Shown here: piece after piece, positions 1 through 64,000 of the stretch
How positions within the stretch are numbered: the first letter of the stretch is position 1
How the letters are laid out: every line of letters begins with the position of its first letter
Assembly: GCA_040754625.1 (NCBI GenBank)
Contig: JBFMCF010000054.1
Span: forward strand, 548 to 64,547
Direction of reading: 5' to 3'
DNA from: a bacterium
GTDB lineage: Bacteria; JACRDZ01; JAQUKH01
Length of the DNA stretch: 64,000 nt
Position numbers and translations under genes: made by a program
The notes under the pieces: model-generated
Databases searched by the model: none
What the model was told of the DNA's origin: nothing
The model's input: only the letters and a program-made list of their open reading frames with translations

Positions 1-308
1 GTGTGTTCCCAGTTATCTCCAAAATCATAAGTGTATGTAAATTTTTCATTTTCTTTGTTGATTAAACTATCCAGTTTGATTGAAGAATAATCAATAATCC
101 TATTTTCATCATCAAATTCATCGTCAGGCAGACCATAAATATTACCCTCTATCTCAAACTCGTGCAAATGCGAGTTTGTCCAGCCCATTATTGTCTGAAT
201 AATCTTATGCAGGTCAGGCAATAATACATTTGATTTGACTAAAAACCGCCGCCAGATTGAAGGATGGCTGTCATTTAATGTGATTTTTAATTGATAAATT
301 TTGGTCAT
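1..308 (-). CDS. pRiA4b ORF-3-like family protein, partial (start at 306-308, runs off window start)
   Basis: Minus-strand translation from the ATG at 308 gives MTKIYQLKITLNDSHPSIWRRFLVKSN...YTYDFGDNWEH with no stop before coordinate 1. Absent from the ORF track because there is no stop in the window. N-terminus resembles the plasmid pRiA4b ORF-3 family. Confidence 0.45.
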   Translation of the reverse strand, partial: MTKIYQLKITLNDSHPSIWRRFLVKSNVLLPDLHKIIQTIMGWTNSHLHEFEIEGNIYGLPDDEFDDENRIIDYSSIKLDSLINKENEKFTYTYDFGDNWEH

Positions 309-355
309 GTTCTCCTCCATCGGTAGTTCGCTATTAACCAAATGCCTAAGGATGC

Positions 356-409
356 TACATTGTCCCATTTATATCCCCTTAATGTCCCAAATGTCCCATA
401 AATGTCCGA
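356..409. repeat. four closely spaced copies of (a)ATGTCC(C/G)A in the promoter region of the 1..308 gene
   Basis: Direct reading: attgtccca / aatgtccca / aatgtccca / aatgtccga within about 50 nt. Possible regulator binding sites. Confidence 0.3.
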
Positions 410-549
410 TATCTAATAGTGTAACGTCCGTCTCAACTTAACGATTACCTAAAGATTCTGTCTTACATCAAGCATTGAATCATCATCTCCAGCCATTTTT
501 TTATCAAAAGGGGCTCAGATTGATTTAGGTTTTTAATAAACTCTATTGT

Positions 550-792
550 TCATTTTTTTTGTTCCTTCATCTCTAAAATTTGCCGCCCTTTTAAAGTAAT
601 TCTATATTTTTGAAATTTGCTATTTGGTTTATCTGGAACAGTTAATACAATATAACCCTTTTCAAGAAGATGTTGGATCCCTTTTTTAAAATTACCTGTC
701 CTTTTTTGATAACCGGCAATTCCAAGAAGTTCTCTCCCTGTTTTATCACTTTCTGCACATGCAGTTAAAATTTTTATTTGCCAAATAGGCAA
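550..792 (-). CDS. small winged-helix protein resembling the C-terminal wHTH of Fic/DOC-family proteins (probable gene remnant)
   Basis: The 80-aa ORF ends ...LTVPDKPNSKFQKYRITLKGRQIL. The PDKPNS-KFQKYRLT-KG motif is characteristic of Fic-family C-termini. No Fic core is present upstream. Confidence 0.4.
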   Translation of the reverse strand: MPIWQIKILTACAESDKTGRELLGIAGYQKRTGNFKKGIQHLLEKGYIVLTVPDKPNSKFQKYRITLKGRQILEMKEQKK

Positions 793-902
793 TTCAACTT
801 GGGCCTTTTTAAACTTTGACTCACCTCCAACAGCCTCAAATGCACCTTAAAGCTCTACCGTTAATAAAAAACTTAAAAAAACATAAAAATACCAAAGATT
901 AA

Positions 903-1949
903 TTATCTATTTAACGTAAGCAACCGCCGTTCTCTTTTTAATTCTTTTATCAATTCTTCCTCGCTCGGTAAATACAATTTGTATCGGGACGCAAAAATTT
1001 GCTTGTTATCTTTAGGAAGCGTGTATCGGACAACGGCATCCTTTTTATTTTCGCACAAAATGAGACCGACCGTTGGATTATCATCCGGCTGTCTCAGGTC
1101 GCGGTCATAATAATTTACATACATCTGCATCTGACCGATATCCTGATGAGTCAGCTTACCTACTTTCAAATCCACGAGTGTATAACATTTCAAAATTGTA
1201 TTATAGAAAACTAAGTCGATGTAAAAGTGGTCGCCATCGAGTGAAATGCGTTTTTGCCGAGCTACGAAAGTAAAACCTTTCCCCAATTCAAGTAAAAATT
1301 TTGAAAGATTATCAATAAGCGCCTGCTCAAGTTTGGTTTCGTAAAGTTTGGAACTTGGGGATAAGCCCGTAAACTCCAAAACATACGGATCCTTTATCAT
1401 ATCTTCGTATGTCTGAAGCTCTTGACCCTTTTGTGCCAATTTCATAAGACCTTTTTTATCTTTACTTAAGGCAAGCCGTTCAAAAAGAAGTGAACCTTTT
1501 TGACGCTCAAGCTCCCGAGCCGACCAATTATTTTTAACACACTCAATCTCATAAAAATACCTGGCTTCAGGTTTCTCAATACGCATTAAAATACGGTAAT
1601 GGCTCCAGCTTAATTCTCTACGCACTGTGTCGAGAATCGGATATACTTCATAAAATTTACGCATATTCCATAAATTACTATCATCAAATCCTTTCCCAAA
1701 ATCAACAGATAACTGCTTGGCGAGGGTTTCTATTAACTTCTTTCCATATATAGCACGGACATTACCTTTCTGCTCTTCCTCTATAATTTCCCGGCCAATT
1801 TGCCAATACGCGATAACCATTTCCGTATTAATAGCCCGAGCAACATTTCCGCGCGCTTCCTCAATGATTTTTCTAATTCGATCATATATCCCTGAATGCA
1901 TATCTGTTTTTTTATTCAGACTATTCGACTTTAACTTATCAGATTTCAT
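903..1949 (-). CDS. YhcG-like PDDEXK nuclease (DUF1016 family)
   Basis: 348 aa. The N-terminal region ...IEEARGNVARAINTEMVIAYWQIGREI... is typical of DUF1016/YhcG. The C-terminal half carries a PD-(D/E)xK-like core. Confidence 0.7.
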   Translation of the reverse strand: MKSDKLKSNSLNKKTDMHSGIYDRIRKIIEEARGNVARAINTEMVIAYWQIGREIIEEEQKGNVRAIYGKKLIETLAKQLSVDFGKGFDDSNLWNMRKFYEVYPILDTVRRELSWSHYRILMRIEKPEARYFYEIECVKNNWSARELERQKGSLLFERLALSKDKKGLMKLAQKGQELQTYEDMIKDPYVLEFTGLSPSSKLYETKLEQALIDNLSKFLLELGKGFTFVARQKRISLDGDHFYIDLVFYNTILKCYTLVDLKVGKLTHQDIGQMQMYVNYYDRDLRQPDDNPTVGLILCENKKDAVVRYTLPKDNKQIFASRYKLYLPSEEELIKELKRERRLLTLNR

Positions 1950-2016
1950 ATGCTTTTGACAAATTATACCATCAATTTCTTAATTTTTAACGCAATAAAA
2001 TTTCTTTCTCAGGGAG

Positions 2017-2032
2017 ATATAGTGTGCCACGG
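2017..2032. repeat. 16-bp direct repeat ATATAGTGTGCCACGG, copy 1 (copy 2 at 4304..4319)
   Basis: Identical 16-mer read at both positions. The two copies bracket the abiEi/abiEii cassette. Confidence 0.6.
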
Positions 2033-2407
2033 GGTGGGGTAAAAAGAGGTGTTTTTTTGATGAGATATTACATTCAAGTTTTTGATCGGAAATTGTGCCC
2101 GAAATTGTGCCCGCCGCTATCCAAATCCCTCCAATTTATGCCAACTCCTGCCAACATGCAAGTTTTTCAAAAAAGCCTTATCTGGTAAATAGATGCTTTG
2201 TTTTCAGGCACTTACACGATTTTCAATTTTAGCCGGACAAAGTCTTTTAAGTCCACTGCGTCTACCAGTTCCGCCACCCCGGCAACCAACTATCAATTTT
2301 TCAATTTTTTAAATCAATTCAGATATTATAACACTAATGAAAAATTTTTTCTAATGTTTTTTATTTCATTTTATTTCCGATTTTCAGCTTTTCACTCTTG
2401 CCCGAAA

Positions 2408-3253
2408 TCATGTCCTTATTAACAATCCTGCTTGTCTAAATTCCCTTTTTACCGTTCTATAAATATCCTCAAATTCGGGAAGCAGCGACATTTGGGAAAA
2501 AAGCCTGGTTTCCCAAAGTTTTTTTAAGCGTTGTTCTTTCAAAGGAAATTCTTTCAACACACCAGCCAGTTTTTCACCGCGGAATTCTATTTTTTGTTCC
2601 ACGGCTCCGGTTAATTCTAAAAGACTGATATGTTTATTGTGAATCAAATACCATATGTCATAGAGGTCACGAGGTTCATTCCGTGCCCTATCCAAAAGAG
2701 CAATCACTTTCTCCGAAGATATCTCTTGAAGAGAATAAACACTGATGATTGCATTATCCGGAATATCCTGGTATTCATCATAACCCTGGAGAACTTTTTT
2801 ATGCATGATCGGAAAAACTATTTTCTCTTGTAATGTAATGTCTATTTTGACCCCTTTATTTGAAGCAGCCGGCAGAGGGCCTTCATATCCAATAAAAAAG
2901 GTATAGGTATTTGCATGGTTATGCCGATCCTGCCGTGAAAAATAAAATTTTATCCCGGATGTTTTATAAATGTAATCGTAGACAATTTCCAGTTGTTTTA
3001 GAATATCTTCCAAAGAAATTTCTTTTGCTAAAGTAAAATCCATGTCTTCTGAAAAACGATAGTCAAAAAAATAACATTTTTTGATAGCCGTCCCGCCTTT
3101 AAATAGAAGAATATCCTTCAAAGGAGTTTTGGATAATCCCGCCAAAAACCAGGAAAGGCAATAATCCCGTTCAAGGATTATCTCTGGAATACGCCGTCCG
3201 CCTTTCCGGGCAAGACGGTTTGAAAGTAATGAAAGATTTCGTTGTGGTATCAC
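2408..3253 (-). CDS. abiEii: AbiEii/AbiGii nucleotidyltransferase toxin (type IV TA, DUF1814)
   Basis: 281 aa with a GTG start. ...FKGGTAIKKCYFFDYRFSEDMDFTL... is the AbiEii NTase signature. Lies 1 nt downstream of abiEi. Confidence 0.8.
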   Translation of the reverse strand: MIPQRNLSLLSNRLARKGGRRIPEIILERDYCLSWFLAGLSKTPLKDILLFKGGTAIKKCYFFDYRFSEDMDFTLAKEISLEDILKQLEIVYDYIYKTSGIKFYFSRQDRHNHANTYTFFIGYEGPLPAASNKGVKIDITLQEKIVFPIMHKKVLQGYDEYQDIPDNAIISVYSLQEISSEKVIALLDRARNEPRDLYDIWYLIHNKHISLLELTGAVEQKIEFRGEKLAGVLKEFPLKEQRLKKLWETRLFSQMSLLPEFEDIYRTVKREFRQAGLLIRT

Positions 3254-3254
3254 T

Positions 3255-4088
3255 TTATGTCCTTATTACAGATAAAAGTTCTTCAGGGTTCACATTAAGA
3301 TGCAATTTCCACTTTCTTAAATATTTTCCTTCCCCTGGCAAAACTGGATCTAACCGTACATAAGTTTCTGTAAGATGCTTAAAAAGAATTCCCATGTTTT
3401 CTTGACTCCCAATATTGTAAAGTTCCAATAAATATCCGAGCCTGCGAATAACAGAACCCACATTCATTTCCACAGCATATTCAATAAGCCGGTTTATATC
3501 CATATCTTTATGTCCTATCCATAGGCCCTTGGCTACTTCTGTTAATCCACCGCAATATTCCGGTTGTCTAAGACAATCAATAATTGTCCGTTCAGGATTG
3601 CTGAGTCTTACCTTTTCTTGCTTTGTCGCCCAATGGTCAGTCAATCCGAAAAAAAGTTTTTTCTTGCTTCGTATAAAACGAAACTCTATACCGTGTGTTT
3701 TAATGGGTCTTCGCGATTTTAAGACTGTAACATAAACAACTAATTGCGGCTGGGTAACCATATTGTGAATCTCCATTGCTGTCCCGTGAGAGAGGTAATA
3801 ATCTTTTCCATTCACAATTTCACGCGCAACAATTAACGGATTCCCCGTATATTCAGATTCTTTTCCAAGCTCAAGCGGTATCAGTATAAAAAGTCCTGCT
3901 TTTAATCGTGTAACAATTCCTCTGTTAATAAGTTTACGAACAAAATTCCGCGATGCAAATTCATCTAAATGAAGAATTTTTTGTACATCCTTTAAATGAA
4001 ATATGCGCTTGTTCTGATCGTATAGGGTAGTAACTAAATGAGAAGAACGAGGGCCCATTGTTTTAGATTTAGTATATTTTTTTTGCAT
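3255..4088 (-). CDS. abiEi: AbiEi antitoxin / transcriptional regulator (COG5340-type)
   Basis: 277 aa. N-terminal wHTH plus a C-terminal domain typical of AbiEi. Translationally coupled to abiEii. Confidence 0.75.
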   Translation of the reverse strand: MQKKYTKSKTMGPRSSHLVTTLYDQNKRIFHLKDVQKILHLDEFASRNFVRKLINRGIVTRLKAGLFILIPLELGKESEYTGNPLIVAREIVNGKDYYLSHGTAMEIHNMVTQPQLVVYVTVLKSRRPIKTHGIEFRFIRSKKKLFFGLTDHWATKQEKVRLSNPERTIIDCLRQPEYCGGLTEVAKGLWIGHKDMDINRLIEYAVEMNVGSVIRRLGYLLELYNIGSQENMGILFKHLTETYVRLDPVLPGEGKYLRKWKLHLNVNPEELLSVIRT

Positions 4089-4303
4089 TTTATATCCTTT
4101 ATGAACAAATATTACAATACTGGTAAAATTTTGTCAATTAAATTATTATATTGTTATTGCATTTAGTGTCCTACCAGGACACATTACGCATTTATGATAT
4201 GATAGCAAAAGTAAAGCTATGTTTTTATTTTCCATAAAGTAACTCAATAATATTGTTATCTGGTAATAAGTTGCATTAATTATTCTAAATATATTTTTGA
4301 AAA

Positions 4304-4319
4304 ATATAGTGTGCCACGG
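4304..4319. repeat. 16-bp direct repeat ATATAGTGTGCCACGG, copy 2
   Basis: Identical to 2017..2032. Confidence 0.6.
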
Positions 4320-4321
4320 TT

Positions 4322-6763
4322 TTACTCCACCATTATCCGGACTTCATCCGCGTTATTGAAAGAATCAATCGCGGTAAGCCTGTGCAGTCCTTTTTCAAGC
4401 TCCCAATCTGCTTTATAAGGCGGCCGGACTTTTGCATATTCAATACCGTCAACATACCATTTAACATGCTCAGCCGGCTTTCCCACAATTACCTGCAAAT
4501 CAATGACCTGGCTGAAAAAATCCTTATCGATCACATATCTGTCTCCGTCCAGCGGGTAGGTTATCCTGATGTGGCCTTCCGGCCCGTTAAAAACGTTATA
4601 CCTTGAGATATCAGCACCATTCCCGATAGAGTGGTGAGAGTTTTCTACAATAATCCACTCTTTTTCAATGGTTTCGTCTCCAAAAACCTCCCCCTCCTTG
4701 ACATTAATTGCCGGCTTATCCACCGGCTTCACCGGTTCTTTTTGAAAAACCCTGTCAAGGTCTTCTTCAAAACCAGCGAGTTTATTATTTCCCACTGTGC
4801 CTTTCCTGTTTTTTTCATAAAGCCATGCCGCGTAATTTACGGGCAGGTATCTTGACTCATTATTTTTTAAATGGAAAATACACGGCGTTTCCGGCACATT
4901 TTTTTCAATAAACAACTCTTCTTTCAAATGGGAACAATCAGCGGTCGGCGGCATGCCGGAAAAAGAACATACCTTAACCGATACGAGGCCGGCCGGCACC
5001 TGGAATTCCCCGGGATTTGCCTTGTTATATATATAAACCAGCACGTCATAAAGAACAGGGACCGCGCCGTCTTCCCCGTTTAAATTATAGGTGGGCCTGC
5101 CTTCAAAATTACCTGTCCAGACTCCAAAGGTATATTCAGGAGTGTAAGCGATGACCCAGGCATCCCGGTAATTGGTGCTCGTTCCGGTCTTTAAAGCGGC
5201 CTTAAAAGGAAACTGCAATTTTTTATTGCTGAAGGTAAGCATCTTTGCCGAGTAATCCGAAAGAAAATCCGTAATGATATAGGACGCCTGCGGAGAAAAA
5301 ACAAACCGGGGAGCCTCTTCTTCTTCATTTAAAATAAATTTCAGCGGCCTGTAAATACCACCGCTGGCAAGCATGGCATAAGCCGCAGCCAGCTGTTGAA
5401 GAGTTATCTCCGGGTTCCCGATTGCCATTCCCAATCCGAAATATTCCGGGCCCTTATCCGGGTAGTTTATTAAATTCATTTTTTTAAGGGTATTATAAAA
5501 TTCTTCATACCCCACCTGTTCAATCAAATTAATGGTCGAAAGATTTAATGAACTTGCAAGGGCCGTCCGCATAGTGACAGGGCCGTATTCTTTCCGGTCA
5601 TAATTCCTTGGCATATAATCACCGGACGGGGCCTTGAATATTTTCTCGATATCAGACAATATAAGGGACGGGCTGTATCCGGAATCAAGGGCCAGCGCGT
5701 AAAGAAACGGTTTTAATGTTGACCCGGGTGATCTTAACGCGTTCGTCCCGTTATTAAACCCTTTCGCTTTTTCGCTGTATTCAAATGACCCGGCCATTGA
5801 AAGGACCTCCATAGTTGAATTCCTGACCATAATAAACGCGGATTGATTGGCGCCTTTCGCGTTTAAACGGTCCCTGTGCGATTTTATTATTTTTTCTATG
5901 TTCTTTTGGATGCCTGAATCAAGCGTTGTAACGATATCGCCTGTCAGTCCGCTATATTTTTTTGAGACAAAATCCACAAAGTGCGGACCTTCCATCGGGA
6001 ACCTTTTCATTTTAAAAGATATTCCGCTGTTTTTAGCATCGTTAAATTCTTTTTCACTGATATACCCAAGCTCGGACATTCTTCTTAATACCCAGTTTTT
6101 TCTATCTTCAAGCCTTCCGGAATAATTCCCGTAATAATCAAGGCTGCCCGGCACTTTAGGCAGAGACGCGAGCAGCGCGCATTCCAATACATTAAGTTCG
6201 CTGCATTTTTTTTCAAAATAAACCTCCGAGGCGATTTTCACCCCCCGCAAATTATTGCCGAGCGGCACCCTGTTTAAATATTGTTCCATAATTTTTTCTT
6301 TTCCAAGTTCCATTTCAAGCTTTACACTTTCGACAACTTCGACAAATTTGTTCAAAAAAGTCCTTCTACGTTTCTTGATAAGTTTCACTACCTGCTGGGT
6401 AATGGTGGACGCGCCTGATACAATCCTTCCCGCGGCCAGATTGTCCTTTACCGCCCGGGCAATTGAACTCAAACAAAACCCGTAATGGCTGTAAAAATTT
6501 TCATCCTCGGCCGCGATAAAGGCGTTTTTTAAAAGCACTGGAACTTCACCGGAGGGGACCCACAAATGCCTTTCCCCGTTTTTATCAACAAAAAAACGGA
6601 GCGTTCTTTCTTCCCTGTCTTTAATAATTAAATTAGAAGGATATAAAAGGTCTTCAGGGGAAATATAGTTTATTCTGTATAACATAAAAGTGAAAAGCAA
6701 CAAAATTATCAACAGGGCCTGGCATATAATTCTTTTTTTAAAAAAGAAAAATTTTTTAAACAT
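4322..6763 (-). CDS. pbpC: penicillin-binding protein 1C (transglycosylase/transpeptidase)
   Basis: 813 aa. N-terminal TM, GT51 motif region (...AAEDENFYSHYG...), transpeptidase and C-terminal PBP1C domain. Immediately downstream of the alpha-2-macroglobulin gene, the conserved pairing. Confidence 0.85.
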   Translation of the reverse strand: MFKKFFFFKKRIICQALLIILLLFTFMLYRINYISPEDLLYPSNLIIKDREERTLRFFVDKNGERHLWVPSGEVPVLLKNAFIAAEDENFYSHYGFCLSSIARAVKDNLAAGRIVSGASTITQQVVKLIKKRRRTFLNKFVEVVESVKLEMELGKEKIMEQYLNRVPLGNNLRGVKIASEVYFEKKCSELNVLECALLASLPKVPGSLDYYGNYSGRLEDRKNWVLRRMSELGYISEKEFNDAKNSGISFKMKRFPMEGPHFVDFVSKKYSGLTGDIVTTLDSGIQKNIEKIIKSHRDRLNAKGANQSAFIMVRNSTMEVLSMAGSFEYSEKAKGFNNGTNALRSPGSTLKPFLYALALDSGYSPSLILSDIEKIFKAPSGDYMPRNYDRKEYGPVTMRTALASSLNLSTINLIEQVGYEEFYNTLKKMNLINYPDKGPEYFGLGMAIGNPEITLQQLAAAYAMLASGGIYRPLKFILNEEEEAPRFVFSPQASYIITDFLSDYSAKMLTFSNKKLQFPFKAALKTGTSTNYRDAWVIAYTPEYTFGVWTGNFEGRPTYNLNGEDGAVPVLYDVLVYIYNKANPGEFQVPAGLVSVKVCSFSGMPPTADCSHLKEELFIEKNVPETPCIFHLKNNESRYLPVNYAAWLYEKNRKGTVGNNKLAGFEEDLDRVFQKEPVKPVDKPAINVKEGEVFGDETIEKEWIIVENSHHSIGNGADISRYNVFNGPEGHIRITYPLDGDRYVIDKDFFSQVIDLQVIVGKPAEHVKWYVDGIEYAKVRPPYKADWELEKGLHRLTAIDSFNNADEVRIMVE

Positions 6764-9700
6764 TTACTTTCCTTCGATAATAATTTTATCCAGCGGAGTA
6801 TAAGCGACTATTTCCGGAGAATACATCAATTCAACCTTTGAGGAAGGAACAATAAACTCTCCCGCGCAAACCGCCCTGGCATAATAACTGTATTCATAGG
6901 GGCCCTGCCATATATCGTTTTTAAATACAAGCACCCGGTCATTCCTTATTTCAAAATAATTGGGGACAAAATTATAAAAACCGCCCGGATTCCAGTAATA
7001 CCAGTAATACTCTTCTTTATTATAATTTGACCCGGCCGGCACCGGTTCCTCTGTTTTTATGGCGCTGTTTATCGCCACAAATCCGGCAGGAAAAGGGTCA
7101 TCAATGGCAATGTATTGATAATGGCCCCCGGCCTCTATTTTAATTTTTACCTTGACTATATCCCCTACCCTGATTTTATTTTTACCGCTTGTGCTTTCGA
7201 TATCCTTTGAAATTCTAAAACCGTTCGAATAACCTTTTTCGCCGTAATCCACTCTTGGAAAATTTATTTCCACTTTATACATTAATGATTCCCTGGAATC
7301 GGAAAATAATGTAAAAGAAGGATTGTCCATAAAATCCCGCGGGTCAAGCTCCAGGGAATAGTTTTTTAGAGGGTCAAATTGGAATTTCCATTCTTTGCCT
7401 TGAGGATTTTTAACACCGAAATTTACAAGCCCGCTGGCAAAATTCAGGCCCTTGAAATACTCTCCCAGGGCCGCCAAAGCCCATCCCGTGTCAGTGGTGG
7501 TCCTCCATATTCCCTGCTTATCAATATTACCTATCAATTCCAATGCCAGATAATTTTTGATTTCATTGTCTGAAACAATATTAACACACGCTATTAACGC
7601 CAAAGCCCTGCCTATATGCCTGCTGTAATAATGCCCGTAATATTCAGAATAACCCGCGGGGGAATTTAAAACATCCAGCAATTCATTTTGCAGTGTTTCC
7701 TTCGGCACAAAACTGGAAGCGCCCGCGGCAGCGATCAAAATAATCCGGTTTTCTTTAGGCTCTCTTTCCTTATCTTTTGAAACAGTTTCAAAAGTATTTT
7801 TATCCAGCCTGCCGTTTAAGGCAAGAAGATACGAAGCAAGGATTTTAAACGAACTGTCGCTGTTTGTCCCGTTTATTTCGCTCCTTAGATAATTTAATGA
7901 TTTATCAAACAATGAAGAAGGGACATCAAATCCTCCAAGCCTGGCCCTGGTTAAAGCGTTCACCGCATAAATTGAACCCCATGGACTCGGCCTCCTATCG
8001 CCCGGCCAGTATCCAAAACCTCCTGAATCAGTCTGCATACTGAGAATCCTCTCAACACCCGCCTTTAAAAATTTATCTGTCTCTTCTGCGGAAATATCCG
8101 GGACAAGGCCCTGTAATATCAGGTTCCTGAGCGCCGCCAGGGGGAAAACCCCGGAACTGGTCTGTTCAATACATCCATAGGGATATCTTAAAAGATATTT
8201 TAACCCGGGTGAGAGCTTGAAAAAAGGCGATCCTGAAACAGTCAAAACGCATTTAATTTCATCCTCGTTTAAATCCCGCCACTTTATTGATTCGGTCCCT
8301 TCAGGAAATGTATAAATAATTTCCTTCGAACCGGAAAAATTCCCGAATAAAACGTCTTTCCCGCGTATATACCCTGAATTTACAGGGACCTTAACCTCAA
8401 CTGCATCTGATTTTCCGTCAAAACTGCCGCTAAAAGTTACGGTAGAAAATCCTGCTTTTTCCGCCTTTCCTTTTACGGGAATAAGGCTCCTGTCATATGA
8501 GTTCAAAGGATAATTGCTCTTTTCATCCGCGGCTGACAACGCGAGGTTCCCATCCGGCCTTAAATCTATATTGACGGTCCCGCTGCCTTCGGTTTTATTA
8601 AAAGCCGACAATAGAAACAAAAAAGTATCGCCTTTTGTCAAAAATCTCGGGAGCCCCGGTTCAAGGTAGAAATCCCTGGTAACCAATAATTTTCTTTCAA
8701 CCGATTCAAACCGGCTTCCCTTATCGCAGGCAACAACATAAACACGGTATGAAGTTATAGTGTCCGGGCATTTAAAACGTATTGACGCATTGCCGTTTTC
8801 ATCAGTTAAAACAGCCGGGTTAAAATAGGCAACCGGCCTGAAATCTTTCCTCATTATGGGAGTTGACACTTCTATCCCTTCGTCCCCGCCGCCGCCCCCG
8901 GTCAACGGCAAATTAGACAATTCCGAAAACGGAGTCTGCCCTAAAAGAAACGGAGTGAAATCATAGGTAAAAACAGAAAGGGGATAAACAAAACGGATTA
9001 AATCATTCAGGCGGGGCGTTCCATACCTGGTTAAGGCGAGGACACTTTCATCAACAACACCAACAGCCAATTCACTTACAAAACCTTTATTTTTTTCATC
9101 CAGAACCTTAATATTAAGTTCTACTTCACTCCCGGGCAGGGCTTTAAGTTCCCTGTCTTTCTCATTAATGGCAACCTTTATTTTATTATATTGTTTTTTT
9201 ACTTCGACATTAACATACCCGAAAGCCACAGACGGCATTTCCTCATCGTATTGATAGCTGTAGTTTGGAAAATCACCCCTCGGGACCATTCCCGTCAATG
9301 AAATATAAACGTTTGGATAATAATCTTCTTTTACCGGCACCTTAATCTCGGGTGAACCAGGCGATACCTGGACAAGTTTATAATCTAAAATATCCCCGCG
9401 TTCAACCGTCATTAAGTAAGTTGACAATTTCTTTTTAGAATTCACCATTATTTTTATATCTTCATTTTCCGTGTAATATTTTTTTTCAGGTATTAAATTT
9501 ACCTTTTCATATACCGCATTCCGGGATGTTTCCTCTTCCGAATAATCATAGTAATAATATCCTTCAACTTCATAAATTGTGCTCGAAGTATAAATTTTGC
9601 CGTCATTTTCATAACTAAAACTCAAAAGATATTTCCCGCCCCAGTTAAAATCAAAATCAAAAATCGCCTCGCCGTCCGCGATATTGATAAAACTGGAATA

Positions 9701-12196
9701 TTCCCTGTCCCATACAATCTTGCTTACCCAATAAGTGTTGCCGGACTCATTTCTTTTTCTTATATATCTATGATTTTCTCTCAGGACATCAACTTTTAAT
9801 CCGGCTTTTTTGATTCTTTTGCCCTTCCCGTCAATAAGAATCGTTTTTAATATTTGTCCGTCTTTAGATTTTATTCTGCCCGGGTGTTCACTTATGCCGA
9901 TAAGGTATTCCGGGCTTATCTGGTAGACAGATGTATTTGTGGAAACCTTGGCGTCAAAATCCAAGACCGCGGCGTTTATTTCAACGCCTGCCATCCCGGA
10001 CAACACTTCTTTCGATAAAGGTATTTTTAATGTAATCTCGCCTTTTTCATTTAAAATAGATTCCCCGGTCTCAAGGAGTTCATCGTTTATTCCCGTATAC
10101 CCGAAAGTAAAATCCGGATAATCGTCCCTGTTAAAATTTGTTTTCACCAAATTAACTTTCCATCTTACCTGCCCGTTTTTCACCGGCCCGCCCGCGTAAT
10201 ATTTACCCATAATCACGCATTCGAGATATTCCTGCGTCTTTTCCATATTTACAAACCGCTTGTCTTTTTCGCTCTTTTTCACATAAGAAACATCAACAAA
10301 ATGCCTCGGGGGTTTAAATTCCTGCACTTCAAAAGTCCTCACGGCAACAAGAGTTTTATCCTGGGAATACAGGTTTATCGTATATGTGCCAAGCGGGAAA
10401 AAAGATTTTAAAAAGATTTCGTCCTTTAATGTTCCAAATTCATTAATATCAAAATCCCTGCTGAATATTTCTTCTCCTTTTGAACTCAAAATCTGCACCC
10501 TGAACTTCGCCTCCCCTGGAACAAACACCTCTCCTTCCTTGTATTCACGGATTGTCCCTTTAAAATACACGGTTTCCCCGGGCTGGTACATCCCTCTTTC
10601 CGTGAAAACATGTCCCTTGTAAAATTTCTTGTTTCCCAGATCCGTAAACCTGCGGTGGTCAAACCCCTCAATTTTTAAATTTTTATTACGGTCAATCTGA
10701 AGATAGGAATAATCATCCCCGCCTTTAACTAATATCATGTCCAATTCTTTTAAATTTAACGGCGCGTTTTCTGATTTTTGGGAGTTTAAAGAAAAAGTCC
10801 TGTACAGCTTATTATCATTTTTAATAAAAACCACGCCGTCTTTATCCGTCCTGCCGGCCGCGAAAATGTTCAATTGTTTAGTCGCCAATAAAACTGAAAT
10901 GTCTTTTAGCGGTTTTCCCGTTCTTAACGAAGTAATCCAGACTAATAATGAATTATCCGATTCTTTATATGTAATCCCGATATCGCTTATGCTAAGAAGA
11001 TTTAATTGTGTCTGGGCAGGCAGAGTCTTATTGTTATTATTTAATCTCACTAATTCAACACTGCCCTTTTCCTTCCCATCCCTGAATTCCAGCGGGATTG
11101 AAAAATCATGTTCAACATTTCTCGGCTTGTTGTTGAAAAATAATTTTGAAGTATATTTTGTTTCATCAAGAAAATCAGCAAATATCTTATCCTCATCACT
11201 TTTCAGGGATGATTTTATTCCGGCTGACTGCTTATCTAAATTCGCCGACAATTTCTCATATTTAAGCTGGTCCTTTAAATTGATTACCGTTGGTATCAAT
11301 ATAGGCGGTATTTTTAATCCTTCATATAATATTTCATTCACATTCATTATTTTTACATTCAACATCTGCCGGCTGTCCCTTTCAATTATACTCCCGGCAT
11401 CGGAATACTTTATTGAAGGCAGGTAATCAGGGATAATAAATGAATTTGTCCCCTCAACATATTTCCTCCCGTCAGTGCTTTTAAAATTTTCACCCACCAG
11501 GACCTTGTAATTCTGCCCCTGTATAAAATCACCGTGGACATCCACGGAATTATTACTATCTATATTCGTGTGGGCTATCATAGTGTGAGGAAAAAACTTT
11601 ATAGAATTTCTAATAAAATTCGCCATCTCGTTATTATAGCGATACCTGTTGTATCCGGGGATGTTCGCGAAAGGGGCAGAAAAATTTATACTTATCCAGT
11701 GCCTTTTTCCTTCACTAAAGGTTTCTATTTTTGAAATAGTAAAAATGTCCTTAACCTGGAAGTTTACAGCAAAATCCTTTTTTAGTTGAAAGTTGTTGCC
11801 TGCATCCCTTAATCCTTCTTTTACAGTTATTTTATAACTGCCTTCGTGGCGGTCTCCAACCGGAAGGATTACAATATTTTTTCTGGGGCTATTGTCGTTT
11901 TCAATAAATTCAAATCCCTGCCTGTATTTTAATGGAATACCGTCGACCTCTATTTTAATAAATTCGGCGGCCTCCGGTGCAGTAACCGCTTCGCTGAAAT
12001 CCAGATGCAATTTCCAATTAAGCGCCTGGATTTCACTGGAAGACTCAAATTTGCCTGAAACAAATAATTCTTTTTCAGGCGCTTTGTTCAACAGATCCAA
12101 AACACCCGCATTAATTATTTCAGCATTAATCGATACTAACAACAGTGTCACGATAGTTAATAATACATTTTTACTTTTTATACTATCTCCTTTCAA
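6764..12196 (-). CDS. bacterial alpha-2-macroglobulin family protein (YfhM-like)
   Basis: 1810 aa with a signal peptide. The thioester motif ...YPYGCIEQTSSG... is present. The size and PBP1C adjacency are typical. Confidence 0.85.
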   Translation of the reverse strand: MKGDSIKSKNVLLTIVTLLLVSINAEIINAGVLDLLNKAPEKELFVSGKFESSSEIQALNWKLHLDFSEAVTAPEAAEFIKIEVDGIPLKYRQGFEFIENDNSPRKNIVILPVGDRHEGSYKITVKEGLRDAGNNFQLKKDFAVNFQVKDIFTISKIETFSEGKRHWISINFSAPFANIPGYNRYRYNNEMANFIRNSIKFFPHTMIAHTNIDSNNSVDVHGDFIQGQNYKVLVGENFKSTDGRKYVEGTNSFIIPDYLPSIKYSDAGSIIERDSRQMLNVKIMNVNEILYEGLKIPPILIPTVINLKDQLKYEKLSANLDKQSAGIKSSLKSDEDKIFADFLDETKYTSKLFFNNKPRNVEHDFSIPLEFRDGKEKGSVELVRLNNNNKTLPAQTQLNLLSISDIGITYKESDNSLLVWITSLRTGKPLKDISVLLATKQLNIFAAGRTDKDGVVFIKNDNKLYRTFSLNSQKSENAPLNLKELDMILVKGGDDYSYLQIDRNKNLKIEGFDHRRFTDLGNKKFYKGHVFTERGMYQPGETVYFKGTIREYKEGEVFVPGEAKFRVQILSSKGEEIFSRDFDINEFGTLKDEIFLKSFFPLGTYTINLYSQDKTLVAVRTFEVQEFKPPRHFVDVSYVKKSEKDKRFVNMEKTQEYLECVIMGKYYAGGPVKNGQVRWKVNLVKTNFNRDDYPDFTFGYTGINDELLETGESILNEKGEITLKIPLSKEVLSGMAGVEINAAVLDFDAKVSTNTSVYQISPEYLIGISEHPGRIKSKDGQILKTILIDGKGKRIKKAGLKVDVLRENHRYIRKRNESGNTYWVSKIVWDREYSSFINIADGEAIFDFDFNWGGKYLLSFSYENDGKIYTSSTIYEVEGYYYYDYSEEETSRNAVYEKVNLIPEKKYYTENEDIKIMVNSKKKLSTYLMTVERGDILDYKLVQVSPGSPEIKVPVKEDYYPNVYISLTGMVPRGDFPNYSYQYDEEMPSVAFGYVNVEVKKQYNKIKVAINEKDRELKALPGSEVELNIKVLDEKNKGFVSELAVGVVDESVLALTRYGTPRLNDLIRFVYPLSVFTYDFTPFLLGQTPFSELSNLPLTGGGGGDEGIEVSTPIMRKDFRPVAYFNPAVLTDENGNASIRFKCPDTITSYRVYVVACDKGSRFESVERKLLVTRDFYLEPGLPRFLTKGDTFLFLLSAFNKTEGSGTVNIDLRPDGNLALSAADEKSNYPLNSYDRSLIPVKGKAEKAGFSTVTFSGSFDGKSDAVEVKVPVNSGYIRGKDVLFGNFSGSKEIIYTFPEGTESIKWRDLNEDEIKCVLTVSGSPFFKLSPGLKYLLRYPYGCIEQTSSGVFPLAALRNLILQGLVPDISAEETDKFLKAGVERILSMQTDSGGFGYWPGDRRPSPWGSIYAVNALTRARLGGFDVPSSLFDKSLNYLRSEINGTNSDSSFKILASYLLALNGRLDKNTFETVSKDKEREPKENRIILIAAAGASSFVPKETLQNELLDVLNSPAGYSEYYGHYYSRHIGRALALIACVNIVSDNEIKNYLALELIGNIDKQGIWRTTTDTGWALAALGEYFKGLNFASGLVNFGVKNPQGKEWKFQFDPLKNYSLELDPRDFMDNPSFTLFSDSRESLMYKVEINFPRVDYGEKGYSNGFRISKDIESTSGKNKIRVGDIVKVKIKIEAGGHYQYIAIDDPFPAGFVAINSAIKTEEPVPAGSNYNKEEYYWYYWNPGGFYNFVPNYFEIRNDRVLVFKNDIWQGPYEYSYYARAVCAGEFIVPSSKVELMYSPEIVAYTPLDKIIIEGK

Positions 12197-12232
12197 AAGG
12201 AATAATATTAATAAAATTGTATTATAACACTA

Positions 12233-12742
12233 TTAATATAAATCATTAATTTTTTTTATTAACTGTGTGATTATTTTGCCTGTAGCAAAATCCGATGTGT
12301 CGATAGTTAAATCAGCCTGTTTGTAACAGGGCGCGCGTTTTTTCAAGATGGACTTTATTTCCTTAAGCGGTTCAGGCTTGTTTAAGAGCGGGCGGGTTCC
12401 TTTCTGTTGTTTTATTCTTTCTAAAATAATTTCGGGGCTTGTTTTTAGACATATTATAATCCCTTTTTTCTTAAGACGCTCCATATTTTCGGGTAAAAGG
12501 ACAGCACCCCCTCCTGTTGAAATAACAATGTTGTTTTTCTTTGAAGCTTTTTTAATAATATTTTTTTCAACATTTCGAAAATATTCTTCGCCTTTTTCTT
12601 TAAATATTTTTGAAATCCTTTTCCCTTCGTTCTTTTCAATTAAAAAATCAGTATCAATAAATTCCATGTTTAATTTTTTGGCCAAAATTTTCCCCAGTAT
12701 AGTTTTCCCCGTAGCCATAAAACCGATTAAAACAATATTCAT
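12233..12742 (-). CDS. aroK: shikimate kinase
   Basis: 169 aa. P-loop ...IVLIGFMATGKTILGKILAKKL... Lies downstream of the pilQ region, as in many proteobacterial pilMNOPQ-aroK arrangements. Confidence 0.85.
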   Translation of the reverse strand: MNIVLIGFMATGKTILGKILAKKLNMEFIDTDFLIEKNEGKRISKIFKEKGEEYFRNVEKNIIKKASKKNNIVISTGGGAVLLPENMERLKKKGIIICLKTSPEIILERIKQQKGTRPLLNKPEPLKEIKSILKKRAPCYKQADLTIDTSDFATGKIITQLIKKINDLY

Positions 12743-12755
12743 TACGTTTTTAACC

Positions 12756-14630
12756 TCATTTTTCCTTTTTGAATTTTTCTAAAAACATTTCATCTTCTTT
12801 TGACCAGTTAACTAATTCCCTTTCGTAATCGGTCACTCCCAGATCTTTTATTTTCTCAATCCTTTCTATTTCCGCTAAATTATCCTTAAATTTTCCGGGA
12901 TCATTTGCCTTCAAGTAAATATATGCCAGGTAAATCCTCGCCCCTAAAAAATTCGGTTCCAGTTCTACGCTTTTTAAAAAATATCTCTCGGCTTCGTTTA
13001 ATTTTAAACTGGAAAGATAGAATTTGGCAAGATAAAACGGATAAAAAGCGTTATGCGGGTCATATACAAAACATTTTTCCATGACAGCCGACGCCAGATA
13101 TAAATTAATTTCTCCCTGCATATTATTGTAATAAAAAGAGGCCAGTTTGGAATAAAAAACCGCGTTGTCTTTCTCAAAATATATAGCATGATGATAGAAT
13201 TTCTCAGCCTCTTTTAATTTTTCTTTTTTTGGCTTATCATTATCCAAAAGCAAAGCTTCCGCAAGGTAGGAATAGACGGGAGCGATACCGGGTGTCCATT
13301 TAACTGCCTTTTTAAAATGCCTGACAGCTGAATTTACATCTTTTCTGTTAAGATAAAAAAATCCGGCCTTTGTTTCAAAATATGAAAAAACCGGGGTGGA
13401 AACAAAAAATATAAAAATTACGACCGTTATAAAAGACAAATACGATAGATATGAACTTGGCAGGACTATTTCCGCTTTCTTTTTGCAGGTCAGGCTCTCA
13501 TGCGCCGCCAATAAAAAAACAAACAGGACGGCAATTCCAGGGTGGTGAAAATTGTAATCAAAGAAACCTTGTAATATAATCAAACCGGCCGCCGTATAAA
13601 TGTTAAATATAAAATTATTATTTTTTTCTTTTATTAAAAAAATAAATTTTACCAAAAATACAAATCCGGTAATAATCCCGGTAAATCCAAGTTCCGCGCC
13701 AAGCTCGAGAAATTCATTATGGGCGTATTGGGCAAACCTTCCATACTGGCTCACGGCCCCCTCGACGGGCAGGCGGAACAACAGGTAGCTGTTTTTATAA
13801 TTGCCGAGGCCGACTCCGTCCCAAAAGTTTTCTTTTATCATCCGGACACTGCTTTTCCATATTGAGATCCGGTAATATGAAAGAACATCCCTGTTCCCGG
13901 TGTCCAAAAACCTTTTCATATTTGGTGTGAAAAATACCGCTATAAGAAAAATCCCGGCTATAATAAAAAACCATTTCGAAAAACCAAACTTTTCATGAAT
14001 CCAGATCAACATGACAAAAAAAAGCAGGAGCAAACCTGTCCGGGACTGTGAATATATTAAACTAAAAATAATAAAGGCTGATAAAAGTAAATAATAAAAT
14101 ACCCTGATATTTTTTTTATCTCTTGCTCCTTTTGAGATTTTACCGGGTATAAATACCAGCAAAGGCACAAGAAAACCCATAAGGAAATTGGGGCTTGCAA
14201 ATGTGCCGGTCAGCCGCATTTCCCCGAGATAAAATCTTTTCCCGACGGCAAATATTGATTCGGCAAGGGCAAAAAAAAGAAAAATATCGACAAGTCCATC
14301 CGCCTCATTATCGGTTTCTATAAAAATCACAAGAAGGTAATAAAGAACAATTATACTGATTATTTTAATCCACTCTTCGCGCGCGAAAAATGAATTAAAA
14401 TTTCCCAAATAATTTAATGTCGAAAAGACAAAAAGAAAAAAGACAGGCAGATCAAAGTTTGTTCTTTTAAAAATCACTTTTTTTTGGTAAAAAGAACATA
14501 AAAGGAAAATACCAAGAAGCAGAAATATCAGGATTTCAAGAGATTTAATGGAAACAATGCCCGCGCTTGAACTGAAAAATACAGAAAGAAAAAAAAGAAT
14601 AATAAATAAGGTATGGTTAAACCGCCTCAC
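12756..14630 (-). CDS. polytopic membrane protein with O-antigen-ligase/Wzy_C-like domain and C-terminal TPR repeats
   Basis: 624 aa with many TM segments followed by about 200 aa of TPR-like repeats. Overlaps the aroC stop by 4 nt, so it is in the operon. Confidence 0.6.
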   Translation of the reverse strand: MRRFNHTLFIILFFLSVFFSSSAGIVSIKSLEILIFLLLGIFLLCSFYQKKVIFKRTNFDLPVFFLFVFSTLNYLGNFNSFFAREEWIKIISIIVLYYLLVIFIETDNEADGLVDIFLFFALAESIFAVGKRFYLGEMRLTGTFASPNFLMGFLVPLLVFIPGKISKGARDKKNIRVFYYLLLSAFIIFSLIYSQSRTGLLLLFFVMLIWIHEKFGFSKWFFIIAGIFLIAVFFTPNMKRFLDTGNRDVLSYYRISIWKSSVRMIKENFWDGVGLGNYKNSYLLFRLPVEGAVSQYGRFAQYAHNEFLELGAELGFTGIITGFVFLVKFIFLIKEKNNNFIFNIYTAAGLIILQGFFDYNFHHPGIAVLFVFLLAAHESLTCKKKAEIVLPSSYLSYLSFITVVIFIFFVSTPVFSYFETKAGFFYLNRKDVNSAVRHFKKAVKWTPGIAPVYSYLAEALLLDNDKPKKEKLKEAEKFYHHAIYFEKDNAVFYSKLASFYYNNMQGEINLYLASAVMEKCFVYDPHNAFYPFYLAKFYLSSLKLNEAERYFLKSVELEPNFLGARIYLAYIYLKANDPGKFKDNLAEIERIEKIKDLGVTDYERELVNWSKEDEMFLEKFKKEK

Positions 14631-15733
14631 GACCTTTTCACATAATTCTTATAATAAGAAAAACCTGCTTTTATTTCATCCATCGAATCCCCTCCAAATT
14701 TTTCCAGAAAGGTGTCAGCTATAATCATGGCAATCATTGCCTCTCCTATGACCGATGCCGCATATACCGCGCACACATCGGACCTTTCATAGCCTGCTTC
14801 CACCATTTTTTTCGTGGACATGTCAACTGAAGAAAGCGGTGTTTTTAACGTGGGTATCGGTTTCATTGAGGCCCTGATAATTATTGGTTCACCATTAGTC
14901 ATTCCGCCTTCCAACCCTCCCGCGTTATTTGTTTTTCTGTAATATTCACCCCTGCCCGCCCTGCCCCTGTAAAAAATCTCATCATGCACATCTGAACCAA
15001 GCCTCCTGCCGGCTTCAAATCCCAAACCTATCTCCACCCCTTTTATAGCGGGAATGCTCATTAGTGCCTGGGCCAATTTCCCGTCCAATCTCCTGTCCCA
15101 GTGGACATAACTTCCTAAACCGACCGGTGCGTTAAGGACCTGGATTTCAAAAATCCCGCCCAAACTATTGCCTTCTTTTACAGCTTTGTCAATTTTTGAT
15201 TTTATTTTTTTCTCAGAATTCAAGGCTTGAGATTTTATTCCGCCGATTTCTACCACATCCGATTTTATTTCAATGCCGAATTCTCTAAGAAAAAGTTTAC
15301 AAACCGCGCCGGCCGCCACCCGCATCGTTGTTTCTCTTGCGCTTGAACGTTCAAGAACATTACGGATATCATCATGATGGTATTTAATGGCCCCTGCGAA
15401 ATCAGCATGCCCCGGGCGGGGTCTTGTGATTTTTTTATAAGCCACGGGATGGTCCATTGACACAGACATAATCTCTTCCCAGTTCTGCCAGTCCAGATTA
15501 GGGACGACAAGGACAACGGGATTTCCCAATGTTCTTCCAAAACGGACACCGGCGGTTATGTCAACTTTGTCTTTTTCTATTCTCATCCGCGGACCGCGGC
15601 CGTAGCCTGCCTGCCGCCGGGACAATTCTCCGTTAATAAAATCAACGTCTATTTTTAAACCAGCCGGCAATCCCTCTATTACAGCGGTCAAATTCCTGCC
15701 GTGTGATTCACCCGCAGTTAAAAATCTAATCAT
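14627..15733 (-). CDS. aroC: chorismate synthase
   Basis: 368 aa. MIRFLTAGESHGRNLTAVIEGLPAGL... is the canonical AroC N-terminus. Confidence 0.9.
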   Translation of the reverse strand: MIRFLTAGESHGRNLTAVIEGLPAGLKIDVDFINGELSRRQAGYGRGPRMRIEKDKVDITAGVRFGRTLGNPVVLVVPNLDWQNWEEIMSVSMDHPVAYKKITRPRPGHADFAGAIKYHHDDIRNVLERSSARETTMRVAAGAVCKLFLREFGIEIKSDVVEIGGIKSQALNSEKKIKSKIDKAVKEGNSLGGIFEIQVLNAPVGLGSYVHWDRRLDGKLAQALMSIPAIKGVEIGLGFEAGRRLGSDVHDEIFYRGRAGRGEYYRKTNNAGGLEGGMTNGEPIIIRASMKPIPTLKTPLSSVDMSTKKMVEAGYERSDVCAVYAASVIGEAMIAMIIADTFLEKFGGDSMDEIKAGFSYYKNYVKRS

Positions 15734-15741
15734 ACATATCC

Positions 15742-17550
15742 TTATTTTCTTTTGCCTCTTGTTTTGCTTTCCTTTTCCATTTTTTCTTTTTCCAATTCTT
15801 CCGGGCTTTTTTCTAAATCGATGGATTCCATTCTTTTTAATCCAAGAAAAGCGTCTTGTTTCATCTCTTCGTCCGTAATTATATGAGGCGTGACAAAAAT
15901 AAGAAGTTCATTGTTGCTGTTCGAATCGGCCTTATTTTTAAAGAAAAACCCTACAAACGGTATATTGCTCAAAAACGGGACTTTGTTTTCCGTTTGTGAA
16001 ATATCTTTTCTTATCAACCCGCCAATAACGGCTGTTTGTGAATCTTTAACCATCACCATGGTCTGCGCTTCAGTAGTATTTATTTCAATTTCGCCCTTTG
16101 ACACAGGCTGAGGTTCAATAAAACTTACCTCCGGTTTTATCTGCATCGAGATATGATTATCCGCTGTAATATGCGGTTTCACTTCTAATTTTATTCCTAC
16201 AGGGATCAGTCTTGTCACCGGGCGGCCGTCTTCATCAAGCAGTCTGATAGGCACTTTTTTACCGATAGTAATAACAGCGTTTTCATTATCCAATGTACAA
16301 ACCTTAGGACTTGCCAGTAATTCTGTTGTCCCCCGGTCAAGCATGGCGTGAAGCGCGGCGTTAAGTGAAAAATTATCAATTACCGTTCCAACTGTAATAT
16401 TGCTTGTCCCGGACAACGCGGGAAGCATTCCGACATCAATACTGGCCCTGCCGCCCGGATTAACGGTTTTTATTCCACCGCTTGAGCCGTCAGGAACACC
16501 CCAATTTATTCCAAGCCTCTTTGTATCATCGCTCTTTATTTGAATCAGTTTGCTTTCGATAATAACCTGCGGGGTCCTTTTATCAAGGACCGCAACCATA
16601 TCTTCAATCTTCTTGATATTTTCCTGTATATCGCTGATAACCATTGAATTTGTTCTTTTATCCGTCATTATGTTCCCGCGTTCACTAAGAAGTTTTTGAA
16701 GTGTATTTTTCATCTCTTCAACAGACGCGTAACTGACAAAGATGGTTTTAGTGTTTAAAGGTATCATTGGTTTTGCGGCCTCTTCAGCCTTGAGTTTGGC
16801 AAGTTCTTCTTCAACACGCGCTTTCTGGTCGGCCTTTATTTTGGCAACTGATGCCACCCGTATAATATTCCCCGTCTTTTCATATGTAAAACCGTTTATT
16901 TCAAGAATCGTTTTTAAAGCCTGTTCCCATGGGACCTTTGAGAGACGCAGCGTGACCTTTCCCTGCACTTCGCTGCCCGCAACAATATTAAGCCCGCTTT
17001 TATATGAAAACATTCTCAAAACATTATTAATATCGACATCACGAAAGTCCATCGATATCAGGCCCTGGTCTTCTGTTCCCGATTCATCATTTGTTTTTTG
17101 CGCCAGGGGTTCTTCTTTGTCCTGCGGGACATTATCCGATAAAATATCAGATTCGCCTTTTTCCAGAATAATGGCAAAACCTGTATCATTTTTTTCAATT
17201 TTATAAGGAAACATCGCCTGCAATTCAAAAACCAGCCTGACTATTTTTACGGGAGCTGCCTGGTATTGGCTTGATCTGATAATTTTGATAAAAGGATTAT
17301 TGATATACTGGTTGGCATTTTTTAAATTAGAAACAGAATCTAAAATATCAAATATAAGAAATTTTTTATCTTTCAATTCCAATAATTTATAATCAGCTCC
17401 CCTGTCCAATTTTATATCAACCTTGCAGGAATTGCTGAAGGTTGCGATATCTATGCTATTGACCTGGATATCCTTCTCTTCAGCCCGGTTATTTCCAAAA
17501 TAAATCAAAAGAAAAAACAGTAAAAAATAAAGAAATATATTTTTTTTCAC
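15742..17550 (-). CDS. pilQ: type IV pilus secretin
   Basis: 602 aa. Signal peptide, AMIN-like N-domain and a C-terminal secretin domain (...VPFLSNIPFVGFFFKNK...). Confidence 0.85.
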   Translation of the reverse strand: MKKNIFLYFLLFFLLIYFGNNRAEEKDIQVNSIDIATFSNSCKVDIKLDRGADYKLLELKDKKFLIFDILDSVSNLKNANQYINNPFIKIIRSSQYQAAPVKIVRLVFELQAMFPYKIEKNDTGFAIILEKGESDILSDNVPQDKEEPLAQKTNDESGTEDQGLISMDFRDVDINNVLRMFSYKSGLNIVAGSEVQGKVTLRLSKVPWEQALKTILEINGFTYEKTGNIIRVASVAKIKADQKARVEEELAKLKAEEAAKPMIPLNTKTIFVSYASVEEMKNTLQKLLSERGNIMTDKRTNSMVISDIQENIKKIEDMVAVLDKRTPQVIIESKLIQIKSDDTKRLGINWGVPDGSSGGIKTVNPGGRASIDVGMLPALSGTSNITVGTVIDNFSLNAALHAMLDRGTTELLASPKVCTLDNENAVITIGKKVPIRLLDEDGRPVTRLIPVGIKLEVKPHITADNHISMQIKPEVSFIEPQPVSKGEIEINTTEAQTMVMVKDSQTAVIGGLIRKDISQTENKVPFLSNIPFVGFFFKNKADSNSNNELLIFVTPHIITDEEMKQDAFLGLKRMESIDLEKSPEELEKEKMEKESKTRGKRK

Positions 17551-17578
17551 TTATCTTCCCCCCTCTCAAATTAATGGG

Positions 17579-18154
17579 TTATTTTTCCGCTTTCATTTCG
17601 ATTTGCCTGTTCAATATATTATTGCCTTTCATCATCGTCAGGTTTACGGAATTTTTATCAATATCTTCTATTCTTATTTTTTTATCTTTTCCGATATAAT
17701 CATTTTTCTGGTAAATAGTATCATCTCCTCCAAAAAGCACAAGGTAGCCTTCTCCATCCCCCAGGATTGCCGCAATTTCAATTTTACCCCATTCTTCATT
17801 AAAGATATTAGCTCCCAATTCCGCCATTTTTTTCTCTTCTTCTTCCTTCCTTTTCTTTTCCTCCAATTCCGCTTTCATTTTTTCTCTTTCCAGCATAAGC
17901 GAATAAAAAGGGTCTTTTCTGTTCTCGTAAGGATATATAAAGCCCGACGGTTCTAAAAGGGAAAAATCTATTTCTTTAGTTACCATAAGCTGTTTTTCAG
18001 CAACTTTTACCGCCTCTTCACGGTGTATGTTTTTTCCAGCAATTTTACTCACTGCCTCCCTGACTTTGGAAGCTTCTTTTTTTGTGTCTACTTCCTGCTT
18101 TGCACAAGCAGCGAAAATAAAAATAATTAATAAAAAAAATAAATTTTTTCTCAT
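17579..18154 (-). CDS. pilP: PilP-like pilus assembly lipoprotein
   Basis: 191 aa. Lipobox (FAAC), a KDPFYSL motif and its position immediately upstream of pilQ. Confidence 0.5.
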   Translation of the reverse strand: MRKNLFFLLIIFIFAACAKQEVDTKKEASKVREAVSKIAGKNIHREEAVKVAEKQLMVTKEIDFSLLEPSGFIYPYENRKDPFYSLMLEREKMKAELEEKKRKEEEEKKMAELGANIFNEEWGKIEIAAILGDGEGYLVLFGGDDTIYQKNDYIGKDKKIRIEDIDKNSVNLTMMKGNNILNRQIEMKAEK

Positions 18155-18164
18155 GATATTTTAA

Positions 18165-18620
18165 TTACGGTGCCACCCAGACCTCTATCATATCTTTTTC
18201 TTCTGAATAATACAGCCAGCAAACTTTACCTTCCTTATTTGCTCCGGCTTTGGTGCGGACCAAAATTTCAAAAGGCGAATTATCGCCGGCAGTAATAGAA
18301 GGTACTTTAAATTCCTGGATCTTGGTATCATAAAATTGCCTCAGGTAATTATTCGGTTCAACTAATTCCTCCTGAAGAACATTTATCGAACTTGCATTAT
18401 CCAAATCCGACTGGTCCGGGTAATGCCCATATTCTATATAATACATATTTATACCTTTAAGAATTGTATTCAAATTATCTTTAGCGGCCGCTATCCTGGT
18501 CTTGTCTTTGGCAGTCATAAAATTCGGGACAGCTATGGACGCCAATATCCCGATAATAAATATAACAAATACGAGCTCAACCAACGTATAGCCTCTCTCT
18601 TTTTCCATAAATAACCTCAT
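18165..18620 (-). CDS. prepilin-type (pilin/pseudopilin-like) protein
   Basis: Class III signal ...MEKERG|YTLVELVFVIFIIGILASIAVPNF. The start was trimmed to the internal Met so it does not overlap the upstream gene. The ORF track gives 18165..18656. Confidence 0.55.
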   Translation of the reverse strand: MRLFMEKERGYTLVELVFVIFIIGILASIAVPNFMTAKDKTRIAAAKDNLNTILKGINMYYIEYGHYPDQSDLDNASSINVLQEELVEPNNYLRQFYDTKIQEFKVPSITAGDNSPFEILVRTKAGANKEGKVCWLYYSEEKDMIEVWVAP

Positions 18621-18636
18621 ATTAAACCCTGTTTTT

Positions 18637-19080
18637 TTATTTCCACATTGAAACAATTCCAGGCCAATCCAATATCAACGTACCTATATCAGTAGTTTTC
18701 CCTGATTCAACTATTACATTTGTCCAAAATGGAACTGCTTCAGCGGAGGTAGTATCACTTACCCACCATATTCCGTTAACTTTAAGCTTAAGGTCAAAAG
18801 TGGCCGAATTAACATAAACAACAGGAGGCCCTAAATCTTCTGTCCCAAGGTTAATATCGATCTCAAAATTGCCGTCATTGGGATTTATCGGTGCGCGAAG
18901 AGACGGGCCTTTATAGCCGGATTTCCCTTCAATAACAACCTCCGTGTCAGTATTATTGCTCCCGGGGGGGGCATAACCCGGCCGCAATATTTTCCCTTTA
19001 AGTGTTCCATTGGCCCCGTAATTACTCCCGGCACAGCCAATTAATGATACGCAGATGAATATTAAAAATATTTTTTTCAC
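18637..19080 (-). CDS. lipoprotein of unknown function in the pil operon
   Basis: 147 aa. Lipobox LIGC. Confidence 0.45.
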   Translation of the reverse strand: MKKIFLIFICVSLIGCAGSNYGANGTLKGKILRPGYAPPGSNNTDTEVVIEGKSGYKGPSLRAPINPNDGNFEIDINLGTEDLGPPVVYVNSATFDLKLKVNGIWWVSDTTSAEAVPFWTNVIVESGKTTDIGTLILDWPGIVSMWK

Positions 19081-19117
19081 CCCGCCCTTCCTTTCTTATC
19101 ATAACTCTTTAGTTTTA

Positions 19118-19175
19118 ACAAAAAACTAATTAGTTTCTCCCGCTCTTCTTTAACAATTCTTAGGAAGAGCGGGGT
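19118..19175 (-). terminator. hairpin (CCCGCTCTTC...GAAGAGCGGG) plus distal T-run after pilO; member of a repeated hairpin family (second copy at 43305..43339)
   Basis: 10-bp perfect stem read directly. A second copy with compensatory changes lies after hemH. Confidence 0.35.
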
Positions 19176-19231
19176 TCATGTTTTACTCCCTGCCCGCCTA
19201 TGGTGGGCCTGTCCGCCTAAGAGGACTTACG

Positions 19232-19798
19232 CTATTTTACAACAGCAGAAACATTCTCCAGGTAAATATAACTTTTAGCTATCATTTCAGCCTTTATCGT
19301 AATATGCTCATCTTTTTCATTTATATTGGATATTTTTATACTTGATACATTTATTAACCTTGGCAAACCCGCCAGTTTATTCAAAAAAAGCCCTACATTA
19401 TGGAACCCGCCTTTAACATTTAACGTAATCGGGACTTCCCCGTAAAATTCTTTTGTTATAATCGACTGGGGTTTAAAAAATAGAAAGTCTATGTTTGATT
19501 CCCTCCCTTTGGCATCAATACTTTTCAGCAAATCGGGTATTTCCTTTTCCTTGGGAAGCTGCATTTTAACACTGGTTAGTTTCTCTTCGAGATCTTTTAT
19601 TTCGTTTTTCAGCCGTTCCTGGTTTTTTGCCTGGATAGACGCTTTTCTCAATTGAATTTCCTTATTGCTCCTGTCTTCTATTAACTTATCAAATTCTTTT
19701 TCTTTCGGCAAATACAACAAATAAACATATCCCCCGATTAAAATTAAAATTGCCAGTGTATACAAGCCATATCTTTGTTTTTTGCCGATTTTAGCCAT
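19232..19798 (-). CDS. pilO: PilO-like pilus assembly protein
   Basis: 188 aa with an N-terminal TM and coiled-coil. Position is between pilN and pilP. Confidence 0.65.
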   Translation of the reverse strand: MAKIGKKQRYGLYTLAILILIGGYVYLLYLPKEKEFDKLIEDRSNKEIQLRKASIQAKNQERLKNEIKDLEEKLTSVKMQLPKEKEIPDLLKSIDAKGRESNIDFLFFKPQSIITKEFYGEVPITLNVKGGFHNVGLFLNKLAGLPRLINVSSIKISNINEKDEHITIKAEMIAKSYIYLENVSAVVK

Positions 19799-19800
19799 AG

Positions 19801-20346
19801 TTACATTTCCTGCTTTAAGATCAATATTATCTGAAATTTAACAGTATCTTCCTCGCTTTGAACAACCTTCTGCGCGTAATCCAGCTCCACTCTTTGAATA
19901 AAAGCTGATGTTTCCAGTGCCAGCATAAATTTCGCGAGTAAAAGATTTGTAAAAGAAAAACCGTTGATAGTAATGGTCCTCCCGTCATTCTGCGTAAAAT
20001 TCGTAAGCCAGACTCCATTGGGCAATTTTCTTGTCAAATCATCAAAAAACCTGGGCCATATATTACGGTCAACCACTATCTTCTTTATAACATTCATCCG
20101 CTGGAGCAACAAGGATTTGTCTTTCTCCAGTTTGTCGACATTTCTTGCAACTTCACTTAATTTTTCCAGTTCTTTTTCCAAAACACCGATTGAATTTTTT
20201 ATTTCTCCTATTTTACGGCTTTCATACGCGGAAACCAGTCCTCCAAGGACCGCAATTAAAGCAACAACACAAATTAACAATGTTATTTCCTGTTGAAACG
20301 GCCCGAACAATTTTTTTTCCGGCGGCAATAAATTAATTTTTATCAT
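19801..20346 (-). CDS. pilN: PilN-like pilus assembly protein
   Basis: 181 aa. MIKINLLPPEKK... is the PilN signature N-terminus. Confidence 0.7.
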   Translation of the reverse strand: MIKINLLPPEKKLFGPFQQEITLLICVVALIAVLGGLVSAYESRKIGEIKNSIGVLEKELEKLSEVARNVDKLEKDKSLLLQRMNVIKKIVVDRNIWPRFFDDLTRKLPNGVWLTNFTQNDGRTITINGFSFTNLLLAKFMLALETSAFIQRVELDYAQKVVQSEEDTVKFQIILILKQEM

Positions 20347-20374
20347 TATATGCTTCCTCTGCTGCTATTTGCCA

Positions 20375-21550
20375 TCACCTCAGCGCCAATCCAATGCTTA
20401 CTCCTAAAACAGGCGATAATTCTCTTAATTTTGCCATGTCGAATTTAGTTTCATCAATCTTTATATTGGCCAGCGGGTTTGCAACTTCAACAGACACTTT
20501 AAAAATATCAGAAAAATAATCAATTAATCCTTTCATCCGTGCTGTCCCGCCGCTTAAAATTATTTTTTTAATTTCCTTCTCTTCTCCCATCCCGTGGAAA
20601 TAATCAAAGGATCTCCTGACCTCATTAACCAATTGCTCCATCACATTATTGACGACCTTTTTAATCCTCTCTTCATCACTCGCTACCGCGGCAATTTCTT
20701 CTTTTGGCTCTATTTTTTGCGAGTCTGTTTTAGCCCCTTCCAATTCTCCCGCACCACGTATAAATTGTATCCCTTCCGCGACATCAGCCGTTTTTCTCCC
20801 TAATATCTGCGAATCAATCTTCATCAGGTTGATTTTCATCTCTTCCGCTTTATTAAAATCAACATTAAACTCTTTTTGTATCGCCCTTGTAAAATGATTG
20901 CCGCCCACTGAAATCTCGCGCACGAAATAAGGGCTTGTTTTTTTCATAATATTCAGGTTAGTCAGTTCCCCGCCGATATTCAAGAGACATAACACATCAT
21001 CGTCCTTTACTCCCGAACTTGTCTCGTAGGAATTAGCGATTGCGAACGAATCCAGGTCAACCAGCACCGGCTTTAAGCTTAACTGGGACAAAATATCCAT
21101 ATAGCTTTTAATTTTGTCCTTCTTTGCCGCAACCAGCAGCACACCCATTTGTTTCAGTTTCTCATTTTTTTCGTCAGGAATAATCTGGAAATCCAGGACA
21201 ACCTCGTCTATTGAAAAAGGTATATGCTGTTCTGCTTCCCAGTGGATTGAATCCCGCAGTTCTTCCTCAGTCATTAAAGGCATCTTTATCTTTTTTACAA
21301 TGACTGAACGGCCTGAAAGGCCTACTCTTACCTCTTTTATTTTGATATTACTTTCGGTAATGACCTTCCTGATAGCTTCTACAATAGAATTGGCATCAAC
21401 AATTACACCGTCTGATATGGCTTCCGGGGGGAAAGGCGCTGAACCGAAGCTGATTAACTCAATTTCATTTTTCTTTTTTTGAAGTTCAACCATTTTGACC
21501 GCATCGGTCCCGATATCTAAACCGATAGTAATATTTTTTTTGCTGAACAT
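20375..21550 (-). CDS. pilM: type IV pilus assembly ATPase-fold protein PilM
   Basis: 391 aa with an actin-like fold. N-terminal ...IGLDIGTDAVKMVEL... Confidence 0.85.
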   Translation of the reverse strand: MFSKKNITIGLDIGTDAVKMVELQKKKNEIELISFGSAPFPPEAISDGVIVDANSIVEAIRKVITESNIKIKEVRVGLSGRSVIVKKIKMPLMTEEELRDSIHWEAEQHIPFSIDEVVLDFQIIPDEKNEKLKQMGVLLVAAKKDKIKSYMDILSQLSLKPVLVDLDSFAIANSYETSSGVKDDDVLCLLNIGGELTNLNIMKKTSPYFVREISVGGNHFTRAIQKEFNVDFNKAEEMKINLMKIDSQILGRKTADVAEGIQFIRGAGELEGAKTDSQKIEPKEEIAAVASDEERIKKVVNNVMEQLVNEVRRSFDYFHGMGEEKEIKKIILSGGTARMKGLIDYFSDIFKVSVEVANPLANIKIDETKFDMAKLRELSPVLGVSIGLALR

Positions 21551-21619
21551 TATTACTCCTGATAAAATTAAGGCCTGATTCTGTTATCGGAAGATAAATG
21601 AACAAACTTGAAGAGTTTG

Positions 21620-22867
21620 TTAATAAGTTGTATCAGGGGTTAATTCTTTCCAGGAATAAGTAGTTAACTGGTCCAACCCCACTCCCGGGATAACTAACTC
21701 AAGCAGGGTCGTGTCAAAGGCAACATTATAAGCGCCGCCGCCGCCGTTAAATACTGCTCCCTTGGCGAATAATGCGCCGTTGCCGATTCCTGAATTTCCG
21801 TTTAAGGTAAAATTCCCCTCGGTAAAAAGGACACCGTCTGTTGATTCAGACCTGCCGCTGAGAGTAATATTTCCCGTGGCCGCTATAGTAAAAGGATTAC
21901 CCACGCCATCAGGGCAATCCACCCCGGGATTAGAATTGGTAGCAGGATTGCCATCCGGGTCCGCGTCATTTCTTACATGTGTAATTATTGCGCTTTGAAG
22001 GGTGAAATTACCATTGACTACTATTGTCCCATTCAGATAAACATCCTGATCAATTGTAAGGTCTCCGTTGTAATAAATCAACCCGGCGGGATTCACTGCA
22101 TCATGGCTGTTCAGATAAGCTATTAACGTATCATAATTACTGATGACCACGCCTGTACTGTATAGATACTCCCCGTTATTGGGATTTACCCCCCCGTTTA
22201 CAGCCGCGGAGGCATACAAATCAAAATTAAACGAAATAGGCGGGAGTTCGGCGGCACCGGAGGTTATAACTCCATTAACAGTCCCCGCAGCAGTACTTGT
22301 GCCATGAGATGAAATATTCCCGTTGATTGTGGCAGACCCGCCGTCCTGGTTTAAATCCCCGTTTGCATATAAATCACCGTTTACCGTAATCCCCCCGTGC
22401 AAGGTAAGGTCACCGTCAGAAAATACGGCATGTTCAAAATGGGTATCCGGATCTTCCACAGTTGTCTTTTTCAGGACCAATTCTATCCGCCGCCGCCTGT
22501 TCAGATGCTTTCCCTGGGATTCAATAGTGATAAATTTATTTGAACTAATTGTATTTCTTACTCTTACGGAATATACGCCTGAATCAAAAGGGGTGTTGTT
22601 TATAACCGTAGAATAATTGCCGGAAGGGTTCGTGGCCCCATAATTTTCATTCTGGGAAAGTTTAAAGGTTGCCTCATGAATACCGGCATTGGCATAATAA
22701 AATGCCTTTTCCGTTTTTTCTTCCGTCGAAGAAAGTTGTATTTCATGCTGGGATATATATAAAAAAACAGTGATAAAAATCGCTATCACAGCAAGGAAAA
22801 GCATGGCGATAACAAGCGCGATACCTTTCTGGTTAACTGCAGGTTTATTTTCTCCCATTATTACCAC
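21620..22867 (-). CDS. PilX-N-domain minor pilin-like protein with Gly/Asn-rich C-terminal region
   Basis: 415 aa. N-terminal ...QKGIALVIAMLFLAVIAIF... Long G/N/T-rich repeats suggest a beta-helix or tip adhesin. Confidence 0.55.
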   Translation of the reverse strand: MVIMGENKPAVNQKGIALVIAMLFLAVIAIFITVFLYISQHEIQLSSTEEKTEKAFYYANAGIHEATFKLSQNENYGATNPSGNYSTVINNTPFDSGVYSVRVRNTISSNKFITIESQGKHLNRRRRIELVLKKTTVEDPDTHFEHAVFSDGDLTLHGGITVNGDLYANGDLNQDGGSATINGNISSHGTSTAAGTVNGVITSGAAELPPISFNFDLYASAAVNGGVNPNNGEYLYSTGVVISNYDTLIAYLNSHDAVNPAGLIYYNGDLTIDQDVYLNGTIVVNGNFTLQSAIITHVRNDADPDGNPATNSNPGVDCPDGVGNPFTIAATGNITLSGRSESTDGVLFTEGNFTLNGNSGIGNGALFAKGAVFNGGGGAYNVAFDTTLLELVIPGVGLDQLTTYSWKELTPDTTY

Positions 22868-22910
22868 CTCCTAAATCAGTCTTTTACTTACAACTTAAAA
22901 CTTATAACTA

Positions 22911-23552
22911 TTAGAACAGCTTCAGGTTCCTCAATTGCACGCTTGTTTCAACAATAGTATTTTTGGGCCCGTCTAAATCAACAACACTGTCGCTGTTAAA
23001 ATCAAACCTGTCTGTATCGACCTCAACAGTAATTTTTATCAAAGTAACCCTGGCCAATTCATCAGATGTGTCTATCGCGGTAGAACTCGCGCCGCCTGGA
23101 TCGGACGCCGCGATTTCAGCCGCGCTCACAACCCCATCCCCGTTAGTATCCAGCGTTAAATCATTCCCAAAATAATCAAAAGCAAGCGCCTTTACATATT
23201 CCCCTTTAATATCGTCGCTTACAAGCACATTAAAGGCGTCTTTTATCAGGCGGTGCATTTTTTGATTTTCCACAGGCCCCTCCAGGTAATAAGAAATCCT
23301 GTTCCCGTTCGTGTCCCGCACTGTCAAACTGTCGAAATCCGCGGAAAAAGCAGTCGCCTCCCTTATTTCTCTCGCCATCACCTCAACCACAACCCTCGCA
23401 TTCTGGCTTGAACGGACTTGTTTTCTCCCTGCCTGGAATGCCTTGTTTGCCTGTATAAAAATTGTATAAACACCGGTTATTATTATTATAAAGATAAACA
23501 TGGCAACTAAAAATTCAACAAGTGTAAAACCTTTTTCTTTATTAATATTCAT
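22911..23552 (-). CDS. minor pilin (prepilin-type N-terminal cleavage/methylation domain; PilV/PilW-like)
   Basis: 213 aa. ...KEKG|FTLVEFLVAMFIF... Confidence 0.6.
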   Translation of the reverse strand: MNINKEKGFTLVEFLVAMFIFIIIITGVYTIFIQANKAFQAGRKQVRSSQNARVVVEVMAREIREATAFSADFDSLTVRDTNGNRISYYLEGPVENQKMHRLIKDAFNVLVSDDIKGEYVKALAFDYFGNDLTLDTNGDGVVSAAEIAASDPGGASSTAIDTSDELARVTLIKITVEVDTDRFDFNSDSVVDLDGPKNTIVETSVQLRNLKLF

Positions 23553-23558
23553 AATTAT

Positions 23559-25946
23559 TCATGGCCCAAATGTTATAAAAACATTTGAATTCTTAGACGC
23601 ATTATCATAACCAACAGTCAATTCTTTGCCATTCTGGCCCTTTGTGGCATTAAATATTATTCTGATTATCAACCTGTCGTTTATCGCGCTTGAGCTGATA
23701 TTTTCCGTCCATGAATAAGCGTGATACGAGCCTACAAAATTCCTGGCATCTTCATCATCAAAGGCGGTCGATCTGTATAAAATACCCGTGGAATAATAAT
23801 AAAGCTTGGCATAAAATTTGCCCTGGATATTTACATGTTCATTGGAGGCCCAGACAGTAAAAGTCCAGTCGCCGGACGGGTTCACAAATACAGTATCCGA
23901 CAGCCAATTTCCATAAACATATTCTCCCGATGAGGCGACAACTTTGTCAATTTCCTGGACAAAAGCCTGGTCCGGTGCGGTAGTCGTAAGGTTTTGATAA
24001 CTGCTGTTAACCGGGGAGTTTTCCACATGGAAAGAATAAGTAGCTGTCGGAGAATTTATTGTAGTAAATGTCCATGCCTGTTCGGCAGACATTGAATTAC
24101 CGGCTAAATCTTTAACTCCTGTTGTCACAACAGCGGTATATGTTGTCTGGTAGCTTAAATTGCTTGTTGGTGTAAGTGTAAAAGTATAATTCGCGGGATT
24201 ATAGGTAATACCCGCGGGAATATTTGTCACACCGCCCTGGAGAAGCTTAACATTGTTTGAATTAGTAATGGTAGATTCAATCATTGGCTCGCTGAAAACC
24301 CCGCTTACACTTGTGTCCAATGGAACACCGGTTGCGGCGTCAGCCGGTTTAAGATTTGACAAGGCCGGCGGTATAGTATCAGAAGCAATAACCGTAATAT
24401 GATAAAAATTACCGCTCTGGGCATTTGGTGGAGAGGTAACTAAATTCCCCGCCTTGTCCCACGCGGCAATATAATAATCCACATCATAATTACTGTCACC
24501 GCTCCAGTCCCTGATTACCTCCGAGAAAATTACAGCCTGCCAGTTGCCGTTATTAATATTCCCTGAAACCAAAGACATTTTGGCCGTAGTGCTGTATGTG
24601 CTATCTACATCCTGGTACCCGATAAAAGGCCCGGTTGTAGTGGAATCTATCCCCATAAAATCCGTCATTTGCGCTGTAATGGTTATACTGGTAGATTCAA
24701 TGGCTGACGAAACGGGCGTAGTAGTTATGACCGGCGGGGTAGTATCTTTTACGCCAAAATAATAAACGGGACTCGTCCCCGAATTACCCGCGCCGTCCCT
24801 CGCTTCAAAGTAATACTCGGCATCCTGCACCAGGCTGAGCGGGTCCCTGTCCAAAACATAAGCCGCGGGCACGGTTCCCGACCACGTTCCGTATGTTAAA
24901 CTCCCGCCGGCCAATGCAAGTGTTGTAGAACTGTAACTATTGGATTGATACCAGAGCAAAGGGCCGACCACGCTTAAACTATCCGCCATTACTACCTGTA
25001 TAACCGCGGGATTTCCCGCTTCAACAGGTACAGCGGTAACTACAACCGGCGGGGGAATTACCTGCGGCGGTGTTGTATCAATAACAAACGTTCCGGTACT
25101 TGATCCGGGGTTGCCCTGTTCATCAACACCAGACACATTTACGAGCGCGGTCCCATCCGGGGTCGGTCCGTCCGTGGGATCATCCGCATTCCCCTGGGAA
25201 ATGGTTACAGCGGAAGAATTTTGATATGTAAAATTGTTGATTGCCTCATTATAATCAGCGGCTTCTACCAGGGCAACTGTTATGGCGGATCCCTGGTAAG
25301 CTGTCCCGTATGCCGGTATAAAATTTAATATGGGAACACCTCCTAATTTTTCGCTCGCGCTGACATTTATTGTAATAGTCCCCGCGCCCGTAATGCTTGG
25401 CGTCACCTGGCAGATAAAAGAGGGGCCTATATTATCACTCCCGGCAAGAAGCCTGGGACCTACATAAGTTTGCAGGGTATGGCTTTGCGCCACCCCTTTC
25501 TGGTCGCTCCAGTTAAGGTCAATAATCAATCTTTTATAATCCGTGGTATTTCCAAATGAGTCATAAGCGCCTGTCCCGTCTGCAGGGTCGTCTATCGGTT
25601 GAACTTCTATAAACCATGCGACAGGAGTATTTCCCACGTATGTTGTCCCCAGAAGCTCGTTTTCTGTCACATCTCTTGTATTATTTAAATTTGAATCTTT
25701 ATACCCGGGGCTGCCCGTCCCGATATAGTAAAAATTCATGTCTTCAATCTCTTCTAATTTCTGCCTGGCAAAATTAATGACAGACATTTTGTTTTCCGCT
25801 TTTTTAGCGCCAAGAAAACCATAACTTAACAGGGAAATCAACGCCAGTAACCCGACTGAAAGTATTAACATAGCCACGAGAATCTCAACAAGCGTAAATC
25901 CCATGTTAGTTTTTAGTTTTAAATCTTTAGTTTTAAGTCTTTTCAT
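23559..25946 (-). CDS. giant pilin-like protein (about 795 aa) with class III signal and Ig-like/adhesin-like C-terminal domains
   Basis: ...KTNMG|FTLVEILVAMLILSVG... then about 750 aa of Thr/Ser/Gly-rich beta-domains. The start was chosen at the ATG forming an ATGA overlap with the pilD stop. The ORF track extends to 25979. Confidence 0.6.
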   Translation of the reverse strand: MKRLKTKDLKLKTNMGFTLVEILVAMLILSVGLLALISLLSYGFLGAKKAENKMSVINFARQKLEEIEDMNFYYIGTGSPGYKDSNLNNTRDVTENELLGTTYVGNTPVAWFIEVQPIDDPADGTGAYDSFGNTTDYKRLIIDLNWSDQKGVAQSHTLQTYVGPRLLAGSDNIGPSFICQVTPSITGAGTITINVSASEKLGGVPILNFIPAYGTAYQGSAITVALVEAADYNEAINNFTYQNSSAVTISQGNADDPTDGPTPDGTALVNVSGVDEQGNPGSSTGTFVIDTTPPQVIPPPVVVTAVPVEAGNPAVIQVVMADSLSVVGPLLWYQSNSYSSTTLALAGGSLTYGTWSGTVPAAYVLDRDPLSLVQDAEYYFEARDGAGNSGTSPVYYFGVKDTTPPVITTTPVSSAIESTSITITAQMTDFMGIDSTTTGPFIGYQDVDSTYSTTAKMSLVSGNINNGNWQAVIFSEVIRDWSGDSNYDVDYYIAAWDKAGNLVTSPPNAQSGNFYHITVIASDTIPPALSNLKPADAATGVPLDTSVSGVFSEPMIESTITNSNNVKLLQGGVTNIPAGITYNPANYTFTLTPTSNLSYQTTYTAVVTTGVKDLAGNSMSAEQAWTFTTINSPTATYSFHVENSPVNSSYQNLTTTAPDQAFVQEIDKVVASSGEYVYGNWLSDTVFVNPSGDWTFTVWASNEHVNIQGKFYAKLYYYSTGILYRSTAFDDEDARNFVGSYHAYSWTENISSSAINDRLIIRIIFNATKGQNGKELTVGYDNASKNSNVFITFGP

Positions 25947-26692
25947 CCTAACCACCACCTGTAAATTGTTTCTCCCCAAAAAATGGAAATGACCGATGCC
26001 GTTGCAAGATACGGCCCAAAAGGGATCTCATCCCTTCTTTTTTTAATCTTAAAAACAAGCAGGATAATTCCGATAAAACCTCCTATTATAAATGAAAGCA
26101 AAACCGTTAAAAAAGCGTTCTTCAACCCGAGAAACACGCCAATCAATCCTGCCAGTTTAATGTCACCTATCCCCATGCCGCCGCGGCTTGCAAAAACAAT
26201 AAATCCAAAAACCCCAAGGCCTAAAACCATTCCCAGAAACGCATCAAAAAAATTCAGAAAACTTTTATCAATAAAGGCAAACACAAGATTTAAAACTAAT
26301 CCTGTTATTATCCCCGGAACAGTTATTATGTCTGGGATTAACGTCGTCCGCGCGTCAATAAAACCAATGACCAAAAGCATTGATGTCAAAAATACATACA
26401 TGAATAATTCTCTGGAGAAACCCCACTTTACATATATATACCAAAAAATAATGCCCGTCAAAAATTCAACTGCCGGATATTGCAGGGAAATCCTTCCCAG
26501 GCAATATCGGCATTTCCCTCCCAATAGTAAAAAACTAATTATTGGGACATTATCGAACCATCTTAAATTCTTTTTGCATTCAGGGCAGTGTGAAGCGGGA
26601 AAAATTACAGATTCATCCTCTATAAAACGGCAGATACAAACATTCAAGAAACTTCCTATACATAATCCAAAGATAAATATTATTAATGACAT
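25943..26692 (-). CDS. pilD: prepilin peptidase (A24 family)
   Basis: 249 aa. CPECKKNLRWFDNVPIISF... zinc-finger-like motif and a TM core. Confidence 0.85.
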   Translation of the reverse strand: MSLIIFIFGLCIGSFLNVCICRFIEDESVIFPASHCPECKKNLRWFDNVPIISFLLLGGKCRYCLGRISLQYPAVEFLTGIIFWYIYVKWGFSRELFMYVFLTSMLLVIGFIDARTTLIPDIITVPGIITGLVLNLVFAFIDKSFLNFFDAFLGMVLGLGVFGFIVFASRGGMGIGDIKLAGLIGVFLGLKNAFLTVLLSFIIGGFIGIILLVFKIKKRRDEIPFGPYLATASVISIFWGETIYRWWLG

Positions 26693-26767
26693 GAAAATAA
26701 AGAAAACTCCCCCAACCCCCTCTTTATTTAAAGAGGGGGATAAAAGGGGGCGTTAAATTTTCCTCTT

Positions 26768-26808
26768 AAAAAAATAACGGTGGCAAGTCTATTAACTTTA
26801 CCACCGTT
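26768..26808 (-). terminator. Rho-independent terminator after pilA
   Basis: On the minus strand there is an AACGGTGG...CCACCGTT stem followed by a T7 run. A second hairpin CCCCTCTTTA...AAAGAGGGG follows. Confidence 0.6.
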
Positions 26809-26833
26809 ATTCCGGTTTCGACAAAACCAAATC

Positions 26834-27289
26834 TTATGGAGTGCCAAGAGTACTCTTGCAGTTAGCCAATGTATCCGGGCCTGCTTTCGTACCAGCCTGA
26901 GTTAAGCCGAAATAATGGTCTGCATCCCTACCGATCGCATAAATACGATAAGCGGTGGGCGTGCTGTTGACATCATTAAGCGCGCCGGCAAAACTTCCTG
27001 TTGTGGAATCCAATTTTATATTTGTAGGAAAATCATCGCCTATAATAGTTGATAAAGCTGTTCCCGTGGAAGCCGCCGCGAGCGTAGGATACGCTCCGTT
27101 GTCAGCCGCGTACATTTCCAACGCCGTCTTTACCGCTTCAAGTGTCGAAAGGGCTGACGCGTCCTGCGCCTTGCCTCTTGCATTTAAGAAATTGGGAATT
27201 GCTACTGCTGCTAAAATACCTAAAATTGCTATAACGATCATAAGCTCGATTAACGTAAAACCCTTTTCTTTCTTAAATATCTTTTTCAT
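26834..27289 (-). CDS. pilA: major type IVa pilin
   Basis: 151 aa. MKKIFKKEKG|FTLIELMIVIAILGILAAVAIPNF... Confidence 0.85.
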   Translation of the reverse strand: MKKIFKKEKGFTLIELMIVIAILGILAAVAIPNFLNARGKAQDASALSTLEAVKTALEMYAADNGAYPTLAAASTGTALSTIIGDDFPTNIKLDSTTGSFAGALNDVNSTPTAYRIYAIGRDADHYFGLTQAGTKAGPDTLANCKSTLGTP

Positions 27290-27406
27290 ATTGATTCACC
27301 TCCTTTCAAATACTAAACTCATTTTCGGGAAAAACCTTTTAAAACTTTAATTGAACCTGTTTTTTATATATTCCAAATAACTCCAATTGTCAAGTGAAAT
27401 TATATT

Positions 27407-28612
27407 TTACCCGACAAGCTGAGACATCTTTATTATTGGCAGGAACAAAGCAATAACTACAACGCCGATTACAGTTCCTAAAAATACCATTAAGAGAGGC
27501 TCAATCAGGGCCGTCAATCCTTCAACCGCCGTATTGACCTCCTCATCGTAAAAATCCGCAATTTTTGTAAGCATCTGGTCCAGGGCGCCTGTTTCCTCCC
27601 CGACAGATATCATCTGTGTAACCATGGCCGGGAAAACACCGCTGTCACGCAGGGGGACAGCTATATTCGCCCCTTTCTGAATACTGTCTCTCGCGTTATT
27701 CACGGCGGTTTCAACTACCGTATTGCCTGCCGTTTTCGCCGTTATGTTCAAAGACTCAACTATAGGCACGCCGCTTGAAATAAGCGTCCCGAGGGTCCTC
27801 GTGAATTTCGCGACCGCTACCTTACGGAGAAGTATGCCGAAAACCGGCATCTTGAGAACAAATTTATCTACTTCCCTCCTGCCTTTATCTGTATTTTTTA
27901 TCCTCCACAAAAGGAAGCCTACACCGAAAAAAAACCCAAAAACCAGGAAAAAATATTTTTTCATAAAATTACTGGTATTTAAAAGCGCCTGGGTAATCGC
28001 GGGAAGCTGGCCCCCAAAAGAAGAAAACATGGAGGCAAACGTGGGGACAATAAAAAGCATAAGCGAGCTTACGATAACGAGTGCAATAATAGAAACTGTA
28101 ACAGGATAAACCAGGGCGCTTTTTACCTTTTTTTGCAGACGTTCCGCATTTTCAATATACAGGGCAAGACGGTTCATAACTACATCCAAAACCCCCCCGA
28201 TTTCTCCCGCATTTATCATATTTACAAAAAGGTTGTCAAAAACCTTCGGATGTTTGGAAAGCGATTCCGCGAATGTGGCCCCGCCTTCCACTTTTTGCGT
28301 TATCTGTTCAATAATCTTCTTGAATTTAGGGTGGTCCATCTGGGAGGATAAAATAGTCAAACACTGGACCAGCGGCAGCCCCGCGCTGATCATAGTTGAA
28401 AACTGCCTGGTAAATATAGCTACATCCCTGGTTTTTATGGCTTTGCCAAAGTCAAAATTAATATTAAAATCTTTTGACTTTTGCTTAATAGAAATAGGTG
28501 TAATGCCTTTTGCCCTCAAAAACATTACAACATTATTCTGGTTGTCCCCGTCCATCGTGCCACTGATAATCTGGCCTTCACGGTTTCTCCCTGAATATGT
28601 AAAAGTAGCCAT
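27407..28612 (-). CDS. pilC: type IV pilus inner-membrane platform protein (GspF family)
   Basis: 401 aa. Two GspF repeats. Confidence 0.85.
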   Translation of the reverse strand: MATFTYSGRNREGQIISGTMDGDNQNNVVMFLRAKGITPISIKQKSKDFNINFDFGKAIKTRDVAIFTRQFSTMISAGLPLVQCLTILSSQMDHPKFKKIIEQITQKVEGGATFAESLSKHPKVFDNLFVNMINAGEIGGVLDVVMNRLALYIENAERLQKKVKSALVYPVTVSIIALVIVSSLMLFIVPTFASMFSSFGGQLPAITQALLNTSNFMKKYFFLVFGFFFGVGFLLWRIKNTDKGRREVDKFVLKMPVFGILLRKVAVAKFTRTLGTLISSGVPIVESLNITAKTAGNTVVETAVNNARDSIQKGANIAVPLRDSGVFPAMVTQMISVGEETGALDQMLTKIADFYDEEVNTAVEGLTALIEPLLMVFLGTVIGVVVIALFLPIIKMSQLVG

Positions 28613-28621
28613 AAAACTCCT

Positions 28622-29686
28622 TTATCTCCCTTTACCAAGCATCTGATAAAACTCTTCCTGGTTGAATGAATGATTAACTGCCTCGTCATAACTGATTGCG
28701 CCCGTGGCATAAAGGTTCAAAAGTCCCTGGTTCATAGTCTGCATTCCCAATTTCTGGCTTGTCTGCAGAGTAGAATATATCTGGTGTACCTTCTCCTCCC
28801 TGATGAGGTTCCGTATGGCCGGGTTTGGAACAAGAACTTCCAGGGCAAGCGCCCTGCCTTTCCCTCCTGCCTTGGGTAACAATTGCTGTGATATAACTCC
28901 TTCCATGACAAAGGACAACTGCATCCTGACCTGGGGCTGCTGGTGAGGAGGAAAAACATCAATAATCCTGTTAATGGTCTGTATTGTATCATTGGTATGA
29001 AGGGTCGCGAAAACCAGATGTCCCGTTTCCGCGATTACAAGTGCCGCGCTTATGGTCTCAAGGTCCCTCATTTCACCTATCAGGATTATATCAGGGTCCT
29101 GCCGTAAAACATATTTTAAAGCGTTAACAAACGAAAATGTGTCCTGACCGACTTCTCTCTGGTTGATAATGGATTTTTTATGCATATGCACATATTCAAT
29201 CGGGTCTTCTACTGTTATAATATGGCAGGAACGCTCGCTATTTATAAGGTCAATAATGGAGGCTAATGTTGTCGACTTCCCGCTTCCTGTAGGGCCCGTT
29301 ACTAAAACAAGACCGCGGGGCTTTCTCGCCATGGTCTTTACAACACCTGGGAGACCTAATTCCTCAAAGGAAAGTATACGGTAAGGGATAGTCCTTATCG
29401 CACACGCAATACAATTCCTGTCATAATAGACGTTTACCCTGAAACGGGACAGGTCTTTTATGCCGAACGCGGTGTCTAATTCCCTTTCCCGTTCCAATTT
29501 TTTTTTCTGGTCGTCGCTTAATATACTATAAACCAGTTCACGGCATGTTTCGGGAGTAAGTTTTTCTTCTCCGAAAGATATTAACGTCCCGTCAATTCTG
29601 AACTGGGGAGGCATTCCTACAACCAGGTGCAAATCAGACGCGCGTTCTTTAACCATGGTTTTAAGCATTTCAGATAAAGAAAACAT
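28622..29686 (-). CDS. pilT: twitching motility retraction ATPase
   Basis: 354 aa. Walker A GPTGSGKST and the PilT length and N-terminus. Confidence 0.9.
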   Translation of the reverse strand: MFSLSEMLKTMVKERASDLHLVVGMPPQFRIDGTLISFGEEKLTPETCRELVYSILSDDQKKKLERERELDTAFGIKDLSRFRVNVYYDRNCIACAIRTIPYRILSFEELGLPGVVKTMARKPRGLVLVTGPTGSGKSTTLASIIDLINSERSCHIITVEDPIEYVHMHKKSIINQREVGQDTFSFVNALKYVLRQDPDIILIGEMRDLETISAALVIAETGHLVFATLHTNDTIQTINRIIDVFPPHQQPQVRMQLSFVMEGVISQQLLPKAGGKGRALALEVLVPNPAIRNLIREEKVHQIYSTLQTSQKLGMQTMNQGLLNLYATGAISYDEAVNHSFNQEEFYQMLGKGR

Positions 29687-29919
29687 ATTCCTCCTTCAAT
29701 GAGCAAATGATTTATAAAGCCTACAGGCTTCATAAATCATAGCGTAGCGTCTGCGAATTGAACCCCGCACCTAACCGTCTATTAAACCTTTACTATGAAA
29801 ATTCCATACGTTACGGAATATTTACATCTCACCCCACAGAAGGTTTTGGTGCGGGGTAAATTCGACCTAACAACTTAGCTTTGTCCGCCTTCGGCGGACT
29901 TGCCAAGTTGTGGTCTCAT
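29687..29919 (-). promoter_or_regulatory. highly structured pilB-pilT intergenic region
   Basis: Three elements: a 15-bp imperfect palindrome 29707..29740 just upstream of the pilT RBS; a long-range CCCCGCACC/GGTGCGGGG pair at 29763-29771 and 29848-29856; and a GTCCGCC-UUCG-GGCGGAC hairpin at 29883..29899. Confidence 0.4.
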
Positions 29920-31647
29920 TTAATGTCCGCCAAATGTTACCCTGACAACCTCTTCAATTGAAGTCATCCCTTTTTTAAACTTGATTAACGCGCTGTCCCT
30001 TAATGTATTCATGCCCTGTTTGCGCGCTAAATCCCTTATTTCAATAGAGCTTGCTCTTTTAAGGATTAATTCCTTGATTTCTTCTGTTATCGGCATTACT
30101 TCATATATGGCAAGCCTGCCTTTGTATCCCCTGCCATTGCAATTCTGGCAGTCCTTGCCCCGGCCTTTGTAAAATTTATTGTTCTTAATCTCTTCCTGTG
30201 TTATTCCTAAATCAAGCAGCGCCTGTTCAGGATATTTTACTGCCTCTTTACATTCAGGGCATATCTTCCTTATAAGGCGCTGTGCCATAATCAGGACCGT
30301 GGCGGAAGCAATTAAAAAAGGCTCGATCCCCATGTTCATAAAACGGCTGATAGTGCTTGGCGCGTCATTCGTATGTAAAGTGCTCAAAACCAGATGACCG
30401 GTCAACGCGGCTTTAATTGCGATATCCGCCGTTTCAAAATCCCGGATTTCACCGACCATTACAATATTCGGGTCCTGCCTTAAAAATGAACGCAGGGCGG
30501 CGGCGAATGTAAGCCCTATATCTTCCTTTACATGGACCTGGTTAATTCCTTTCAGATTATACTCAACGGGGTCCTCTGCCGTCATTATATTTGTGGTCAC
30601 GGCGTTAATCGTGTCAAGGGCGGAATATAAAGTGGTTGTTTTGCCGCTCCCTGTAGGCCCGGTTACAAGGACCATCCCGTAAGGGCTGTGGATGCCTTTT
30701 TGAAAATTATTTAACTCGGTCTCCTCAAAACCAAGCTGGGTCAAATCCAGCATCAGTGAACTTTTATCCAGGATTCTCATAACAATCTTTTCCCCGAAAA
30801 GAGTAGGGAGTGTGGAAACGCGCAGGTCTATGGATTTATTTTTTAATTTCAGCTTTATCCTTCCGTCCTGGGGCAAACGCCTTTCAGCGATATCAAGCTC
30901 CGCCATAATTTTTAAACGCGAGATAATCGCGCTTTTAAGCCTGAGCGGCGGCTGCATCACTTCATAAAGGACGCCGTCTATCCTGAACCTCACCCGGAAA
31001 ACCTGCTCGTAGGGTTCAATATGAATATCACTCGCACCTTTTGATACCGCGTCGGCAAGTATGGAGTTTACAAGTTTAACTACGGGCGCCTCTTCAATCG
31101 CCTCTTTGAGCTTATTAACATCAACCTCTTCTTCCTCTTCAACAACCTCAAGTTCACCGCCTTCCCCTTTTTCTTTGTCCATGTCTTTTAAAACTTCTTC
31201 CATCGCACCCGAAGAGGCGTAAAAATTTTCTATTACCTTCCTGATAGCGGTCTCTGAAGACACAAGCGGAAGAATTTCACAGCCTGTCATAAACTTTAAA
31301 TCGTCGATCGCAAACACGTTTTTGGGATTCGCGATGGCGACAGATAAAACATTGCCGTTTTTTTCAAGCGGGACGACAAGATATTTTTGCGCGGAATCCG
31401 CGGAAATAAGCTTTAAAATATTTTTATTAAATTCATAGTGGCTCAAGTCAACAGACGCAATCCCATACTGTTTTCCTAAAAACGCAGTAATAGTTTCCTC
31501 AGTGACAAATTTCAGCCTAATCAGGTTATTACCTATAGTGCCGCCTTGCTTTTGCTGGTTTTCTATTGCCTTCTCCAGTTGTTCTTCAGTAATAATTCCG
31601 GCTTCCACAAGCATCTGTCCGAGCTGTTTATTTGATTTCTCAGCCAT
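29920..31647 (-). CDS. pilB: type IV pilus assembly ATPase (GspE family)
   Basis: 575 aa. N-terminal GSPII domain, Walker A GPTGSGKTT and a tetracysteine motif. Confidence 0.9.
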   Translation of the reverse strand: MAEKSNKQLGQMLVEAGIITEEQLEKAIENQQKQGGTIGNNLIRLKFVTEETITAFLGKQYGIASVDLSHYEFNKNILKLISADSAQKYLVVPLEKNGNVLSVAIANPKNVFAIDDLKFMTGCEILPLVSSETAIRKVIENFYASSGAMEEVLKDMDKEKGEGGELEVVEEEEEVDVNKLKEAIEEAPVVKLVNSILADAVSKGASDIHIEPYEQVFRVRFRIDGVLYEVMQPPLRLKSAIISRLKIMAELDIAERRLPQDGRIKLKLKNKSIDLRVSTLPTLFGEKIVMRILDKSSLMLDLTQLGFEETELNNFQKGIHSPYGMVLVTGPTGSGKTTTLYSALDTINAVTTNIMTAEDPVEYNLKGINQVHVKEDIGLTFAAALRSFLRQDPNIVMVGEIRDFETADIAIKAALTGHLVLSTLHTNDAPSTISRFMNMGIEPFLIASATVLIMAQRLIRKICPECKEAVKYPEQALLDLGITQEEIKNNKFYKGRGKDCQNCNGRGYKGRLAIYEVMPITEEIKELILKRASSIEIRDLARKQGMNTLRDSALIKFKKGMTSIEEVVRVTFGGH

Positions 31648-31685
31648 TTTTTACTCCTTCATGCTATTATTATCTTATCGTGATT

Positions 31686-32555
31686 TTATTTCTTCTGCTT
31701 TATGAAATTTTTTACCGCGTGCTGAATTATTTTTACCGGCGGTTTCTTGCCCGTCCATATCTCAAAGGCCGATACTGCCTGGTAAATCAGCATCCCTAAA
31801 CCGTCTATTGCCTCCAGTTTTCTCTTTTTTGCCTCTATAAGCAATTTTGTCCCGAACGGAGAATAAATAAGATCATAAAACAATAAATCTTTGTGCAGAA
31901 AATTTGTATTAATCAACAACCCGTCGCCGTGTTTCAATCCCACAGAGGTAGTGTTCACCAAAAGACTGCTTTCCTGCAAATATCCTTCAATGTTTTTCTC
32001 GTTAAGCGAGACCGCGTCCATGACGCACTGCGGAAATCTCTTGTTTAATTCATGGACAAGTTTTTTCGCCCTGTCGATATTCCGGTTTGCAACTATTATA
32101 TGCCCTGTTTTTTCCCTGGCCAGGGCAAAAACAACCGCCCGGGCGGAACCTCCCGCCCCCAGGACAAAAACTGTTTTCCCCTTCGGTTTTGTGAAACTTG
32201 TTTCATTTTTTAAAGAAAGGATAAACCCATCCGCATCGGTATTAAATCCTTTCAATTTATCTTTTTCAAGCTTAATTGTGTTTACGGCACCTATAATACC
32301 CGCGTCGTCATCAATAAAATCCAGGTAAGGGATACATGTCTCTTTATGAGGAATTGTTAAATTGACACCGCATATTCCAAGTGTCTTTATACCGGCTAAA
32401 CTTTGTTTAATGTCCTCGGGTTTTACCAAAAACGGGAGATAAACATAATTTAATCCAAGATATTCAAACGCAGTATTATGAATTACGGGCGACAGTGTAT
32501 GTTCAACCGGGCACCCGAAAATACCGGTTATTTTAGTTTTACCGTTAATTATCAT
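31686..32555 (-). CDS. aroE: shikimate dehydrogenase
   Basis: 289 aa. ...GIFGCPVEHTLSPVIHN... Confidence 0.85.
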   Translation of the reverse strand: MIINGKTKITGIFGCPVEHTLSPVIHNTAFEYLGLNYVYLPFLVKPEDIKQSLAGIKTLGICGVNLTIPHKETCIPYLDFIDDDAGIIGAVNTIKLEKDKLKGFNTDADGFILSLKNETSFTKPKGKTVFVLGAGGSARAVVFALAREKTGHIIVANRNIDRAKKLVHELNKRFPQCVMDAVSLNEKNIEGYLQESSLLVNTTSVGLKHGDGLLINTNFLHKDLLFYDLIYSPFGTKLLIEAKKRKLEAIDGLGMLIYQAVSAFEIWTGKKPPVKIIQHAVKNFIKQKK

Positions 32556-32566
32556 AAAGCCGTGTA

Positions 32567-32887
32567 TTATTTATTCTGGCGGTTAGTAATTTTTTCAATT
32601 TCTGCTTCTTTAACTTTAACAAGAGCTTCCAATTTTTTTATATCCTCGCATAATTTAATAATTTCATCATCTTTAATTTTATGATATCTATATACTTTTT
32701 TCCCAATCAGGTTAAAATTTCCGTCCATTTTGTGTTTCAGATTTATTATATCCAGTTTTAATTTTCCCGTATGATAAAAATTTACCCCCTCTTCTTTTCC
32801 CTTCTTCGCAAGCCCGACTACCGTCTCGCCGAGCTTTCCCAGGTTCCTCTTTGCATCTTCAAATATATCATCTTTTTTGTCCGGCAT
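32567..32887 (-). CDS. hypothetical coiled-coil protein
   Basis: 106-aa ORF between aroE and comEC. No recognisable family. Confidence 0.35.
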   Translation of the reverse strand: MPDKKDDIFEDAKRNLGKLGETVVGLAKKGKEEGVNFYHTGKLKLDIINLKHKMDGNFNLIGKKVYRYHKIKDDEIIKLCEDIKKLEALVKVKEAEIEKITNRQNK

Positions 32888-34391
32888 AAAATCCCTTCCT
32901 GTTTATATATAAAAGTATAATAATATAATAGCACAAAATAAAAAATAAACCAGCACTTTGTATATGAAAATTCGAATAAGGAAGCTGCGCGAAAAAAAGA
33001 ACGATTTTCTCCAGTGTTATAAGTAAAAACCAGTTTGTGTCCGCCAATATTTTTACAAGAAAAGAAATTTTTGAAAAAATGACCATTGAAATACCCAGAT
33101 ACAAAATAATACCTACAAGCGGGACGACAAAAATATTCGCTATTACCGATATTAAACTGACCTGCTGAAAATAAAAAGCGCCTACAGGCCACACTCCGAC
33201 CTGAATTGCCAGAGAAAGTAAGAAAAGCTCTTTAGCGCTGTGAGAAAATTTACCCATATAATTATCAGGGAAATTCATGTTTATCCTTTTTAGATCTTCC
33301 ATTTTCCCCTTCTCTTCTTTATTTATTTTTTTTATTTGGATTTTTTCAAGCTCCGGATATATCAATATCATGGATAAAACGCAAATAAAAGAAAGCTGAA
33401 AACTGATCGAAAAAAGGGCCAGCGGGTTGAACAATAAAATAATCAAAGCGGCCAGAGATAAACTGTTTAAAACATCGTTCTCCCGCTCCAGGATGTATCC
33501 AAAAAAAATGATGGTTAATGTAATGGCCGAACGGACCACAGGAGGATTCATTCCTGTAGCCAGGGAATAAAACCAAATCATTAAAATACTTGGAATAACC
33601 GCTATTTTTCTAGGTAATCTCAATATACCCACTAAGATCATGAAACTTATTGTTCCTATCAGGCCGACATTCATTCCCGATACCGCAAGGATGTGCACGG
33701 TTCCCGTATCCCTGAATATCTTCTGAACCCCTTCAGGAATAGTCTGATCGCCGCCCAGAACAATCCCGCTGATCAAAACAGACTCCATCCTAGGGAGATA
33801 ATAAAAATATAAATTTTGAATATATTTTTTGAAAGAAATACTTGATTTTTTTATGCTATTTCCTTTACCCTCTCCGATTTTCTCTACCTTTGAACCGCCC
33901 GTATTGGAAACCGCGTTAATATCCTCGCTTAAAAGATAAAAAGGCGGTTCTTCCAGTGCTCCTTTGAATTTAACAATATCGTTATAGGAAAATATTCGCC
34001 CGCCATAGGCCCTGAGCCGAATAAAACCTTTTATTTCTTCGTCGTTAATATTTTTCAGTGATAAATCATAATCCGTCCATTTGGGATATATTTTAGGCTC
34101 ATCCGCGATCTTCCCGGTAATTTCCACCTCGTTTCCGATAAATCTTTTAAGATTTTCGGACTTGGGGCTTTGGATTGAGTTTAAAGTAAGAATAAAACCA
34201 GAGGATAAAATAGCCAGGCTCAGAAAGATATTACAAATTATCTCTTTTTGCTTAATAAAGAAAAAAACCGAAAAAAGAAAAGAAACAATTAGAAATAGGA
34301 AAATTTGATAAAACGGCAGATAAAAATAACGCCCCAGAATAATACCAAAAATAAAAATGCTCAGAACTTTAAGGCATGGTTGTTTCGTCAT
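32868..34391 (-). CDS. comEC: ComEC/Rec2-family DNA internalisation channel protein (no metallo-beta-lactamase domain)
   Basis: 507 aa, polytopic, with a ...HILAVSGMNVGLIG... competence motif. Confidence 0.8.
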   Translation of the reverse strand: MTKQPCLKVLSIFIFGIILGRYFYLPFYQIFLFLIVSFLFSVFFFIKQKEIICNIFLSLAILSSGFILTLNSIQSPKSENLKRFIGNEVEITGKIADEPKIYPKWTDYDLSLKNINDEEIKGFIRLRAYGGRIFSYNDIVKFKGALEEPPFYLLSEDINAVSNTGGSKVEKIGEGKGNSIKKSSISFKKYIQNLYFYYLPRMESVLISGIVLGGDQTIPEGVQKIFRDTGTVHILAVSGMNVGLIGTISFMILVGILRLPRKIAVIPSILMIWFYSLATGMNPPVVRSAITLTIIFFGYILERENDVLNSLSLAALIILLFNPLALFSISFQLSFICVLSMILIYPELEKIQIKKINKEEKGKMEDLKRINMNFPDNYMGKFSHSAKELFLLSLAIQVGVWPVGAFYFQQVSLISVIANIFVVPLVGIILYLGISMVIFSKISFLVKILADTNWFLLITLEKIVLFFAQLPYSNFHIQSAGLFFILCYYIIILLYINRKGFYAGQKR

Positions 34392-34399
34392 TTGACAAA

Positions 34400-34636
34400 T
34401 TAATCCAAATCAGCCACTTTTGTAACTTGCCTGTATGTTATATCTTTGAATTCATTAAAATGCGCGTATCCGCACTTAATTTTTCTTTTTTCGCTGACTT
34501 TCAATTCCTGCCCTTCCGACTTTGTTTCCGCGACAAAGTAAATCGTTTTCTCATTCTTTTTGACTAAAGCCCAGTCCGGGTTATAATCTCCGATAGGTGT
34601 TTTAATTTTAAACCAGAATGGAAGTTTAAAATAAAA
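34400..34636 (-). pseudogene. C-terminal PD-ExK nuclease segment of the Type III Res-like gene, in frame with 34637..37024 but separated from it by a TAA
   Basis: Same-frame translation directly after the TAA at 34637-34639 gives FYFKLPFWFKIKTPIGDYNPDWALVKKNEKTIYFVAETKSEGQELKVSEKRKIKCGYAHFNEFKDITYRQVTKVADLD*. This has a Res-type PD...E-x-K motif. There is no start codon of its own. Confidence 0.6.
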
Positions 34637-37024
34637 TTAAATATCGTCCCTGTTTTCACATTCCTTCGCGAATTCGTACTCCACATTGGAATCGAGCGGC
34701 ATAAGCGCGCTATAAATGGTTTTACCCTGGTTGGATATATTAAAAGTCAGGCCGTTCACATGGATATCATATTCTTCAAACAACCGCATTTCATACTCCC
34801 TGTTCCCTATTTTTTCATATTTGATACCGTCAATCATTAGCCCGGAAAGAACATCTTTGACGGCTGTAACAGTGTTATCGAGAAAAAGCTGCGGATTAAT
34901 GAACACATCGTTTATTCTGCCTGAGTCTTTTAGTATTTCCAGAATTGTCGCCCGCGTGAGTTCCGTGCGTTCCTGTATATAAAAAAGAATATCGGGAATT
35001 TGAAATATGCTGTCAATTGAAGTTGTATAAGAAGCTCTTATTTCAGCAATAATGCCGGATTCGTCGAATTCCAAAGCCGTTTTTGTGGTTTTGATTACGG
35101 CTTTTTTAATCAAAGGCATATTCCGCACTGCTTCTGCGGCTTTTTGTATCAGATCAAAGGTCTGGTATTCCACTTTGTAATTTGTCTGATATTTTATTTT
35201 ATCCCAGATTTGTTTAAATTTCTCATCCAGCTCAAAACCTTTGCGATACCTGACTGTTTTTCTTTTTTCCTTGTTCTTAATCCTGCCCGCGAAGGATACC
35301 CCGCAATCCTCTTCGATTTCTGTCTGAAGCTGTTTGGCAAACTCCTCATACGATTCATTGGCGATAACAGTCAATCTGTTCACACCGGGATCCTGGACAC
35401 GATTCCCTTCCTGATTTACGGAAAGCCTCAGGCCTCGCCCGATTTCCTGTCTTTTTTTAAGCTCGGATTTTGTTTCATTTAGCGTGCATATCTGAAACAC
35501 ATTCGGATTATCCCATCCCTCCCGCAACGCCGAATGGCTGAAAATAAAGCGGAGCGGCTCATTGCTGTCAAGAAGCTGTTCCTTGTTTTTCATTATCAGC
35601 TTAAAGGTATCGTCATCATCCAGGGTATTGCCTTTCGTGTCTTTCCATTTTCCTTTTTTATCCTTCGAAAAATAACCATTATGGACCTCTTCCGCTTTAA
35701 ATGGAAGTAACCCTTTATATGCCGATTTTTCTGAAATTTCATCAAATATTTTTTCGAACCATAACGCGAATTTACCTTTAACCGCGTTCCCGGCGGCATC
35801 ATAACTTCGATAATTCGCCACCCTGTCGATAAAAAACAACGACAAAACTTTTATCCCTTTATCTTTTAGTTTTCTCTCCTTTAAAAAATGCTCTTCCACC
35901 GCCTTTCCTATCTGTATTTTCATTACCTCATCGGAAAATCCGCCGAACGTATTGCCGATAAATAAGTTTTCGCCGTTTGAAAGCTCAATAAATCCCTCCG
36001 CGGCATCTATACCGTTAATAATGTATCCATTTTTGTATATTTCCCGTTTGCCGGATAACTCATATAAATCATCGCCGACTCTTGCGGTGACTGACTTTCT
36101 TTTTACCCCGTCTTTTGTATTAATATCTATTTTTATTTTTGCCGAGGTGCTGGTTTTGGCAGTATTTACCTTTTCGAGACAAATAAAACCCCCGTTAAAA
36201 TCATTTTCTGTGACAACGGAATCCACCTCAATTTGTTTCACGAGCCCGAGATCATACGCCTTGACCGGATCGAGACTATAAACCATGTTGTAGCGATTTG
36301 TATGCGTGGCGGAATAACGCAGGGTACACAGGGGATTCAAATTTCCCACCGCTTTTTTCCTGATATCAGTCTCCATGTTTTGCGGTTCATCGACAATAAC
36401 AATCGGCATTGTTGCCTGGATGAATTCAACAGGTTTTTTCCCTGTAAGCTTATCGTTGGGTTTATTGATTATATTTTCGTCTTTGGCAAAAGAATCAATA
36501 TTGATGACCAATATCTGAATATTATTGCTGACGGCAAAATTTCTCAGATTTGAGACCCGTTTTGAATCGTATATCTGAAAATTCACGGGTATCTTATCGT
36601 AAAGGTTCTGGAAATGATCAAATGTGATTTCAAGATTTTTAAGGACACCCTCGCGAATGGCAACGGATGGGACAACTATAACGAATTTTTTAAAACCATA
36701 CTTTTTATTAAGTTCGTAAATCGTGCGCAGATACACATAAGTTTTGCCCGTCCCCGTTTCCATCTCAACGGAAAAATTCAATCCGTCCAATTTCTCGGTT
36801 ATGGCAATTTCATTTAACCTTTGTATATCCCTTAAATTTTTGAAAATCTGTTCTTCGCTGATAGAAAGCCTGTTGCCAATGCCATCTTCGTTCAAAAACA
36901 AACTTTCATTTTGAAATGAAAATCCGAAATCACCCTGATTTAACGGCTGGCCCTCGAATATATTGACAATGGAGTTTATGGCATCGTGCTGGTATTGCTG
37001 GTTTGGGTCGAAATGAAGTTTCAT
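34637..37024 (-). CDS. Type III restriction enzyme Res-subunit-like SF2 helicase (795 aa up to an in-frame TAA)
   Basis: N-terminus MKLHFDPNQQYQHDAINSIV... and motif I ...METGTGKTY..., DEPQN (DEAH-like) and helicase C motifs are typical of EcoP15I-type Res. There is no mod gene in the operon. Confidence 0.8.
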   Translation of the reverse strand: MKLHFDPNQQYQHDAINSIVNIFEGQPLNQGDFGFSFQNESLFLNEDGIGNRLSISEEQIFKNLRDIQRLNEIAITEKLDGLNFSVEMETGTGKTYVYLRTIYELNKKYGFKKFVIVVPSVAIREGVLKNLEITFDHFQNLYDKIPVNFQIYDSKRVSNLRNFAVSNNIQILVINIDSFAKDENIINKPNDKLTGKKPVEFIQATMPIVIVDEPQNMETDIRKKAVGNLNPLCTLRYSATHTNRYNMVYSLDPVKAYDLGLVKQIEVDSVVTENDFNGGFICLEKVNTAKTSTSAKIKIDINTKDGVKRKSVTARVGDDLYELSGKREIYKNGYIINGIDAAEGFIELSNGENLFIGNTFGGFSDEVMKIQIGKAVEEHFLKERKLKDKGIKVLSLFFIDRVANYRSYDAAGNAVKGKFALWFEKIFDEISEKSAYKGLLPFKAEEVHNGYFSKDKKGKWKDTKGNTLDDDDTFKLIMKNKEQLLDSNEPLRFIFSHSALREGWDNPNVFQICTLNETKSELKKRQEIGRGLRLSVNQEGNRVQDPGVNRLTVIANESYEEFAKQLQTEIEEDCGVSFAGRIKNKEKRKTVRYRKGFELDEKFKQIWDKIKYQTNYKVEYQTFDLIQKAAEAVRNMPLIKKAVIKTTKTALEFDESGIIAEIRASYTTSIDSIFQIPDILFYIQERTELTRATILEILKDSGRINDVFINPQLFLDNTVTAVKDVLSGLMIDGIKYEKIGNREYEMRLFEEYDIHVNGLTFNISNQGKTIYSALMPLDSNVEYEFAKECENRDDI

Positions 37025-37254
37025 TAATTGTCTTTTAATTTTTGGATTGATTTTTCTTCAAAATCAGTATCATCTTCAATTATCGAATCATCGCATACAT
37101 CATAATCAATAGCATGAATGATTTCACAAATCGTCTTTCCTTTTTTCAATAATACCTTTGAAAGTTCCGGGAAACGTTTTTTTATGTCACTACAAAATTC
37201 TTCGAGTTCTAAGCAAAATCTTTTATCAAAATAATCCCAATGTCCGCCACTCAT
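37024..37254 (-). CDS. hypothetical small acidic protein (76 aa)
   Basis: Its stop overlaps the Res start (TAATG). Acidic C-terminus. No family recognised. Confidence 0.5.
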   Translation of the reverse strand: MSGGHWDYFDKRFCLELEEFCSDIKKRFPELSKVLLKKGKTICEIIHAIDYDVCDDSIIEDDTDFEEKSIQKLKDN

Positions 37255-37297
37255 TATAAATTAATCTCCTCTATTCAAATTCTATATAAATCAAGCA

Positions 37298-38047
37298 TTA
37301 AGCAACTAGTCTTAATTTTCTTTCTTCTTTCCTCGTCCAAGGGAATTCAATAATACCGTATTCAGCAATAGCCTGGGATACTTCCGATGGAATTTCTTTT
37401 TCAAGGTCATTAAGAATCATTATCCCTTCATTATTGCGGGCAAGTTTTGTATCTTCAAAAGCAAAAAGATGCGCCATAATATTCTGTTTTTTAGGGCTAT
37501 TTACGACCTTTAAAATTCTCTCGCCGGCTTTATCCGAAGGTGGTATTAAAATATCAAATTTATGCTGGAAAGTGCTTTTTCCCTGCAATATAATATTTCG
37601 TGAAAATCGAACGGAATTCTGCATCAGAAAATTAACAACATCCTCAAGAAAGAAAGCCTCCACTTTCGGTTCAGCCAAAACAAATAAATCATCTACTGAT
37701 AAAACAGCTTGTATTAAATTATGTTTTTTAACAGGGAATGTCGAGGGTGTCGCAAAGGTCATAAGTTCATTGCCTTTTACCATAACTCCAAATCCATTTA
37801 ATATGATTTCCAGCTCTTTCTTCCTAGAAGGAGAACTTAAATCAAGTCCCTCCATTTCTAAATTTGATATAGTTTCGCCGTCATCCGTCATGATTATTTT
37901 ATCATTCGCGTCCTTTTTTAAATAAATCTGTATATAATCATTTATATGATTAACAAATGGTGTGGTAATTTCATAATAACCATTAATTTCTTTATAGGTG
38001 ATTTTTTGTTTTAACCAGTCAATATAACTCTGAATAAGTTCTTTCAT
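37298..38047 (-). CDS. hypothetical protein, DUF1828/DUF1829-like
   Basis: 249 aa. N-terminal ...YIDWLKQKITYKEINGYYEITTPFVNHINDYIQIYL... and C-terminal ...VRFSRNIILQGKSTFQHKFDILIPP... resemble the DUF1828/DUF1829 pair, recalled from memory rather than searched. ATGA overlap with the upstream ORF. Confidence 0.5.
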   Translation of the reverse strand: MKELIQSYIDWLKQKITYKEINGYYEITTPFVNHINDYIQIYLKKDANDKIIMTDDGETISNLEMEGLDLSSPSRKKELEIILNGFGVMVKGNELMTFATPSTFPVKKHNLIQAVLSVDDLFVLAEPKVEAFFLEDVVNFLMQNSVRFSRNIILQGKSTFQHKFDILIPPSDKAGERILKVVNSPKKQNIMAHLFAFEDTKLARNNEGIMILNDLEKEIPSEVSQAIAEYGIIEFPWTRKEERKLRLVA

Positions 38048-38532
38048 ATAAATAATGTCTCCTTAACTTTGGGCATAGAAATTACATTGCAATATTCTAA
38101 AAATTTATTCATTATTTCATAAAAACTTTGGTTTGTAATATTTAAAAATAGTTCTATAGGCACAGCCCATTTATGATTAAATCCTTCCACATATATGTGA
38201 ATATGAGGGCAAACTACAACAACGCCATTGTATGATTGTAAAATATCAAGAGGAGGATTTTCAACTTCCGGATTAGGATGTGAGGGGCCTTCTATATCTA
38301 ATCGCCTTAAAACAAACGACTTTCTTGCTCTGTTTTGATAGGTTATTTTTTCCGCTTTGATACTTGCTCTCGTTATATCAAACAAAAATAATTCTCTTTT
38401 ATCTTTTGATGTAAATGGCAAAACTAATTTCTCGCCCTGGCAGGGAAAATTAAATTCCTTGTTTCCCTCTTCAGGAATTTTTTCCATCGCGAAGAAAAAA
38501 TCTGCGTCCTTTTGGCTTAAAAAATGTGGCAT
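38044..38532 (-). CDS. hypothetical protein (about 162 aa)
   Basis: Start set at MPHFLSQKD..., which is preceded by GAGGAG. The ORF track extends to 38565. No family recognised. Confidence 0.5.
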   Translation of the reverse strand: MPHFLSQKDADFFFAMEKIPEEGNKEFNFPCQGEKLVLPFTSKDKRELFLFDITRASIKAEKITYQNRARKSFVLRRLDIEGPSHPNPEVENPPLDILQSYNGVVVVCPHIHIYVEGFNHKWAVPIELFLNITNQSFYEIMNKFLEYCNVISMPKVKETLFI

Positions 38533-38827
38533 CTTTATTTTCTCCTCACACCGTCTTAAACTCAATCCCCGCGTCCTTCATCTGCAACGCGGTATTGGTT
38601 TTTAATTGATCATTATTCTTAAATAATCGGTCTAATGTGATAACCTTATGAGGTTTTTTAGAAATTACATTCTTAATGATTTTTTCATTAATTTTTTCCA
38701 AAACGAGGGCAATTTTCCATTTATTCCAGTTCGTTTCTTACTCATAATCGCAAATTCTACAGTAAAATCATATAAAAATCAAACTAAGTTTTTACAAAAT
38801 TTTTACATGATCCGTTTCCTAAGAATA

Positions 38828-39202
38828 TTATTTGGTTTCTTTGTCATTTACGGTGATTTGCTCTCTTATTTTACTGAACTTTTTCTCCCCGATACCGCGG
38901 ACTTTTTTAATATCTTCGATAACCTTAAATCCCCCGGACTTTTCACGGTACTTTATAATTTCCGCGGCGATCTTCGGCCCTATTCCCGGAAGCGTGTCCA
39001 GCTCCCCGATTGAGGCGGTGTTAATATTTATTTTTTTGTTTATTGTCCTTACGGCGCCATGATTTGCCAGCCTTTCTGTTTTAACGGATTCGAAAGAAGT
39101 GAGGGCCCCTCTGCCCCTCGCCCACTGGACACCCAGGCCCAGAATAATCGCGCCGGTTAAAAATAGAATAATGATCTTTTCCTGTTTGGTAAAATAAAAC
39201 AT
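38828..39202 (-). CDS. comEA: ComEA-like DNA receptor (TM + helix-hairpin-helix)
   Basis: 124 aa. ...INTASIGELDTLPGIGPKIAAEIIKYRE... HhH motifs. Confidence 0.8.
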   Translation of the reverse strand: MFYFTKQEKIIILFLTGAIILGLGVQWARGRGALTSFESVKTERLANHGAVRTINKKININTASIGELDTLPGIGPKIAAEIIKYREKSGGFKVIEDIKKVRGIGEKKFSKIREQITVNDKETK

Positions 39203-39208
39203 AATATT

Positions 39209-39279
39209 AAAAAAAAATCACCAGTGCACCAGTCACCACGCCACCAGTTTAAGACTATTTTTTCTTTTGCTGGTGACTT
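39209..39279 (-). terminator. terminator-like hairpin plus T9 run after hflX
   Basis: On the minus strand there is a stem (AGTCACCAG.../...CTGGTGACT) followed by TTTTTTTTT. Confidence 0.45.
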
Positions 39280-39299
39280 TGAGACTTGTAACCTTTATA

Positions 39300-40547
39300 T
39301 CATTTTTCATTTAATTTACCCTGCAATCTATCCGCTATGAATTTCGGCAATCTCGCTTTTATATCCACCCCGTTCTCGGTAAATTCCTTTTCCAATATCT
39401 CACCATGCGCGGATATTTCACTCGCGATATCCATACGGCTGAAAGGAATAGATAATTTTATTGTGGTGTTGAGATAGTCCAATTTCCGCGTGAGTAAACA
39501 AAGCAGATTATCCAGCCCTTCGCCTGTTTTGCATGAAACAGCGACTGAATCGGGAAATTCATCTTTCATTCTTTCAATGAATTTTTTTGATGGGGTCTGG
39601 TCAGTCTTGTTCAGGACATTTATAACCGGTTTTTTATCCGCTCCCAATTCCTGCAGGACATTGTTTACAGATTTAAACTTTTCGTTTAATAAATGCGAGG
39701 AAACATCAATAACATGTATAAGAATATCAGCGCCCTGGACTTCTTCCAGTGTGGCCTTAAAAGATTCGATTAAACCATGAGGAAGGTTGTGAAGAAAACC
39801 GACGGTATCCGTCAGAAGAACGTCCTGGTTATTCGGCAGGGACAATCTTCTTGTTACGGCGTCTAACGTGCTGAAAAGGCGGTTATCCACCAATACATCT
39901 GATTTTGTCAGGGCGTTAAGAAGTGAAGATTTGCCGGCGTTTGTATATCCCACAAGGCTTATCAAAGGCAGTGCGTTACGCCTTCTCTGTGTCCTCAAAT
40001 TATCCCTTCTTTTGCGTAAAATATCCAGCCTGGATTTCAAATGTGAAATTTTTTCTTTAATCCTTCTGCGGTCAATTTCCAGTTTCTGCTCACCCGGCCC
40101 GCGGGTCCCTATCCCGCCGCCCAGACGCGAAAGTTCAATCCCTTTCCCGGACAGCCGCGGCAGCAAATAATTTAACTGCGCCAGCTCAACCTGTATCTTT
40201 CCTTCATTGCTCTTCGCGCGCCCCGCGAAAACGTCAAGGATCAGCTGTGTCCTGTCGATTACCTTTATATCAACAATGTCTTCGATTTCTCTCTGCTGGG
40301 CCGGTGACAGGTCACAGTCAAAAATTACGACTTCCGTGCCCAATTCCCCGGCCCTGCCGTTTATTTCATAAACCTTACCCTTACCGATATAATATGAGGC
40401 ATTTATTTCCTTAAGCGGGCAAACCAGCAAATCCGAGACCTCCCCTCCGGCTGAAACCACTAAAGACATCAATTCCGACTTGACATCTTCAATATCCCAC
40501 TCGTCTCTTTTACTGATATGAGGAATAACTAACAGCGCTTTTTCCAT
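39300..40547 (-). CDS. hflX: GTPase HflX
   Basis: 415 aa. HflX N-domain plus G-domain (GYTNAGKSS, DTVGF). Confidence 0.9.
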   Translation of the reverse strand: MEKALLVIPHISKRDEWDIEDVKSELMSLVVSAGGEVSDLLVCPLKEINASYYIGKGKVYEINGRAGELGTEVVIFDCDLSPAQQREIEDIVDIKVIDRTQLILDVFAGRAKSNEGKIQVELAQLNYLLPRLSGKGIELSRLGGGIGTRGPGEQKLEIDRRRIKEKISHLKSRLDILRKRRDNLRTQRRRNALPLISLVGYTNAGKSSLLNALTKSDVLVDNRLFSTLDAVTRRLSLPNNQDVLLTDTVGFLHNLPHGLIESFKATLEEVQGADILIHVIDVSSHLLNEKFKSVNNVLQELGADKKPVINVLNKTDQTPSKKFIERMKDEFPDSVAVSCKTGEGLDNLLCLLTRKLDYLNTTIKLSIPFSRMDIASEISAHGEILEKEFTENGVDIKARLPKFIADRLQGKLNEK

Positions 40548-40701
40548 AATTTTAATGTCATTAAATATAGCTGCTAAAACTCATGTGTGATTTTTTGTCC
40601 GGCCTTTGGCTATTCAAAATAAATATTTTTTTATTATCCAGGTTTTTGTATAACGCAGATGATACCAATTATTTCTTTTTTAAACAATAGATATTTTCTG
40701 C

Positions 40702-40729
40702 TTGACAAATGTTTTTTTTGGTTTATAAT
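40702..40729 (+). promoter_or_regulatory. near-consensus sigma70-type promoter (TTGACA-16nt-TATAAT)
   Basis: Read directly: TTGACA at 40702-40707 and TATAAT at 40724-40729, about 40 nt upstream of the ATG at 40769. Confidence 0.5.
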
Positions 40730-40730
40730 T

Positions 40731-40748
40731 GTAGTCAAAATTGACTAC
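40731..40748 (+). promoter_or_regulatory. perfect palindrome GTAGTCAA-AA-TTGACTAC between the -10 box and the start codon (candidate autoregulatory operator)
   Basis: 8-bp inverted repeat with a 2-nt spacer, overlapping the predicted transcription start. Confidence 0.4.
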
Positions 40749-40768
40749 AATAATATTAAGAGAAAAAA

Positions 40769-41341
40769 ATGGATTTATTGAGCCTCGGCCGTTCAAAATT
40801 AAGAGAAGCTATATTCAGGCTTTATTTTGTCGCTCCTGAGAGTGAATATTATCTTCGCCAACTGGAGAAAATTCTGAAAGCAGCCGTCGGCAATATCCGC
40901 CGGGAACTGCTTAAACTTAAAAAAACAGGCCTTTTTTTGTCCCGTAAGAAAGGACACAAGGATTTCTATTATCTAAACAAGAAATATCCCCTCTTTAATG
41001 AATTAAAACAGATTGTAAACAAAACAATCGGACTTGTCGACAAAATCAAAAAAGAAATAAATAAAATACCCGGTATCGAGACAGCTTTTATATACGGCCC
41101 GGTTGCCAGGGGTGAAAATAATCTTAAAGCTGAAGTTTTTATTTTTATCATAGGACAGGCAGACAAAAAAAAATTATCAATACTCATCCGCAAATTGGAA
41201 AAAATTTTAAAACGAAAAATAAATACATTTGTTACGGGCAGAAAAAAATTTATTTTTAAAAAAGACACAAAAGATTTTTTTATCTTCGACCTTTTAAAAC
41301 GGCCGAAAATTTTTCTCATCGGGGACGCGAAACGGTTATAA
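40769..41341 (+). CDS. wHTH plus degenerate nucleotidyltransferase-fold protein
   Basis: 190 aa. An N-terminal wHTH-like region and a ...FIYGPVARGE... minimal NTase-like motif lacking the DxD. Confidence 0.5.
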   Translation: MDLLSLGRSKLREAIFRLYFVAPESEYYLRQLEKILKAAVGNIRRELLKLKKTGLFLSRKKGHKDFYYLNKKYPLFNELKQIVNKTIGLVDKIKKEINKIPGIETAFIYGPVARGENNLKAEVFIFIIGQADKKKLSILIRKLEKILKRKINTFVTGRKKFIFKKDTKDFFIFDLLKRPKIFLIGDAKRL

Positions 41342-41357
41342 TAATAGAGGAGGATTA

Positions 41358-42392
41358 ATGAAAAACGATGTTATTCTAAAAGCCTGCCGCATGGAAAAAA
41401 CTCCATTTACACCTGTCTGGTTTATGAGACAGGCGGGAAGATATATGGAAGAATACAGGAAAATACGCGAGAACTATTCTTTTATCGAGATGTGTAAAAA
41501 TCCGGAAATCGCGTGTGAAGTAACATTACAGCCTGTCCGAAAAATCCCTCTTGACGCGGCGATTATTTTCGCTGATATTCTCCTGCCGCTTGAAGGAATG
41601 GGGATTGATTTTTACTTTGGCAGGAATGAAGGCCCTGTGATAAAAAATCCAATCAACACAAAGTCCGACATAGAAAAAATAAGAATAATTGAACCTGAAA
41701 AAGACGTGGCTTATCTCTTAAAGGCAATAAAACTGGTCAAAAAAGAACTTGACGGGAAAATACCTCTTATCGGTTTTTCAGGCGCTCCTTTCACACTGGC
41801 AAGTTATATGATTGAAGGCGGCCATTCACGCGATTATCTTAAAACAAAAATAATGATGTATAACGAACCCGTATCATGGCATAAAATGATGGACAAACTT
41901 TCTGAAATAATAATTATTTATCTCTCAGCCCAGATAGAAAGCGGTGTTGACCTTATCCAGCTTTTTGACAGCTGGATAGGATGCCTGTCGGAAAATGACT
42001 ATGAAAAATTTGTTATGCCGTATTCAGAAAAAATATTCAAGGCCGTGAAAAAACAGAATGTTCCGGCCATTCATTTCGGCACAGGGACAAGCCACCTGCT
42101 GGAGTTGATGAAAAAAGCAGGCGGCGATGTCCTCGGTATCGACTGGAGGATAAACCTGGATGAAGCATGGCAAAAACTGGGTAAGGATACGGCTGTACAA
42201 GGGAACCTTGACCCATCCGTGCTTTTCGCGCGGCCATCCGAAATAAAAAAGCGTGTAAAACAAATTTTAAACTTTGCAGATAACCGGCCCGGCCATATAT
42301 TTAATCTCGGGCACGGAATTTTACAGGGAACACCTGTGGAAAATGTAATCCTTTTAGCAAATACAGTCCATGAATACAGTAAAAGCAAATAA
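41358..42392 (+). CDS. hemE: uroporphyrinogen decarboxylase
   Basis: 344 aa. ...TPVWFMRQAGRYMEEY... is the canonical HemE signature. Confidence 0.9.
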   Translation: MKNDVILKACRMEKTPFTPVWFMRQAGRYMEEYRKIRENYSFIEMCKNPEIACEVTLQPVRKIPLDAAIIFADILLPLEGMGIDFYFGRNEGPVIKNPINTKSDIEKIRIIEPEKDVAYLLKAIKLVKKELDGKIPLIGFSGAPFTLASYMIEGGHSRDYLKTKIMMYNEPVSWHKMMDKLSEIIIIYLSAQIESGVDLIQLFDSWIGCLSENDYEKFVMPYSEKIFKAVKKQNVPAIHFGTGTSHLLELMKKAGGDVLGIDWRINLDEAWQKLGKDTAVQGNLDPSVLFARPSEIKKRVKQILNFADNRPGHIFNLGHGILQGTPVENVILLANTVHEYSKSK

Positions 42393-43305
42393 AAAAATCG
42401 CGGTATTACTTTTAGCCTTCGGCGGACCGGTTTCTTCTGAAGAAGTCGAACCGTTTATTAAAAATGTGACCGGGGGGGAAATTGCTCCTGATAAAATACA
42501 GATGGTTTTAGAACGTTACAAAAAAATCGGCGGGAAGTCCCCTTTGCTGGAAATAACCCAGAAACAGGCGGACTTGCTGCAGGAAATGCTAAACCAAAAT
42601 GAAAACAGGTTCTTGGTCTTTGTAGGTATGAGATACTGGCGTCCTTTTATCGCCGACACCTTAAAAACAATAATCTCAAATGAGATAGAAAAAATTATCG
42701 TCCTCCCGATGACACCTTATTATTCCAGGGCAAGCACCGGCGGTTATTATAATGATTTTCTGAAAAGCCTGTCCCAATCTGATAAAAAGGCAGATTATAT
42801 TTTTATAAAAAACTGGCATGACCACCCCTTGTTTATAAAAGCCTTCACCGAATCAATTATTGAACAAAAAAATAAATTTTTAAATAAAGACCCTGAAATT
42901 ATTTTCAGCGCCCATAGTATCCCTGAGAAATTTATTAATGAAGGCGATCCCTATGTATCACAGATAAAAGAAACCATAGAGGCCGTTTTAAAAAACACAG
43001 GTCTTGCCAGGTGGCACCTCGCATTTCAAAGCAGGGGCTTAAGTTCTATGGAATGGATTGGGCCCGAAGTGTCTTATGTTTTAGAAAAAATTAAAAACAC
43101 AAATAAAAAAGATGTCCTGCTTGTTCCTATCGGGTTCATTTCCGACCATATTGAAACATTGTATGATATTGATATTTTATATAAAAACGAAGCTTCAAGA
43201 CTTGGTTTAAATTTTAGAAGAGTACCTTCTCTGAATACAAATCCGACCTTTATTAAATCGCTGGAAGGATTGGTAAGAGGATACTTGCAGGAGGATTTAA
43301 AATAA
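42370..43305 (+). CDS. hemH: ferrochelatase (or coproporphyrin ferrochelatase)
   Basis: 311 aa. ...VLLLAFGGP... N-terminus. Confidence 0.9.
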   Translation: MNTVKANKKIAVLLLAFGGPVSSEEVEPFIKNVTGGEIAPDKIQMVLERYKKIGGKSPLLEITQKQADLLQEMLNQNENRFLVFVGMRYWRPFIADTLKTIISNEIEKIIVLPMTPYYSRASTGGYYNDFLKSLSQSDKKADYIFIKNWHDHPLFIKAFTESIIEQKNKFLNKDPEIIFSAHSIPEKFINEGDPYVSQIKETIEAVLKNTGLARWHLAFQSRGLSSMEWIGPEVSYVLEKIKNTNKKDVLLVPIGFISDHIETLYDIDILYKNEASRLGLNFRRVPSLNTNPTFIKSLEGLVRGYLQEDLK

Positions 43306-43339
43306 ACCCCGCTCTTCCTAAAAAACTAAGAAGAACGGG
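43305..43339 (+). repeat. second copy of the CCCGCTCTTCC...GAAGA(A/G)CGGG hairpin family, after hemH
   Basis: AACCCCGCTCTTCCTAA-AAAACTA-AGAAGAACGGG. It has the same flanks and stem as the 19118..19175 element with a different loop. Confidence 0.35.
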
Positions 43340-43402
43340 ACACAAAAATTGATTGATATTTTTTTAAATCTAAAAGAATTAAATTAAGAAAGGAAGGGCG
43401 GG

Positions 43403-44839
43403 GTGAAACAAATAGCTATTATAGGCGGAGGGATCAGCGGGCTTTCAACGGCGTATTATTTGAAAAAATTCCTAAAAGCCAAAAAAACCGACACGCAGAT
43501 CCATATACTGGAAAAAGAAACCAACCTGGGAGGAAACATCATAACTGAAAATAAAAACGGTTTTATCATAGAGGGCGGCCCTGACTGTTTTATATCAGAA
43601 AAACCATGGGCGTTAAAATTATGCAGGGAACTTGGGCTTGAAGCGGAACTTTCCGGGACTAACGAGGAAAATAAAAAAACATTCATCCTTGTCAATAAAA
43701 AACTAATCGAAATGCCTGAAGGATTAATGTTAATGATACCGACAAAAATCAAACCTTTTTTAAAAACACCGCTAATTTCACTTAAAGGAAAAATAAGAAT
43801 GGGAATGGACCTTTTTATTCCCGTAAAAAAAGACGGTACAGATGAATCACTGGGAAGTTTTGTCCGGAGGCGTTTAGGACAGGAGGCCCTGGATAAAATT
43901 GCTGAACCCCTCGTTGCCGGCATTCACGCCGGAGACCCTGAAACAATGAGCCTGAAAAATACCTTTCCCAGGTTTCTTGAAATGGAACAAAAATACGGTT
44001 CGCTGATAAAAGGAATGATTGCACGGATGAATGAAGCACAGAAGTTCACAAAAAAAACGGAAACAGGAAGTCCCAAAGTAACGTTGTTTATGACATTAAA
44101 TGAAGGCTTGATGCAATTGATAGACGCGTTAAAATTGAACCTGTTGGACAACACAAAAATTATGATAAAAAACAATGCCCTGTCCATTGACAAAATTACT
44201 AATGGAAATAAAGTATCATATAACATTAAAACCGATGTCTTCACGTTAAAAGATATTGATATTGTTGTTTTGACTACCCCCGCGTATATTACTTCCGGAT
44301 TAATCAAAAATTTCGACAATGAACTTTCAGCCATACTTGAAAATTTTCCCTATGTTTCCGCGGCGACCGTTTCAATCGGATTCAGGCGAAAACACATACA
44401 ACATCCTCTCCATGGATTTGGTTTCGTGGTCCCAAAGACTGAAAGAAGAAAGATTATGGCGACCACATGGACATCATCAAAATTCCCGCACCGCTGTAAT
44501 AAAGATTACGTCCTGATGCGGGGTTTTTTGGGTGGAGCGGCAAATGAAAAAATGGCTGAACTGGAGGAAAAAGAAATGGTTGAAACTGTATTGAATGAAT
44601 GGAAGGTAATAATGGGTATTTCCGCCGAACCCGTCCTTCAAAAATCATACCGCTGGATAAAGGGCATGCCCCAGTATGTTATCGGCCATGAAACCACAGT
44701 TGAAAAAATTGAGAAATTATCTTCCAGGCACCAGGGACTTATTATTAACGGGAATTATCTAAGAGGGGTCGGGATTGCCGACTGCATTCATAATTCGGAA
44801 TTAATCGCGCTAAAAATCGCGGAAACAATAATTCAATAA
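43403..44839 (+). CDS. hemY: protoporphyrinogen/coproporphyrinogen III oxidase (HemY/CgoX family)
   Basis: 478 aa. FAD-binding motif IAIIGGGISGLSTAYYL. Confidence 0.85.
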   Translation: MKQIAIIGGGISGLSTAYYLKKFLKAKKTDTQIHILEKETNLGGNIITENKNGFIIEGGPDCFISEKPWALKLCRELGLEAELSGTNEENKKTFILVNKKLIEMPEGLMLMIPTKIKPFLKTPLISLKGKIRMGMDLFIPVKKDGTDESLGSFVRRRLGQEALDKIAEPLVAGIHAGDPETMSLKNTFPRFLEMEQKYGSLIKGMIARMNEAQKFTKKTETGSPKVTLFMTLNEGLMQLIDALKLNLLDNTKIMIKNNALSIDKITNGNKVSYNIKTDVFTLKDIDIVVLTTPAYITSGLIKNFDNELSAILENFPYVSAATVSIGFRRKHIQHPLHGFGFVVPKTERRKIMATTWTSSKFPHRCNKDYVLMRGFLGGAANEKMAELEEKEMVETVLNEWKVIMGISAEPVLQKSYRWIKGMPQYVIGHETTVEKIEKLSSRHQGLIINGNYLRGVGIADCIHNSELIALKIAETIIQ

Positions 44840-44856
44840 ATAACGCTGCCGGAATA

Positions 44857-44881
44857 AACAAAGGTTTTTTTACCCTTTGTT
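44857..44881. terminator. putative bidirectional terminator hairpin between convergent hemY and ubiB
   Basis: AACAAAGG-TTTTTTTA-CCTTTGTT stem-loop with U/A runs on both strands. Overlaps the ubiB stop codon. Confidence 0.3.
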
Positions 44882-46555
44882 ATAACTGATAATGGACACA
44901 ATCAGGAAAACTGTTATAAAACCGACACCGCAATAGCCAAGCAGTGTTAAAAAAGGCACCCCGAACAAAATAGGGGCAGTGGTATTTTGTAAAACAATGG
45001 CTGACGCTATGGCAAGGCCGGCGATAATGATACCGATTGAAATTTTGTTTCCAAGCCGGTCAATCTCCGCCTCAATTTTTTTGTCCATCGGATTTGTAAT
45101 TTCAAATCTTAAGCCCCCTGTCTGGACTTTCCTGAGAATCTGCTTGATTTGCTTTGGAAATTCGCGGGATGTATCTGTTAGATCAAAAATTAATTTTAAT
45201 AACCCGCTGCTTAAATCTTTGAAACTGAATTTTTTCTTCAACAGGTCAAACGCGTAAGGTTTAGTCGTTTCGATAATATTCATGTCCGGCTTTAGTTTTC
45301 TTGTAATATTCTCAAGTATCGCAAGTGACCGCATCAAAAGCAGGAAATCGACATTAACGCGGATTTTATATTTCTGGGCGTTATTAAGGGTATCCATGAA
45401 GACATCGGAAATTTTAAATTGTTTTATAGGAACATCCAGGTGCCTTTCCATATACGCGACGATATCTTTATGGAAAGAAACATAATCAATCGGCTGTGTC
45501 ATCATGCCAAGTTTAATATAGGCGTCCACTATTTTTTCAAAATCGCGGGTGACAATCCCGACAAATACCTGTGAAAAATTTTCTTTTAATTCCCTGTGCA
45601 GGTACCCGACCATCCCGCAGTCAAGGATTAAGATTTTCCCTTCCGGTGAAATAAGTATATTTCCCATGTGAGGGTCCGCATGGAAAAACCCGTCTTCAAA
45701 AAACTGTTTAAGGTAAGCATAAATTATTTTCTCGGCCAGCTTCCCTTTATCTATTTTATATTGCTTGAATTTTTCTTCATCGTCAAGCCTGAAACCGGAG
45801 AGTCTTTCAAGCGTCAACACGCGCGATGTGGTATAATCCCACCACACATTGGAAAAACAGATATCGGGGTCATTCCTAAAATTGTTATGCAATTTTTCCG
45901 TGTTGCTCGCCTCAATGATAAAATCCATTTCCCGCCGTATCGAATTATCGAATTCTTCAACCAGCAATAACGGTTCGAACAGCCTGTCATCCCCTAATTT
46001 CTTTTCAATATAATTGGCAATCATATAGAGAATACGGATATCCGTCAAAATCTTCTTCTGTATCCCGGGCCGCTGCACTTTAACAACCACTTCTTCACCG
46101 GTGTTTAACACCGCGTAATGCACCTGGGAAATGGACGCGGCCGCGGCCGGTTTTTTATTAAAACTTTTAAAAATTTTTTCAACAGGCTGGCCAAGCTCAT
46201 CTTCAATTATTTTCTTTACCTCTTCATAATCAAACGGCTTCACCCTGTCCTGGAGCCTTGTAAAAGCCTCGATAAAATCCTGAGGCAGCAAATCCGGGCG
46301 GGTACTCATGATCTGGCCGAATTTAATAAACGTGGGGCCTAACTCCTCAAAAACCAAAGTAAGCCGTTCCGCGGGCGTAAGATTAATTTCTTTTTCAGGC
46401 AATTTCTCTATTTTTAATCCGAAAATCCTCTTGCCGAAAGAAAGATATTTATCTAAATTTAAAAAAGATACTGCCTGTCCGAAACCATGTTTGATTAAAA
46501 CATTTACTATCTGCCGGACACGCTCCAAGTTACTGTAAGTTTCACTTAAATTCAC
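44870..46555 (-). CDS. ubiB: UbiB/ABC1-family atypical kinase
   Basis: 561 aa with an ABC1 kinase-like core and C-terminal TM segments. Confidence 0.85.
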   Translation of the reverse strand: MNLSETYSNLERVRQIVNVLIKHGFGQAVSFLNLDKYLSFGKRIFGLKIEKLPEKEINLTPAERLTLVFEELGPTFIKFGQIMSTRPDLLPQDFIEAFTRLQDRVKPFDYEEVKKIIEDELGQPVEKIFKSFNKKPAAAASISQVHYAVLNTGEEVVVKVQRPGIQKKILTDIRILYMIANYIEKKLGDDRLFEPLLLVEEFDNSIRREMDFIIEASNTEKLHNNFRNDPDICFSNVWWDYTTSRVLTLERLSGFRLDDEEKFKQYKIDKGKLAEKIIYAYLKQFFEDGFFHADPHMGNILISPEGKILILDCGMVGYLHRELKENFSQVFVGIVTRDFEKIVDAYIKLGMMTQPIDYVSFHKDIVAYMERHLDVPIKQFKISDVFMDTLNNAQKYKIRVNVDFLLLMRSLAILENITRKLKPDMNIIETTKPYAFDLLKKKFSFKDLSSGLLKLIFDLTDTSREFPKQIKQILRKVQTGGLRFEITNPMDKKIEAEIDRLGNKISIGIIIAGLAIASAIVLQNTTAPILFGVPFLTLLGYCGVGFITVFLIVSIISYNKG

Positions 46556-46582
46556 AGGACTATGCCTTTCGCTTTATATATT

Positions 46583-46879
46583 TTATTTGTTTTTCAGGAC
46601 TGCTTCCAGTTTTTCAATTCTTTTTTCTAATTTTTCGATATCCTGCTGTGTCGCAAGTTTAGCTTTTTTAAAAATTTGTTCAAGTTGTTCCTGGATCTTT
46701 TCTTCAACGAATTTTTTATTTTCTTCAACCTGGCTTAACAGGCTTTTCACAGCGCCTTTCCCTTCCTGCTCCGAAATCTCCCCTTTTTTAACCAGCTCAT
46801 CAACAATCTTGGAGACCTTTTCTTCCGTAAGGGCCGCGACCCCCAAACCCGCCATAAAAAGTTTTTTTACAATATCCAT
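46583..46879 (-). CDS. phasin-like coiled-coil protein
   Basis: 98 aa. ...LFMAGLGVAALTEEKV... resembles the phasin/PHA-granule-associated family. Confidence 0.4.
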   Translation of the reverse strand: MDIVKKLFMAGLGVAALTEEKVSKIVDELVKKGEISEQEGKGAVKSLLSQVEENKKFVEEKIQEQLEQIFKKAKLATQQDIEKLEKRIEKLEAVLKNK

Positions 46880-47005
46880 TTTGTCCTCCTGTTTTAAATT
46901 TTTAACCTTTTGTATATATTATAACTCCGGAGAAAAAATATTCAATCGAAAAATTATTTTATAAACAGTAAAAATAAGTTATAATTAGCGGCAAGAGATT
47001 CTAAA

Positions 47006-47653
47006 ATGGCTGAATTATCAAAAACCGGTAAATTGCAAATAATAGAGGATAAACTGCAGAATTGTTTCAGATGCGAAATTTCAAAATCCAGGAACAATCT
47101 TGTTTTTGGAACGGGAAATCCCGATACCAGGATTATGTTTATAGGTGAAGCCCCCGGGCGCGACGAAGACTTGCAGGGTAAACCGTTTGTCGGGCGCGCG
47201 GGACAGCTTTTGACAAAAATAATCGAGTCGATTGGATTAAAAAGGGAAGAAGTATATATCGCCAATATTCTTAAATGCCGTCCCCCTAATAACCGCGACC
47301 CCGAACCTGATGAAATAAATAACTGCGAACAATTCTTGAAACAGCAGATAGAAATTATCCAGCCTGAAATTATATGCAGCCTCGGGAGAATTTCCGCACA
47401 GGCTTTGCTAAAGACACAAGCACCAATTTCAAGGCTCCGCGGACAATTCTTCATCTATGAAAATATAAAACTAATCCCGACATTCCATCCTGCTTACCTT
47501 CTAAGAAATCCCCATGATAAAATAAAGGTGTGGGATGATATGAAAAAAATCAAAGAAATACTTGATAACCCCCGGCCAAACCGGACAACTCCGGAAACAA
47601 ATAAAGAACAAAAGCCGGAGAAAGAATTCTCAAAACAGCTGAATTTGTTTTAA
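47006..47653 (+). CDS. udg: uracil-DNA glycosylase, family 4
   Basis: 215 aa. ...GEAPGRDEDLQGKPFVGRAGQLL... motif. Confidence 0.85.
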   Translation: MAELSKTGKLQIIEDKLQNCFRCEISKSRNNLVFGTGNPDTRIMFIGEAPGRDEDLQGKPFVGRAGQLLTKIIESIGLKREEVYIANILKCRPPNNRDPEPDEINNCEQFLKQQIEIIQPEIICSLGRISAQALLKTQAPISRLRGQFFIYENIKLIPTFHPAYLLRNPHDKIKVWDDMKKIKEILDNPRPNRTTPETNKEQKPEKEFSKQLNLF

Positions 47654-47675
47654 AAAGGCTAGTGCTCTGCTGATT

Positions 47676-48152
47676 TCACCTCGATATGTTTAAAACCTTA
47701 TATCTTAATATGCCGGCCGGGACTTTAATTTCCACCTTGTCATTCTTTTTGAGGCCCAATAGATTGTTTCCTATGGGCGAAGATATGGAAATCCTGCCCT
47801 CTGTAAAATCAGCCTCTACTTCCGAAACAAGGGTATATTCCAATTCCTCATTTGAGTCGAGGTCCTTCAGCTTAACTGTCGCGCCTATTAAAACTTCATC
47901 GTTGGAAATCTTTGAATCATCAAGTATCTGGGCACGGCTGAACTTATCCTGTAATTCAGAAATCCTTTTTTCGTTAAATGCCTGGGCCTCTTTTGCCGCG
48001 TCATACTCGGCATTTTCGCTTATATCCCCGTGGTCCCTTGCCGCGCCAATCTCTTTGGAAATTTCCCGCCGCCGCGTAGTTTGCAAATATTTAAGTTCTT
48101 TTCTTAATTTTTCATAACCTTCCTTGCTTAAATAAATTTTTCCTTTAGTCAT
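47676..48152 (-). CDS. greA: transcription elongation factor GreA
   Basis: 158 aa. ...GDISENAEYDAAKE... motif. Confidence 0.9.
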   Translation of the reverse strand: MTKGKIYLSKEGYEKLRKELKYLQTTRRREISKEIGAARDHGDISENAEYDAAKEAQAFNEKRISELQDKFSRAQILDDSKISNDEVLIGATVKLKDLDSNEELEYTLVSEVEADFTEGRISISSPIGNNLLGLKKNDKVEIKVPAGILRYKVLNISR

Positions 48153-48221
48153 ATGCGCTCCCTTTAATTAATGTCTTTGTTTAGTCAGCTTGTGATAATT
48201 TTTTAACGTGTTTTTTTATTT

Positions 48222-48569
48222 TTAAATTCCCATGTTCGACAAGATTCTCGCTATGGAATTGACTGTTTCTGTTAATTTGGGGTGGGAAACCTCCAATCCT
48301 TCAATAGATGCCGTTAAACCCTCCAGTGAAGATTTTATAAGATTGGGATTTTTTTCTTTTCTTGTTGTTTCGTGAGCACTTATTTCCGCGAAATGAGCAA
48401 TGCTTCGCGCGTCATCTTCGCGGTTTTCACGGAGCGCTGAAACTTCCGATTTCAAATCGGACAAAAGCCTGAGAAGTTCTTTTTTATTATCTTTGTTTAT
48501 AGTTTCCGATTCTCTGATTTTTTCTTCTATCTTTGTGATTGTGGTATTTACCATTTTGCTGTCCTCCAC
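48222..48569 (-). CDS. hypothetical coiled-coil protein
   Basis: 115-aa ORF. No family recognised. Confidence 0.35.
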   Translation of the reverse strand: MEDSKMVNTTITKIEEKIRESETINKDNKKELLRLLSDLKSEVSALRENREDDARSIAHFAEISAHETTRKEKNPNLIKSSLEGLTASIEGLEVSHPKLTETVNSIARILSNMGI

Positions 48570-48699
48570 TAGTTAAAGCTTATATGTTTATTATACCTTA
48601 ATTTTTTCAAATAATTAATAAAAAATAAAATTGGAAATATTATAGAAGTCGGTTCATTACGAAGTTTTTCAAAACATGTATCAAATTAACCTTTTATTA

Positions 48700-49161
48700 T
48701 TATTTCAAATAAAACCTGACACCGAACAAAATATCAAATTCACTTTTAGTGTCAGGTGAGACCTGAAAGAGAGGCGCGGCCTCTAAAAATAATTCTACAG
48801 GATGCTTCTCAAAGACATAATCCAGCCCGGCTGAAGTCCTTAAATACAGTTTATCAGAGTCCCTGTTTTCTTCGATCTTTAATCCAAACCCGGCATGCCC
48901 GCCCAACAAACCGTTTTGATCTTTAGAAAACAAATCCCACGCGTGCCAAAGGTAACCGCCGTATATTGCCGCATCATGTTTAAAACCTATCCCGAACTCA
49001 ACCGCGTTTTTCCTGCTGAACCGGTATTTTAATACCGGCCCTGTTTCGTGGCCGGCAGAAACACCCAGCCCAAGCGGTTTTTCAGAAACAGCCGGGACAT
49101 AATTATTTTCCAGGAACAATATCAATAAAGCAAAGACAAAATATAAAATTGATTTTCTCAT
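48700..49161 (-). CDS. small outer-membrane beta-barrel-like protein
   Basis: 153 aa with a signal peptide and alternating amphipathic strands. Confidence 0.45.
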   Translation of the reverse strand: MRKSILYFVFALLILFLENNYVPAVSEKPLGLGVSAGHETGPVLKYRFSRKNAVEFGIGFKHDAAIYGGYLWHAWDLFSKDQNGLLGGHAGFGLKIEENRDSDKLYLRTSAGLDYVFEKHPVELFLEAAPLFQVSPDTKSEFDILFGVRFYLK

Positions 49162-49190
49162 AGTTTGATTGTATCACATCACAATTATTT

Positions 49191-49217
49191 TTAGAAATAA
49201 TATATTAAACCTGAGCT
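49191..49217. repeat. 27-bp direct repeat TTAGAAATAATATATTAAACCTGAGCT, copy 1
   Basis: Identical to 50004..50030. The pair flanks the retropepsin-like gene and a TPR fragment. Confidence 0.7.
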
Positions 49218-49351
49218 CGTAAAAAGGAATAAATTCCCCAAGGTAATATACAAAATAACAATAAAGTTTATGGCTCTTGATTGGCAGAAAGTATCACCAG
49301 GAATCAACGTCCCTCCCTACTTCAGTCTGTTAAACTGTTAAAATTTTTAAT

Positions 49352-49732
49352 TTATTTTACCACAGCAGAGGGTATATTTGGACTTTTAGGATTAACAGTT
49401 ACTTTTCTTCTTGAGGGATGCACAACTAAATCCATGTCTTCCATAGGCACTGCACCCATTAGTACAGAATCACCTAATACTAATGCCCCTGTAAAACAAG
49501 TACGATTTGCGAATTTTATTTGAACAGGGCCGACATAGGGAACTACTAATGATTTACCGTCTGCTGTTGTAACTTCTCTTTTTTCGATTTCTTCTAGTTC
49601 AAGCTGCACCATCAAGTGTTCAGGTATGCATAATGTCATTGCACCGGTATCAACCATCGCACTAACTTCCAGAGATTTTAATTTTGTTTTCCGTGGATTT
49701 GAAAGAACTATATTTGTATATACTAAACCCAT
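49352..49732 (-). CDS. retropepsin-like (clan AA) aspartic protease
   Basis: 126 aa. The catalytic motif ...AMVDTGAMTLCIP... is present. Confidence 0.65.
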   Translation of the reverse strand: MGLVYTNIVLSNPRKTKLKSLEVSAMVDTGAMTLCIPEHLMVQLELEEIEKREVTTADGKSLVVPYVGPVQIKFANRTCFTGALVLGDSVLMGAVPMEDMDLVVHPSRRKVTVNPKSPNIPSAVVK

Positions 49733-49800
49733 GATTAATTCCTCCTCTAAAGAAAGTATATCACAGCTTTTTCAAAAATTTTGATATTTTTAATAATCGA

Positions 49801-50001
49801 TTAATTCTTTGTAGAGTAGAACACTGGCGCAATACCAAGAGCAGCTTCCTGGATACTATATTCTTCAGGATATTTTTGTATAATTTCCTCGTATTGTTTT
49901 ATTGCATTGTCATATTGCCCAATATTACGATACGATTCTGCAATTTTGAGTTTAACTTCGGGAACACGGTTATCATTTGGAAATAATTGAATAAAATTCA
50001 T
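49801..50001 (-). CDS. short TPR-like fragment
   Basis: 66 aa. A single TPR-like helix pair (...AESYRNIGQYDNAIKQYEEIIQKYP...). Confidence 0.3.
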   Translation of the reverse strand: MNFIQLFPNDNRVPEVKLKIAESYRNIGQYDNAIKQYEEIIQKYPEEYSIQEAALGIAPVFYSTKN

Positions 50002-50003
50002 GA

Positions 50004-50030
50004 TTAGAAATAATATATTAAACCTGAGCT
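50004..50030. repeat. 27-bp direct repeat, copy 2 (encodes the C-terminal SSGLIYYF of the 50004..50762 protein)
   Basis: Identical to 49191..49217. Confidence 0.7.
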
Positions 50031-50762
50031 TGTGACCCTGTTATGGCCTAACCCGCTTTCGGCAACCGCGCTGATTTTATCAGAAATATTATACCTGCCT
50101 CCGAACAATGGAGAATAATTTCCTTCACGTTCGCCGTCAACTTTTTCGTTTGTTATAGAATTTTTCAGCCGGTTTTTTCCGCTATACGCGCGGAGCCCCC
50201 CGTAAATCCCGAATTTATCCGCCACTTTTGTCTCAATAATAAGAGCGGATTGGATCTCGGAAATGATAAAAACCGAATCTCTGCCTTTTTCGTTTTCGGT
50301 TTTTTGAAGAAGCCCGTAGGACATGGAATAACTTACCAGAAAATAAGAGTTTATTGGTTCAATAAATTTCGGCAGTTCATATCCAATACCAGCCCCGTAA
50401 ATAATTCCGCCGCTTCCCCTGAACCCGTTTGAATCATTAAGTTTAGTTGAGACTGGCAATCCGATATTGGCCTGAATCGTGCACTTTTCAAAAAGCGAAT
50501 ACCCGTACTTCAGAAGCAGGGCGCTTTGCCCCAGATTAAACTGTTCCCCACCTATTTTTTCATGACTGGAACCATACGATCCGGCCAAAGAAATATGCGG
50601 CCGGCTTTTTTCTCCCTGCGTAATAGCGCAGCAGGCCCCTGACGCGAAGACTTTCCGCGGCAGGAATCCGCTCACTGAAATACTTATTACGACTAACGCT
50701 AAAAAAGTGTATTTTAATCTGTTTGGCATATATCCCTCTTTATGTTTTATTATTCGGGTCAT
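50004..50762 (-). CDS. outer-membrane beta-barrel protein (C-terminal ...YYF signature)
   Basis: 252 aa with a signal peptide and a terminal aromatic residue. Confidence 0.5.
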   Translation of the reverse strand: MTRIIKHKEGYMPNRLKYTFLALVVISISVSGFLPRKVFASGACCAITQGEKSRPHISLAGSYGSSHEKIGGEQFNLGQSALLLKYGYSLFEKCTIQANIGLPVSTKLNDSNGFRGSGGIIYGAGIGYELPKFIEPINSYFLVSYSMSYGLLQKTENEKGRDSVFIISEIQSALIIETKVADKFGIYGGLRAYSGKNRLKNSITNEKVDGEREGNYSPLFGGRYNISDKISAVAESGLGHNRVTSSGLIYYF

Positions 50763-50875
50763 TGTCGAATTTCGCTTTGTATTCTGTTTCTAAAGATTCT
50801 ATTATTGTAATCTATTTTCAAATTATAAATGGATCTTTTTGGTTTACCTCATGAACAAAGGCAGGGTCACACTCA

Positions 50876-51598
50876 TTAAAACCATCTTGTAAATCCAAGA
50901 TTCAATCCGAAATCCGGCCCACCTTTGTTGAGGCCGACAAAATTGCTGTATTTTATGGAATAATCTTTATTCAAGATATGAAAGAGACTGAAATTAAGCT
51001 CTAACGGATTTTTTTCGCCTGTAATAATCGCCCGTCTCCCATCCAGTGAAACTTCAATGTCCGTCTTGCCAAAAATACGTGACGCTCCAATACTGTAAAG
51101 ATAAATATCATTGTAATCAAACTCCCCATCACCTGTTTTTATGTAACCCGCCCTCACAGAAAACCTGTTTTTATTAACTCTTTTGGACATCTCGGCAAAA
51201 GCGCCGTAATCTATTTCCCCAGTGCCTAATCCCTTACCTTCATCCGCAAGCGGCAGTTTGACAGCAAGAGACCCATAAAGTGAAATTTTACCCGGGTTGT
51301 CTCCTGAAAGCAAACTGCCGCCCCTGATTACGAGGTCTCCCGCTCCCGCTTCGGTGCCGGACATCCCTGAATCTGAGTTACGCAAGACAAGAAATGAGCC
51401 TGACATACTTACATCATATTGAGGCGCGATATACCCAAATCCGGGAGAAAAATAAAACAGGTTTGAGCGCGTCGATGTTCCAAAATCACCTGTTTTGAAA
51501 CCCGAATTTATATCAAAATAATAACGGCCGTCATCAGCCCTGGCAGAAGCATAAATCGCGGCAGAAAACAGCAACAGGAAAAATGTTGAATATTTCAT
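50876..51598 (-). CDS. outer-membrane beta-barrel protein (C-terminal ...RWF)
   Basis: 240 aa with a signal peptide and a terminal F. Confidence 0.5.
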   Translation of the reverse strand: MKYSTFFLLLFSAAIYASARADDGRYYFDINSGFKTGDFGTSTRSNLFYFSPGFGYIAPQYDVSMSGSFLVLRNSDSGMSGTEAGAGDLVIRGGSLLSGDNPGKISLYGSLAVKLPLADEGKGLGTGEIDYGAFAEMSKRVNKNRFSVRAGYIKTGDGEFDYNDIYLYSIGASRIFGKTDIEVSLDGRRAIITGEKNPLELNFSLFHILNKDYSIKYSNFVGLNKGGPDFGLNLGFTRWF

Positions 51599-52033
51599 TT
51601 ATTTATTTTTTTGCTCTTTTTGCATATCCTTCATCTTTGATTCCAGGTTTTCCATCTTTTCCTGCATCTTTTTTGTCATTTCGTGGTCCATTTCACCTTT
51701 ATCCATTTGCGCTGCCATGTCTTTCATCATGCCCGACATTTCATTCATCATCTTTGACATATCTTTCATTTTTTCATGGTCCATTGATTTCATATTTTCC
51801 ATATTGGTGGTAATATTTTTCATCATTTCATTCATCTTTCCCATCATTTGAGACATATCACGCATCATATTTTGATTCATCATCTGGCCGGACATCATCT
51901 GTGATGAATGCTGGCCGCCCATATCGCCCTTGTCTTCCCCGCCGCCCATCATTCCGCCACCGTCATGCATCTGGGACATTGAAACTGAACCAAGTAAAAT
52001 CAAAACCCAAACAACCATACTTAATCTTTTCAT
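51599..52033 (-). CDS. methionine-rich periplasmic protein (SilE/PcoE-like metal sponge candidate)
   Basis: Start set at MKRLSMVVWVLILLG (signal peptide) with GGAG 6 nt upstream. The ORF track extends to 52159. The mature part is dominated by Met in MxxM/MMxxM spacing. Confidence 0.6.
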   Translation of the reverse strand: MKRLSMVVWVLILLGSVSMSQMHDGGGMMGGGEDKGDMGGQHSSQMMSGQMMNQNMMRDMSQMMGKMNEMMKNITTNMENMKSMDHEKMKDMSKMMNEMSGMMKDMAAQMDKGEMDHEMTKKMQEKMENLESKMKDMQKEQKNK

Positions 52034-52341
52034 TCGAATCTCCTTTCTTTTTCTATTTTTCTTGAACCTCCTTATTTTCAGGGGGCCGCGTTTCCGGTTT
52101 TGGATGGACCTTTGTTCCTCCGCAGCAATCAGGAGATTGTCCCCCAAAATTTTTCTCATTAGATTCCGCCAATTTTCCCAGCCATTTTTTAATCCATTTT
52201 ATCATAATTTTCCTATTATTTTGATTTATATACACGAATGACCACCGGTAAAACTTACGATTCTCAATAAAAATAACGATAAAGGGATGGGTTCTTACAG
52301 TGGTCATCCGCGTATTATTGCATCTGATATTTTATTATTTC

Positions 52342-52854
52342 TTATTCCTTGATATATTTTTTCGGGTCCTTGTCGAATTTTTCTTTACAGGCCTTTGAAC
52401 AGAAATAATAGGTTTTCCCGCCATACACCGAAGTCGCGTCCGCCTCCTCAGAATTGATTTCCATTTTGCAGACAGGGTCTTTGACTTTCATATTCATTTT
52501 GCCCTCCTTTTTCTGGTTTTCCTCTTCTATTTTTTTTATAAATTTTTCAGGGTCCTTTTTGAATTCGTCGATACATGCCGCGCAGCAGAAATCATAAATC
52601 TTCCCCTTGTATTCATAAGCGACCTTTGTTTTTTCGTCAATCTTATCACCGGTCACAGGGCATATGATATTTCCGATATTTTCAGGCTCAACCGCCCTGT
52701 TAATCACAATATCTTTTCCACCTGTCTTTGTTTCCTTGTGTTTTGAACTGCTGTGTCCGGCATGGCCGTCATCCTTCGCGCAGCAATCCATCGCGAAGAT
52801 ACTGATTTGCGCGAATAATAAAAATCCGATTAATAAAATAATGTTTTTTTTCAT
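52342..52854 (-). CDS. secreted protein with two YHS/TRASH-like metal-binding domains
   Basis: Start set at MKKNIILLIGF... (signal peptide). Two ...YxGKxYYFC(S/C)xAC...F..DP.K... modules. Confidence 0.7.
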   Translation of the reverse strand: MKKNIILLIGFLLFAQISIFAMDCCAKDDGHAGHSSSKHKETKTGGKDIVINRAVEPENIGNIICPVTGDKIDEKTKVAYEYKGKIYDFCCAACIDEFKKDPEKFIKKIEEENQKKEGKMNMKVKDPVCKMEINSEEADATSVYGGKTYYFCSKACKEKFDKDPKKYIKE

Positions 52855-52866
52855 ATTTTGTCCTTT

Positions 52867-52938
52867 CGTAGGGGCTGGGTTTCCCAGCCCTATATTATTA
52901 CATTTGTTTAATAAAGGGCGAGGCAACCTCGCCCCTAC
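52867..52938 (-). repeat. structured intergenic element, family GTAGGGG-[hairpin]-AT-rich-[hairpin]-CCCCTACA, copy A
   Basis: Outer stem GTAGGGG/CCCCTAC encloses the hairpins GGGCTGGG-TTT-CCCAGCCC and GGGCGAGG-CAA-CCTCGCCC. Confidence 0.55.
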
Positions 52939-52944
52939 AAAAAT

Positions 52945-53643
52945 TTAATGATAATACAAACTCGATTCTTCTTTCGGAATAATTTTTCCGTCCTGTAAAT
53001 GGATTATCCTCTGCGTCATGCCCGCCAATTCCAGGTCGTGCGTGGCGATAAATATCGCGATCCCTTTTTTCGCCAGCTGATTAAACAAAACCAGTAACTG
53101 GTCCCTGACTTTCAGTTCAAGCTTCCCAGTGGGTTCATCCGCGATTAAAAGCTTCGGATCGTTAATCAGCGCCCTGGCGATCGCCATACGCTGTTTATCC
53201 CCGCCTGAAAGCATATACGCGGGTATGTTTTCCCTGCCTTTTAAACCAACGTCTTCTATAACTTTATATATTTTTTCTTTTTCTATCGGTTTCTTGGCAA
53301 ATACCAGGGGCAGTTCCACATTTTCCACGGCGAAAAGATTTGGTATGAGATAGAACTGCTGAAAAATAAATCCAAGATAATTGCGCCGGACATTAATCAA
53401 CTGGGATTCGTTGAAATGCGTGACATCCTCACCGCCGACATCCAGGGTGCCTGATGTGGCCGTATCCAGGCAGCTTATAAGATTCATCAATGTGGTCTTG
53501 CCCGAGCCCGACGGCCCGACAATCGAAACAATCTCGCCTTTCTTAATTGAAAAATCCACACCGTCCAGGGCCTTGACGGTCTCTGAACCGCGGGTATAAT
53601 ATTTTTTTAGGCTTTTTGCTTCTAATACTATATCATTAATCAT
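52945..53643 (-). CDS. ABC transporter ATP-binding protein (LolD/MacB-type)
   Basis: 232 aa. Walker A GPSGSGKTT, signature LSGGDKQR, Walker B LLIADEPTG. Confidence 0.85.
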   Translation of the reverse strand: MINDIVLEAKSLKKYYTRGSETVKALDGVDFSIKKGEIVSIVGPSGSGKTTLMNLISCLDTATSGTLDVGGEDVTHFNESQLINVRRNYLGFIFQQFYLIPNLFAVENVELPLVFAKKPIEKEKIYKVIEDVGLKGRENIPAYMLSGGDKQRMAIARALINDPKLLIADEPTGKLELKVRDQLLVLFNQLAKKGIAIFIATHDLELAGMTQRIIHLQDGKIIPKEESSLYYH

Positions 53644-53661
53644 TTGACACCTCTTTTTTCT

Positions 53662-53704
53662 AACCGTTTAAACAGTTCAAGCAGTTTAAACGGTTTAAAC
53701 CGTT
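53662..53704. repeat. array of palindromic CGTTTAAAC(A/G)GTT repeats (contains the perfect 16-bp palindrome AACGGTTTAAACCGTT), copy 1
   Basis: Read directly. Lies between the two ABC ATPase genes and overlaps the stop codon of the upstream one. Confidence 0.5.
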
Positions 53705-54389
53705 ATTTAACAATTTCATCCTTCTCAATCCGCCCCTCGCGCAAATGCACAACCCTATCCGCCTGGTAAGCCAGTTTCACATTATGCGTCGCGGCTATTA
53801 TCGTGATATTTTCTTCTTTGCCAAGTTCCCTGAATAAATCATAAATTCCCTGCGCGTTTTTTGTGTCAAGATTACCAGTTGGCTCATCAGCCAGGACAAT
53901 ATCCGGTTTGTTGGCCAGCGCGCGCGCAACAGCCGTCCTCTGCATCTCGCCGCCTGACATTTCTTTCGGCAGATGGTTCATTCTTTTTCCGAGCCCCACT
54001 CTTTCCATTAAATGCTTAGCCCAGCTCAGGTCTTTTTTGTTGGCGAACATCATGGGTAATTGCACATTCTCAAGGGCTGTCAGTTCTTTAACGAGGAAAA
54101 ATTCCTGGAATACAAATCCCAGGTGATGAAGCCTTAAGTCACGCATACGAGAGTCATCAAACAAATTAAGATTTTGGCCCATAACCGTCAAATTACCGTC
54201 CGTTACATGATCAAGGCACCCGGCAAGATTTAGAAATGTGGTTTTCCCGGCGCCTGACGGCCCCATTATCGAAATAAACTCACCTTTGTTTATAGTAAGC
54301 TCTATTCCTTTAAGCGCGACAATCTCTTCCGCGTAAAGGCGATAGACCTTTTTCAATCCTTTTGTAGTTATAACTTGTGTATTTTCCAT
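53703..54389 (-). CDS. ABC transporter ATP-binding protein (paralogue of 52945..53643)
   Basis: 228 aa. GPSGAGKTT, LSGGEMQR, IVLADEPTG. Confidence 0.85.
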   Translation of the reverse strand: MENTQVITTKGLKKVYRLYAEEIVALKGIELTINKGEFISIMGPSGAGKTTFLNLAGCLDHVTDGNLTVMGQNLNLFDDSRMRDLRLHHLGFVFQEFFLVKELTALENVQLPMMFANKKDLSWAKHLMERVGLGKRMNHLPKEMSGGEMQRTAVARALANKPDIVLADEPTGNLDTKNAQGIYDLFRELGKEENITIIAATHNVKLAYQADRVVHLREGRIEKDEIVK

Positions 54390-54409
54390 ATTAACCTCCT
54401 GATATTTAA

Positions 54410-54478
54410 AAACGGTTTAAACAGTTTTTAAATAAACCCGTTTAAACGGTTTGAACAGTTTAAACGGTTTAAACCGTT
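54410..54478. repeat. array of palindromic GTTTAAAC repeats, copy 2 (4-5 units)
   Basis: AAACGGTTTAAACAGTT...CCCGTTTAAACGGTTTGAACAGTTTAAACGGTTTAAACCGTT between the permease stop and the ATPase-2 RBS. Confidence 0.5.
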
Positions 54479-54481
54479 TTA

Positions 54482-56251
54482 TTATTCCCCGCTCCTTATC
54501 GCTTCAATCGGCCGCATCTTCGCCGCGCGGTATGCGGGCCATATTCCCGACAAAACTCCAAGGACAATCGCACCGAGAAATGAACCGATGATTATCCCAG
54601 GCGTGAAATTTATTATCTGGCCGGCCGGGACATAACCCGCTTTGGACATTACCGCCCTGATTAATTTTTCAATAAAACTTCCGCCGAACACGGCAATGAC
54701 CGTCCCGAAAATACCCCCAAAAACACAGATAATAATTGTCTCAAGCCAGATAAGCTTGAATATATCCATACGTGACGCTCCAATCGCCTTCATTATCCCT
54801 ATTTCCTGGGTGCGTTCAAACACACTCATTAAAATAGTATTCATTACCCCGATCAGCGCGACAAAAATCGCGATAAACGCCACGGACATAACGAGGATCT
54901 TCGCGGTCTGCACGAGATTGAGAATCGTCCCTTTCACCTCCGCCAAACTTACAACCTGCGTTTCGCCCAATTCCTTGCGGTTGTATATCCTGTCGGTAAA
55001 AAGCGGGAGCTGGGCAAGGTTATTCAGCCTGACCCCGATACCTGTCAGCATTTTGTGTTTTCTGAAAATCCTCTGCGCCTCTTCAAGCTGGATAAAATAC
55101 GAACCGTCATCCTTCCCGCCGCCTCTTTCCAAAATTCCGACTACCCTGAAGGTATAAGAAGTCAACACGGGTCTCTCCACTTCCTTTTCAATTTCTTTTG
55201 ATTTCCCGCTGGCGGGATCCGTGATTTTTTCCTTTACCTTTTCCCTCGCCATTTCTTTGACCTTGATTGTCAGCTTCTGGCCGACCTGGACAAACCCGGT
55301 CTGCGCGGCCTCCCAGCCGACAACCATTTCGATCTCGCCTTCTTTATCATAGTCAACGATTTTCGGACTTCCTTTTGGATCGACGGCCACCATATCCATA
55401 TCGATTTCCTCGGCATTCGGATACGCCAAATCTATATTCCCGACATTGTAGCTGTCTTTTGTCTCATTAATAATTACACCGACAACTTTACTCCCGTCTT
55501 TTAACGATAATTCATCTTTTGTTTCATCGCCTCTTTTTATCGTATTCACGGCTTCCACATCCAATTTATTATACAATCTTGACGGAAGTATGACCTTTAT
55601 TGTCGAGACGATCTTCTTTTTCTCGATAAAATCGCCGCTAACAGGGTCAAGCTCTGTCCCAACAACTTTTTCATATTTTCCTTCACCTGTAATCAAACCT
55701 TTCAACACTTTGCCGTTTTTCAAATATATCTCGTCCGCTTTAACCTCGCGGGTGTTAAACCACCTGCCCATGGGGCCGTCTATTTCTTTTTCAGTCTCAT
55801 TGCCCGATGAATCAACAACCCTTTCTTTATGTTTTCCCGATGCTATCAACATCATCGGGCGAAGTTTTGTGTAACTTTCCATATCTATACCCCAGAATGT
55901 GTAAAATCCATCCCCGTTTTCTTTAATTAACGGGTTCATTAACATCGGGGTAAGTTCGGCGACCTCCTTGTCCTGTTTTATTTTTGCTATCGTGTCATCT
56001 GTAAGATACCGAAGCGCCCCTGTCCCCGCCAAAGCCACTGTCGCCAATTCGTAAGGACACCCCTTGGCGGTGATTAAGACCTGGTATCCCATGCCGGAAA
56101 CGTCCTTTTCCAGCGCGATGCGATACCCCGAATTAAACCCTAAAAGGCTAACCAAAACCGCCACCGCCACACCCACACCTCCAATTGTCAATAACGACCT
56201 TATTTTCCGCCTGTATAAATTTTTATAGGCCAGATTTAAATATTTTTGCAT
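54482..56251 (-). CDS. ABC transporter permease, MacB/FtsX-like with large periplasmic domain
   Basis: 589 aa. N-terminal TM, a periplasmic domain of about 350 aa and a C-terminal FtsX 3-TM bundle. Confidence 0.8.
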   Translation of the reverse strand: MQKYLNLAYKNLYRRKIRSLLTIGGVGVAVAVLVSLLGFNSGYRIALEKDVSGMGYQVLITAKGCPYELATVALAGTGALRYLTDDTIAKIKQDKEVAELTPMLMNPLIKENGDGFYTFWGIDMESYTKLRPMMLIASGKHKERVVDSSGNETEKEIDGPMGRWFNTREVKADEIYLKNGKVLKGLITGEGKYEKVVGTELDPVSGDFIEKKKIVSTIKVILPSRLYNKLDVEAVNTIKRGDETKDELSLKDGSKVVGVIINETKDSYNVGNIDLAYPNAEEIDMDMVAVDPKGSPKIVDYDKEGEIEMVVGWEAAQTGFVQVGQKLTIKVKEMAREKVKEKITDPASGKSKEIEKEVERPVLTSYTFRVVGILERGGGKDDGSYFIQLEEAQRIFRKHKMLTGIGVRLNNLAQLPLFTDRIYNRKELGETQVVSLAEVKGTILNLVQTAKILVMSVAFIAIFVALIGVMNTILMSVFERTQEIGIMKAIGASRMDIFKLIWLETIIICVFGGIFGTVIAVFGGSFIEKLIRAVMSKAGYVPAGQIINFTPGIIIGSFLGAIVLGVLSGIWPAYRAAKMRPIEAIRSGE

Positions 56252-56267
56252 TGTAATCTCCTCTGTT

Positions 56268-56349
56268 GTAGGGGCGAACCCCCGTGTTCGCCCTTAATAT
56301 AACGGTATTCGTTCCATTATTTGGGCAGACACAGGGGGCTGCCCCTACA
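56268..56349 (-). repeat. structured intergenic element, family GTAGGGG...CCCCTACA, copy B
   Basis: GTAGGGG-CGAAC-CCCCGT-GTTCG-CCC ... GGGCAG-...-CTGCCC-CTACA. Same architecture as copy A, with different compensatory stems. Confidence 0.55.
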
Positions 56350-56351
56350 TT

Positions 56352-56837
56352 TTACTGTTTTAGATAATTCTCTATCTCTCTAATATCAATGTTTAACTTT
56401 TTTATCAATCCATCCTTATTAATCAAAATATTTGTCGGAATCGCGCGCACCATATAAAGGTTCCCTGTCTTTCCTTTTGAATCCAGCAATATTTTGTATT
56501 TTATTCCGCTCGCCCGGACAAAGGATTGGACTGTTTCTTTTGGTTCCTCCAGATTTATCCCTACAATCTCTATTTTATCTTTATATTTTTCAGCAAATTC
56601 ATTTAAACGCGGTATCTCCTCTCGGCACGAGGGGCACCAGCTTGCCCAGAAATTCAGGATTATCTCTTTTCCATTTAAAAGGCTTTCCAGAGAAATTTCA
56701 TTGCCGTCCAAATCCAGAATGGAAAAATCAGGGGCTTCGTCTCCAACCGCCATAAACCGCGGTTTTGGGCCGCTGCAGCCCATAAAAAGCATGGAGCATA
56801 GAGCATAGAGCATGGGAATCAAAATAATTTTTTTCAT
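56352..56837 (-). CDS. TlpA/ResA-like thiol:disulfide oxidoreductase
   Basis: 161 aa with a lipoprotein signal peptide. WASWCPSC thioredoxin motif. Confidence 0.8.
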   Translation of the reverse strand: MKKIILIPMLYALCSMLFMGCSGPKPRFMAVGDEAPDFSILDLDGNEISLESLLNGKEIILNFWASWCPSCREEIPRLNEFAEKYKDKIEIVGINLEEPKETVQSFVRASGIKYKILLDSKGKTGNLYMVRAIPTNILINKDGLIKKLNIDIREIENYLKQ

Positions 56838-56885
56838 AAAGTTTAACTATCCTCCTCTAACCTCTCTTAATCTACCCTTATCAGG

Positions 56886-56926
56886 GGAGAAACCGATTAT
56901 CCCCCTGATAAGGGGGAATAAAAGGG
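56886..56926 (-). other. long GC-rich hairpin (CCCTTATCAGGGG...CCCCCTGATAAGGGGG)
   Basis: 12-bp inverted repeat with a 12-13-nt loop, between the 134-aa lipoprotein gene and tlpA. Confidence 0.35.
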
Positions 56927-56928
56927 GG

Positions 56929-57333
56929 TTATTTTATCACCAACCCCTTCGCCAGGACCTTCGTCTCTTTCGGTTCCCCTTCAGTCTGATAAACCAGACC
57001 CCTGACAATCACATTCCTGCCGACCCTTTGAGGGATTGTTATCGGGGTCCCGTGCATTTCAATGTAAATCATGGCGCCGTCTTTATCGCGGATATTTACC
57101 CATCCGCCGGTAGGGCATTCAGTGCCTATCTGGCCCTCAACAATGACCTCGTTATTAACATAGTCCTGAGGGTTGACCAAAAGGCTCCCGATTGCCGTCC
57201 TTGGCGCGTTTTCATCAACCGCCTCGCCGAATTTTTCCGTTTTCGGGCCGCAGCCCACAAAGTATAAAGTGATAAGTGTCAAGTTTAAAACAAGAATAAA
57301 AAACATTACCTTCCTAAAATTTTTCCCAATCAT
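56929..57333 (-). CDS. hypothetical lipoprotein (possible metal-binding)
   Basis: 134 aa. Lipobox VGC. Several Cys, His and Met residues. Confidence 0.4.
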   Translation of the reverse strand: MIGKNFRKVMFFILVLNLTLITLYFVGCGPKTEKFGEAVDENAPRTAIGSLLVNPQDYVNNEVIVEGQIGTECPTGGWVNIRDKDGAMIYIEMHGTPITIPQRVGRNVIVRGLVYQTEGEPKETKVLAKGLVIK

Positions 57334-58595
57334 TTTAATTTACCTTCCTTTCTTAAATATTCTTCAATCTTTTTTTCGATCTCATCCTTCTTAAAGAAAT
57401 TATGAAAATAAGTGTTATCCGCTAGGATTAATGCCTTTTTTACAGCCGAAAGTACGTCCTGGGTTATATCCTTATTTTCAACCTCAATTTTTATGGGCCC
57501 GATTTTATCTATTTTCTCGTCCGTTAATTTAGTCCTTGTCAGGACATCCTTCGCGTAAAAATTCACCAGGGATATATTTTTAACCTGGTCGAACCCGGAT
57601 TTATTTATCTCCAGGGACAGTATCCTGCCTTTTTCCTTGTCCTGGGCGCCGATGGCAACCACCATGTTGAATTTACCAAGTGCAGTATTCAATTCCAGGG
57701 GTATCACATATCCCAGGATAATTCCCCGGACAAAAGGCTTTTTATACACATCATCCCTGTAAATCACGTAAAAAGAATAAATTGAATCCGACGACACAAG
57801 GTCAATTACATATCTTGACGCGTTTGGAAAAGATTTTTGGACCTGTTCCAACGGATTTTCGCCTAATAATGCGGTTTTGCTCTCAGTAAACTTTTTTATT
57901 TTGGCAAAGGCCTCGTCCTTTTTGATCTTATTCCCGAATTTAAAGTCATCGAGATACACCAGGACTTTTTTCATACCGCGCAGTGTCTTATGGAAACCTT
58001 CATTTTCTTTCGGCGCCGGGTTTTGTATGCGGCTGACCATATCCAGGGCCAAAATATTCCTGTCTTCAATTTTCTGGCCCGTCAAATATTCATTAAAATA
58101 AAAATGTTCCAAAGTCAACCCGATAAATTGGGAATAAAACTCCGGCGTCTGGAGTTTTTCCTTTTCGAATGAGGGCAGTTTCTGGTAGTAAAATTCCCGG
58201 ATCCTTTCATCCAGGTCAAATGCCAGCATCAACTGCGAATTATCCGCCCCGGGCCAGCCCTGGTTCGCGCCGAAGACCCAGCCAATCGCGTCCGGGCCTT
58301 TAAGGATTTCATAAAAGACATAGGGAATGTCCTTTGTTTCCCATATCGGGTCCCATTTGTCACCCAGGCGTTTTTCCAATTCCTTATACAGGGCCTCGCC
58401 GCCAATTCCCCGTTTATCGCCTGTTTCATCCGTCCTGATAAATTCCGCGCGGTAGTTGGTCCTTTCCGGGAAAAGACGGATAGTGTCCTGGTCCGCGTTC
58501 GTCAACTGGCACGGGACCACCTGGGACTGGGCGAACAGTTTCAATGTTACAAATAGCATAAAAATTATCAAAATTGTTACTAATTTCTTATACAT
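57330..58595 (-). CDS. hypothetical secreted protein
   Basis: 421 aa with a signal peptide. No family recognised. Confidence 0.45.
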   Translation of the reverse strand: MYKKLVTILIIFMLFVTLKLFAQSQVVPCQLTNADQDTIRLFPERTNYRAEFIRTDETGDKRGIGGEALYKELEKRLGDKWDPIWETKDIPYVFYEILKGPDAIGWVFGANQGWPGADNSQLMLAFDLDERIREFYYQKLPSFEKEKLQTPEFYSQFIGLTLEHFYFNEYLTGQKIEDRNILALDMVSRIQNPAPKENEGFHKTLRGMKKVLVYLDDFKFGNKIKKDEAFAKIKKFTESKTALLGENPLEQVQKSFPNASRYVIDLVSSDSIYSFYVIYRDDVYKKPFVRGIILGYVIPLELNTALGKFNMVVAIGAQDKEKGRILSLEINKSGFDQVKNISLVNFYAKDVLTRTKLTDEKIDKIGPIKIEVENKDITQDVLSAVKKALILADNTYFHNFFKKDEIEKKIEEYLRKEGKLK

Positions 58596-58721
58596 AAAAT
58601 CTCCTTATAAAATTCAAAAGGCAAAATGAAAAAGTTAAAATTGTAGTGTGTTTCGCAAAATATTTTTTATCACGAAGTGATCCCATATTTTTAATTTTGA
58701 TTTTTAAATTTTTCATTTATT

Positions 58722-59924
58722 TTACCCCTTCTGCCCATAAAACAACAGTCCTACCCATGTATCCTTTTCCCCGAAGATAGTATCAAGGTCTCTCGATACC
58801 ACAAACTGCAGATTATAATTCGCGGAAAAGCCGTAGGTCAATCCCCCGCGGAGCGCGGTATTACTGCCGTTTTCGGGACTGCCGCGATTCTGGGTAAAAT
58901 TCTCAAATTGCGCGAATCCGGACCATCTGTTATCCCTGTCCAGCGAGTATTTTATTTCAGCAAATTCCGCCAAGACATTTTCCTTATCCGCGTCCCTGCC
59001 AACGGAAATCTCTCCGCGCAGCCTTAATGGCCCATACAACTTTTGCCCGTCCAGTCCCATCCGCCATTTTTTTATAACATTACCCATGAAACTGCTTTCT
59101 TTCTCATCCATTGTGACACTTCGCAGTTTTTCAACGGCCATGGGATCAAATACTTTTCCGATCAGGCATGACATTCCCAGCCATTCATTAAGGTGTTCCC
59201 CGATTCTCGGCGTGGATATTTTCCCTGAAAGAATATAGTTCCCGTCCCGTTCAAAATATTCCATGCCGGAACCTCGGGTAACCGCCGCCTGGTATTCGAA
59301 TAATTCATTCTGCCCTTCCAATCCCACACCCCAGTCCCTGTCAACTCCTGAAAATTCCATCGCGGGGCTTTGCAGTAACGTGCCGTGCGTGTCAATCCAC
59401 GGCTGTATGCCGAAAGGTACATAAAAATGGCCCAGCCTGACATTTACCATCGGCGGTAAAACACGGAGCCTCAAATAAGCATTGTGCAATTCTGTTTCAA
59501 AATCATTCCTGCCTTCGGTATATTCACGGCCCATCTTACTGCCATAAGCGAATTGATTGTTATAATAGGCCGCTCTGAACTGCACATTCATATCGCCTAT
59601 CTGCCCCCTTTGACCTGAAAATGTCCCGAATAAAATAAAACCGAGCGAATTCCTGCCTTCCATCTGTTCAAGCTCAGACGAATATCTTTCAGAAAGGTAT
59701 AGCTCTTTGTAAATAATATAACTGTCTCTCCTGGCCATTGCTTTAAAAAGGTTTTTCAGGAACTGATCACTTCGTGAAAAATACGGTTCCGCCTTTTGCT
59801 TTTCAACGGCTTTGGGCCTTTCCAAATCCGCGCCTATTTCTTCCAGAACGTCATCCGAGGCAAGGCCCGGCTTTCCAAAAATAAATATTAACATTAAAAA
59901 ACCTGACAAAATAGTTTTAAACAT
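58722..59924 (-). CDS. putative outer-membrane (porin-like) protein
   Basis: 400 aa with a signal peptide and beta-rich sequence. Confidence 0.45.
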   Translation of the reverse strand: MFKTILSGFLMLIFIFGKPGLASDDVLEEIGADLERPKAVEKQKAEPYFSRSDQFLKNLFKAMARRDSYIIYKELYLSERYSSELEQMEGRNSLGFILFGTFSGQRGQIGDMNVQFRAAYYNNQFAYGSKMGREYTEGRNDFETELHNAYLRLRVLPPMVNVRLGHFYVPFGIQPWIDTHGTLLQSPAMEFSGVDRDWGVGLEGQNELFEYQAAVTRGSGMEYFERDGNYILSGKISTPRIGEHLNEWLGMSCLIGKVFDPMAVEKLRSVTMDEKESSFMGNVIKKWRMGLDGQKLYGPLRLRGEISVGRDADKENVLAEFAEIKYSLDRDNRWSGFAQFENFTQNRGSPENGSNTALRGGLTYGFSANYNLQFVVSRDLDTIFGEKDTWVGLLFYGQKG

Positions 59925-60033
59925 AATTACTCCATTGAAATTTTTAACTTAAACCATCGGCAATAATTCCAAATTAATTATACTACTATTAATTTGAAAC
60001 AAGCCGCAAATCTCTTGAAAAAATATTTTTTGA

Positions 60034-60420
60034 TCAAATAAGAAATGAACAGTCTTTGAGGAAAATTGGAATGGAACAAGATTTGAATAAAAATTCACCG
60101 CTGTGCAAAATATCATTGTTTTCTGAAAGAACATTAACATAGCGCCTATTTTGCACGAATGATACGAACTGTTTTAATAAACTATTGGCCGCGTTGCTTT
60201 TATTTTCAAAAACAAAATCCAGGGGAATGCTTATTTTGCACTCGCATTTCGAGGTATTCTTATAATTAAATGAAGCCTTCTTGGAACAGCATGAATGATT
60301 TTCTTCATTTTTTTCCATCCCGCAGCAAGTCTTCACATACGCAAACCCTGATGCGGTGCCGAATAAAAATATAATCCCTATAATGAACGCTTTTTTATAT
60401 TTTTTTATGAAATTAAACAT
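60034..60420 (-). CDS. small membrane-anchored Cys-rich protein (CC..HSCC..CEC motifs)
   Basis: 128 aa. N-terminal TM followed by TCCGMEKNEENHSCCSKK...CEC. Lies immediately downstream of csoR. Confidence 0.45.
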   Translation of the reverse strand: MFNFIKKYKKAFIIGIIFLFGTASGFAYVKTCCGMEKNEENHSCCSKKASFNYKNTSKCECKISIPLDFVFENKSNAANSLLKQFVSFVQNRRYVNVLSENNDILHSGEFLFKSCSIPIFLKDCSFLI

Positions 60421-60434
60421 CGAAATTCCTTTTT

Positions 60435-60719
60435 TTATTTGCGAAAATTTTCCAATACGTCAACAATTTCCTTTATTTTTTCCCGTTTTTCTTTTTCAGT
60501 TCCGGAAATAAATGCGTTCGCGAAACAAGTCTCTAAATGTCTTTTAAGGATATTGTTTTCAACTTTTTTTACCGCCCCGGCAACCGCTGAAAGCTGGAGG
60601 AGGATATCCACGCAATATCTTCTTTCTTCGAGCATTTTCTGTATCCCGAGGATCTGCCCTTCAATTTTTTTAAGCCTTAATATTTCATCTGAATGATACG
60701 CGCCTTTTATCATTAACAT
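60435..60719 (-). CDS. csoR: CsoR/RcnR-family copper-sensing repressor
   Basis: 94 aa. The Cys-His-Cys ligand pattern (RYCVD...KRHLETC) is conserved. Confidence 0.8.
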   Translation of the reverse strand: MLMIKGAYHSDEILRLKKIEGQILGIQKMLEERRYCVDILLQLSAVAGAVKKVENNILKRHLETCFANAFISGTEKEKREKIKEIVDVLENFRK

Positions 60720-60736
60720 CCCTTTTTAAGGATAAT

Positions 60737-60758
60737 ATACCATACTCCCCCAGGGTAT
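60737..60758 (-). promoter_or_regulatory. CsoR-box-like pseudo-palindrome upstream of csoR
   Basis: On the minus strand it reads ATACCCTGGGGGAGTATGGTAT. This resembles the B. subtilis CsoR operator, which is recalled from memory. Confidence 0.45.
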
Positions 60759-60781
60759 GTCAAGTGTTTTTTTTATTTTTT

Positions 60782-63412
60782 TTATTTCCGCCCGTCAATC
60801 CCCTGAAATTCATATCTCTTCATCAAAAGCGAATTGCTTACAACGGACACAGAACTGAAGGCCATGGCCGCTCCCGCGATCATCGGGTTAAGGAGAAAAC
60901 CAGTGAAAGGGTAAAGTATGCCCGCGGCAACCGGTATACCAATCGTGTTATAAAAAAACGCCCAGAAAAGGTTCTGCTTTATTTTTCTCATCGCGTAACT
61001 TGAAAGATCCATCGCAATCGCAACATCGCGGAGATCATCTTTTATAAGGACAATATCTCCCGACTCAATCGCGACATCTGTTCCTGTCCCTATTGCTATT
61101 CCGATATCAGCCTGGCTTAAAGCAGGAGCGTCGTTTATGCCGTCTCCTACCATGGCAACTTTTAAGCCCTCAACCTGAAGTTTTTTTATTTCTTCCGCTT
61201 TATTCTGCGGCAATACTTCAGCCAAAACACGCTCTATTCCAAGCTGTCCGGCTATCGCTTTACCTGTGCGGACATTATCACCTGTTATCATAATAACATT
61301 CTTGCCCATATTTTTTAAAGCGTTAACCGCTTCTTGAGAATGTTCCTTTAGCGTATCGGCAACCGCAACCAAACCTTCTAATTTATTATTTATAACTACG
61401 AGCATGGCAGTCTTTCCCTGATTTTCCAGATCCTGCAAAGCATTTTCCCTCGACAAGACATCAATCGACAGGTTCTCCATAAATTTTCTGTTACCAAGAT
61501 AAATAGTTTTTCCCTGCCACAGGGCTTGGACACCTTTACCTGTTATTGAATCGAAACTTTCCGCCTCCGGTACGGTAATATTTCTTTTCTCCGCGCCTTT
61601 TACAATCGCCTCTCCAAGCGGGTGCTCTGACTTTTTCTCGGCCAGTGCGGCAAACATTAAAATATCATTTTCGCTGTAACTTCCATGAGTTATAACATCC
61701 GTCAATTCAGGTTCCCCTTTTGTAAGTGTCCCTGTTTTGTCAAAAACCACGGTATTGATCTCATGAGCCGTCTGAAGCGCGTCCGCGCTTTTTATCAAAA
61801 TACCATGTTCAGCGCCAAGCCCTGTTCCCACCATAACGGCAGTCGGAGTGGCAAGCCCTAAAGCACAGGGACAGGCAATGATCAACACAGCTATAAAAGT
61901 TGAAAGAGCGAACACAAAACTTTTTCCGGCAAGCATCCATCCGGAAAACGCCAGTATCGCTATTAAAACAACTGCAGGGACAAAATAAGCGGATATTTTA
62001 TCCGCCAATTCCTGAACACGGGCTTTAGACCCTTGAGCTTCTTCCACAAGTTTAATTATTTGAGCAAGCGCGGTATCTTTCCCAACCTTAGTAGCCATAA
62101 ACTTAAAACTCCCTGTTTTATTTATTGTCGCGCCGATAATTTTTGAACCCGCGGATTTTTCAACAGGAATACTCTCTCCTGTCAGCATGGATTCATCAAC
62201 GCTTGAATGCCCCCCGGCCACTTCTCCGTCAACCGGAATTTTTTGTCCAGGTTTTACAATAACTATATCACCGGGGATCACCTCTTCTATCGGAATTTCC
62301 TGTTCACGGCCTTCCCGTTCCACCAAAGCGGTTTTCGGCTGAAGCCCCATAAGCTTTTTTATCGCTTCTGAGGTTTTACCCTTCGCGACCGCTTCAAGCG
62401 TTTTACCGAAAAGAATAAACGCTATAAGTATTCCCGCGACTTCAAAATACAGATTTTCTATACCGCCGTAGTTTGTATTGCCGCGCCAGATATTAACAGA
62501 TACAAAAAGGCTGTACAGGTATGCCGAACCGGTACCGACAGCGACAAGCGTATCCATGTTGGCAGTTCTTGTTTTAAAAACGGCTGTTATTCCCCTCGTA
62601 TAAAACTGGTTTCCAATGATAATTATAGGGGTCGCGAAAACAAACTGCAGAAGCGCCATATTTTTCATAATGATTTCAGGCACAGGCAAACCTATGTGAT
62701 GCCCCATCGCGAGATACAGAAGCGGAATTCCCAGAATAAAAGAAAATATAGTTTTAAACCTGAGCGTATTAATTTCTTTTTCCCTTGCCTCTCTTTCCGC
62801 GTCAACTGTTGATTCAGTTTCTTCAAGAGGCGTATATCCCGAGTCCTTTATTGTTTCTTTTATTTTTTCTTTAGTAATCCTTGAAGGGTCAAATGTTATG
62901 ATCCCCCGCTCATTAATGAACAATTCTTTTGATATGATTCCTGGCAGGCTTTCAATCGCTCCTTTCACTGTTCCCAGGCAATGCGGATTATCCATCCCTA
63001 TTATTTTAAGCCTTAGCACATTACCCTTATCCTGCGTTTTTGGTTTTATGACCTTATACCCTATTTTTTCAATGGTATTTTCGATCTTCTGCAGGCCGAC
63101 CGCCTGCGGGTCATATTCAACCAGGGCCTTGCCGGAAGCGAAATTCACATTCGCCGTGTACACGCCTTTCATGCGTTTAAGCCCCATCTCGATAGACATG
63201 ACGCAGGACGCGCAGGTCATGCCGGATATGCCTATAATTGTTTTTTCGAGCTTCATGCCTTCGGGCGCTTTTTTATGTTCAAACGGCAGGTCCTCTCCCA
63301 AAAATTTACGTTTGCAGATATTACTGCAAAAATAATAAATTTTGCCGTCTTTTTCCGCTTTTATGGCCGTCTTTTCATCGACTTCCATGCCGCATACAGG
63401 GTCAATGGCCAT
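60782..63412 (-). CDS. copA: copper-translocating P1B-type ATPase with N-terminal TRASH/YHS-like domain and HMA domains
   Basis: 876 aa. [12 protein letters not shown]...YYFCSNIC (TRASH), GMTCASCV (HMA), CPC, DKTGT, GDGIND. Confidence 0.9.
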
Positions 63413-63506
63413 TTTGATTTACTCCTTTTTTTAATTCTACACCCGGAAGCAGGGAATTTGTCAAGCATATTTTCATTTTTTTATGGGCCCTTCATACCGC
63501 GTTCAT

Positions 63507-63530
63507 TATACTATACCCCTGTATAGTATA
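63507..63530. promoter_or_regulatory. perfect 9-bp inverted repeat ATACTATAC-CCCT-GTATAGTAT in the copA/ccdA divergent promoter region
   Basis: Read directly. It has a C-rich centre like CsoR boxes. Confidence 0.4.
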
Positions 63531-63578
63531 TCAAGAATTAAATTTGCCAAAGCTGAATTATTATGTTATATTTTAATT

Positions 63579-64000
63579 ATGAATGAAAATAACCCGATTT
63601 CCCTTTTTATGGCGTTCTCGGCAGGCGTTCTTTCTTTTATTTCACCATGCGTCCTGCCCCTTATTCCCGGTTATATTTCAATCATCACGGGCCTGTCATT
63701 CGATGAGTTAAACGCGCAAGGCAAAGAAAATAAAAACAAGGTATTCATAAATACTTTGTTTTTTGTCCTTGGTTTCAGCACTGTTTTTATTCTCATGGGC
63801 GCGTCCGCGACGTTCCTGGGGCAGGCAATTTTACGTTATTCAGATTCAAGCGCTGTAAGGTATATTTCAGGGACACTGATTATACTTTTCGGCGTGCATT
63901 TCACGGGCCTGGTCAAACTTAAATTTTTATATAAAGAAAAAAGGCTTTTCGCGAATAAAATAAATAATATAACTTTCGCGGGGGTCTTTTTCATGGGTGC
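63579..64000 (+). CDS. ccdA: cytochrome c-type biogenesis protein CcdA (DsbD family), 5' partial, runs off window end
   Basis: MNENNPISLFMAFSAGVLSFISPCVLPLIPGYISI... No stop before 64000. Confidence 0.7.
   Translation, partial: MNENNPISLFMAFSAGVLSFISPCVLPLIPGYISIITGLSFDELNAQGKENKNKVFINTLFFVLGFSTVFILMGASATFLGQAILRYSDSSAVRYISGTLIILFGVHFTGLVKLKFLYKEKRLFANKINNITFAGVFFMG

Follow-up and report, generated by a model that had tools for sequence, protein, structure and literature searches.

[quoted passage not shown] The locus itself is an ordinary, decaying one. Its features, given here in the direction of transcription within the window (the whole 64-kb stretch of DNA that was analysed), are as follows.

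38828..39202, minus strand: comEA, 124 aa, intact, the upstream boundary gene of the island (Pfam HHH_3, 82 bits; TIGR00426).
38833..38849, minus strand: left copy of an imperfect 17-bp direct repeat, AAATGACAAAGAAACCA, at the flank of the island.
38754..38782, minus strand: weak promoter-like sequence, TTGATT-17-TAGAAT (9 of 12 consensus matches), between the comEA stop and the mod remnant.
38546..38725, minus strand: 3' remnant of a Type III mod gene, its last 59 codons (38549-38725) and TGA stop, found by tblastn.
38044..38532, minus strand: cargo gene A (DUF6978), 162 aa, intact, PADLOC PDC-M24A (Pfam PF22398; PDLC04538).
37298..38047, minus strand: cargo gene B (DUF1828+DUF1829), 249 aa, intact, PADLOC PDC-M24B.
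37024..37254, minus strand: cargo gene C, encoding an acidic protein of 76 aa from a small-protein family that lacks annotation and has the motif MSGGHWDY...D.D...GD.
34400..37024, minus strand: Type III res pseudogene, 795 codons, a TAA at 34637-34639 and then 78 in-frame codons with the catalytic D...ExK.
34377..34393, minus strand: right copy of the 17-bp direct repeat, AAATGACGAAACAACCA, which overlaps the start codon of comEC.
32868..34391, minus strand: comEC, 507 aa, intact, the downstream boundary gene of the island (Pfam Competence, 206 bits, and DUF4131).

The first-pass annotation had described comEA and comEC as normally adjacent genes split by a cassette of four same-strand ORFs, and this layout was borne out. 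Pfam supports the positions and identities of both com genes, as does TIGR00426 for comEA, and between them lie ORFs of 162 (or 173), 249 and 76 aa and a 795-aa ResIII protein, with the overlaps ATGA (38047-38044, between A and B) and TAATG (37026-37022). Gene A is likely to start with the ATG at 38532, for which there is a GGAGA ribosome-binding site and from which the protein is 162 aa long, as in the homologues; by comparison, the TTG at 38565 is an unlikely start.

The adjacency of the com genes elsewhere is seen in locus L008, the closest relative found, in which hflX, comEA and comEC follow one another uninterrupted. ComEA and ComEC of the window are 72% and 78% identical, respectively, to their L008 counterparts over the full length, and both window flanks align to the single copy of the 17-bp repeat (L008 4695-4711) at the empty site in L008. 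This empty site, the direct repeat flanking the cassette and a cargo G+C content below that of the surroundings uphold the proposal of an island insertion into the comEA-comEC locus. In an ancestor or relative of this lineage, a Type III mod-cargo-res island would have entered between comEA and comEC, which overlapped there. The alternative proposal of a functional tie to competence fails as a general one, in that neither comEA nor comEC was found near the A-B pair in any of 80 other A-B loci; the same count and the contiguous comEA-comEC of L008 speak against the cassette as a component of the comE operon. As in a comE operon of the B. subtilis type (comEA-comEB-comEC), comEA and comEC are co-oriented here and are contiguous in the nearest relative. 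In contrast to that operon, the genes between them are non-competence genes missing from the L008 empty site, and ComEC is without the C-terminal metallo-beta-lactamase domain. The comEC gene starts 8 nt past the read-through stop of res and is probably now transcribed through the island. Promoter-like sites in the region, as counted in a consensus scan, do not exceed the shuffled expectation.

It had also been stated that the operon holds no methyltransferase gene. This is correct for an intact gene, but a 59-codon mod remnant lies upstream of gene A on the same strand and ends 13 nt before it. In tblastn comparisons, the remnant is 59% identical to the extreme C-terminus of Mod from L005 and L003 (E values of 6e-15 and 5e-17, respectively) and 83% identical to the C-terminus of Mod from L009, and the Mod C-termini of 18 further loci match it as well. 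Relatives carry a full-length mod gene (N6_N4_Mtase) at the equivalent position. About 570 codons, including the catalytic and target-recognition parts, have been lost here, and no other Mod-like sequence was detected within the window. Because mod is reduced to its last 59 codons, neither methylation nor target recognition is to be expected. No match was obtained for the 100 nt that separate the remnant from comEA.

The last gene of the cassette had been regarded as a Mod-less Type III Res-like helicase-nuclease; it is a typical Type III Res, itself knocked out by a stop codon. The protein matches PADLOC REase_III (PDLC03647) with 916 bits and Pfam ResIII and DEAD with 57 and 37 bits, and the SF2 helicase motifs I, II, III and VI can be read as GTGKT, VDEPQN, SAT and QEIGRGLR. 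It is 88% identical to the Res proteins of L007 (intact, 878 aa) and L009, the latter of which keeps its Mod, and 61-63% identical over the full length to Mod-associated Res proteins. The in-frame TAA at 34637-34639 was confirmed, and all five compared homologues have GAA (Glu) at this position. The PD-ExK motif that had been assigned to the ORF at 34637..37024 is absent from it; the residues in question, DYNPDW...AETK, sit past the TAA, and RE_endonuc (PF19778, 115 bits) is found in the read-through sequence only. The res gene is inactivated by a GAA to TAA nonsense mutation ahead of the catalytic D...ExK. Type III Res works only in complex with Mod, as in EcoP1I and EcoP15I. This dependence of Res on Mod has been reviewed (PMC12707154). 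With mod mostly deleted and res carrying a nonsense mutation, the restriction system would be dead in this genome.

The likeness to Type III R-M systems (EcoP1I/EcoP15I; PADLOC MTase_III PDLC03634 and REase_III PDLC03647) comprises the SF2 motifs and C-terminal RE_endonuc PD-ExK domain of Res, the position of mod upstream of res and the full Mod of relatives, whereas here mod is down to 59 codons and res is stopped before the catalytic residues. Furthermore, mod and res are adjacent in textbook Type III operons, while here one to three unrelated cargo genes lie between them. In the R-M family of the window, the gap between mod and res serves as a slot for exchangeable cargo. The same island lies by comEC in L007, with its intact Res, and in L009, which has Mod but a frameshifted Res. 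The window and L009 are homologous at the DNA level up to the mod stop codon and again from 3 nt upstream of the res ATG, and the cargo in between differs. Other cargo in the slot includes a Piwi-domain Argonaute, an AAA_15/21 ATPase, Schlafen/AlbA_2, ThiF-JAB, a YhcG nuclease and Mrr_cat.

The genes still intact in the window would be the cargo of this gap, i.e. the translationally coupled A-B pair and the 76-aa acidic protein. Protein A matches Pfam PF22398 with 118 bits and PDLC04538 with 156 bits (E 2.6e-46) and keeps all invariant residues of the family alignment; its AlphaFold model (pLDDT 91) gave no significant fold match. Protein B matches PDLC04539 with 288 bits (E 1.6e-86) and is predicted to have a chaperone-like domain at its N-terminus and a PD-(D/E)xK nuclease fold. 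In the model, its C-terminal domain has the restriction-endonuclease-like alpha-beta-beta-beta-alpha-beta core fold. Among its candidate catalytic residues, D165 is invariant and E176 is conserved in 42 of 43 homologues. The putative catalytic Lys, K180, stands at +4 and not at +2. Since it is replaced by Arg in 11 of these homologues and E176-x3-K180 departs from the canonical spacing, nuclease activity of B is not assured. Gene C had no match in Pfam, PADLOC, NCBIfam or PHROG. At E<=1e-3 it is matched by 113 cluster representatives, with S2, G3, G4, D23, D50 and D56 invariant in the alignment, and a homologue with 62% identity occupies the same position, between B and Res, in L024.

The HMM searches (Pfam, PADLOC) proposed for recognising named systems thus identify A and B as PDC-M24A and PDC-M24B and Res as REase_III. 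As in the PADLOC definition, the two PDC-M24 genes are adjacent, co-oriented and overlapping. PDC-M24 is a candidate that emerged from a 'guilt-by-embedding' screen (Payne et al., bioRxiv 10.1101/2024.01.29.577857). The genes used to define it were nested in BREX, DISARM and Type I R-M systems, while the host system here and in 18 related loci is of Type III. Experimental evidence of defence or toxicity for A-B or PDC-M24 was not found in the literature searched. A immediately precedes B in about 75 of the 80 loci, which span many phyla. In prophage Lj965, the pair lies between repressor/metalloprotease genes and sie/integrase genes. A-B is a mobile, self-contained two-gene module, found in many phyla and in prophage lysogeny modules.

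A possible mode of action for the pair can be outlined. B would be a latent PD-(D/E)xK DNA nuclease, and its N-terminal chaperone-like domain may bind a partner or trigger. A, with its novel fold and conserved His/Glu cluster, may form a stoichiometric complex with B and keep it silent. B would then be freed on infection or on loss of the element, in the style of a toxin-antitoxin or abortive-infection system. A narrower explanation, in which A-B is a plain toxin-antitoxin addiction module that stabilizes its carrier element and has no anti-phage role, is considered unlikely. It fits a two-gene, overlapping and widely mobile pair with a predicted nuclease, the classic toxin-antitoxin genes (PIN, DUF2442, nucleotidyltransferases) among the neighbours of distant copies and the survival of A-B in a decaying island. 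The contexts of the pair are, however, typical of defence, namely R-M, BREX and DISARM in the PADLOC screen, a slot that also takes pAgo and ABC-ATPase genes and the position next to sie in a prophage; moreover, toxin-antitoxin and abortive-infection roles are not mutually exclusive.

The pair could also act as a guardian of R-M by analogy with PrrC in the Type IC system EcoprrI (PMC12707154), being held inactive by Type III Mod/Res and triggered when a phage inhibits restriction; such a guardian would be non-functional or decaying here. As with PrrC, an effector gene is nested inside an R-M operon. In the clade with B identity of at least 65%, 15 of 23 loci have both Mod and Res and 18 have at least one, so that in these 18 the pair lies between or next to genes of one Type III family. 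The order Mod-A-B-(x)-Res is seen in L003 to L006, and in several loci the spacings are as tight as in an operon (4-6 nt from the Mod stop to the A start and 6-10 nt from B to Res). Against this, the pair stands without Mod or Res even inside the same clade (L001/L002, L016 and L030), in all 57 distant loci (B identity of at most 56%), where no Mod or Res of the Type III family of the window is present, and in prophages. A passive cargo site is suggested because the same mod-res slot holds many unrelated defence genes, and both A and B have remained intact beside a dead R-M system. PrrC, furthermore, is one protein, a tRNA anticodon nuclease that contains an ATPase domain, whereas the window encodes a two-protein module with a predicted PD-(D/E)xK fold. 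No evidence of a coupling of A-B to R-M was found, the pair mostly occurs without any R-M, and a guardian role is regarded as distinctly improbable.

A functional R-M system, with the TAA and the missing mod as artefacts of assembly or sequencing of a metagenome-assembled genome or with mod supplied in trans, is very unlikely. The source is indeed a metagenome-assembled contig, and a single-base error could produce the TAA. A base error, however, cannot account for the loss of some 570 mod codons, relatives show collinearity at both junctions, and no further mod lies in the window. The same family has also decayed independently elsewhere, by a frameshift in Res (L009), reduction of Res to a remnant (L027) and 5'-truncation of Mod (L028).

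The first-pass proposal that A, B, the 76-aa ORF and a Mod-independent Res, as motor and effector, form one undescribed defence system that travels as a unit is scarcely tenable, since the same-strand, tightly packed and overlapping genes and the intact A and B beside Res are set against a mod remnant here and a full mod upstream in relatives, a Res that resembles Mod-associated Res proteins and ends before its catalytic residues, two proteins that match a named candidate, a majority of A-B loci without Res, the recurrence of gene C in only 1 of 80 A-B loci and the different cargo of relatives with an 88%-identical Res. The preferred reading, a decaying mod-cargo-res island, is of the wreck of an ordinary Type III R-M system with an already catalogued candidate, and hence not of a new Mod-less defence system.

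These results have a corrective value, in that the apparent Mod-less Res belongs to a pseudogenized Type III R-M system and the locus is not to be pursued as a new four-gene system. They also extend 'guilt-by-embedding' to a Type III family; the published cases are Hma, BREX, DISARM and Type I systems. More tentatively, the mod-res gap might be a dedicated, exchangeable slot for defence cargo, in which cassettes are exchanged exactly from the stop of mod to the start of res, leaving duplicated mod 3' ends as recombination footprints; PDC-M24 would in that case be a truly new anti-phage module based on a nuclease, either autonomous or a Type III guardian, that has outlived its R-M system here. 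The structural prediction for PDC-M24 B, a PD-(D/E)xK nuclease with a chaperone-like domain, makes this protein testable. Overall, the locus shows a defence island that split a competence operon and then decayed while its cargo persisted.

[quoted passage not shown] Its genes lie on one strand, as follows.

38828-39202, minus strand: comEA, 124 aa, with HHH_3 (Pfam) and TIGR00426 (NCBIfam) matches
38044-38565 (TTG start, 173 aa) or 38044-38532 (ATG start, 162 aa), minus strand: first small ORF, encoding protein A
37298-38047, minus strand: second small ORF, encoding protein B, 249 aa
37024-37254, minus strand: third small ORF, 76 aa
34637-37024, minus strand: ResIII protein (res), 795 aa
32868-34391, minus strand: comEC, 507 aa, with Competence and DUF4131 matches (Pfam/NCBIfam)

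The ATGA overlap at 38047-38044 and the TAATG overlap at 37026-37022, described in the first-pass annotation, are both present. Promoter and terminator scans gave counts not above shuffled expectation. ComEC and its close relatives are about 507-517 aa in length and are without the C-terminal metallo-beta-lactamase domain that many of the more distant homologues (about 780-810 aa) possess. Divergent from hflX is a 190-aa ORF (40769-41341, plus strand) whose match to Polbeta nucleotidyltransferase is weak and falls below threshold (18 bits); the close relative L008 carries a 192-aa ORF at the equivalent position.

The ResIII protein is typical of Type III Res: it scored 916 bits against the PADLOC REase_III model PDLC03647 and also matched Pfam ResIII and DEAD. 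The first-pass annotation described it as a Res-like helicase with a C-terminal PD-ExK motif, but the catalytic residues are not in the given ORF and lie past its stop codon. This TAA (34637-34639) stands for GAA (Glu) in a conserved 'RDDIEFYFKLP' motif, where Glu is found in all five homologues compared, and falls upstream of the catalytic 'D...AETK' of RE_endonuc (PF19778), a domain detectable solely on the read-through sequence. Beyond the TAA the frame stays open for a further 78 codons, to a stop at 34400-34402, 8 nt ahead of the comEC ATG. Unique substitutions in res numbered 52 in the window, 34 in L007 and 32 in L009 (the last two also close relatives of the host); this count is confounded by phylogeny, L007 and L009 being mutual closest relatives (91% identical), and was set aside as evidence of relaxed selection on the window res.

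The Res had also been regarded as lacking a Mod. A tblastn search with the Mod of two related loci placed the final 56-59 residues of Mod at 38549-38725 (59% identity, E 5e-17), on the strand and at the position seen in relatives and in the same order of mod stop, GGAGA site and ATG of the next gene; relatives carry a full Mod before the cargo, and the system thus cannot be called Mod-less. No further Mod-like sequence was found elsewhere within the 64-kb window by tblastn with the Mod of related loci. An internal rather than a 5' deletion of mod was rejected, as the short upstream ORF ('MSKKRTGINGK...') is unlike the conserved Mod N-termini, 'M(N/T)GESL(N/D)I'. Target recognition by a Type III Res depends on Mod (EcoP1I, EcoP15I). 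Given this dependence (PMC12707154), a mod reduced to a remnant and a res stopped early leave the R-M system inactivated twice over.

Relatives with the same R-M family preserve the intact gene order. The order is Mod (628 aa)-DUF6978-DUF1828/1829-309 aa-Res (897 aa) in loci L005 and L006, and Mod-Mrr_cat-DUF6978-DUF1828/1829-Res (880 aa) in L003 and L004. ComEC led to three close relatives of the host. In L008 (ComEC 78% identical), hflX, comEA and comEC are contiguous, comEA overlaps comEC and the cassette is absent. In L007 (72%) a PIN-like gene precedes Res, which is intact at 878 aa, 88% identical and directly next to comEC. In L009 (67%) the order is a Mod of 206 aa or more, sharing 83% identity with the mod remnant of the window, then a protein of 162 aa, a DUF1828 protein of 261 aa, a Res (87%) with a frameshift, and comEC. 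Independent decay of this family was observed in L009 (2000-5753), where the Res frameshift falls near residue 776 and an internal stretch of comEC is deleted; in L027 (8947-9165), where only the last 72 codons of Res are left; and in L028 (7081-7515), where a 5'-truncated Mod retains residues 473-628.

Island insertion, one of the two explanations offered in the first-pass annotation, is supported by the empty site in L008, a flanking repeat and low G+C in the cargo. Both window flanks align by blastn to one 17-bp stretch of L008 (4695-4711), and the island is flanked by a 17-bp imperfect direct repeat (14/17), with copies AAATGACAAAGAAACCA at 38849-38833 and AAATGACGAAACAACCA at 34393-34377 and a single copy at the empty site. 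G+C is 0.32-0.33 in the cargo region versus 0.40-0.45 in its surroundings. The repeat could be a target-site duplication or an att core, and it could permit precise excision, restoring the comEA/comEC overlap. A tRNA or ncRNA gene as the integration target was rejected: the whole 64-kb window (1-64000) contains neither a tRNA gene nor any Rfam hit at gathering threshold. The island may be ancestral, with a precise loss in the lineage of L008, or may have spread among relatives by recombination.

In this Type III family, the gap between mod and res behaves as a slot for exchangeable cargo of defence type. Gap segments were compared for the window (37028-38545), L009 (623-1996) and L007 (1-465), and also for L013, L015, L018, L019, L026, L028 and L029. 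The window and L009 share DNA homology (about 84%) as far as the mod stop codon at 38545, and again from 37027, 3 nt before the res ATG; the genes between these break points are unrelated at the tblastn level. The pair in the L009 slot resembles A/B distantly (PDC-M24B, 74 bits; PHROG matches), and the L007 slot has a PIN-like gene in place of A-B. Other loci carry the following cargo.

L003 (weak in L005): Mrr_cat
L013: AAA_15/AAA_21 ATPase and DUF1016_N
L015: Bro-N
L018: Piwi-domain protein (Piwi/pAgo)
L019: Schlafen/AlbA_2 protein
L026: MBL and ThiF/Prok-JAB
L028: YhcG PDDEXK nuclease

Further, four loci repeat the mod 3' end at a cargo boundary, as a copy of 56-88 bp that encodes '...LKTNT.LQM.DA.I.FKT.*', and this duplication may be the footprint of cassette insertion or recombination.

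L015: 6560-6616 and 7458-7514
L018: 7288-7376 and 8758-8846
L026: 7447-7512 and 8764-8829
L027: 7454-7529 and 5101-5176

The small ORFs had been taken as part of an undescribed module. They are cargo, and two of them make up a named candidate: the 162-aa protein A is a DUF6978 protein matching PADLOC PDC-M24A (156 bits), and the 249-aa protein B is a DUF1828+DUF1829 protein matching PDC-M24B (288 bits). PDC-M24 belongs to a set of 145 'phage defence candidates' that come from genes lying inside BREX, DISARM and Type I R-M systems (Payne et al., bioRxiv 10.1101/2024.01.29.577857). A literature search found no experimental test of PDC-M24, and an exact-sequence look-up of the window protein B returned no record.

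Scanning the GTDB species genomes with a profile identified 544 genomes with a relative of B, from which 80 loci were fetched; in about 75 of them A is the gene immediately upstream of B, and comEA or comEC is near A-B in none. Within the clade nearest the window's B, at 65% identity or more (Bacteroidota and Ignavibacteria MAGs), Mod and Res of this Type III family flank the pair in 15 of 23 loci and at least one of the two is present in 18, with stand-alone pairs in L001/L002, L016 and L030. Mod or Res of the window's Type III family is absent from all 57 more distant A-B loci. Neighbours in distant loci, known as family counts from PADLOC and Pfam batch scans, are heterogeneous and include Type I S/HsdR, DUF1156/DUF499, toxin-antitoxin genes (PIN, DUF2442, nucleotidyltransferases) and housekeeping genes. 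Relatives of A-B at about 30% identity also occur in temperate Firmicutes phages. In particular, prophage Lj965 (NC_005355.1, 2556-3771) carries a DUF6978-DUF1828/1829 pair in its lysogeny module, with repressor and metalloprotease genes on one side and superinfection-exclusion and integrase genes on the other.

The model of protein A is confident (pLDDT 91) but gave nothing informative in a structural neighbour search; its invariant residues include H85, N87, P88, H110, H112, Y114, E116, K121 and W122. A possible likeness between DUF6978 and DUF4160, in the 'PPHfH' motif of the latter, had no support from Pfam even at E<=5. Protein B was modelled as two domains (pLDDT 91), with D165 invariant and E176 nearly so. 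The basic residue is at +4, and 11 of 43 homologues have Arg there, so that catalytic competence of B is plausible but unproven. We infer that A and B would form a complex in which A would restrain the B nuclease, and that a trigger would release B, as in toxin-antitoxin or abortive-infection systems. Less likely, A-B would act in the manner of PrrC, as guardian of the Type III enzyme.

The 76-aa ORF belongs to an unannotated family of acidic small proteins (net charge about -7) with 113 cluster representatives at E<=1e-3 and the pattern MSGGHWDY...RFP.L...H.LD.D.SGD..I.DD..FE, in which MSGG...D...D.D...D is invariant. Searches of Pfam, PADLOC, NCBIfam and PHROG, and tblastn against phages, gave no match for it, and a homologue at the same position was seen in one other locus only (L024) among the 80.

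Overall, what the first-pass annotation observed largely stands, and its reading of a Mod-less, four-gene undescribed defence module is refuted on grounds it had itself named, a missed mod (here a remnant) and a match to a named system (here for two of the small proteins). What interest remains attaches to the Type III cargo-slot behaviour and to PDC-M24, as a nuclease module that can be tested, rather than to the window locus.

Follow-up and report, generated by a model that had tools for sequence, protein, structure and literature searches.

A candidate defence gene pair, DUF6978 and DUF1828-DUF1829, as probable self-contained cargo in a decayed type III restriction-modification operon

The window analysed here, a 64,000-nucleotide stretch of a metagenome-assembled bacterial contig, carries between comEA (stop at 38828) and comEC (ATG at 34391) three open reading frames on the minus strand within positions 37024-38565, followed by a Res-like gene (Table 1). 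As the original prediction described, the three are tightly coupled: the stop of ORF1 and the start of ORF2 overlap as ATGA (38044-38047), the TAA of ORF3 overlaps the ATG of Res (TAATG), and an AGAGGAG Shine-Dalgarno sequence lies before ORF3. The true start of ORF1 is most likely the ATG at 38532 (162 aa) and not the TTG at 38565 of the mechanical reading frame, judging from the GAGGAG that precedes this ATG and from the homologues (158-161 aa), whose N-termini fall at the same place.

Table 1. Genes and gene remnants between comEA and comEC, given as positions in the window.
Feature	Position	Strand	Remark or basis
mod remnant (type III DNA methyltransferase)	38546..38737	-	last 59 codons and stop; frame open only from 38737
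ORF1 (protein A), 162 aa, DUF6978 / PADLOC PDC-M24A	38044..38532	-	Pfam, PADLOC
ORF2 (protein B), 249 aa, DUF1828 (N-terminal) and DUF1829 (C-terminal) / PDC-M24B	37298..38047	-	Pfam, PADLOC
ORF3 (protein C), 76 aa, acidic, unnamed small-protein family	37024..37254	-	family alignment
Type III Res helicase-nuclease gene, 795 codons open, helicase part intact	34637..37024	-	PADLOC, Pfam
res 3' part after the TAA, same frame, untranslated, PD..ExK core	34400..34636	-	alignment to homologues

The genes that flank the three reading frames are those of a type III restriction-modification (RM) operon, and neither is complete. Instead of a full Mod DNA methyltransferase, a remnant matching the C-terminus of N6_N4_Mtase Mod proteins stands directly upstream of ORF1; a tblastn search with the Mod proteins of four related loci (L002, L003, L004 and L006; 613-682 aa) matched with their last 59 residues only (38725-38549). 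This remnant had been missed in the original prediction. Intact relatives of the operon retain a normal full Mod methyltransferase upstream, for specificity.

The Res-like gene has an intact helicase part, which matches PADLOC REase_III (E 5.5e-276, model positions 1-594 of 989) and Pfam ResIII/DEAD and includes the SF2 helicase region; its score against NCBIfam PRK15483 (294 bits) is under the cut-off of 564. Its identity to Res proteins of related loci amounts to 62-77% for four of 874-884 aa and to 57% for a fifth (L001, 896 aa). The gene is not intact, however. Codon 796, at which the homologues carry Glu or Ala, is a TAA (34637-34639), the sole in-frame stop among 874 codons, and the alignment to the full-length homologues (874-896 aa) continues past it, the original stop lying 8 nt before the comEC ATG. 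The TAA falls just before the PD..ExK core (..NPDWALV..IYFVAETKS..), whose residues are all kept downstream, and no restart codon was found near it; the C-terminal PD-(D/E)xK nuclease with its PDW..ETK core is thus not part of the translated protein. Since the contig is metagenome-assembled, the nonsense codon could be an assembly error.

ORF1, which had been thought to have no recognisable family, matches Pfam DUF6978 (PF22398, E 6e-34) and PADLOC PDC-M24A (PDLC04538, E 2.6e-46, with residues 16-172 aligned to positions 3-145 of the 146-position model). Its AlphaFold2 model is of high confidence (pLDDT 90.9, pTM 0.87), and a search of the PDB returned no structural neighbour (best E 0.66). 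D79, H85, N87, P88, H110, H112 and E116 are among the residues that at least 95% of 71 aligned sequences share.

For ORF2 the proposed combination of DUF1828 and DUF1829 was borne out by Pfam (E 8e-25 and 1.5e-20, respectively), and almost the whole protein (residues 2-249) aligns to PADLOC PDC-M24B (PDLC04539, E 1.6e-86, model positions 5-255 of 255). In the AlphaFold2 model (pLDDT 90.0) the C-terminal half models as a PD-(D/E)xK nuclease-type fold, with an alpha-beta-beta-beta-alpha-beta core (helix 133-143, strands 149-155, 161-168 and 177-182, helix 187-204, strand 207-212). The top Foldseek matches in the PDB were VC1899, Card1, Bax1, Can2 and EndoMS (E 7e-5 to 3.5e-3, probability 0.89-1.0), with TM scores of only 0.26-0.38, because a single domain superposes; sequence similarity to Card1, Can2, VC1899, Bax1 and NucS/EndoMS was not detectable. 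Conserved residues are E135, D136, D165, E176, R177, D199, R204, N213 and D214, among which E135/D136, D165 and E176 show a conservation of 95% or more in the alignment. A conserved Lys of the (D/E)xK motif was not found in the family, in which a conserved Arg comes after E176, and protein B could therefore be a non-catalytic binder. By its order of secondary structure elements in the model, DUF1828 is not a Rossmann-like CARF domain.

Taken together, the two matches identify the pair. PDC-M24 is a phage defence candidate of PADLOC-DB v2, defined as cassette CAS_00098 (FAM_00129>>FAM_00065) in a study that drew its candidates from genes lying within other defence systems (Payne, Hughes, Fineran & Jackson, 2024, bioRxiv 10.1101/2024.01.29.577857). 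Here, both models are matched by adjacent, co-directional genes with A upstream of B, and judged by sequence ORF1-ORF2 is an instance of this already catalogued candidate system and not a new class. No report of a defence test of PDC-M24 was found in the searchable literature.

Of 80 genomes that contain relatives of ORF2, an HMM search showed 75 to have ORF1 directly upstream of it, and the genomes carrying the A-B pair span many bacterial phyla as well as archaea. No third partner is conserved. In 28 of the 80 the pair lies within type I, type III, DUF1156/DUF499 or TOTE operons, co-directional and at most 6 kb from the respective genes (type I RM 16, type III RM 8-9, DUF1156/DUF499/SNF2 3, TOTE 3), and in the remaining 52 such a neighbour is missing within 6 kb. 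Res of the window's clade is found near ORF2 relatives in 5 of the 80 genomes, and the pair is present in none of 80 loci picked by Res similarity. A conserved linkage of DUF1828/DUF1829 genes to the helicase, on which the original prediction of helicase subunits had been staked, is thus absent, and that prediction fails for ORF1 and ORF2. Among ORF2 relatives of at least 70% identity Res is nearby in all five loci, and in the branch closest to the window (L001-L004, L006) the pair always occurs with the window's RM clade, which leaves room for a local functional tie. The pair of the window keeps all conserved residues except one.

In 51 of 54 operons of close Res relatives there are inserts between mod and res (median gap 3.1 kb), and nearly all of the cargo ORFs (111 of 119) are co-directional. 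This cargo falls into 58 different clusters in the 51 loci and matches models of AriA, GajA, PtuA, OLD, HEC-01A, NsnB, AbiLi, GmrSD, TIR, Fic and Schlafen-AlbA_2; by its annotation the mod-res cargo of this Res clade is variable and of defence type.

ORF3 is acidic, as had been noticed (pI 4.7, net charge -7), most strongly in its C-terminal part (-9 over residues 44-76). It has no match to a Pfam, NCBIfam or PADLOC family, and the sequence comparisons indicate that it belongs to a real, unnamed family and is no orphan: 113 cluster representatives were recovered at E <= 1e-3, nearly all as full-length matches, and in their alignment the N-terminal MSGG is invariant and an acidic loop resembles D-x-D-x-S-G-D. 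The sole PHROG match, seen for 7 of 37 members, is phrog_6724, a family of no known function, and all seven distant homologues examined are surrounded by small genes in phage-like arrays. Of the closest relatives (59-66% identity), those in L086 and L087 stand just upstream of a same-clade Res, preceded by other cargo, and share the overlap of stop and Res start with the window; in L085 the gene downstream of the relative is cut by the contig end. In L104 and L153, too, the family HMM matches ORFs that precede Res, and a search with it found the family missing from 78 of 80 close Res loci. ORF3 would be an element separate from the A-B pair, of a mostly phage-borne family, and may have a link to Res.

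We consider it probable that ORF1 and ORF2 form a self-contained PDC-M24 cassette (DUF6978, then DUF1828-DUF1829) carried as cargo in a decayed type III RM operon, with ORF3 as a separate element. Within this explanation the operon is an insertion between comEA and comEC that has decayed, with mod reduced to its last 59 codons, res broken before the nuclease core and the cassette intact; being self-contained cargo of such a host, ORF1 and ORF2 would therefore not be helicase subunits. That the host is dead and the cargo intact argues that the cargo functions, or is kept, independently of the host. Proteins A and B would be produced in matched amounts via translational coupling and act as a complex, in which B might contribute a nuclease domain of PD-(D/E)xK type (DUF1829) behind an N-terminal DUF1828 domain that senses or binds the substrate. 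Protein A, predicted to be compact and beta-rich with an unmatched fold, carries a His/His/Glu cluster (H85, H110-x-H112-x3-E116) resembling a metal site; its role as a sensing or gating partner, or as a second catalytic subunit, is a guess, because A is without a structural or sequence neighbour. The complex may act on incoming nucleic acid without need of the restriction enzyme next to it, perhaps on targets that methylation-based restriction misses. As for ORF3, its sub-branch would have settled immediately upstream of Res in the window's Res clade, a modulator of Res being the leading guess.

One rival idea takes A, B and ORF3 for subunits of the Res helicase-nuclease that provide specificity, sensing or control in place of the missing Mod. 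The tight coupling of the three genes in one operon speaks for it, as do the five of five loci of the closest B branch with Res nearby and the Foldseek match of B to Bax1, the nuclease partner of the SF2 helicase XPB. But the window's Res clade is missing from 75 of 80 A-B loci and the pair from all 80 Res loci, a full Mod stands upstream in all intact relatives, the slot between mod and res holds 58 unrelated cargo clusters, and Res itself is broken in the window, so that we regard this idea as highly improbable and, by the co-occurrence counts, as largely refuted. The pair could also be a restriction guardian like PrrC, silenced by the flanking ATP-dependent restriction complex and set free for abortive infection, as a nuclease, once that complex is blocked by an anti-restriction protein of a phage. 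Such an arrangement has precedents in PrrC within EcoprrI and in PARIS (reviewed in PMC12707154) and would suit the 35% of loci in which the pair sits inside a methylation-based system (type I, type III or DUF1156/DUF499). It is nevertheless improbable, given the 52 loci without such a neighbour and the conservation of A-B next to a dead RM system in the window; the hosts moreover have at least three unrelated architectures, which makes a specific protein-protein latch unlikely.

Two further readings concern what the proteins themselves do. A and B might serve to stabilise mobile DNA, as a toxin-antitoxin or addiction pair with no direct role against phages, with A as the toxin and the DUF1829 domain of B as a DNA-binding antitoxin or regulator. 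Two overlapping genes with the small one first, their wide horizontal spread, the missing (D/E)xK lysine of B and the antitoxin-like role proposed for DS-6B of HipAD, the sole studied DUF1829 protein, would all fit. However, B retains the full invariant acidic set typical of a metal-dependent active site, and the embedding among known defence cargo favours defence. HipAD, too, is itself a defence system, so the toxin-antitoxin and defence readings overlap, and we hold the former to be improbable. ORF3, on the other hand, might be a phage-derived DNA mimic or anti-restriction-type protein that restrains Res, for example during establishment in a new host. Its charge, the phage-like surroundings and PHROG matches of its relatives and the position of the Res-linked ones immediately upstream of Res point in this direction; we found no similarity to Ocr, ArdA or another known DNA-mimic family in sequence and profile searches, nor to a Pfam family, and the absence of the protein from nearly all close Res loci speaks against it. 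MSGG and the D-x-D-x-S-G-D loop resemble a metal- or ligand-binding motif more than a DNA-shaped charge array. We think the mimic possible but unlikely.

A bolder version of the cassette is a long shot. Protein A might be an enzyme of unseen fold with a His/His/Glu metal centre that, with the two-domain B, constitutes a new kind of immune module directed at nucleic acids. It could generate or process a small signal which DUF1828 senses and which activates the DUF1829 nuclease, much as in Card1/Can2 signalling, or else recognise phage DNA whose modifications protect it from methylation-based restriction. Independently of this, the junction between mod and res in the clade would be a dedicated slot for the exchange of defence cargo and ORF3 a phage-derived regulator of Res.

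Under the preferred reading of an autonomous two-gene cassette, present in bacteria as well as archaea and nested more than once in ATP-dependent restriction systems, DUF6978 and DUF1828/DUF1829 gain a testable frame with a candidate effector of nuclease type. The window would offer a snapshot of turnover, with a dead host restriction enzyme and intact cargo, and the mod-res slot of the Res clade (cargo in 51 of 54) is a cheap place to seek new systems.

Compared with type III RM systems of the EcoP15I type (PRK15483), the locus shares a Res that matches REase_III over its helicase part and differs in that cargo splits Mod and Res, as in most relatives, and that both genes are defective. With PDC-M24 it shares full-length matches of both proteins, the order A then B on the same strand, adjacent and embedded in a larger defence operon; its host, however, is a degraded type III RM operon, a class that was not surveyed by Payne et al. 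(2024). The prrC gene is likewise nested between restriction genes, in the type Ic RM system EcoprrI (PMC12707154), but PrrC is unrelated in sequence, almost always embedded and latched by the host enzyme, whereas about two thirds of the A-B loci have the pair free-standing. The B model would share with Card1, Can2, VC1899, Bax1 and NucS/EndoMS a two-domain plan, in which a C-terminal nuclease follows an N-terminal domain for sensing or binding; from these proteins B differs in its low superposition scores and in an ExK lysine that is not conserved. DUF1829 is shared with DS-6B of HipAD (DUF3037 and DUF1829), a validated two-gene defence system (PMC13092281), in which the partner is a HipA-like kinase and not DUF6978 and the N-terminal domain is another one. 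DS-6B, the only characterised DUF1829 protein, has been proposed to be an antitoxin-like partner and not a nuclease, and an AlphaFold3 prediction has it binding the kinase and, more weakly, DNA (PMC13092281). The two-gene TgvAB and the single protein BrxU are GmrSD-like type IV nuclease modules nested co-directionally in type I RM or BREX, which act alone and complement the methylation-based system of their host (PMC11411939). A-B is without DUF262/DUF1524 and has no sequence or domain relation to them; that it might depend on modification is no more than a possibility.

The island between comEA and comEC is best read as an intact PDC-M24 cassette (ORF1 and ORF2, encoding proteins A and B) and an unrelated small acidic gene (ORF3, encoding the 76-aa protein C), which a no longer functional type III restriction-modification (RM) operon carries as cargo. 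The original prediction of three coupled genes preceding a Res-like gene was right in substance and needs correcting with respect to the family and start of ORF1, a TAA at codon 796 of res and a remnant of mod. The ATG of ORF2 is overlapped by the TGA of ORF1, AGAGGAG precedes ORF3, and the ATG of res is overlapped by the TAA of ORF3; these junctions are those of a single transcription unit. The TTG start called for ORF1 is probably wrong and an internal ATG is favoured, since homologues of 158–161 aa align from this ATG and GAGGAG is found upstream of it. As the comEC ATG lies only 8 nt past the original stop codon of res, transcription running through the island probably includes comEC. The low G+C content at 37–39 kb (32–33%, against roughly 36–42% in the flanks, where the neighbours of higher G+C are the housekeeping genes hflX, hemE/H/Y and ubiB) fits acquired DNA. 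Nothing marks the insertion as a mobile element: it has neither an integrase nor a tRNA, and repeat scans showed no direct or inverted repeats at its flanks; Rfam and tRNA scans of the entire window were empty, and promoter and terminator scans gave background level only.

Positions in the window of the genes and sequence features of the island
Feature	Positions	Strand	Remark
comEA	38828-39202	minus	
51-aa ORF (mod remnant)	38546-38701	minus	directly upstream of ORF1
Open frame of mod remnant	38546-38737	minus	open from 38737 only
tblastn match to Mod C-terminus	38725-38549	minus	last 59 residues
ORF1	38044-38565	minus	as called from TTG; likely ATG 38532
ORF2	37298-38047	minus	
ORF3	37024-37254	minus	
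Res-like ORF	34637-37024	minus	795 aa
tblastn match to full-length Res	37024 to 34403		one frame, across the stop
TAA at res codon 796	34637-34639		
TAA and nuclease core of res	34400-34639	minus	
comEC	32868-34391	minus	
Low-G+C interval	37000-39000		

The Res-like protein matches the PADLOC model REase_III (E 5.5e-276) over model positions 1–594 of 989, and NCBIfam PRK15483 with 294 bits, under the cut-off of 564. In the relatives with an ORF2 identity of at least 70% (L002, L003, L004 and L006) the operon starts with Mod (613–682 aa) and ends with Res (874–884 aa), and A and B lie in between, with variable genes on either side of the pair. Only the last 59 residues of those Mod proteins are matched in the window, where they correspond to the 51-aa ORF, and no more of mod is found up to the comEA stop at 38828; the gene appears to be almost wholly deleted. 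The Res proteins align end to end. A single stop interrupts the 874 codons of res, at a position occupied by Glu in four homologues and Ala in one, and it directly precedes an otherwise intact nuclease core (..NPDW..FVAETK.., PD..ExK). As read from the sequence, the restriction enzyme of the window is without a specificity/methylase subunit and without a nuclease. The mutation to a stop codon seems to be recent, unless it is an artefact of assembly. As a separate observation, the last 22–24 residues of Mod (..DQLKTN..LQM.DAG.EFK..) are 71–100% identical between two further loci (L086, L087) and L002–L006, in proteins otherwise only 35–60% identical; Mod could contact Res through this tail, or the tail could anchor recombination by which cargo is exchanged.

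The first protein of the island, thought to have no recognisable family, belongs to Pfam DUF6978 (E 6e-34), and the resemblance of the middle protein to DUF1828 and DUF1829 was borne out (E 8e-25 and 1.5e-20, respectively). Both are covered over their full length by PADLOC models, ORF1 by PDC-M24A (E 2.6e-46) and ORF2 by PDC-M24B (E 1.6e-86), while ORF3 has no match among the Pfam, NCBIfam or PADLOC models.

It had been proposed that all three proteins are specificity, sensor or control subunits of the Res helicase-nuclease. A scan for ORF2 relatives, with each species represented by one genome, gave 80 loci (38–74% identity) from Bacteroidota, Ignavibacteriota, Bacillota, Planctomycetota, Acidobacteriota, Proteobacteria, Chloroflexota, Nitrospirota and candidate phyla as well as from three orders of archaea; the archaeal PDC-M24B relatives with 41–45% identity (L010, L018, L026 and L076, from Methanosarcinales, Methanophagales and Methanotrichaceae) indicate that the cassette crosses domains. 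An ORF1 relative detected by HMM lies directly upstream, mostly overlapping, in 75 of the 80 loci. Only five of them (L001–L004 and L006) have a neighbouring Res that belongs to the window's clade, and Pfam scans of two genes on each side revealed no third conserved partner. In the reverse scan, with the Res N-terminus against metagenomes (80 loci, L088–L167, identity 67–83%), A was found in none, B as one weak DUF1828 fragment only, and an ORF3 relative in two. The linkage of DUF1828/DUF1829 genes to the helicase is thus not conserved, and the subunit proposal does not hold for ORF1 and ORF2; ORF3 may be a subunit. A link to competence, raised by the position of the cluster between comEA and comEC, was rejected, as the 160 related loci gave one marginal ComEA-like match and no ComEC.

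Counting the pair as embedded where it is co-directional with and at most 6 kb from another system (seed proteins typed by Pfam), we find it embedded in 28 of the 80 loci, with none of these systems within 6 kb in the other 52. The neighbours are type I RM genes in 16 loci, typically as hsdM-hsdS-A-B-hsdR, type III RM genes in 8–9, DUF1156 methylase, DUF499 and SNF2 helicase genes in three, and TOTE primase-helicase genes in three. In L011, L019 and L046 the pair lies between the DUF1156 methylase and the DUF499 ATPase, and the adjoining SNF2 helicase has HTH and NOV_C domains; judged by these domains, the neighbours would form an Hma-type system as in Payne et al. (2024, bioRxiv 10.1101/2024.01.29.577857). 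A TOTE-type archaeo-eukaryotic primase-helicase directly follows the pair in L020, L021 and L052, in the latter two inside a type I RM operon, together with a YhcG/DUF1016 nuclease. In L051 (2047–3351) the DUF6978 homologue is a 434-aa ORF, which either reflects a fusion or extension at the N-terminus or is an artefact of ORF calling in a high-GC genome.

ORF3 has a different distribution. An exhaustive HMMER search gave a family of 113 cluster representatives, almost all of them small proteins that align with residues 1–74, with an invariant MSGG start and the acidic loop consensus D-W-D-x-S-G-D, which we take to resemble DxDxDG calcium-binding loops. A PHROG of unknown function is matched by 7 of 37 family members, and viral contigs searched with the single ORF3 sequence yielded no relative. 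All seven distant homologues examined lie on phage-like contigs, in long runs of small genes that share one direction and for the most part lack annotation; an integrase, a 5'-3' exonuclease, HNH and an SNF2 helicase are among their neighbours. The closest homologues are P0144 (59% identity), which in L086 is placed behind a DUF2326 cargo, with a Mod and a Res from the clade of the window on its two sides, and whose stop overlaps the Res start, its counterpart in the same layout in L087, where the contig end cuts Res after 35 codons, and P0143 (66% identity), which in L085 follows an AAA_15/DUF3696 ATPase, the gene downstream being cut by the contig end. Copies are also found upstream of Res in L104 and L153, and none in the 80 A-B loci. 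ORF3 thus accompanies Res or moves as a small cargo of its own, and does not go with A-B.

In this Res clade the interval between mod and res appears to be a slot for cargo. Both genes are held by 54 of the 80 Res-selected loci, and in 51 of these other genes are inserted between them (0.3–6.6 kb, median gap 3.1 kb). The cargo ORFs, 111 of 119 co-directional, fall into 58 sequence clusters. Known defence genes and candidates are abundant among them, as judged from model and domain matches (AriA, GajA, PtuA, OLD-type ATPases, HEC-01A, NsnB, AbiLi, Ppl/PDC-M49A-like, Schlafen-AlbA_2/HATPase_c_4, GmrSD, TIR, Fic and YhcG). The commonest, in 13 loci, is a pair of a ~875-aa Ppl/PDC-M49A-like and a ~390-aa Schlafen AlbA_2/HATPase_c_4 protein. 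PDC-M24 shares its slot with an AAA_15 ATPase in L002 and, in L004 (11426–14871), with a metallo-beta-lactamase-fold protein and a ThiF(E1)-JAB fusion, a pairing reminiscent of ubiquitin-like conjugation defence modules. Given this variety of defence-type cargo, PDC-M24 is one among many exchangeable cargoes in the mod-res interval of this Res clade.

The model of protein A is a beta-rich domain (pLDDT 90.9, pTM 0.87) for which Foldseek found no neighbour in the PDB (best E 0.66) and, among viral models, only one uncharacterised siphovirus protein (E 1e-3). Its invariant residues include D79, H85, N87, P88, H110, H112 and E116, a cluster that may form a metal site. A cupin was considered, as H-x-H-x3-E resembles cupin motif 1, and dismissed, since none of the many PDB cupins was found by Foldseek. 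Protein B was modelled with a pLDDT of 90.0 and a pTM of 0.52, so that the relative placement of its two domains is uncertain. Its C-terminal half is predicted as helix, three strands, helix and strand, the order of restriction-endonuclease-like nucleases, and its best PDB matches in Foldseek are VC1899, the cA4-activated Card1, Bax1, Can2 and EndoMS (E 7e-5 to 3.5e-3, probability 0.89–1.0), with TM-scores of 0.26–0.38, i.e., about one domain superposes. The residues conserved in 95% or more of 81 aligned sequences include E135, D136, D165, E176, R177, D199, R204, N213 and D214, but not the Lys of the nuclease motif. A separate set of polar residues is invariant in the N-terminal domain (E26, T29, N36, D37, Q40, D55, D56, R75, H109, Q113 and D120). 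A CARF-like DUF1828, prompted by the Card1 and Can2 matches, was rejected, as its predicted helix/strand order is not Rossmann-like and the TM-scores reflect one superposed domain. Neither single-sequence nor profile searches of the PDB chains with A and B gave anything meaningful, and relaxed Pfam scans of A and of the separate halves of B gave no clan-level hint. Fold, conserved residues and genomic company together suggest a nuclease-based, RM-independent defence role for A-B.

In the literature searched we found no experimental test of PDC-M24 and no paper naming it in its text; the PDCs tested in a cold-seep study did not include it. The sole functional mention of DUF1829 found is DS-6B of HipAD, in which the domain belongs to a kinase partner proposed to be antitoxin-like (PMC13092281). 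The designation PDC stands for "phage defence candidate," and the supplementary table of its authors lists CAS_00098 (FAM_00129>>FAM_00065) with the entry "Assign as candidate PDC-M24" (Payne et al., 2024). Type III RM was not surveyed for embedded genes in that study, and the cassette of the window is a new instance of this catalogued candidate, in a type of host not previously surveyed.

Follow-up and report, generated by a model that had tools for sequence, protein, structure and literature searches.

Inside E. coli operons, REPs can stabilise upstream mRNA, attenuate transcription and interfere with translation termination; BIMEs and REPs in such positions, malE-malF being one example, are said to have been treated by Newbury/Higgins in 1987, Espeli in 2001 and Liang/Deutscher in 2015. 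The REPIN, one of the closest described systems to the elements considered here, is defined as two inverted REPs separated by a short spacer, which together are predicted to form a hairpin (Bertels & Rainey 2011, PMC3116915). The GTAG-REP is a palindromic unit of 20–40 bp with a GC-rich stem of 6–13 bp, a short loop and an unpaired terminal GTAG, and it is repeated in many copies across the extragenic parts of a genome (PMC3733652). The GTAG-REP superfamily counts 24 numbered families and includes HH heterodimers with spacers of 20–100 bp (Di Nocera, De Gregorio & Rocco 2013, PMC3733652). Between genes of the same direction, these REPs tend to sit near the 3' end of the upstream ORF (PMC3733652). 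REPs that supply stop codons, as well as dimers that fold either as two hairpins or as one large hairpin, have also been published (PMC3733652, PMC3116915).

Here we analyzed a 64-kb window, that is, the whole stretch of 64,000 nucleotides, from the metagenome-assembled genome of an unclassified uncultured bacterium. An earlier note on this DNA had reported two structured intergenic repeats in it. Both are present, at positions that agree within 1 nt, and we refer to them as e1 and e2. Judged from sequence, predicted folding and comparison with relatives, they are very probably REPINs, that is, non-autonomous mobile DNA, which would be recognized by a RAYT (REP-associated tyrosine transposase) encoded elsewhere. 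On the plus strand, e1 reads cGTAGGGGCTGGGTTTCCCAGCCC-TATATTATTACATTTGTTTAATAAA-GGGCGAGGCAACCTCGCCCCTACa and e2 reads tGTAGGGGCGAACCCCCGTGTTCGCCC-TTAATATAACGGTATTCGTTCCATTATTT-GGGCAGACACAGGGGGCTGCCCCTACa, and the e2 spacer contains a small hairpin of its own (AACGG...CGTT). The layout described before is seen in both elements: two GC-rich hairpins, with an AT-rich spacer, lie inside GTAGGGG...CCCCTAC. The note had offered a REP/BIME-like element as one of three options, and this option proved right: an unpaired GTAG is joined to a GC-rich palindrome, and two such units face each other head-to-head, the arrangement known from REPINs and HH dimers (PMC3116915, PMC3733652). Each REP unit consists of the unpaired GTAG, an 8-bp stem opened by GGGCNNNN, a loop of 3–6 nt and the closing strand NNNNGCCC. 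In all four units of 23–26 nt the GTAG lies directly 5' of the stem. The internal stems differ and are self-complementary, as had been stated, but one stem per copy had been named and each copy has two (GGGCTGGG/CCCAGCCC and GGGCGAGG/CCTCGCCC in e1; GGGCGAAC/GTTCGCCC and GGGCAG/CTGCCC in e2). Coordinates of the elements, their units and the surrounding genes are collected in Table 1.

Table 1. Positions of the two elements, their REP units and the host operon in the window.
Feature	Position	Strand	Description	Support
REPIN e1	52867..52939	.	Head-to-head doublet of two GTAG-tagged REPs, 25-nt AT-rich spacer	Longest inverted repeat, fold z, 2 covariance-model matches
REP unit e1-left	52868..52890	+	GTAG + GGGCTGGG TTT CCCAGCCC; 8-bp perfect stem, 3-nt loop	18.1 bits, E = 0.004
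REP unit e1-right	52916..52938	-	GTAG + GGGCGAGG TTG CCTCGCCC; 8-bp perfect stem, 3-nt loop	21.5 bits, E = 4e-4
REPIN e2	56267..56349	.	Head-to-head doublet of two 26-nt GTAG-tagged REPs, 29-nt AT-rich spacer	Inverted repeat, fold z, 2 covariance-model matches
REP unit e2-left	56268..56293	+	GTAG + GGGCGAAC CCCCGT GTTCGCCC	41.7 bits, E = 4e-10, in model seed
REP unit e2-right	56323..56348	-	GTAG + GGGCAGCC CCCTGT GTCTGCCC; one stem mismatch	40.9 bits, in model seed
Host operon	52342..63412	-		Pfam scans; same gene order in L241 and L245
CopA P-type ATPase	60782-63412	-	Host operon	
CsoR-type repressor	60435-60719	-	Host operon	
Four ORFs without Pfam match	Between CsoR and TlpA-like genes	-	Host operon	
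TlpA-like thioredoxin	56352-56837	-	Host operon, followed by e2	
FtsX/MacB permease	54482-56251	-	Host operon	
ABC ATPase (first)	53703-54389	-	Host operon	
ABC ATPase (second)	52945-53643	-	Host operon, followed by e1	
YHS-domain protein	52342-52857	-	Host operon	

Both elements stand out from the rest of the window. Ranked by inverted repeats, e1 is the longest of the 64 kb and e2 the seventh, and the two together hold four of the five GTAGGGG heptamers found on both strands. Their folding z-scores are –6.4 (e1) and –7.05 (e2), with a range of –6.4 to –7.1 over both strands, and none of 200 shuffles equalled them. A scan of the window for GTAG followed by a GC-rich hairpin returned exactly four units, all of them in e1 and e2, against 0.92 expected in shuffles (maximum 3). 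The covariance model for which the earlier note had called was built on the REP unit, with both e2 units (e2-left and e2-right) in its seed; run against the window with filters off, it recovers the same four units and nothing else at E<0.2, with no degenerate extra copies. The window holds only two doublets, both within 3.4 kb of one operon.

In each element one arm is an inverted copy of the other; the arms are 27–34 nt long and 78–79% complementary, and their GTAG tags point outward. The whole element can therefore fold either as two local hairpins or as one long hairpin. The predicted minimum-energy RNA fold of both is one long imperfect hairpin, at –39 kcal/mol for e1 (alternatives –33/–34 kcal/mol) and –50 kcal/mol for e2 (alternatives –31/–34 kcal/mol). 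An outer stem with two internal hairpins was rejected as the preferred RNA fold, being 5–17 kcal/mol weaker than the single long hairpin. As single-stranded DNA, e1 favors two separate hairpins and e2 the long hairpin. In an extended RNA fold of e1, an upstream U-run pairs with the GAAAG of the ribosome-binding site of the YHS gene.

The difference between the internal stems had been taken as compensatory change that marks a selected structure. To follow covariation we used 16 units of the 26-nt type in a gapless alignment; a MAFFT alignment of mixed REP subtypes was left out, as it had put gaps inside stems. Across these units, 98.4% of the cells pair, and three stem positions vary on both sides. 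Cells changed on both sides number 16, against 4.5 in shuffles, and none of 500 shuffles reaches this count. Sliding the stem partner lowers pairing to below 58%. Given that the 16 sequences include related ones and others selected by pattern, this evidence for covariation is supportive rather than rigorous. Compensatory change is accordingly real as a property of the family, but e1 and e2 are not two orthologous copies of one selected RNA. Their differing stems are REP subfamily variants that form heterodimers, the hairpin presumably being needed for recognition as mobile DNA.

Compared with REPINs (PMC3116915), e1 and e2 share inverted REPs with a short spacer, a whole doublet that is predicted to fold as one hairpin, and an extragenic position. 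They differ in that the arms within each doublet are unlike (a heterodimer), that only two doublets are present in the 64-kb window, where no cognate RAYT was seen, and that the host is an unclassified uncultured lineage rather than Pseudomonas or Enterobacteriaceae. The agreement with GTAG-REPs (PMC3733652) extends to the GTAG tag lying outside, 8-bp stems, loops of 3–6 nt, spacers of 25 and 29 nt, partners with different stem and loop sequences, and positions between same-direction genes; the host lineage, by contrast, lies outside the species analyzed in that paper. E. coli BIMEs likewise place inverted REP pairs between cistrons, close behind a stop codon; they are defined by alternating REP types with specific inter-REP motifs to which IHF or gyrase binds, and e1 and e2 share with them only the general layout of inverted REPs of two types. 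E. coli REPs carry GTAG followed by GCCGGATG with a bulge, whereas the present units carry GTAG followed by GGGCNNNN. The subterminal hairpins of IS200/IS605 elements are also comparable, as hairpins of single-stranded DNA served by a Y1 HUH transposase without target-site duplication, although such recognition is only predicted for e1 and e2. However, the present hairpins enclose neither a transposase nor an accessory gene, and they do not form a left end distinct from a right end but are inverted copies of each other. Elements of this kind are already well described, and what is new is the instance in an unclassified uncultured lineage.

As had been claimed, both copies lie inside a copper-island operon: Pfam identifies CopA and CsoR in a copper-related operon on the minus strand. 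The second ABC ATPase gene ends with its stop codon (52945-52947) on one side of e1, and the Shine-Dalgarno sequence and ATG (52855-52857) of the YHS gene lie on the other. Read on the coding strand, e1 begins 6 nt past the ATPase stop and ends 2 nt ahead of AAAGGA of the YHS gene. An ORF that runs through e1 (52342-52926) was rejected as an artefact, the real start of the YHS gene being the ATG at 52857. Element e2 is located between the stop codon of the TlpA-like gene (56352-56354) and the Shine-Dalgarno sequence and ATG (56249-56251) of the FtsX/MacB-type permease gene; on the coding strand it begins 2–3 nt past the TlpA-like stop and ends 5 nt ahead of GAGGAG of the permease gene. Placement 2–6 nt past a stop codon fits the published tendency of REPs. 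A blastn search of a plasmid collection with the operon returned short ABC-ATPase matches only. Elsewhere in the window, the AroC protein (P0121) has its nearest homologs at 80% and 74% identity, followed by those of Nitrospirota and others at no more than 60%.

Orthologous operons were found through homologs of the permease (FtsX), and the percentages below are FtsX identities to the window. Among relatives with a long contig, L241 (88%, GCA_028719205.1) is the closest; it has no element at either junction, the TlpA|FtsX spacer being 11 nt and the ABC|YHS spacer 22 nt. A homologous e2-type doublet, GTAGGGGCAGACCCATGTGTCTGCCC-AAAAATAATG-GGGCGAACACATGGGTTCACCCCTAC, is present instead between its two ABC ATPase genes (12484-12545), and shares with e2 the arm types, the orientation relative to transcription and the start of the spacer, AAATAATG. 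Three further REPs, one of them e1-type, lie downstream of a Tex-like gene of L241. In L243 (94%) the e2 site holds a single REP of a different variant (GTAGGGGCGAATAATCATTCGCCC), which contains the stop codon of the upstream gene, as has been published for GTAG-REPs (PMC3733652). In L245 (76%, GCA_040961635.1) the e2 site holds a single e2-type REP followed by an unrelated hairpin, and a REPIN is located at 17621-17697. The e2 site of L244 is empty; L247 has no TlpA-like gene and hence no such junction, and neither L244 nor L247 yielded units at E <= 0.1. Altogether, three of the five lineages examined (the window, L243 and L245) carry a REP at the TlpA|FtsX junction, and the 22-kb loci of L241 and L245 hold about 7 and about 12 GTAG units, respectively, at various intergenic sites. 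Presence or absence at orthologous sites differs between related genomes, which is the mark of REPIN mobility, and whole doublets reappear at other loci, as is the case for REPINs (PMC3116915), in L241, L245 and the metagenome contig L210, that is, in related or other genomes. The earlier note had named a lack of further copies and of structural conservation in relatives as the outcome that would speak against it. This did not arise in the form intended: relatives do carry further copies, though at other sites. As the units are multi-copy in related genomes, occupy differing intergenic sites and are not kept at the sites of the window, they behave as mobile DNA and not as a conserved regulatory RNA.

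The same comparison bears on a reading in which e1 and e2 are selected cis-acting RNA structures that set the expression of the operon genes, as stabilisers, RNase sites, attenuators or uncouplers, with REP ancestry being secondary (exaptation). Such a role would suit their exact placement, which on the coding strand is behind the stop codon of one gene and ahead of the Shine-Dalgarno sequence of the next, as well as the high stability of the RNA hairpins and the pairing of the e1 U-run with the YHS ribosome-binding site. REPs also occupy the TlpA|FtsX junction in the window, L243 and L245 as well as other operon junctions in L241 and L245, and that the TlpA|FtsX junction is occupied repeatedly might reflect selection for a hairpin there. 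However, L241 (88%) lacks both elements and has only the short spacers, the REPs at the shared junction differ (a doublet in the window, another singleton in L243, and in L245 a singleton with an unrelated hairpin), and the same REP types are found at unrelated loci. On the coding strand, the first hairpin of e1 is followed by TTTATT, which for this inner hairpin alone is a weak match to the terminator consensus, but no U-tract follows the complete elements (CCCCTACGAAAGG and CCCCTACAACAGAGG). No U-tract of a Rho-independent terminator was found when the coding (minus) strand was searched behind each whole element, e1 being followed by GAAAGGAC and e2 by AACAGAGG, and a terminator reading of e1 and e2 was rejected on this ground. 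Rfam 15 at gathering thresholds gave no match on either strand of the whole window. We consider selected cis-acting RNA structures improbable as the primary identity of e1 and e2. The remaining two options of the earlier note, an intra-operon attenuator and an sRNA, are not supported either: e1 and e2 are absent or replaced at the orthologous junctions of relatives, match no Rfam family and, as full elements, have no U-tract behind them.

Small non-coding elements whose arms are inverted repeats of the length and complementarity given above might also be MITEs of a conventional DDE-transposase insertion sequence, with GTAGGGGC... as terminal inverted repeat, and a DDE_Tnp_1 gene is indeed present in the L244 locus. 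That locus, however, has no such elements, and the only transposase found beside elements of the same type is a Y1/HUH RAYT. No target-site duplication flanks e1 (TTTC|...|AAAA) or e2 (TGTT|...|ATTT), and no direct repeat surrounds the doublets of L241, L245 and L210. Each arm is, moreover, itself a palindrome with an unpaired GTAG, the signature of a REP, and single arms stand alone in L243 and L245; an origin as MITEs is very improbable. Independent small RNA genes or chance inverted repeats would account for structured, intergenic elements, and the 5.5-kb region contains a few promoter-like hexamers (15, against 10.9 +/- 3.5 expected). Yet no promoter-like site adjoins e1 or e2, neither element is kept at the orthologous position, and chance is excluded by the shuffles and the family-wide architecture, which leaves this explanation hardly credible. 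We accordingly propose that e1 and e2 be annotated as REPIN/REP mobile elements, and not as riboswitch-like regulators or sRNAs.

A putative model for e1 and e2 follows published work on REPINs and RAYTs. The elements would fold into hairpins of single-stranded DNA and be copied or moved in this form by a RAYT/TnpA-REP, an HUH tyrosine transposase encoded by one gene elsewhere in the genome, which would recognize the GTAG tag together with the folded hairpin (PMC3116915, PMC8266576). Recognition of a hairpin would keep the stem pairing while the stem sequence drifts into sub-families. Two copies most likely landed in what are otherwise 11–22 nt spacers between stop codon and ribosome-binding site. 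Lying inside operon spacers, e1 and e2 should therefore be co-transcribed, and hairpins of very high stability (–39 to –50 kcal/mol) are predicted for the resulting mRNA. As side effects of the kind known for REPs in E. coli operons, these hairpins could block 3'-5' exonucleases and protect the upstream mRNA, or uncouple the translation of neighboring genes; the e1 hairpin could partly mask the Shine-Dalgarno sequence of the YHS gene, and translation termination may be disturbed where a hairpin lies no more than about 15 nt from a stop codon. A putative effect on mRNA stability or translation in the operon is plausible. The case is one of REPINs in an uncultured lineage that are wedged between the genes of a metal-resistance operon, in its short spacers, where they could alter relative gene expression. 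Alternatively, e1 and e2 might be inactive and have come along as passengers when a copper island was transferred.

The RAYT itself is absent from the 64-kb window and from the L241–L248 loci (about 110 kb), as searched by tblastn and by an ad-hoc HMM on six-frame ORFs, which replaced a RAYT motif regex that had given one candidate. This absence is expected if the presumed RAYT is a single-copy gene. In L210, a RAYT gene (2930-3445) is flanked by 3 + 5 tandem e2-type REPINs (up to 44 bits), whose arms are almost identical to those of e2, and same-type doublets cluster at this gene as REPINs do (PMC3116915). The gene matches PF01797 at 33.7 bits, above the cutoff of 23; its best match is NF047646 at 60.6 bits, below the cutoff of 80. 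The RAYT of L026, located within a REPIN array, passes that cutoff at 81.7 bits. RAYT-like genes adjoin GTAGGGGC REPINs in L026, L044, L199 and L008.

A collection-wide search with the pattern GTAGGGGC-N8-20-GCCC-N30-60-GCCCCTAC matched at least 120 loci in genomes named for very diverse phyla, against about 0.4 expected by chance as estimated for uniform base composition. The interior of the right arm was left free by the pattern. Among the matches listed, 92 of 128 right arms had GTAG followed directly by a perfect stem of 7 bp or more, compared with 6 of 2560 in shuffles, and the right arms showed 82 different variable stem parts. None of 240 pattern-derived loci was homologous to the window by blastn, and tblastn gave four distant matches only. 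Papers searched by sequence for GTAGGGGC or GCCCCTAC yielded only unrelated primer and promoter sequences. The 26-nt e2 REP (GTAG-GGGC-RRNC-C...GTG-NYY-GCCC) is nearly unchanged in loci named for at least 8 phyla, including Acidobacteriota, Bacillota, Bacteroidota, Chloroflexota, Cyanobacteriota, Desulfobacterota, Gammaproteobacteria and Hydrogenedentota; conservation extends to the tag, to the first four pairs of the stem and to several positions in the loop. The taxonomic spread of GTAGGGGC-type REP doublets with RAYTs is far wider than that of the REPIN model organisms.

This spread allows the tentative, still rather doubtful, suggestion that e2-type REPs and RAYTs form one ancient pan-bacterial REPIN-RAYT lineage, with a recognition code that is either frozen or moving horizontally. 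If true, the lineage would reach well beyond the vertically inherited systems of Pseudomonas and Enterobacteria that are central to current REPIN work. We rate the pan-phylum spread only as a possible extension, because Di Nocera et al. have already noted some GTAG families in evolutionarily distant organisms and discussed horizontal transfer (PMC3733652). The wide distribution, rather than e1 and e2 themselves, might merit a dedicated survey. More than 5,700 homologs of the L210 RAYT, at about 45–55% identity, are distributed over many non-proteobacterial phyla, and many of these homologs are labelled "REP element-mobilizing transposase RayT".

REP doublets of the GTAGGGGC type are spread over loci named for very many phyla, among the matches listed from the genome collection (L001-L120) and from metagenomes (L121-L240). 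The phyla named there include Patescibacteria/Parcubacteria, Peribacteria, Atribacterota, Bacteroidota, Bacillota, Chloroflexota and Cyanobacteriota. Among the matches listed, loci from eight or more phyla also contain the 26-nt REP of the e2 type, with scores of 34.6 bits or higher, e2 being the second REPIN of the copper-related operon. Units of this 26-nt type also build the REPINs of the metagenome locus L210, in which a gene for a REP-associated tyrosine transposase (RAYT) is flanked by REPINs on both sides, forming a REPtron. In the genome-collection locus L008, a RAYT-like reading frame is apparently in two pieces, with a REPIN lying between them. This arrangement suggests that the transposase gene has been broken by its own element type.

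Features in the window and in other loci
Feature	Sequence	Coordinates	Strand	Remark
REPtron	L210	2587-3941		
RAYT gene	L210	2930-3445	minus	flanked by tandem REPINs (three to one side, five to the other)
RAYT-like reading frame	L008	7469-7962		
REPIN	L008	7709-7777		
Mechanical ORF	window	52342-52926	minus	TTG start at 52926
9-nt tandem repeats	window	53661-53705, 54403-54483		
GTCAAAG-type repeat	L244	~9880-9990		
CGTTAGT-type repeat	L245	~13415-13500		
Second GTAG family	L244	16132-16159		
Second GTAG family	L245	12607-12634, 14323-14350		
124-aa gene	L243	3156-3530		
Inverted repeat	window	56858-56931		
134-aa ORF	window	56929-57333		
Nuclease and toxin-antitoxin genes	window	903-4088		

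Within the operon, the mechanically called ORF of the YHS-domain gene passes through e1, the first of the two REPINs. The 171-aa ortholog in the relative L241 and the Shine-Dalgarno sequence put the true start of this gene at the ATG at 52857. The operon's other two intergenic spacers each carry four to five tandem copies of a partly palindromic 9-nt unit, C[G/C/T]GTTTAAA. Short-period repeats of the GTCAAAG and CGTTAGT types occupy the orthologous junctions in the relatives L244 and L245, respectively. Besides the REPINs, such short tandem repeats are a second class of intergenic repeat in the operon.

Relatives L244 and L245 also have GTAG units of a second family, whose stem differs (GTAGAGACGC...GCGTCTCTAC); these units are fully palindromic with the tag on both sides. 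In L245, one of them separates the operon's two ATPase genes. In L243, the 94%-identical relative, the two ABC ATPase genes of the operon have a 124-aa gene with Pfam matches to 23S_rRNA_IVP / bAvd-like inserted between them; at this position L241 and the window show no more than a spacer.

A further inverted repeat in the window (30 nt, 77% complementary, arms TAACCTCTCTTAATCTACCCTTATCAGGGG / CCCCTGATAAGGGGGAATAAAAGGGGGTTA) stretches from just before the start of the TlpA-like gene into the 3′-terminal part of a 134-aa ORF, and has no GTAG tag. Elsewhere in the window, an AbiEii/AbiEi type IV toxin-antitoxin pair has a YhcG-like PDDEXK nuclease (DUF1016) as its neighbour. From reading the translations alone, the window also encodes a 1,810-aa protein and a long cluster of type IV pilus genes.
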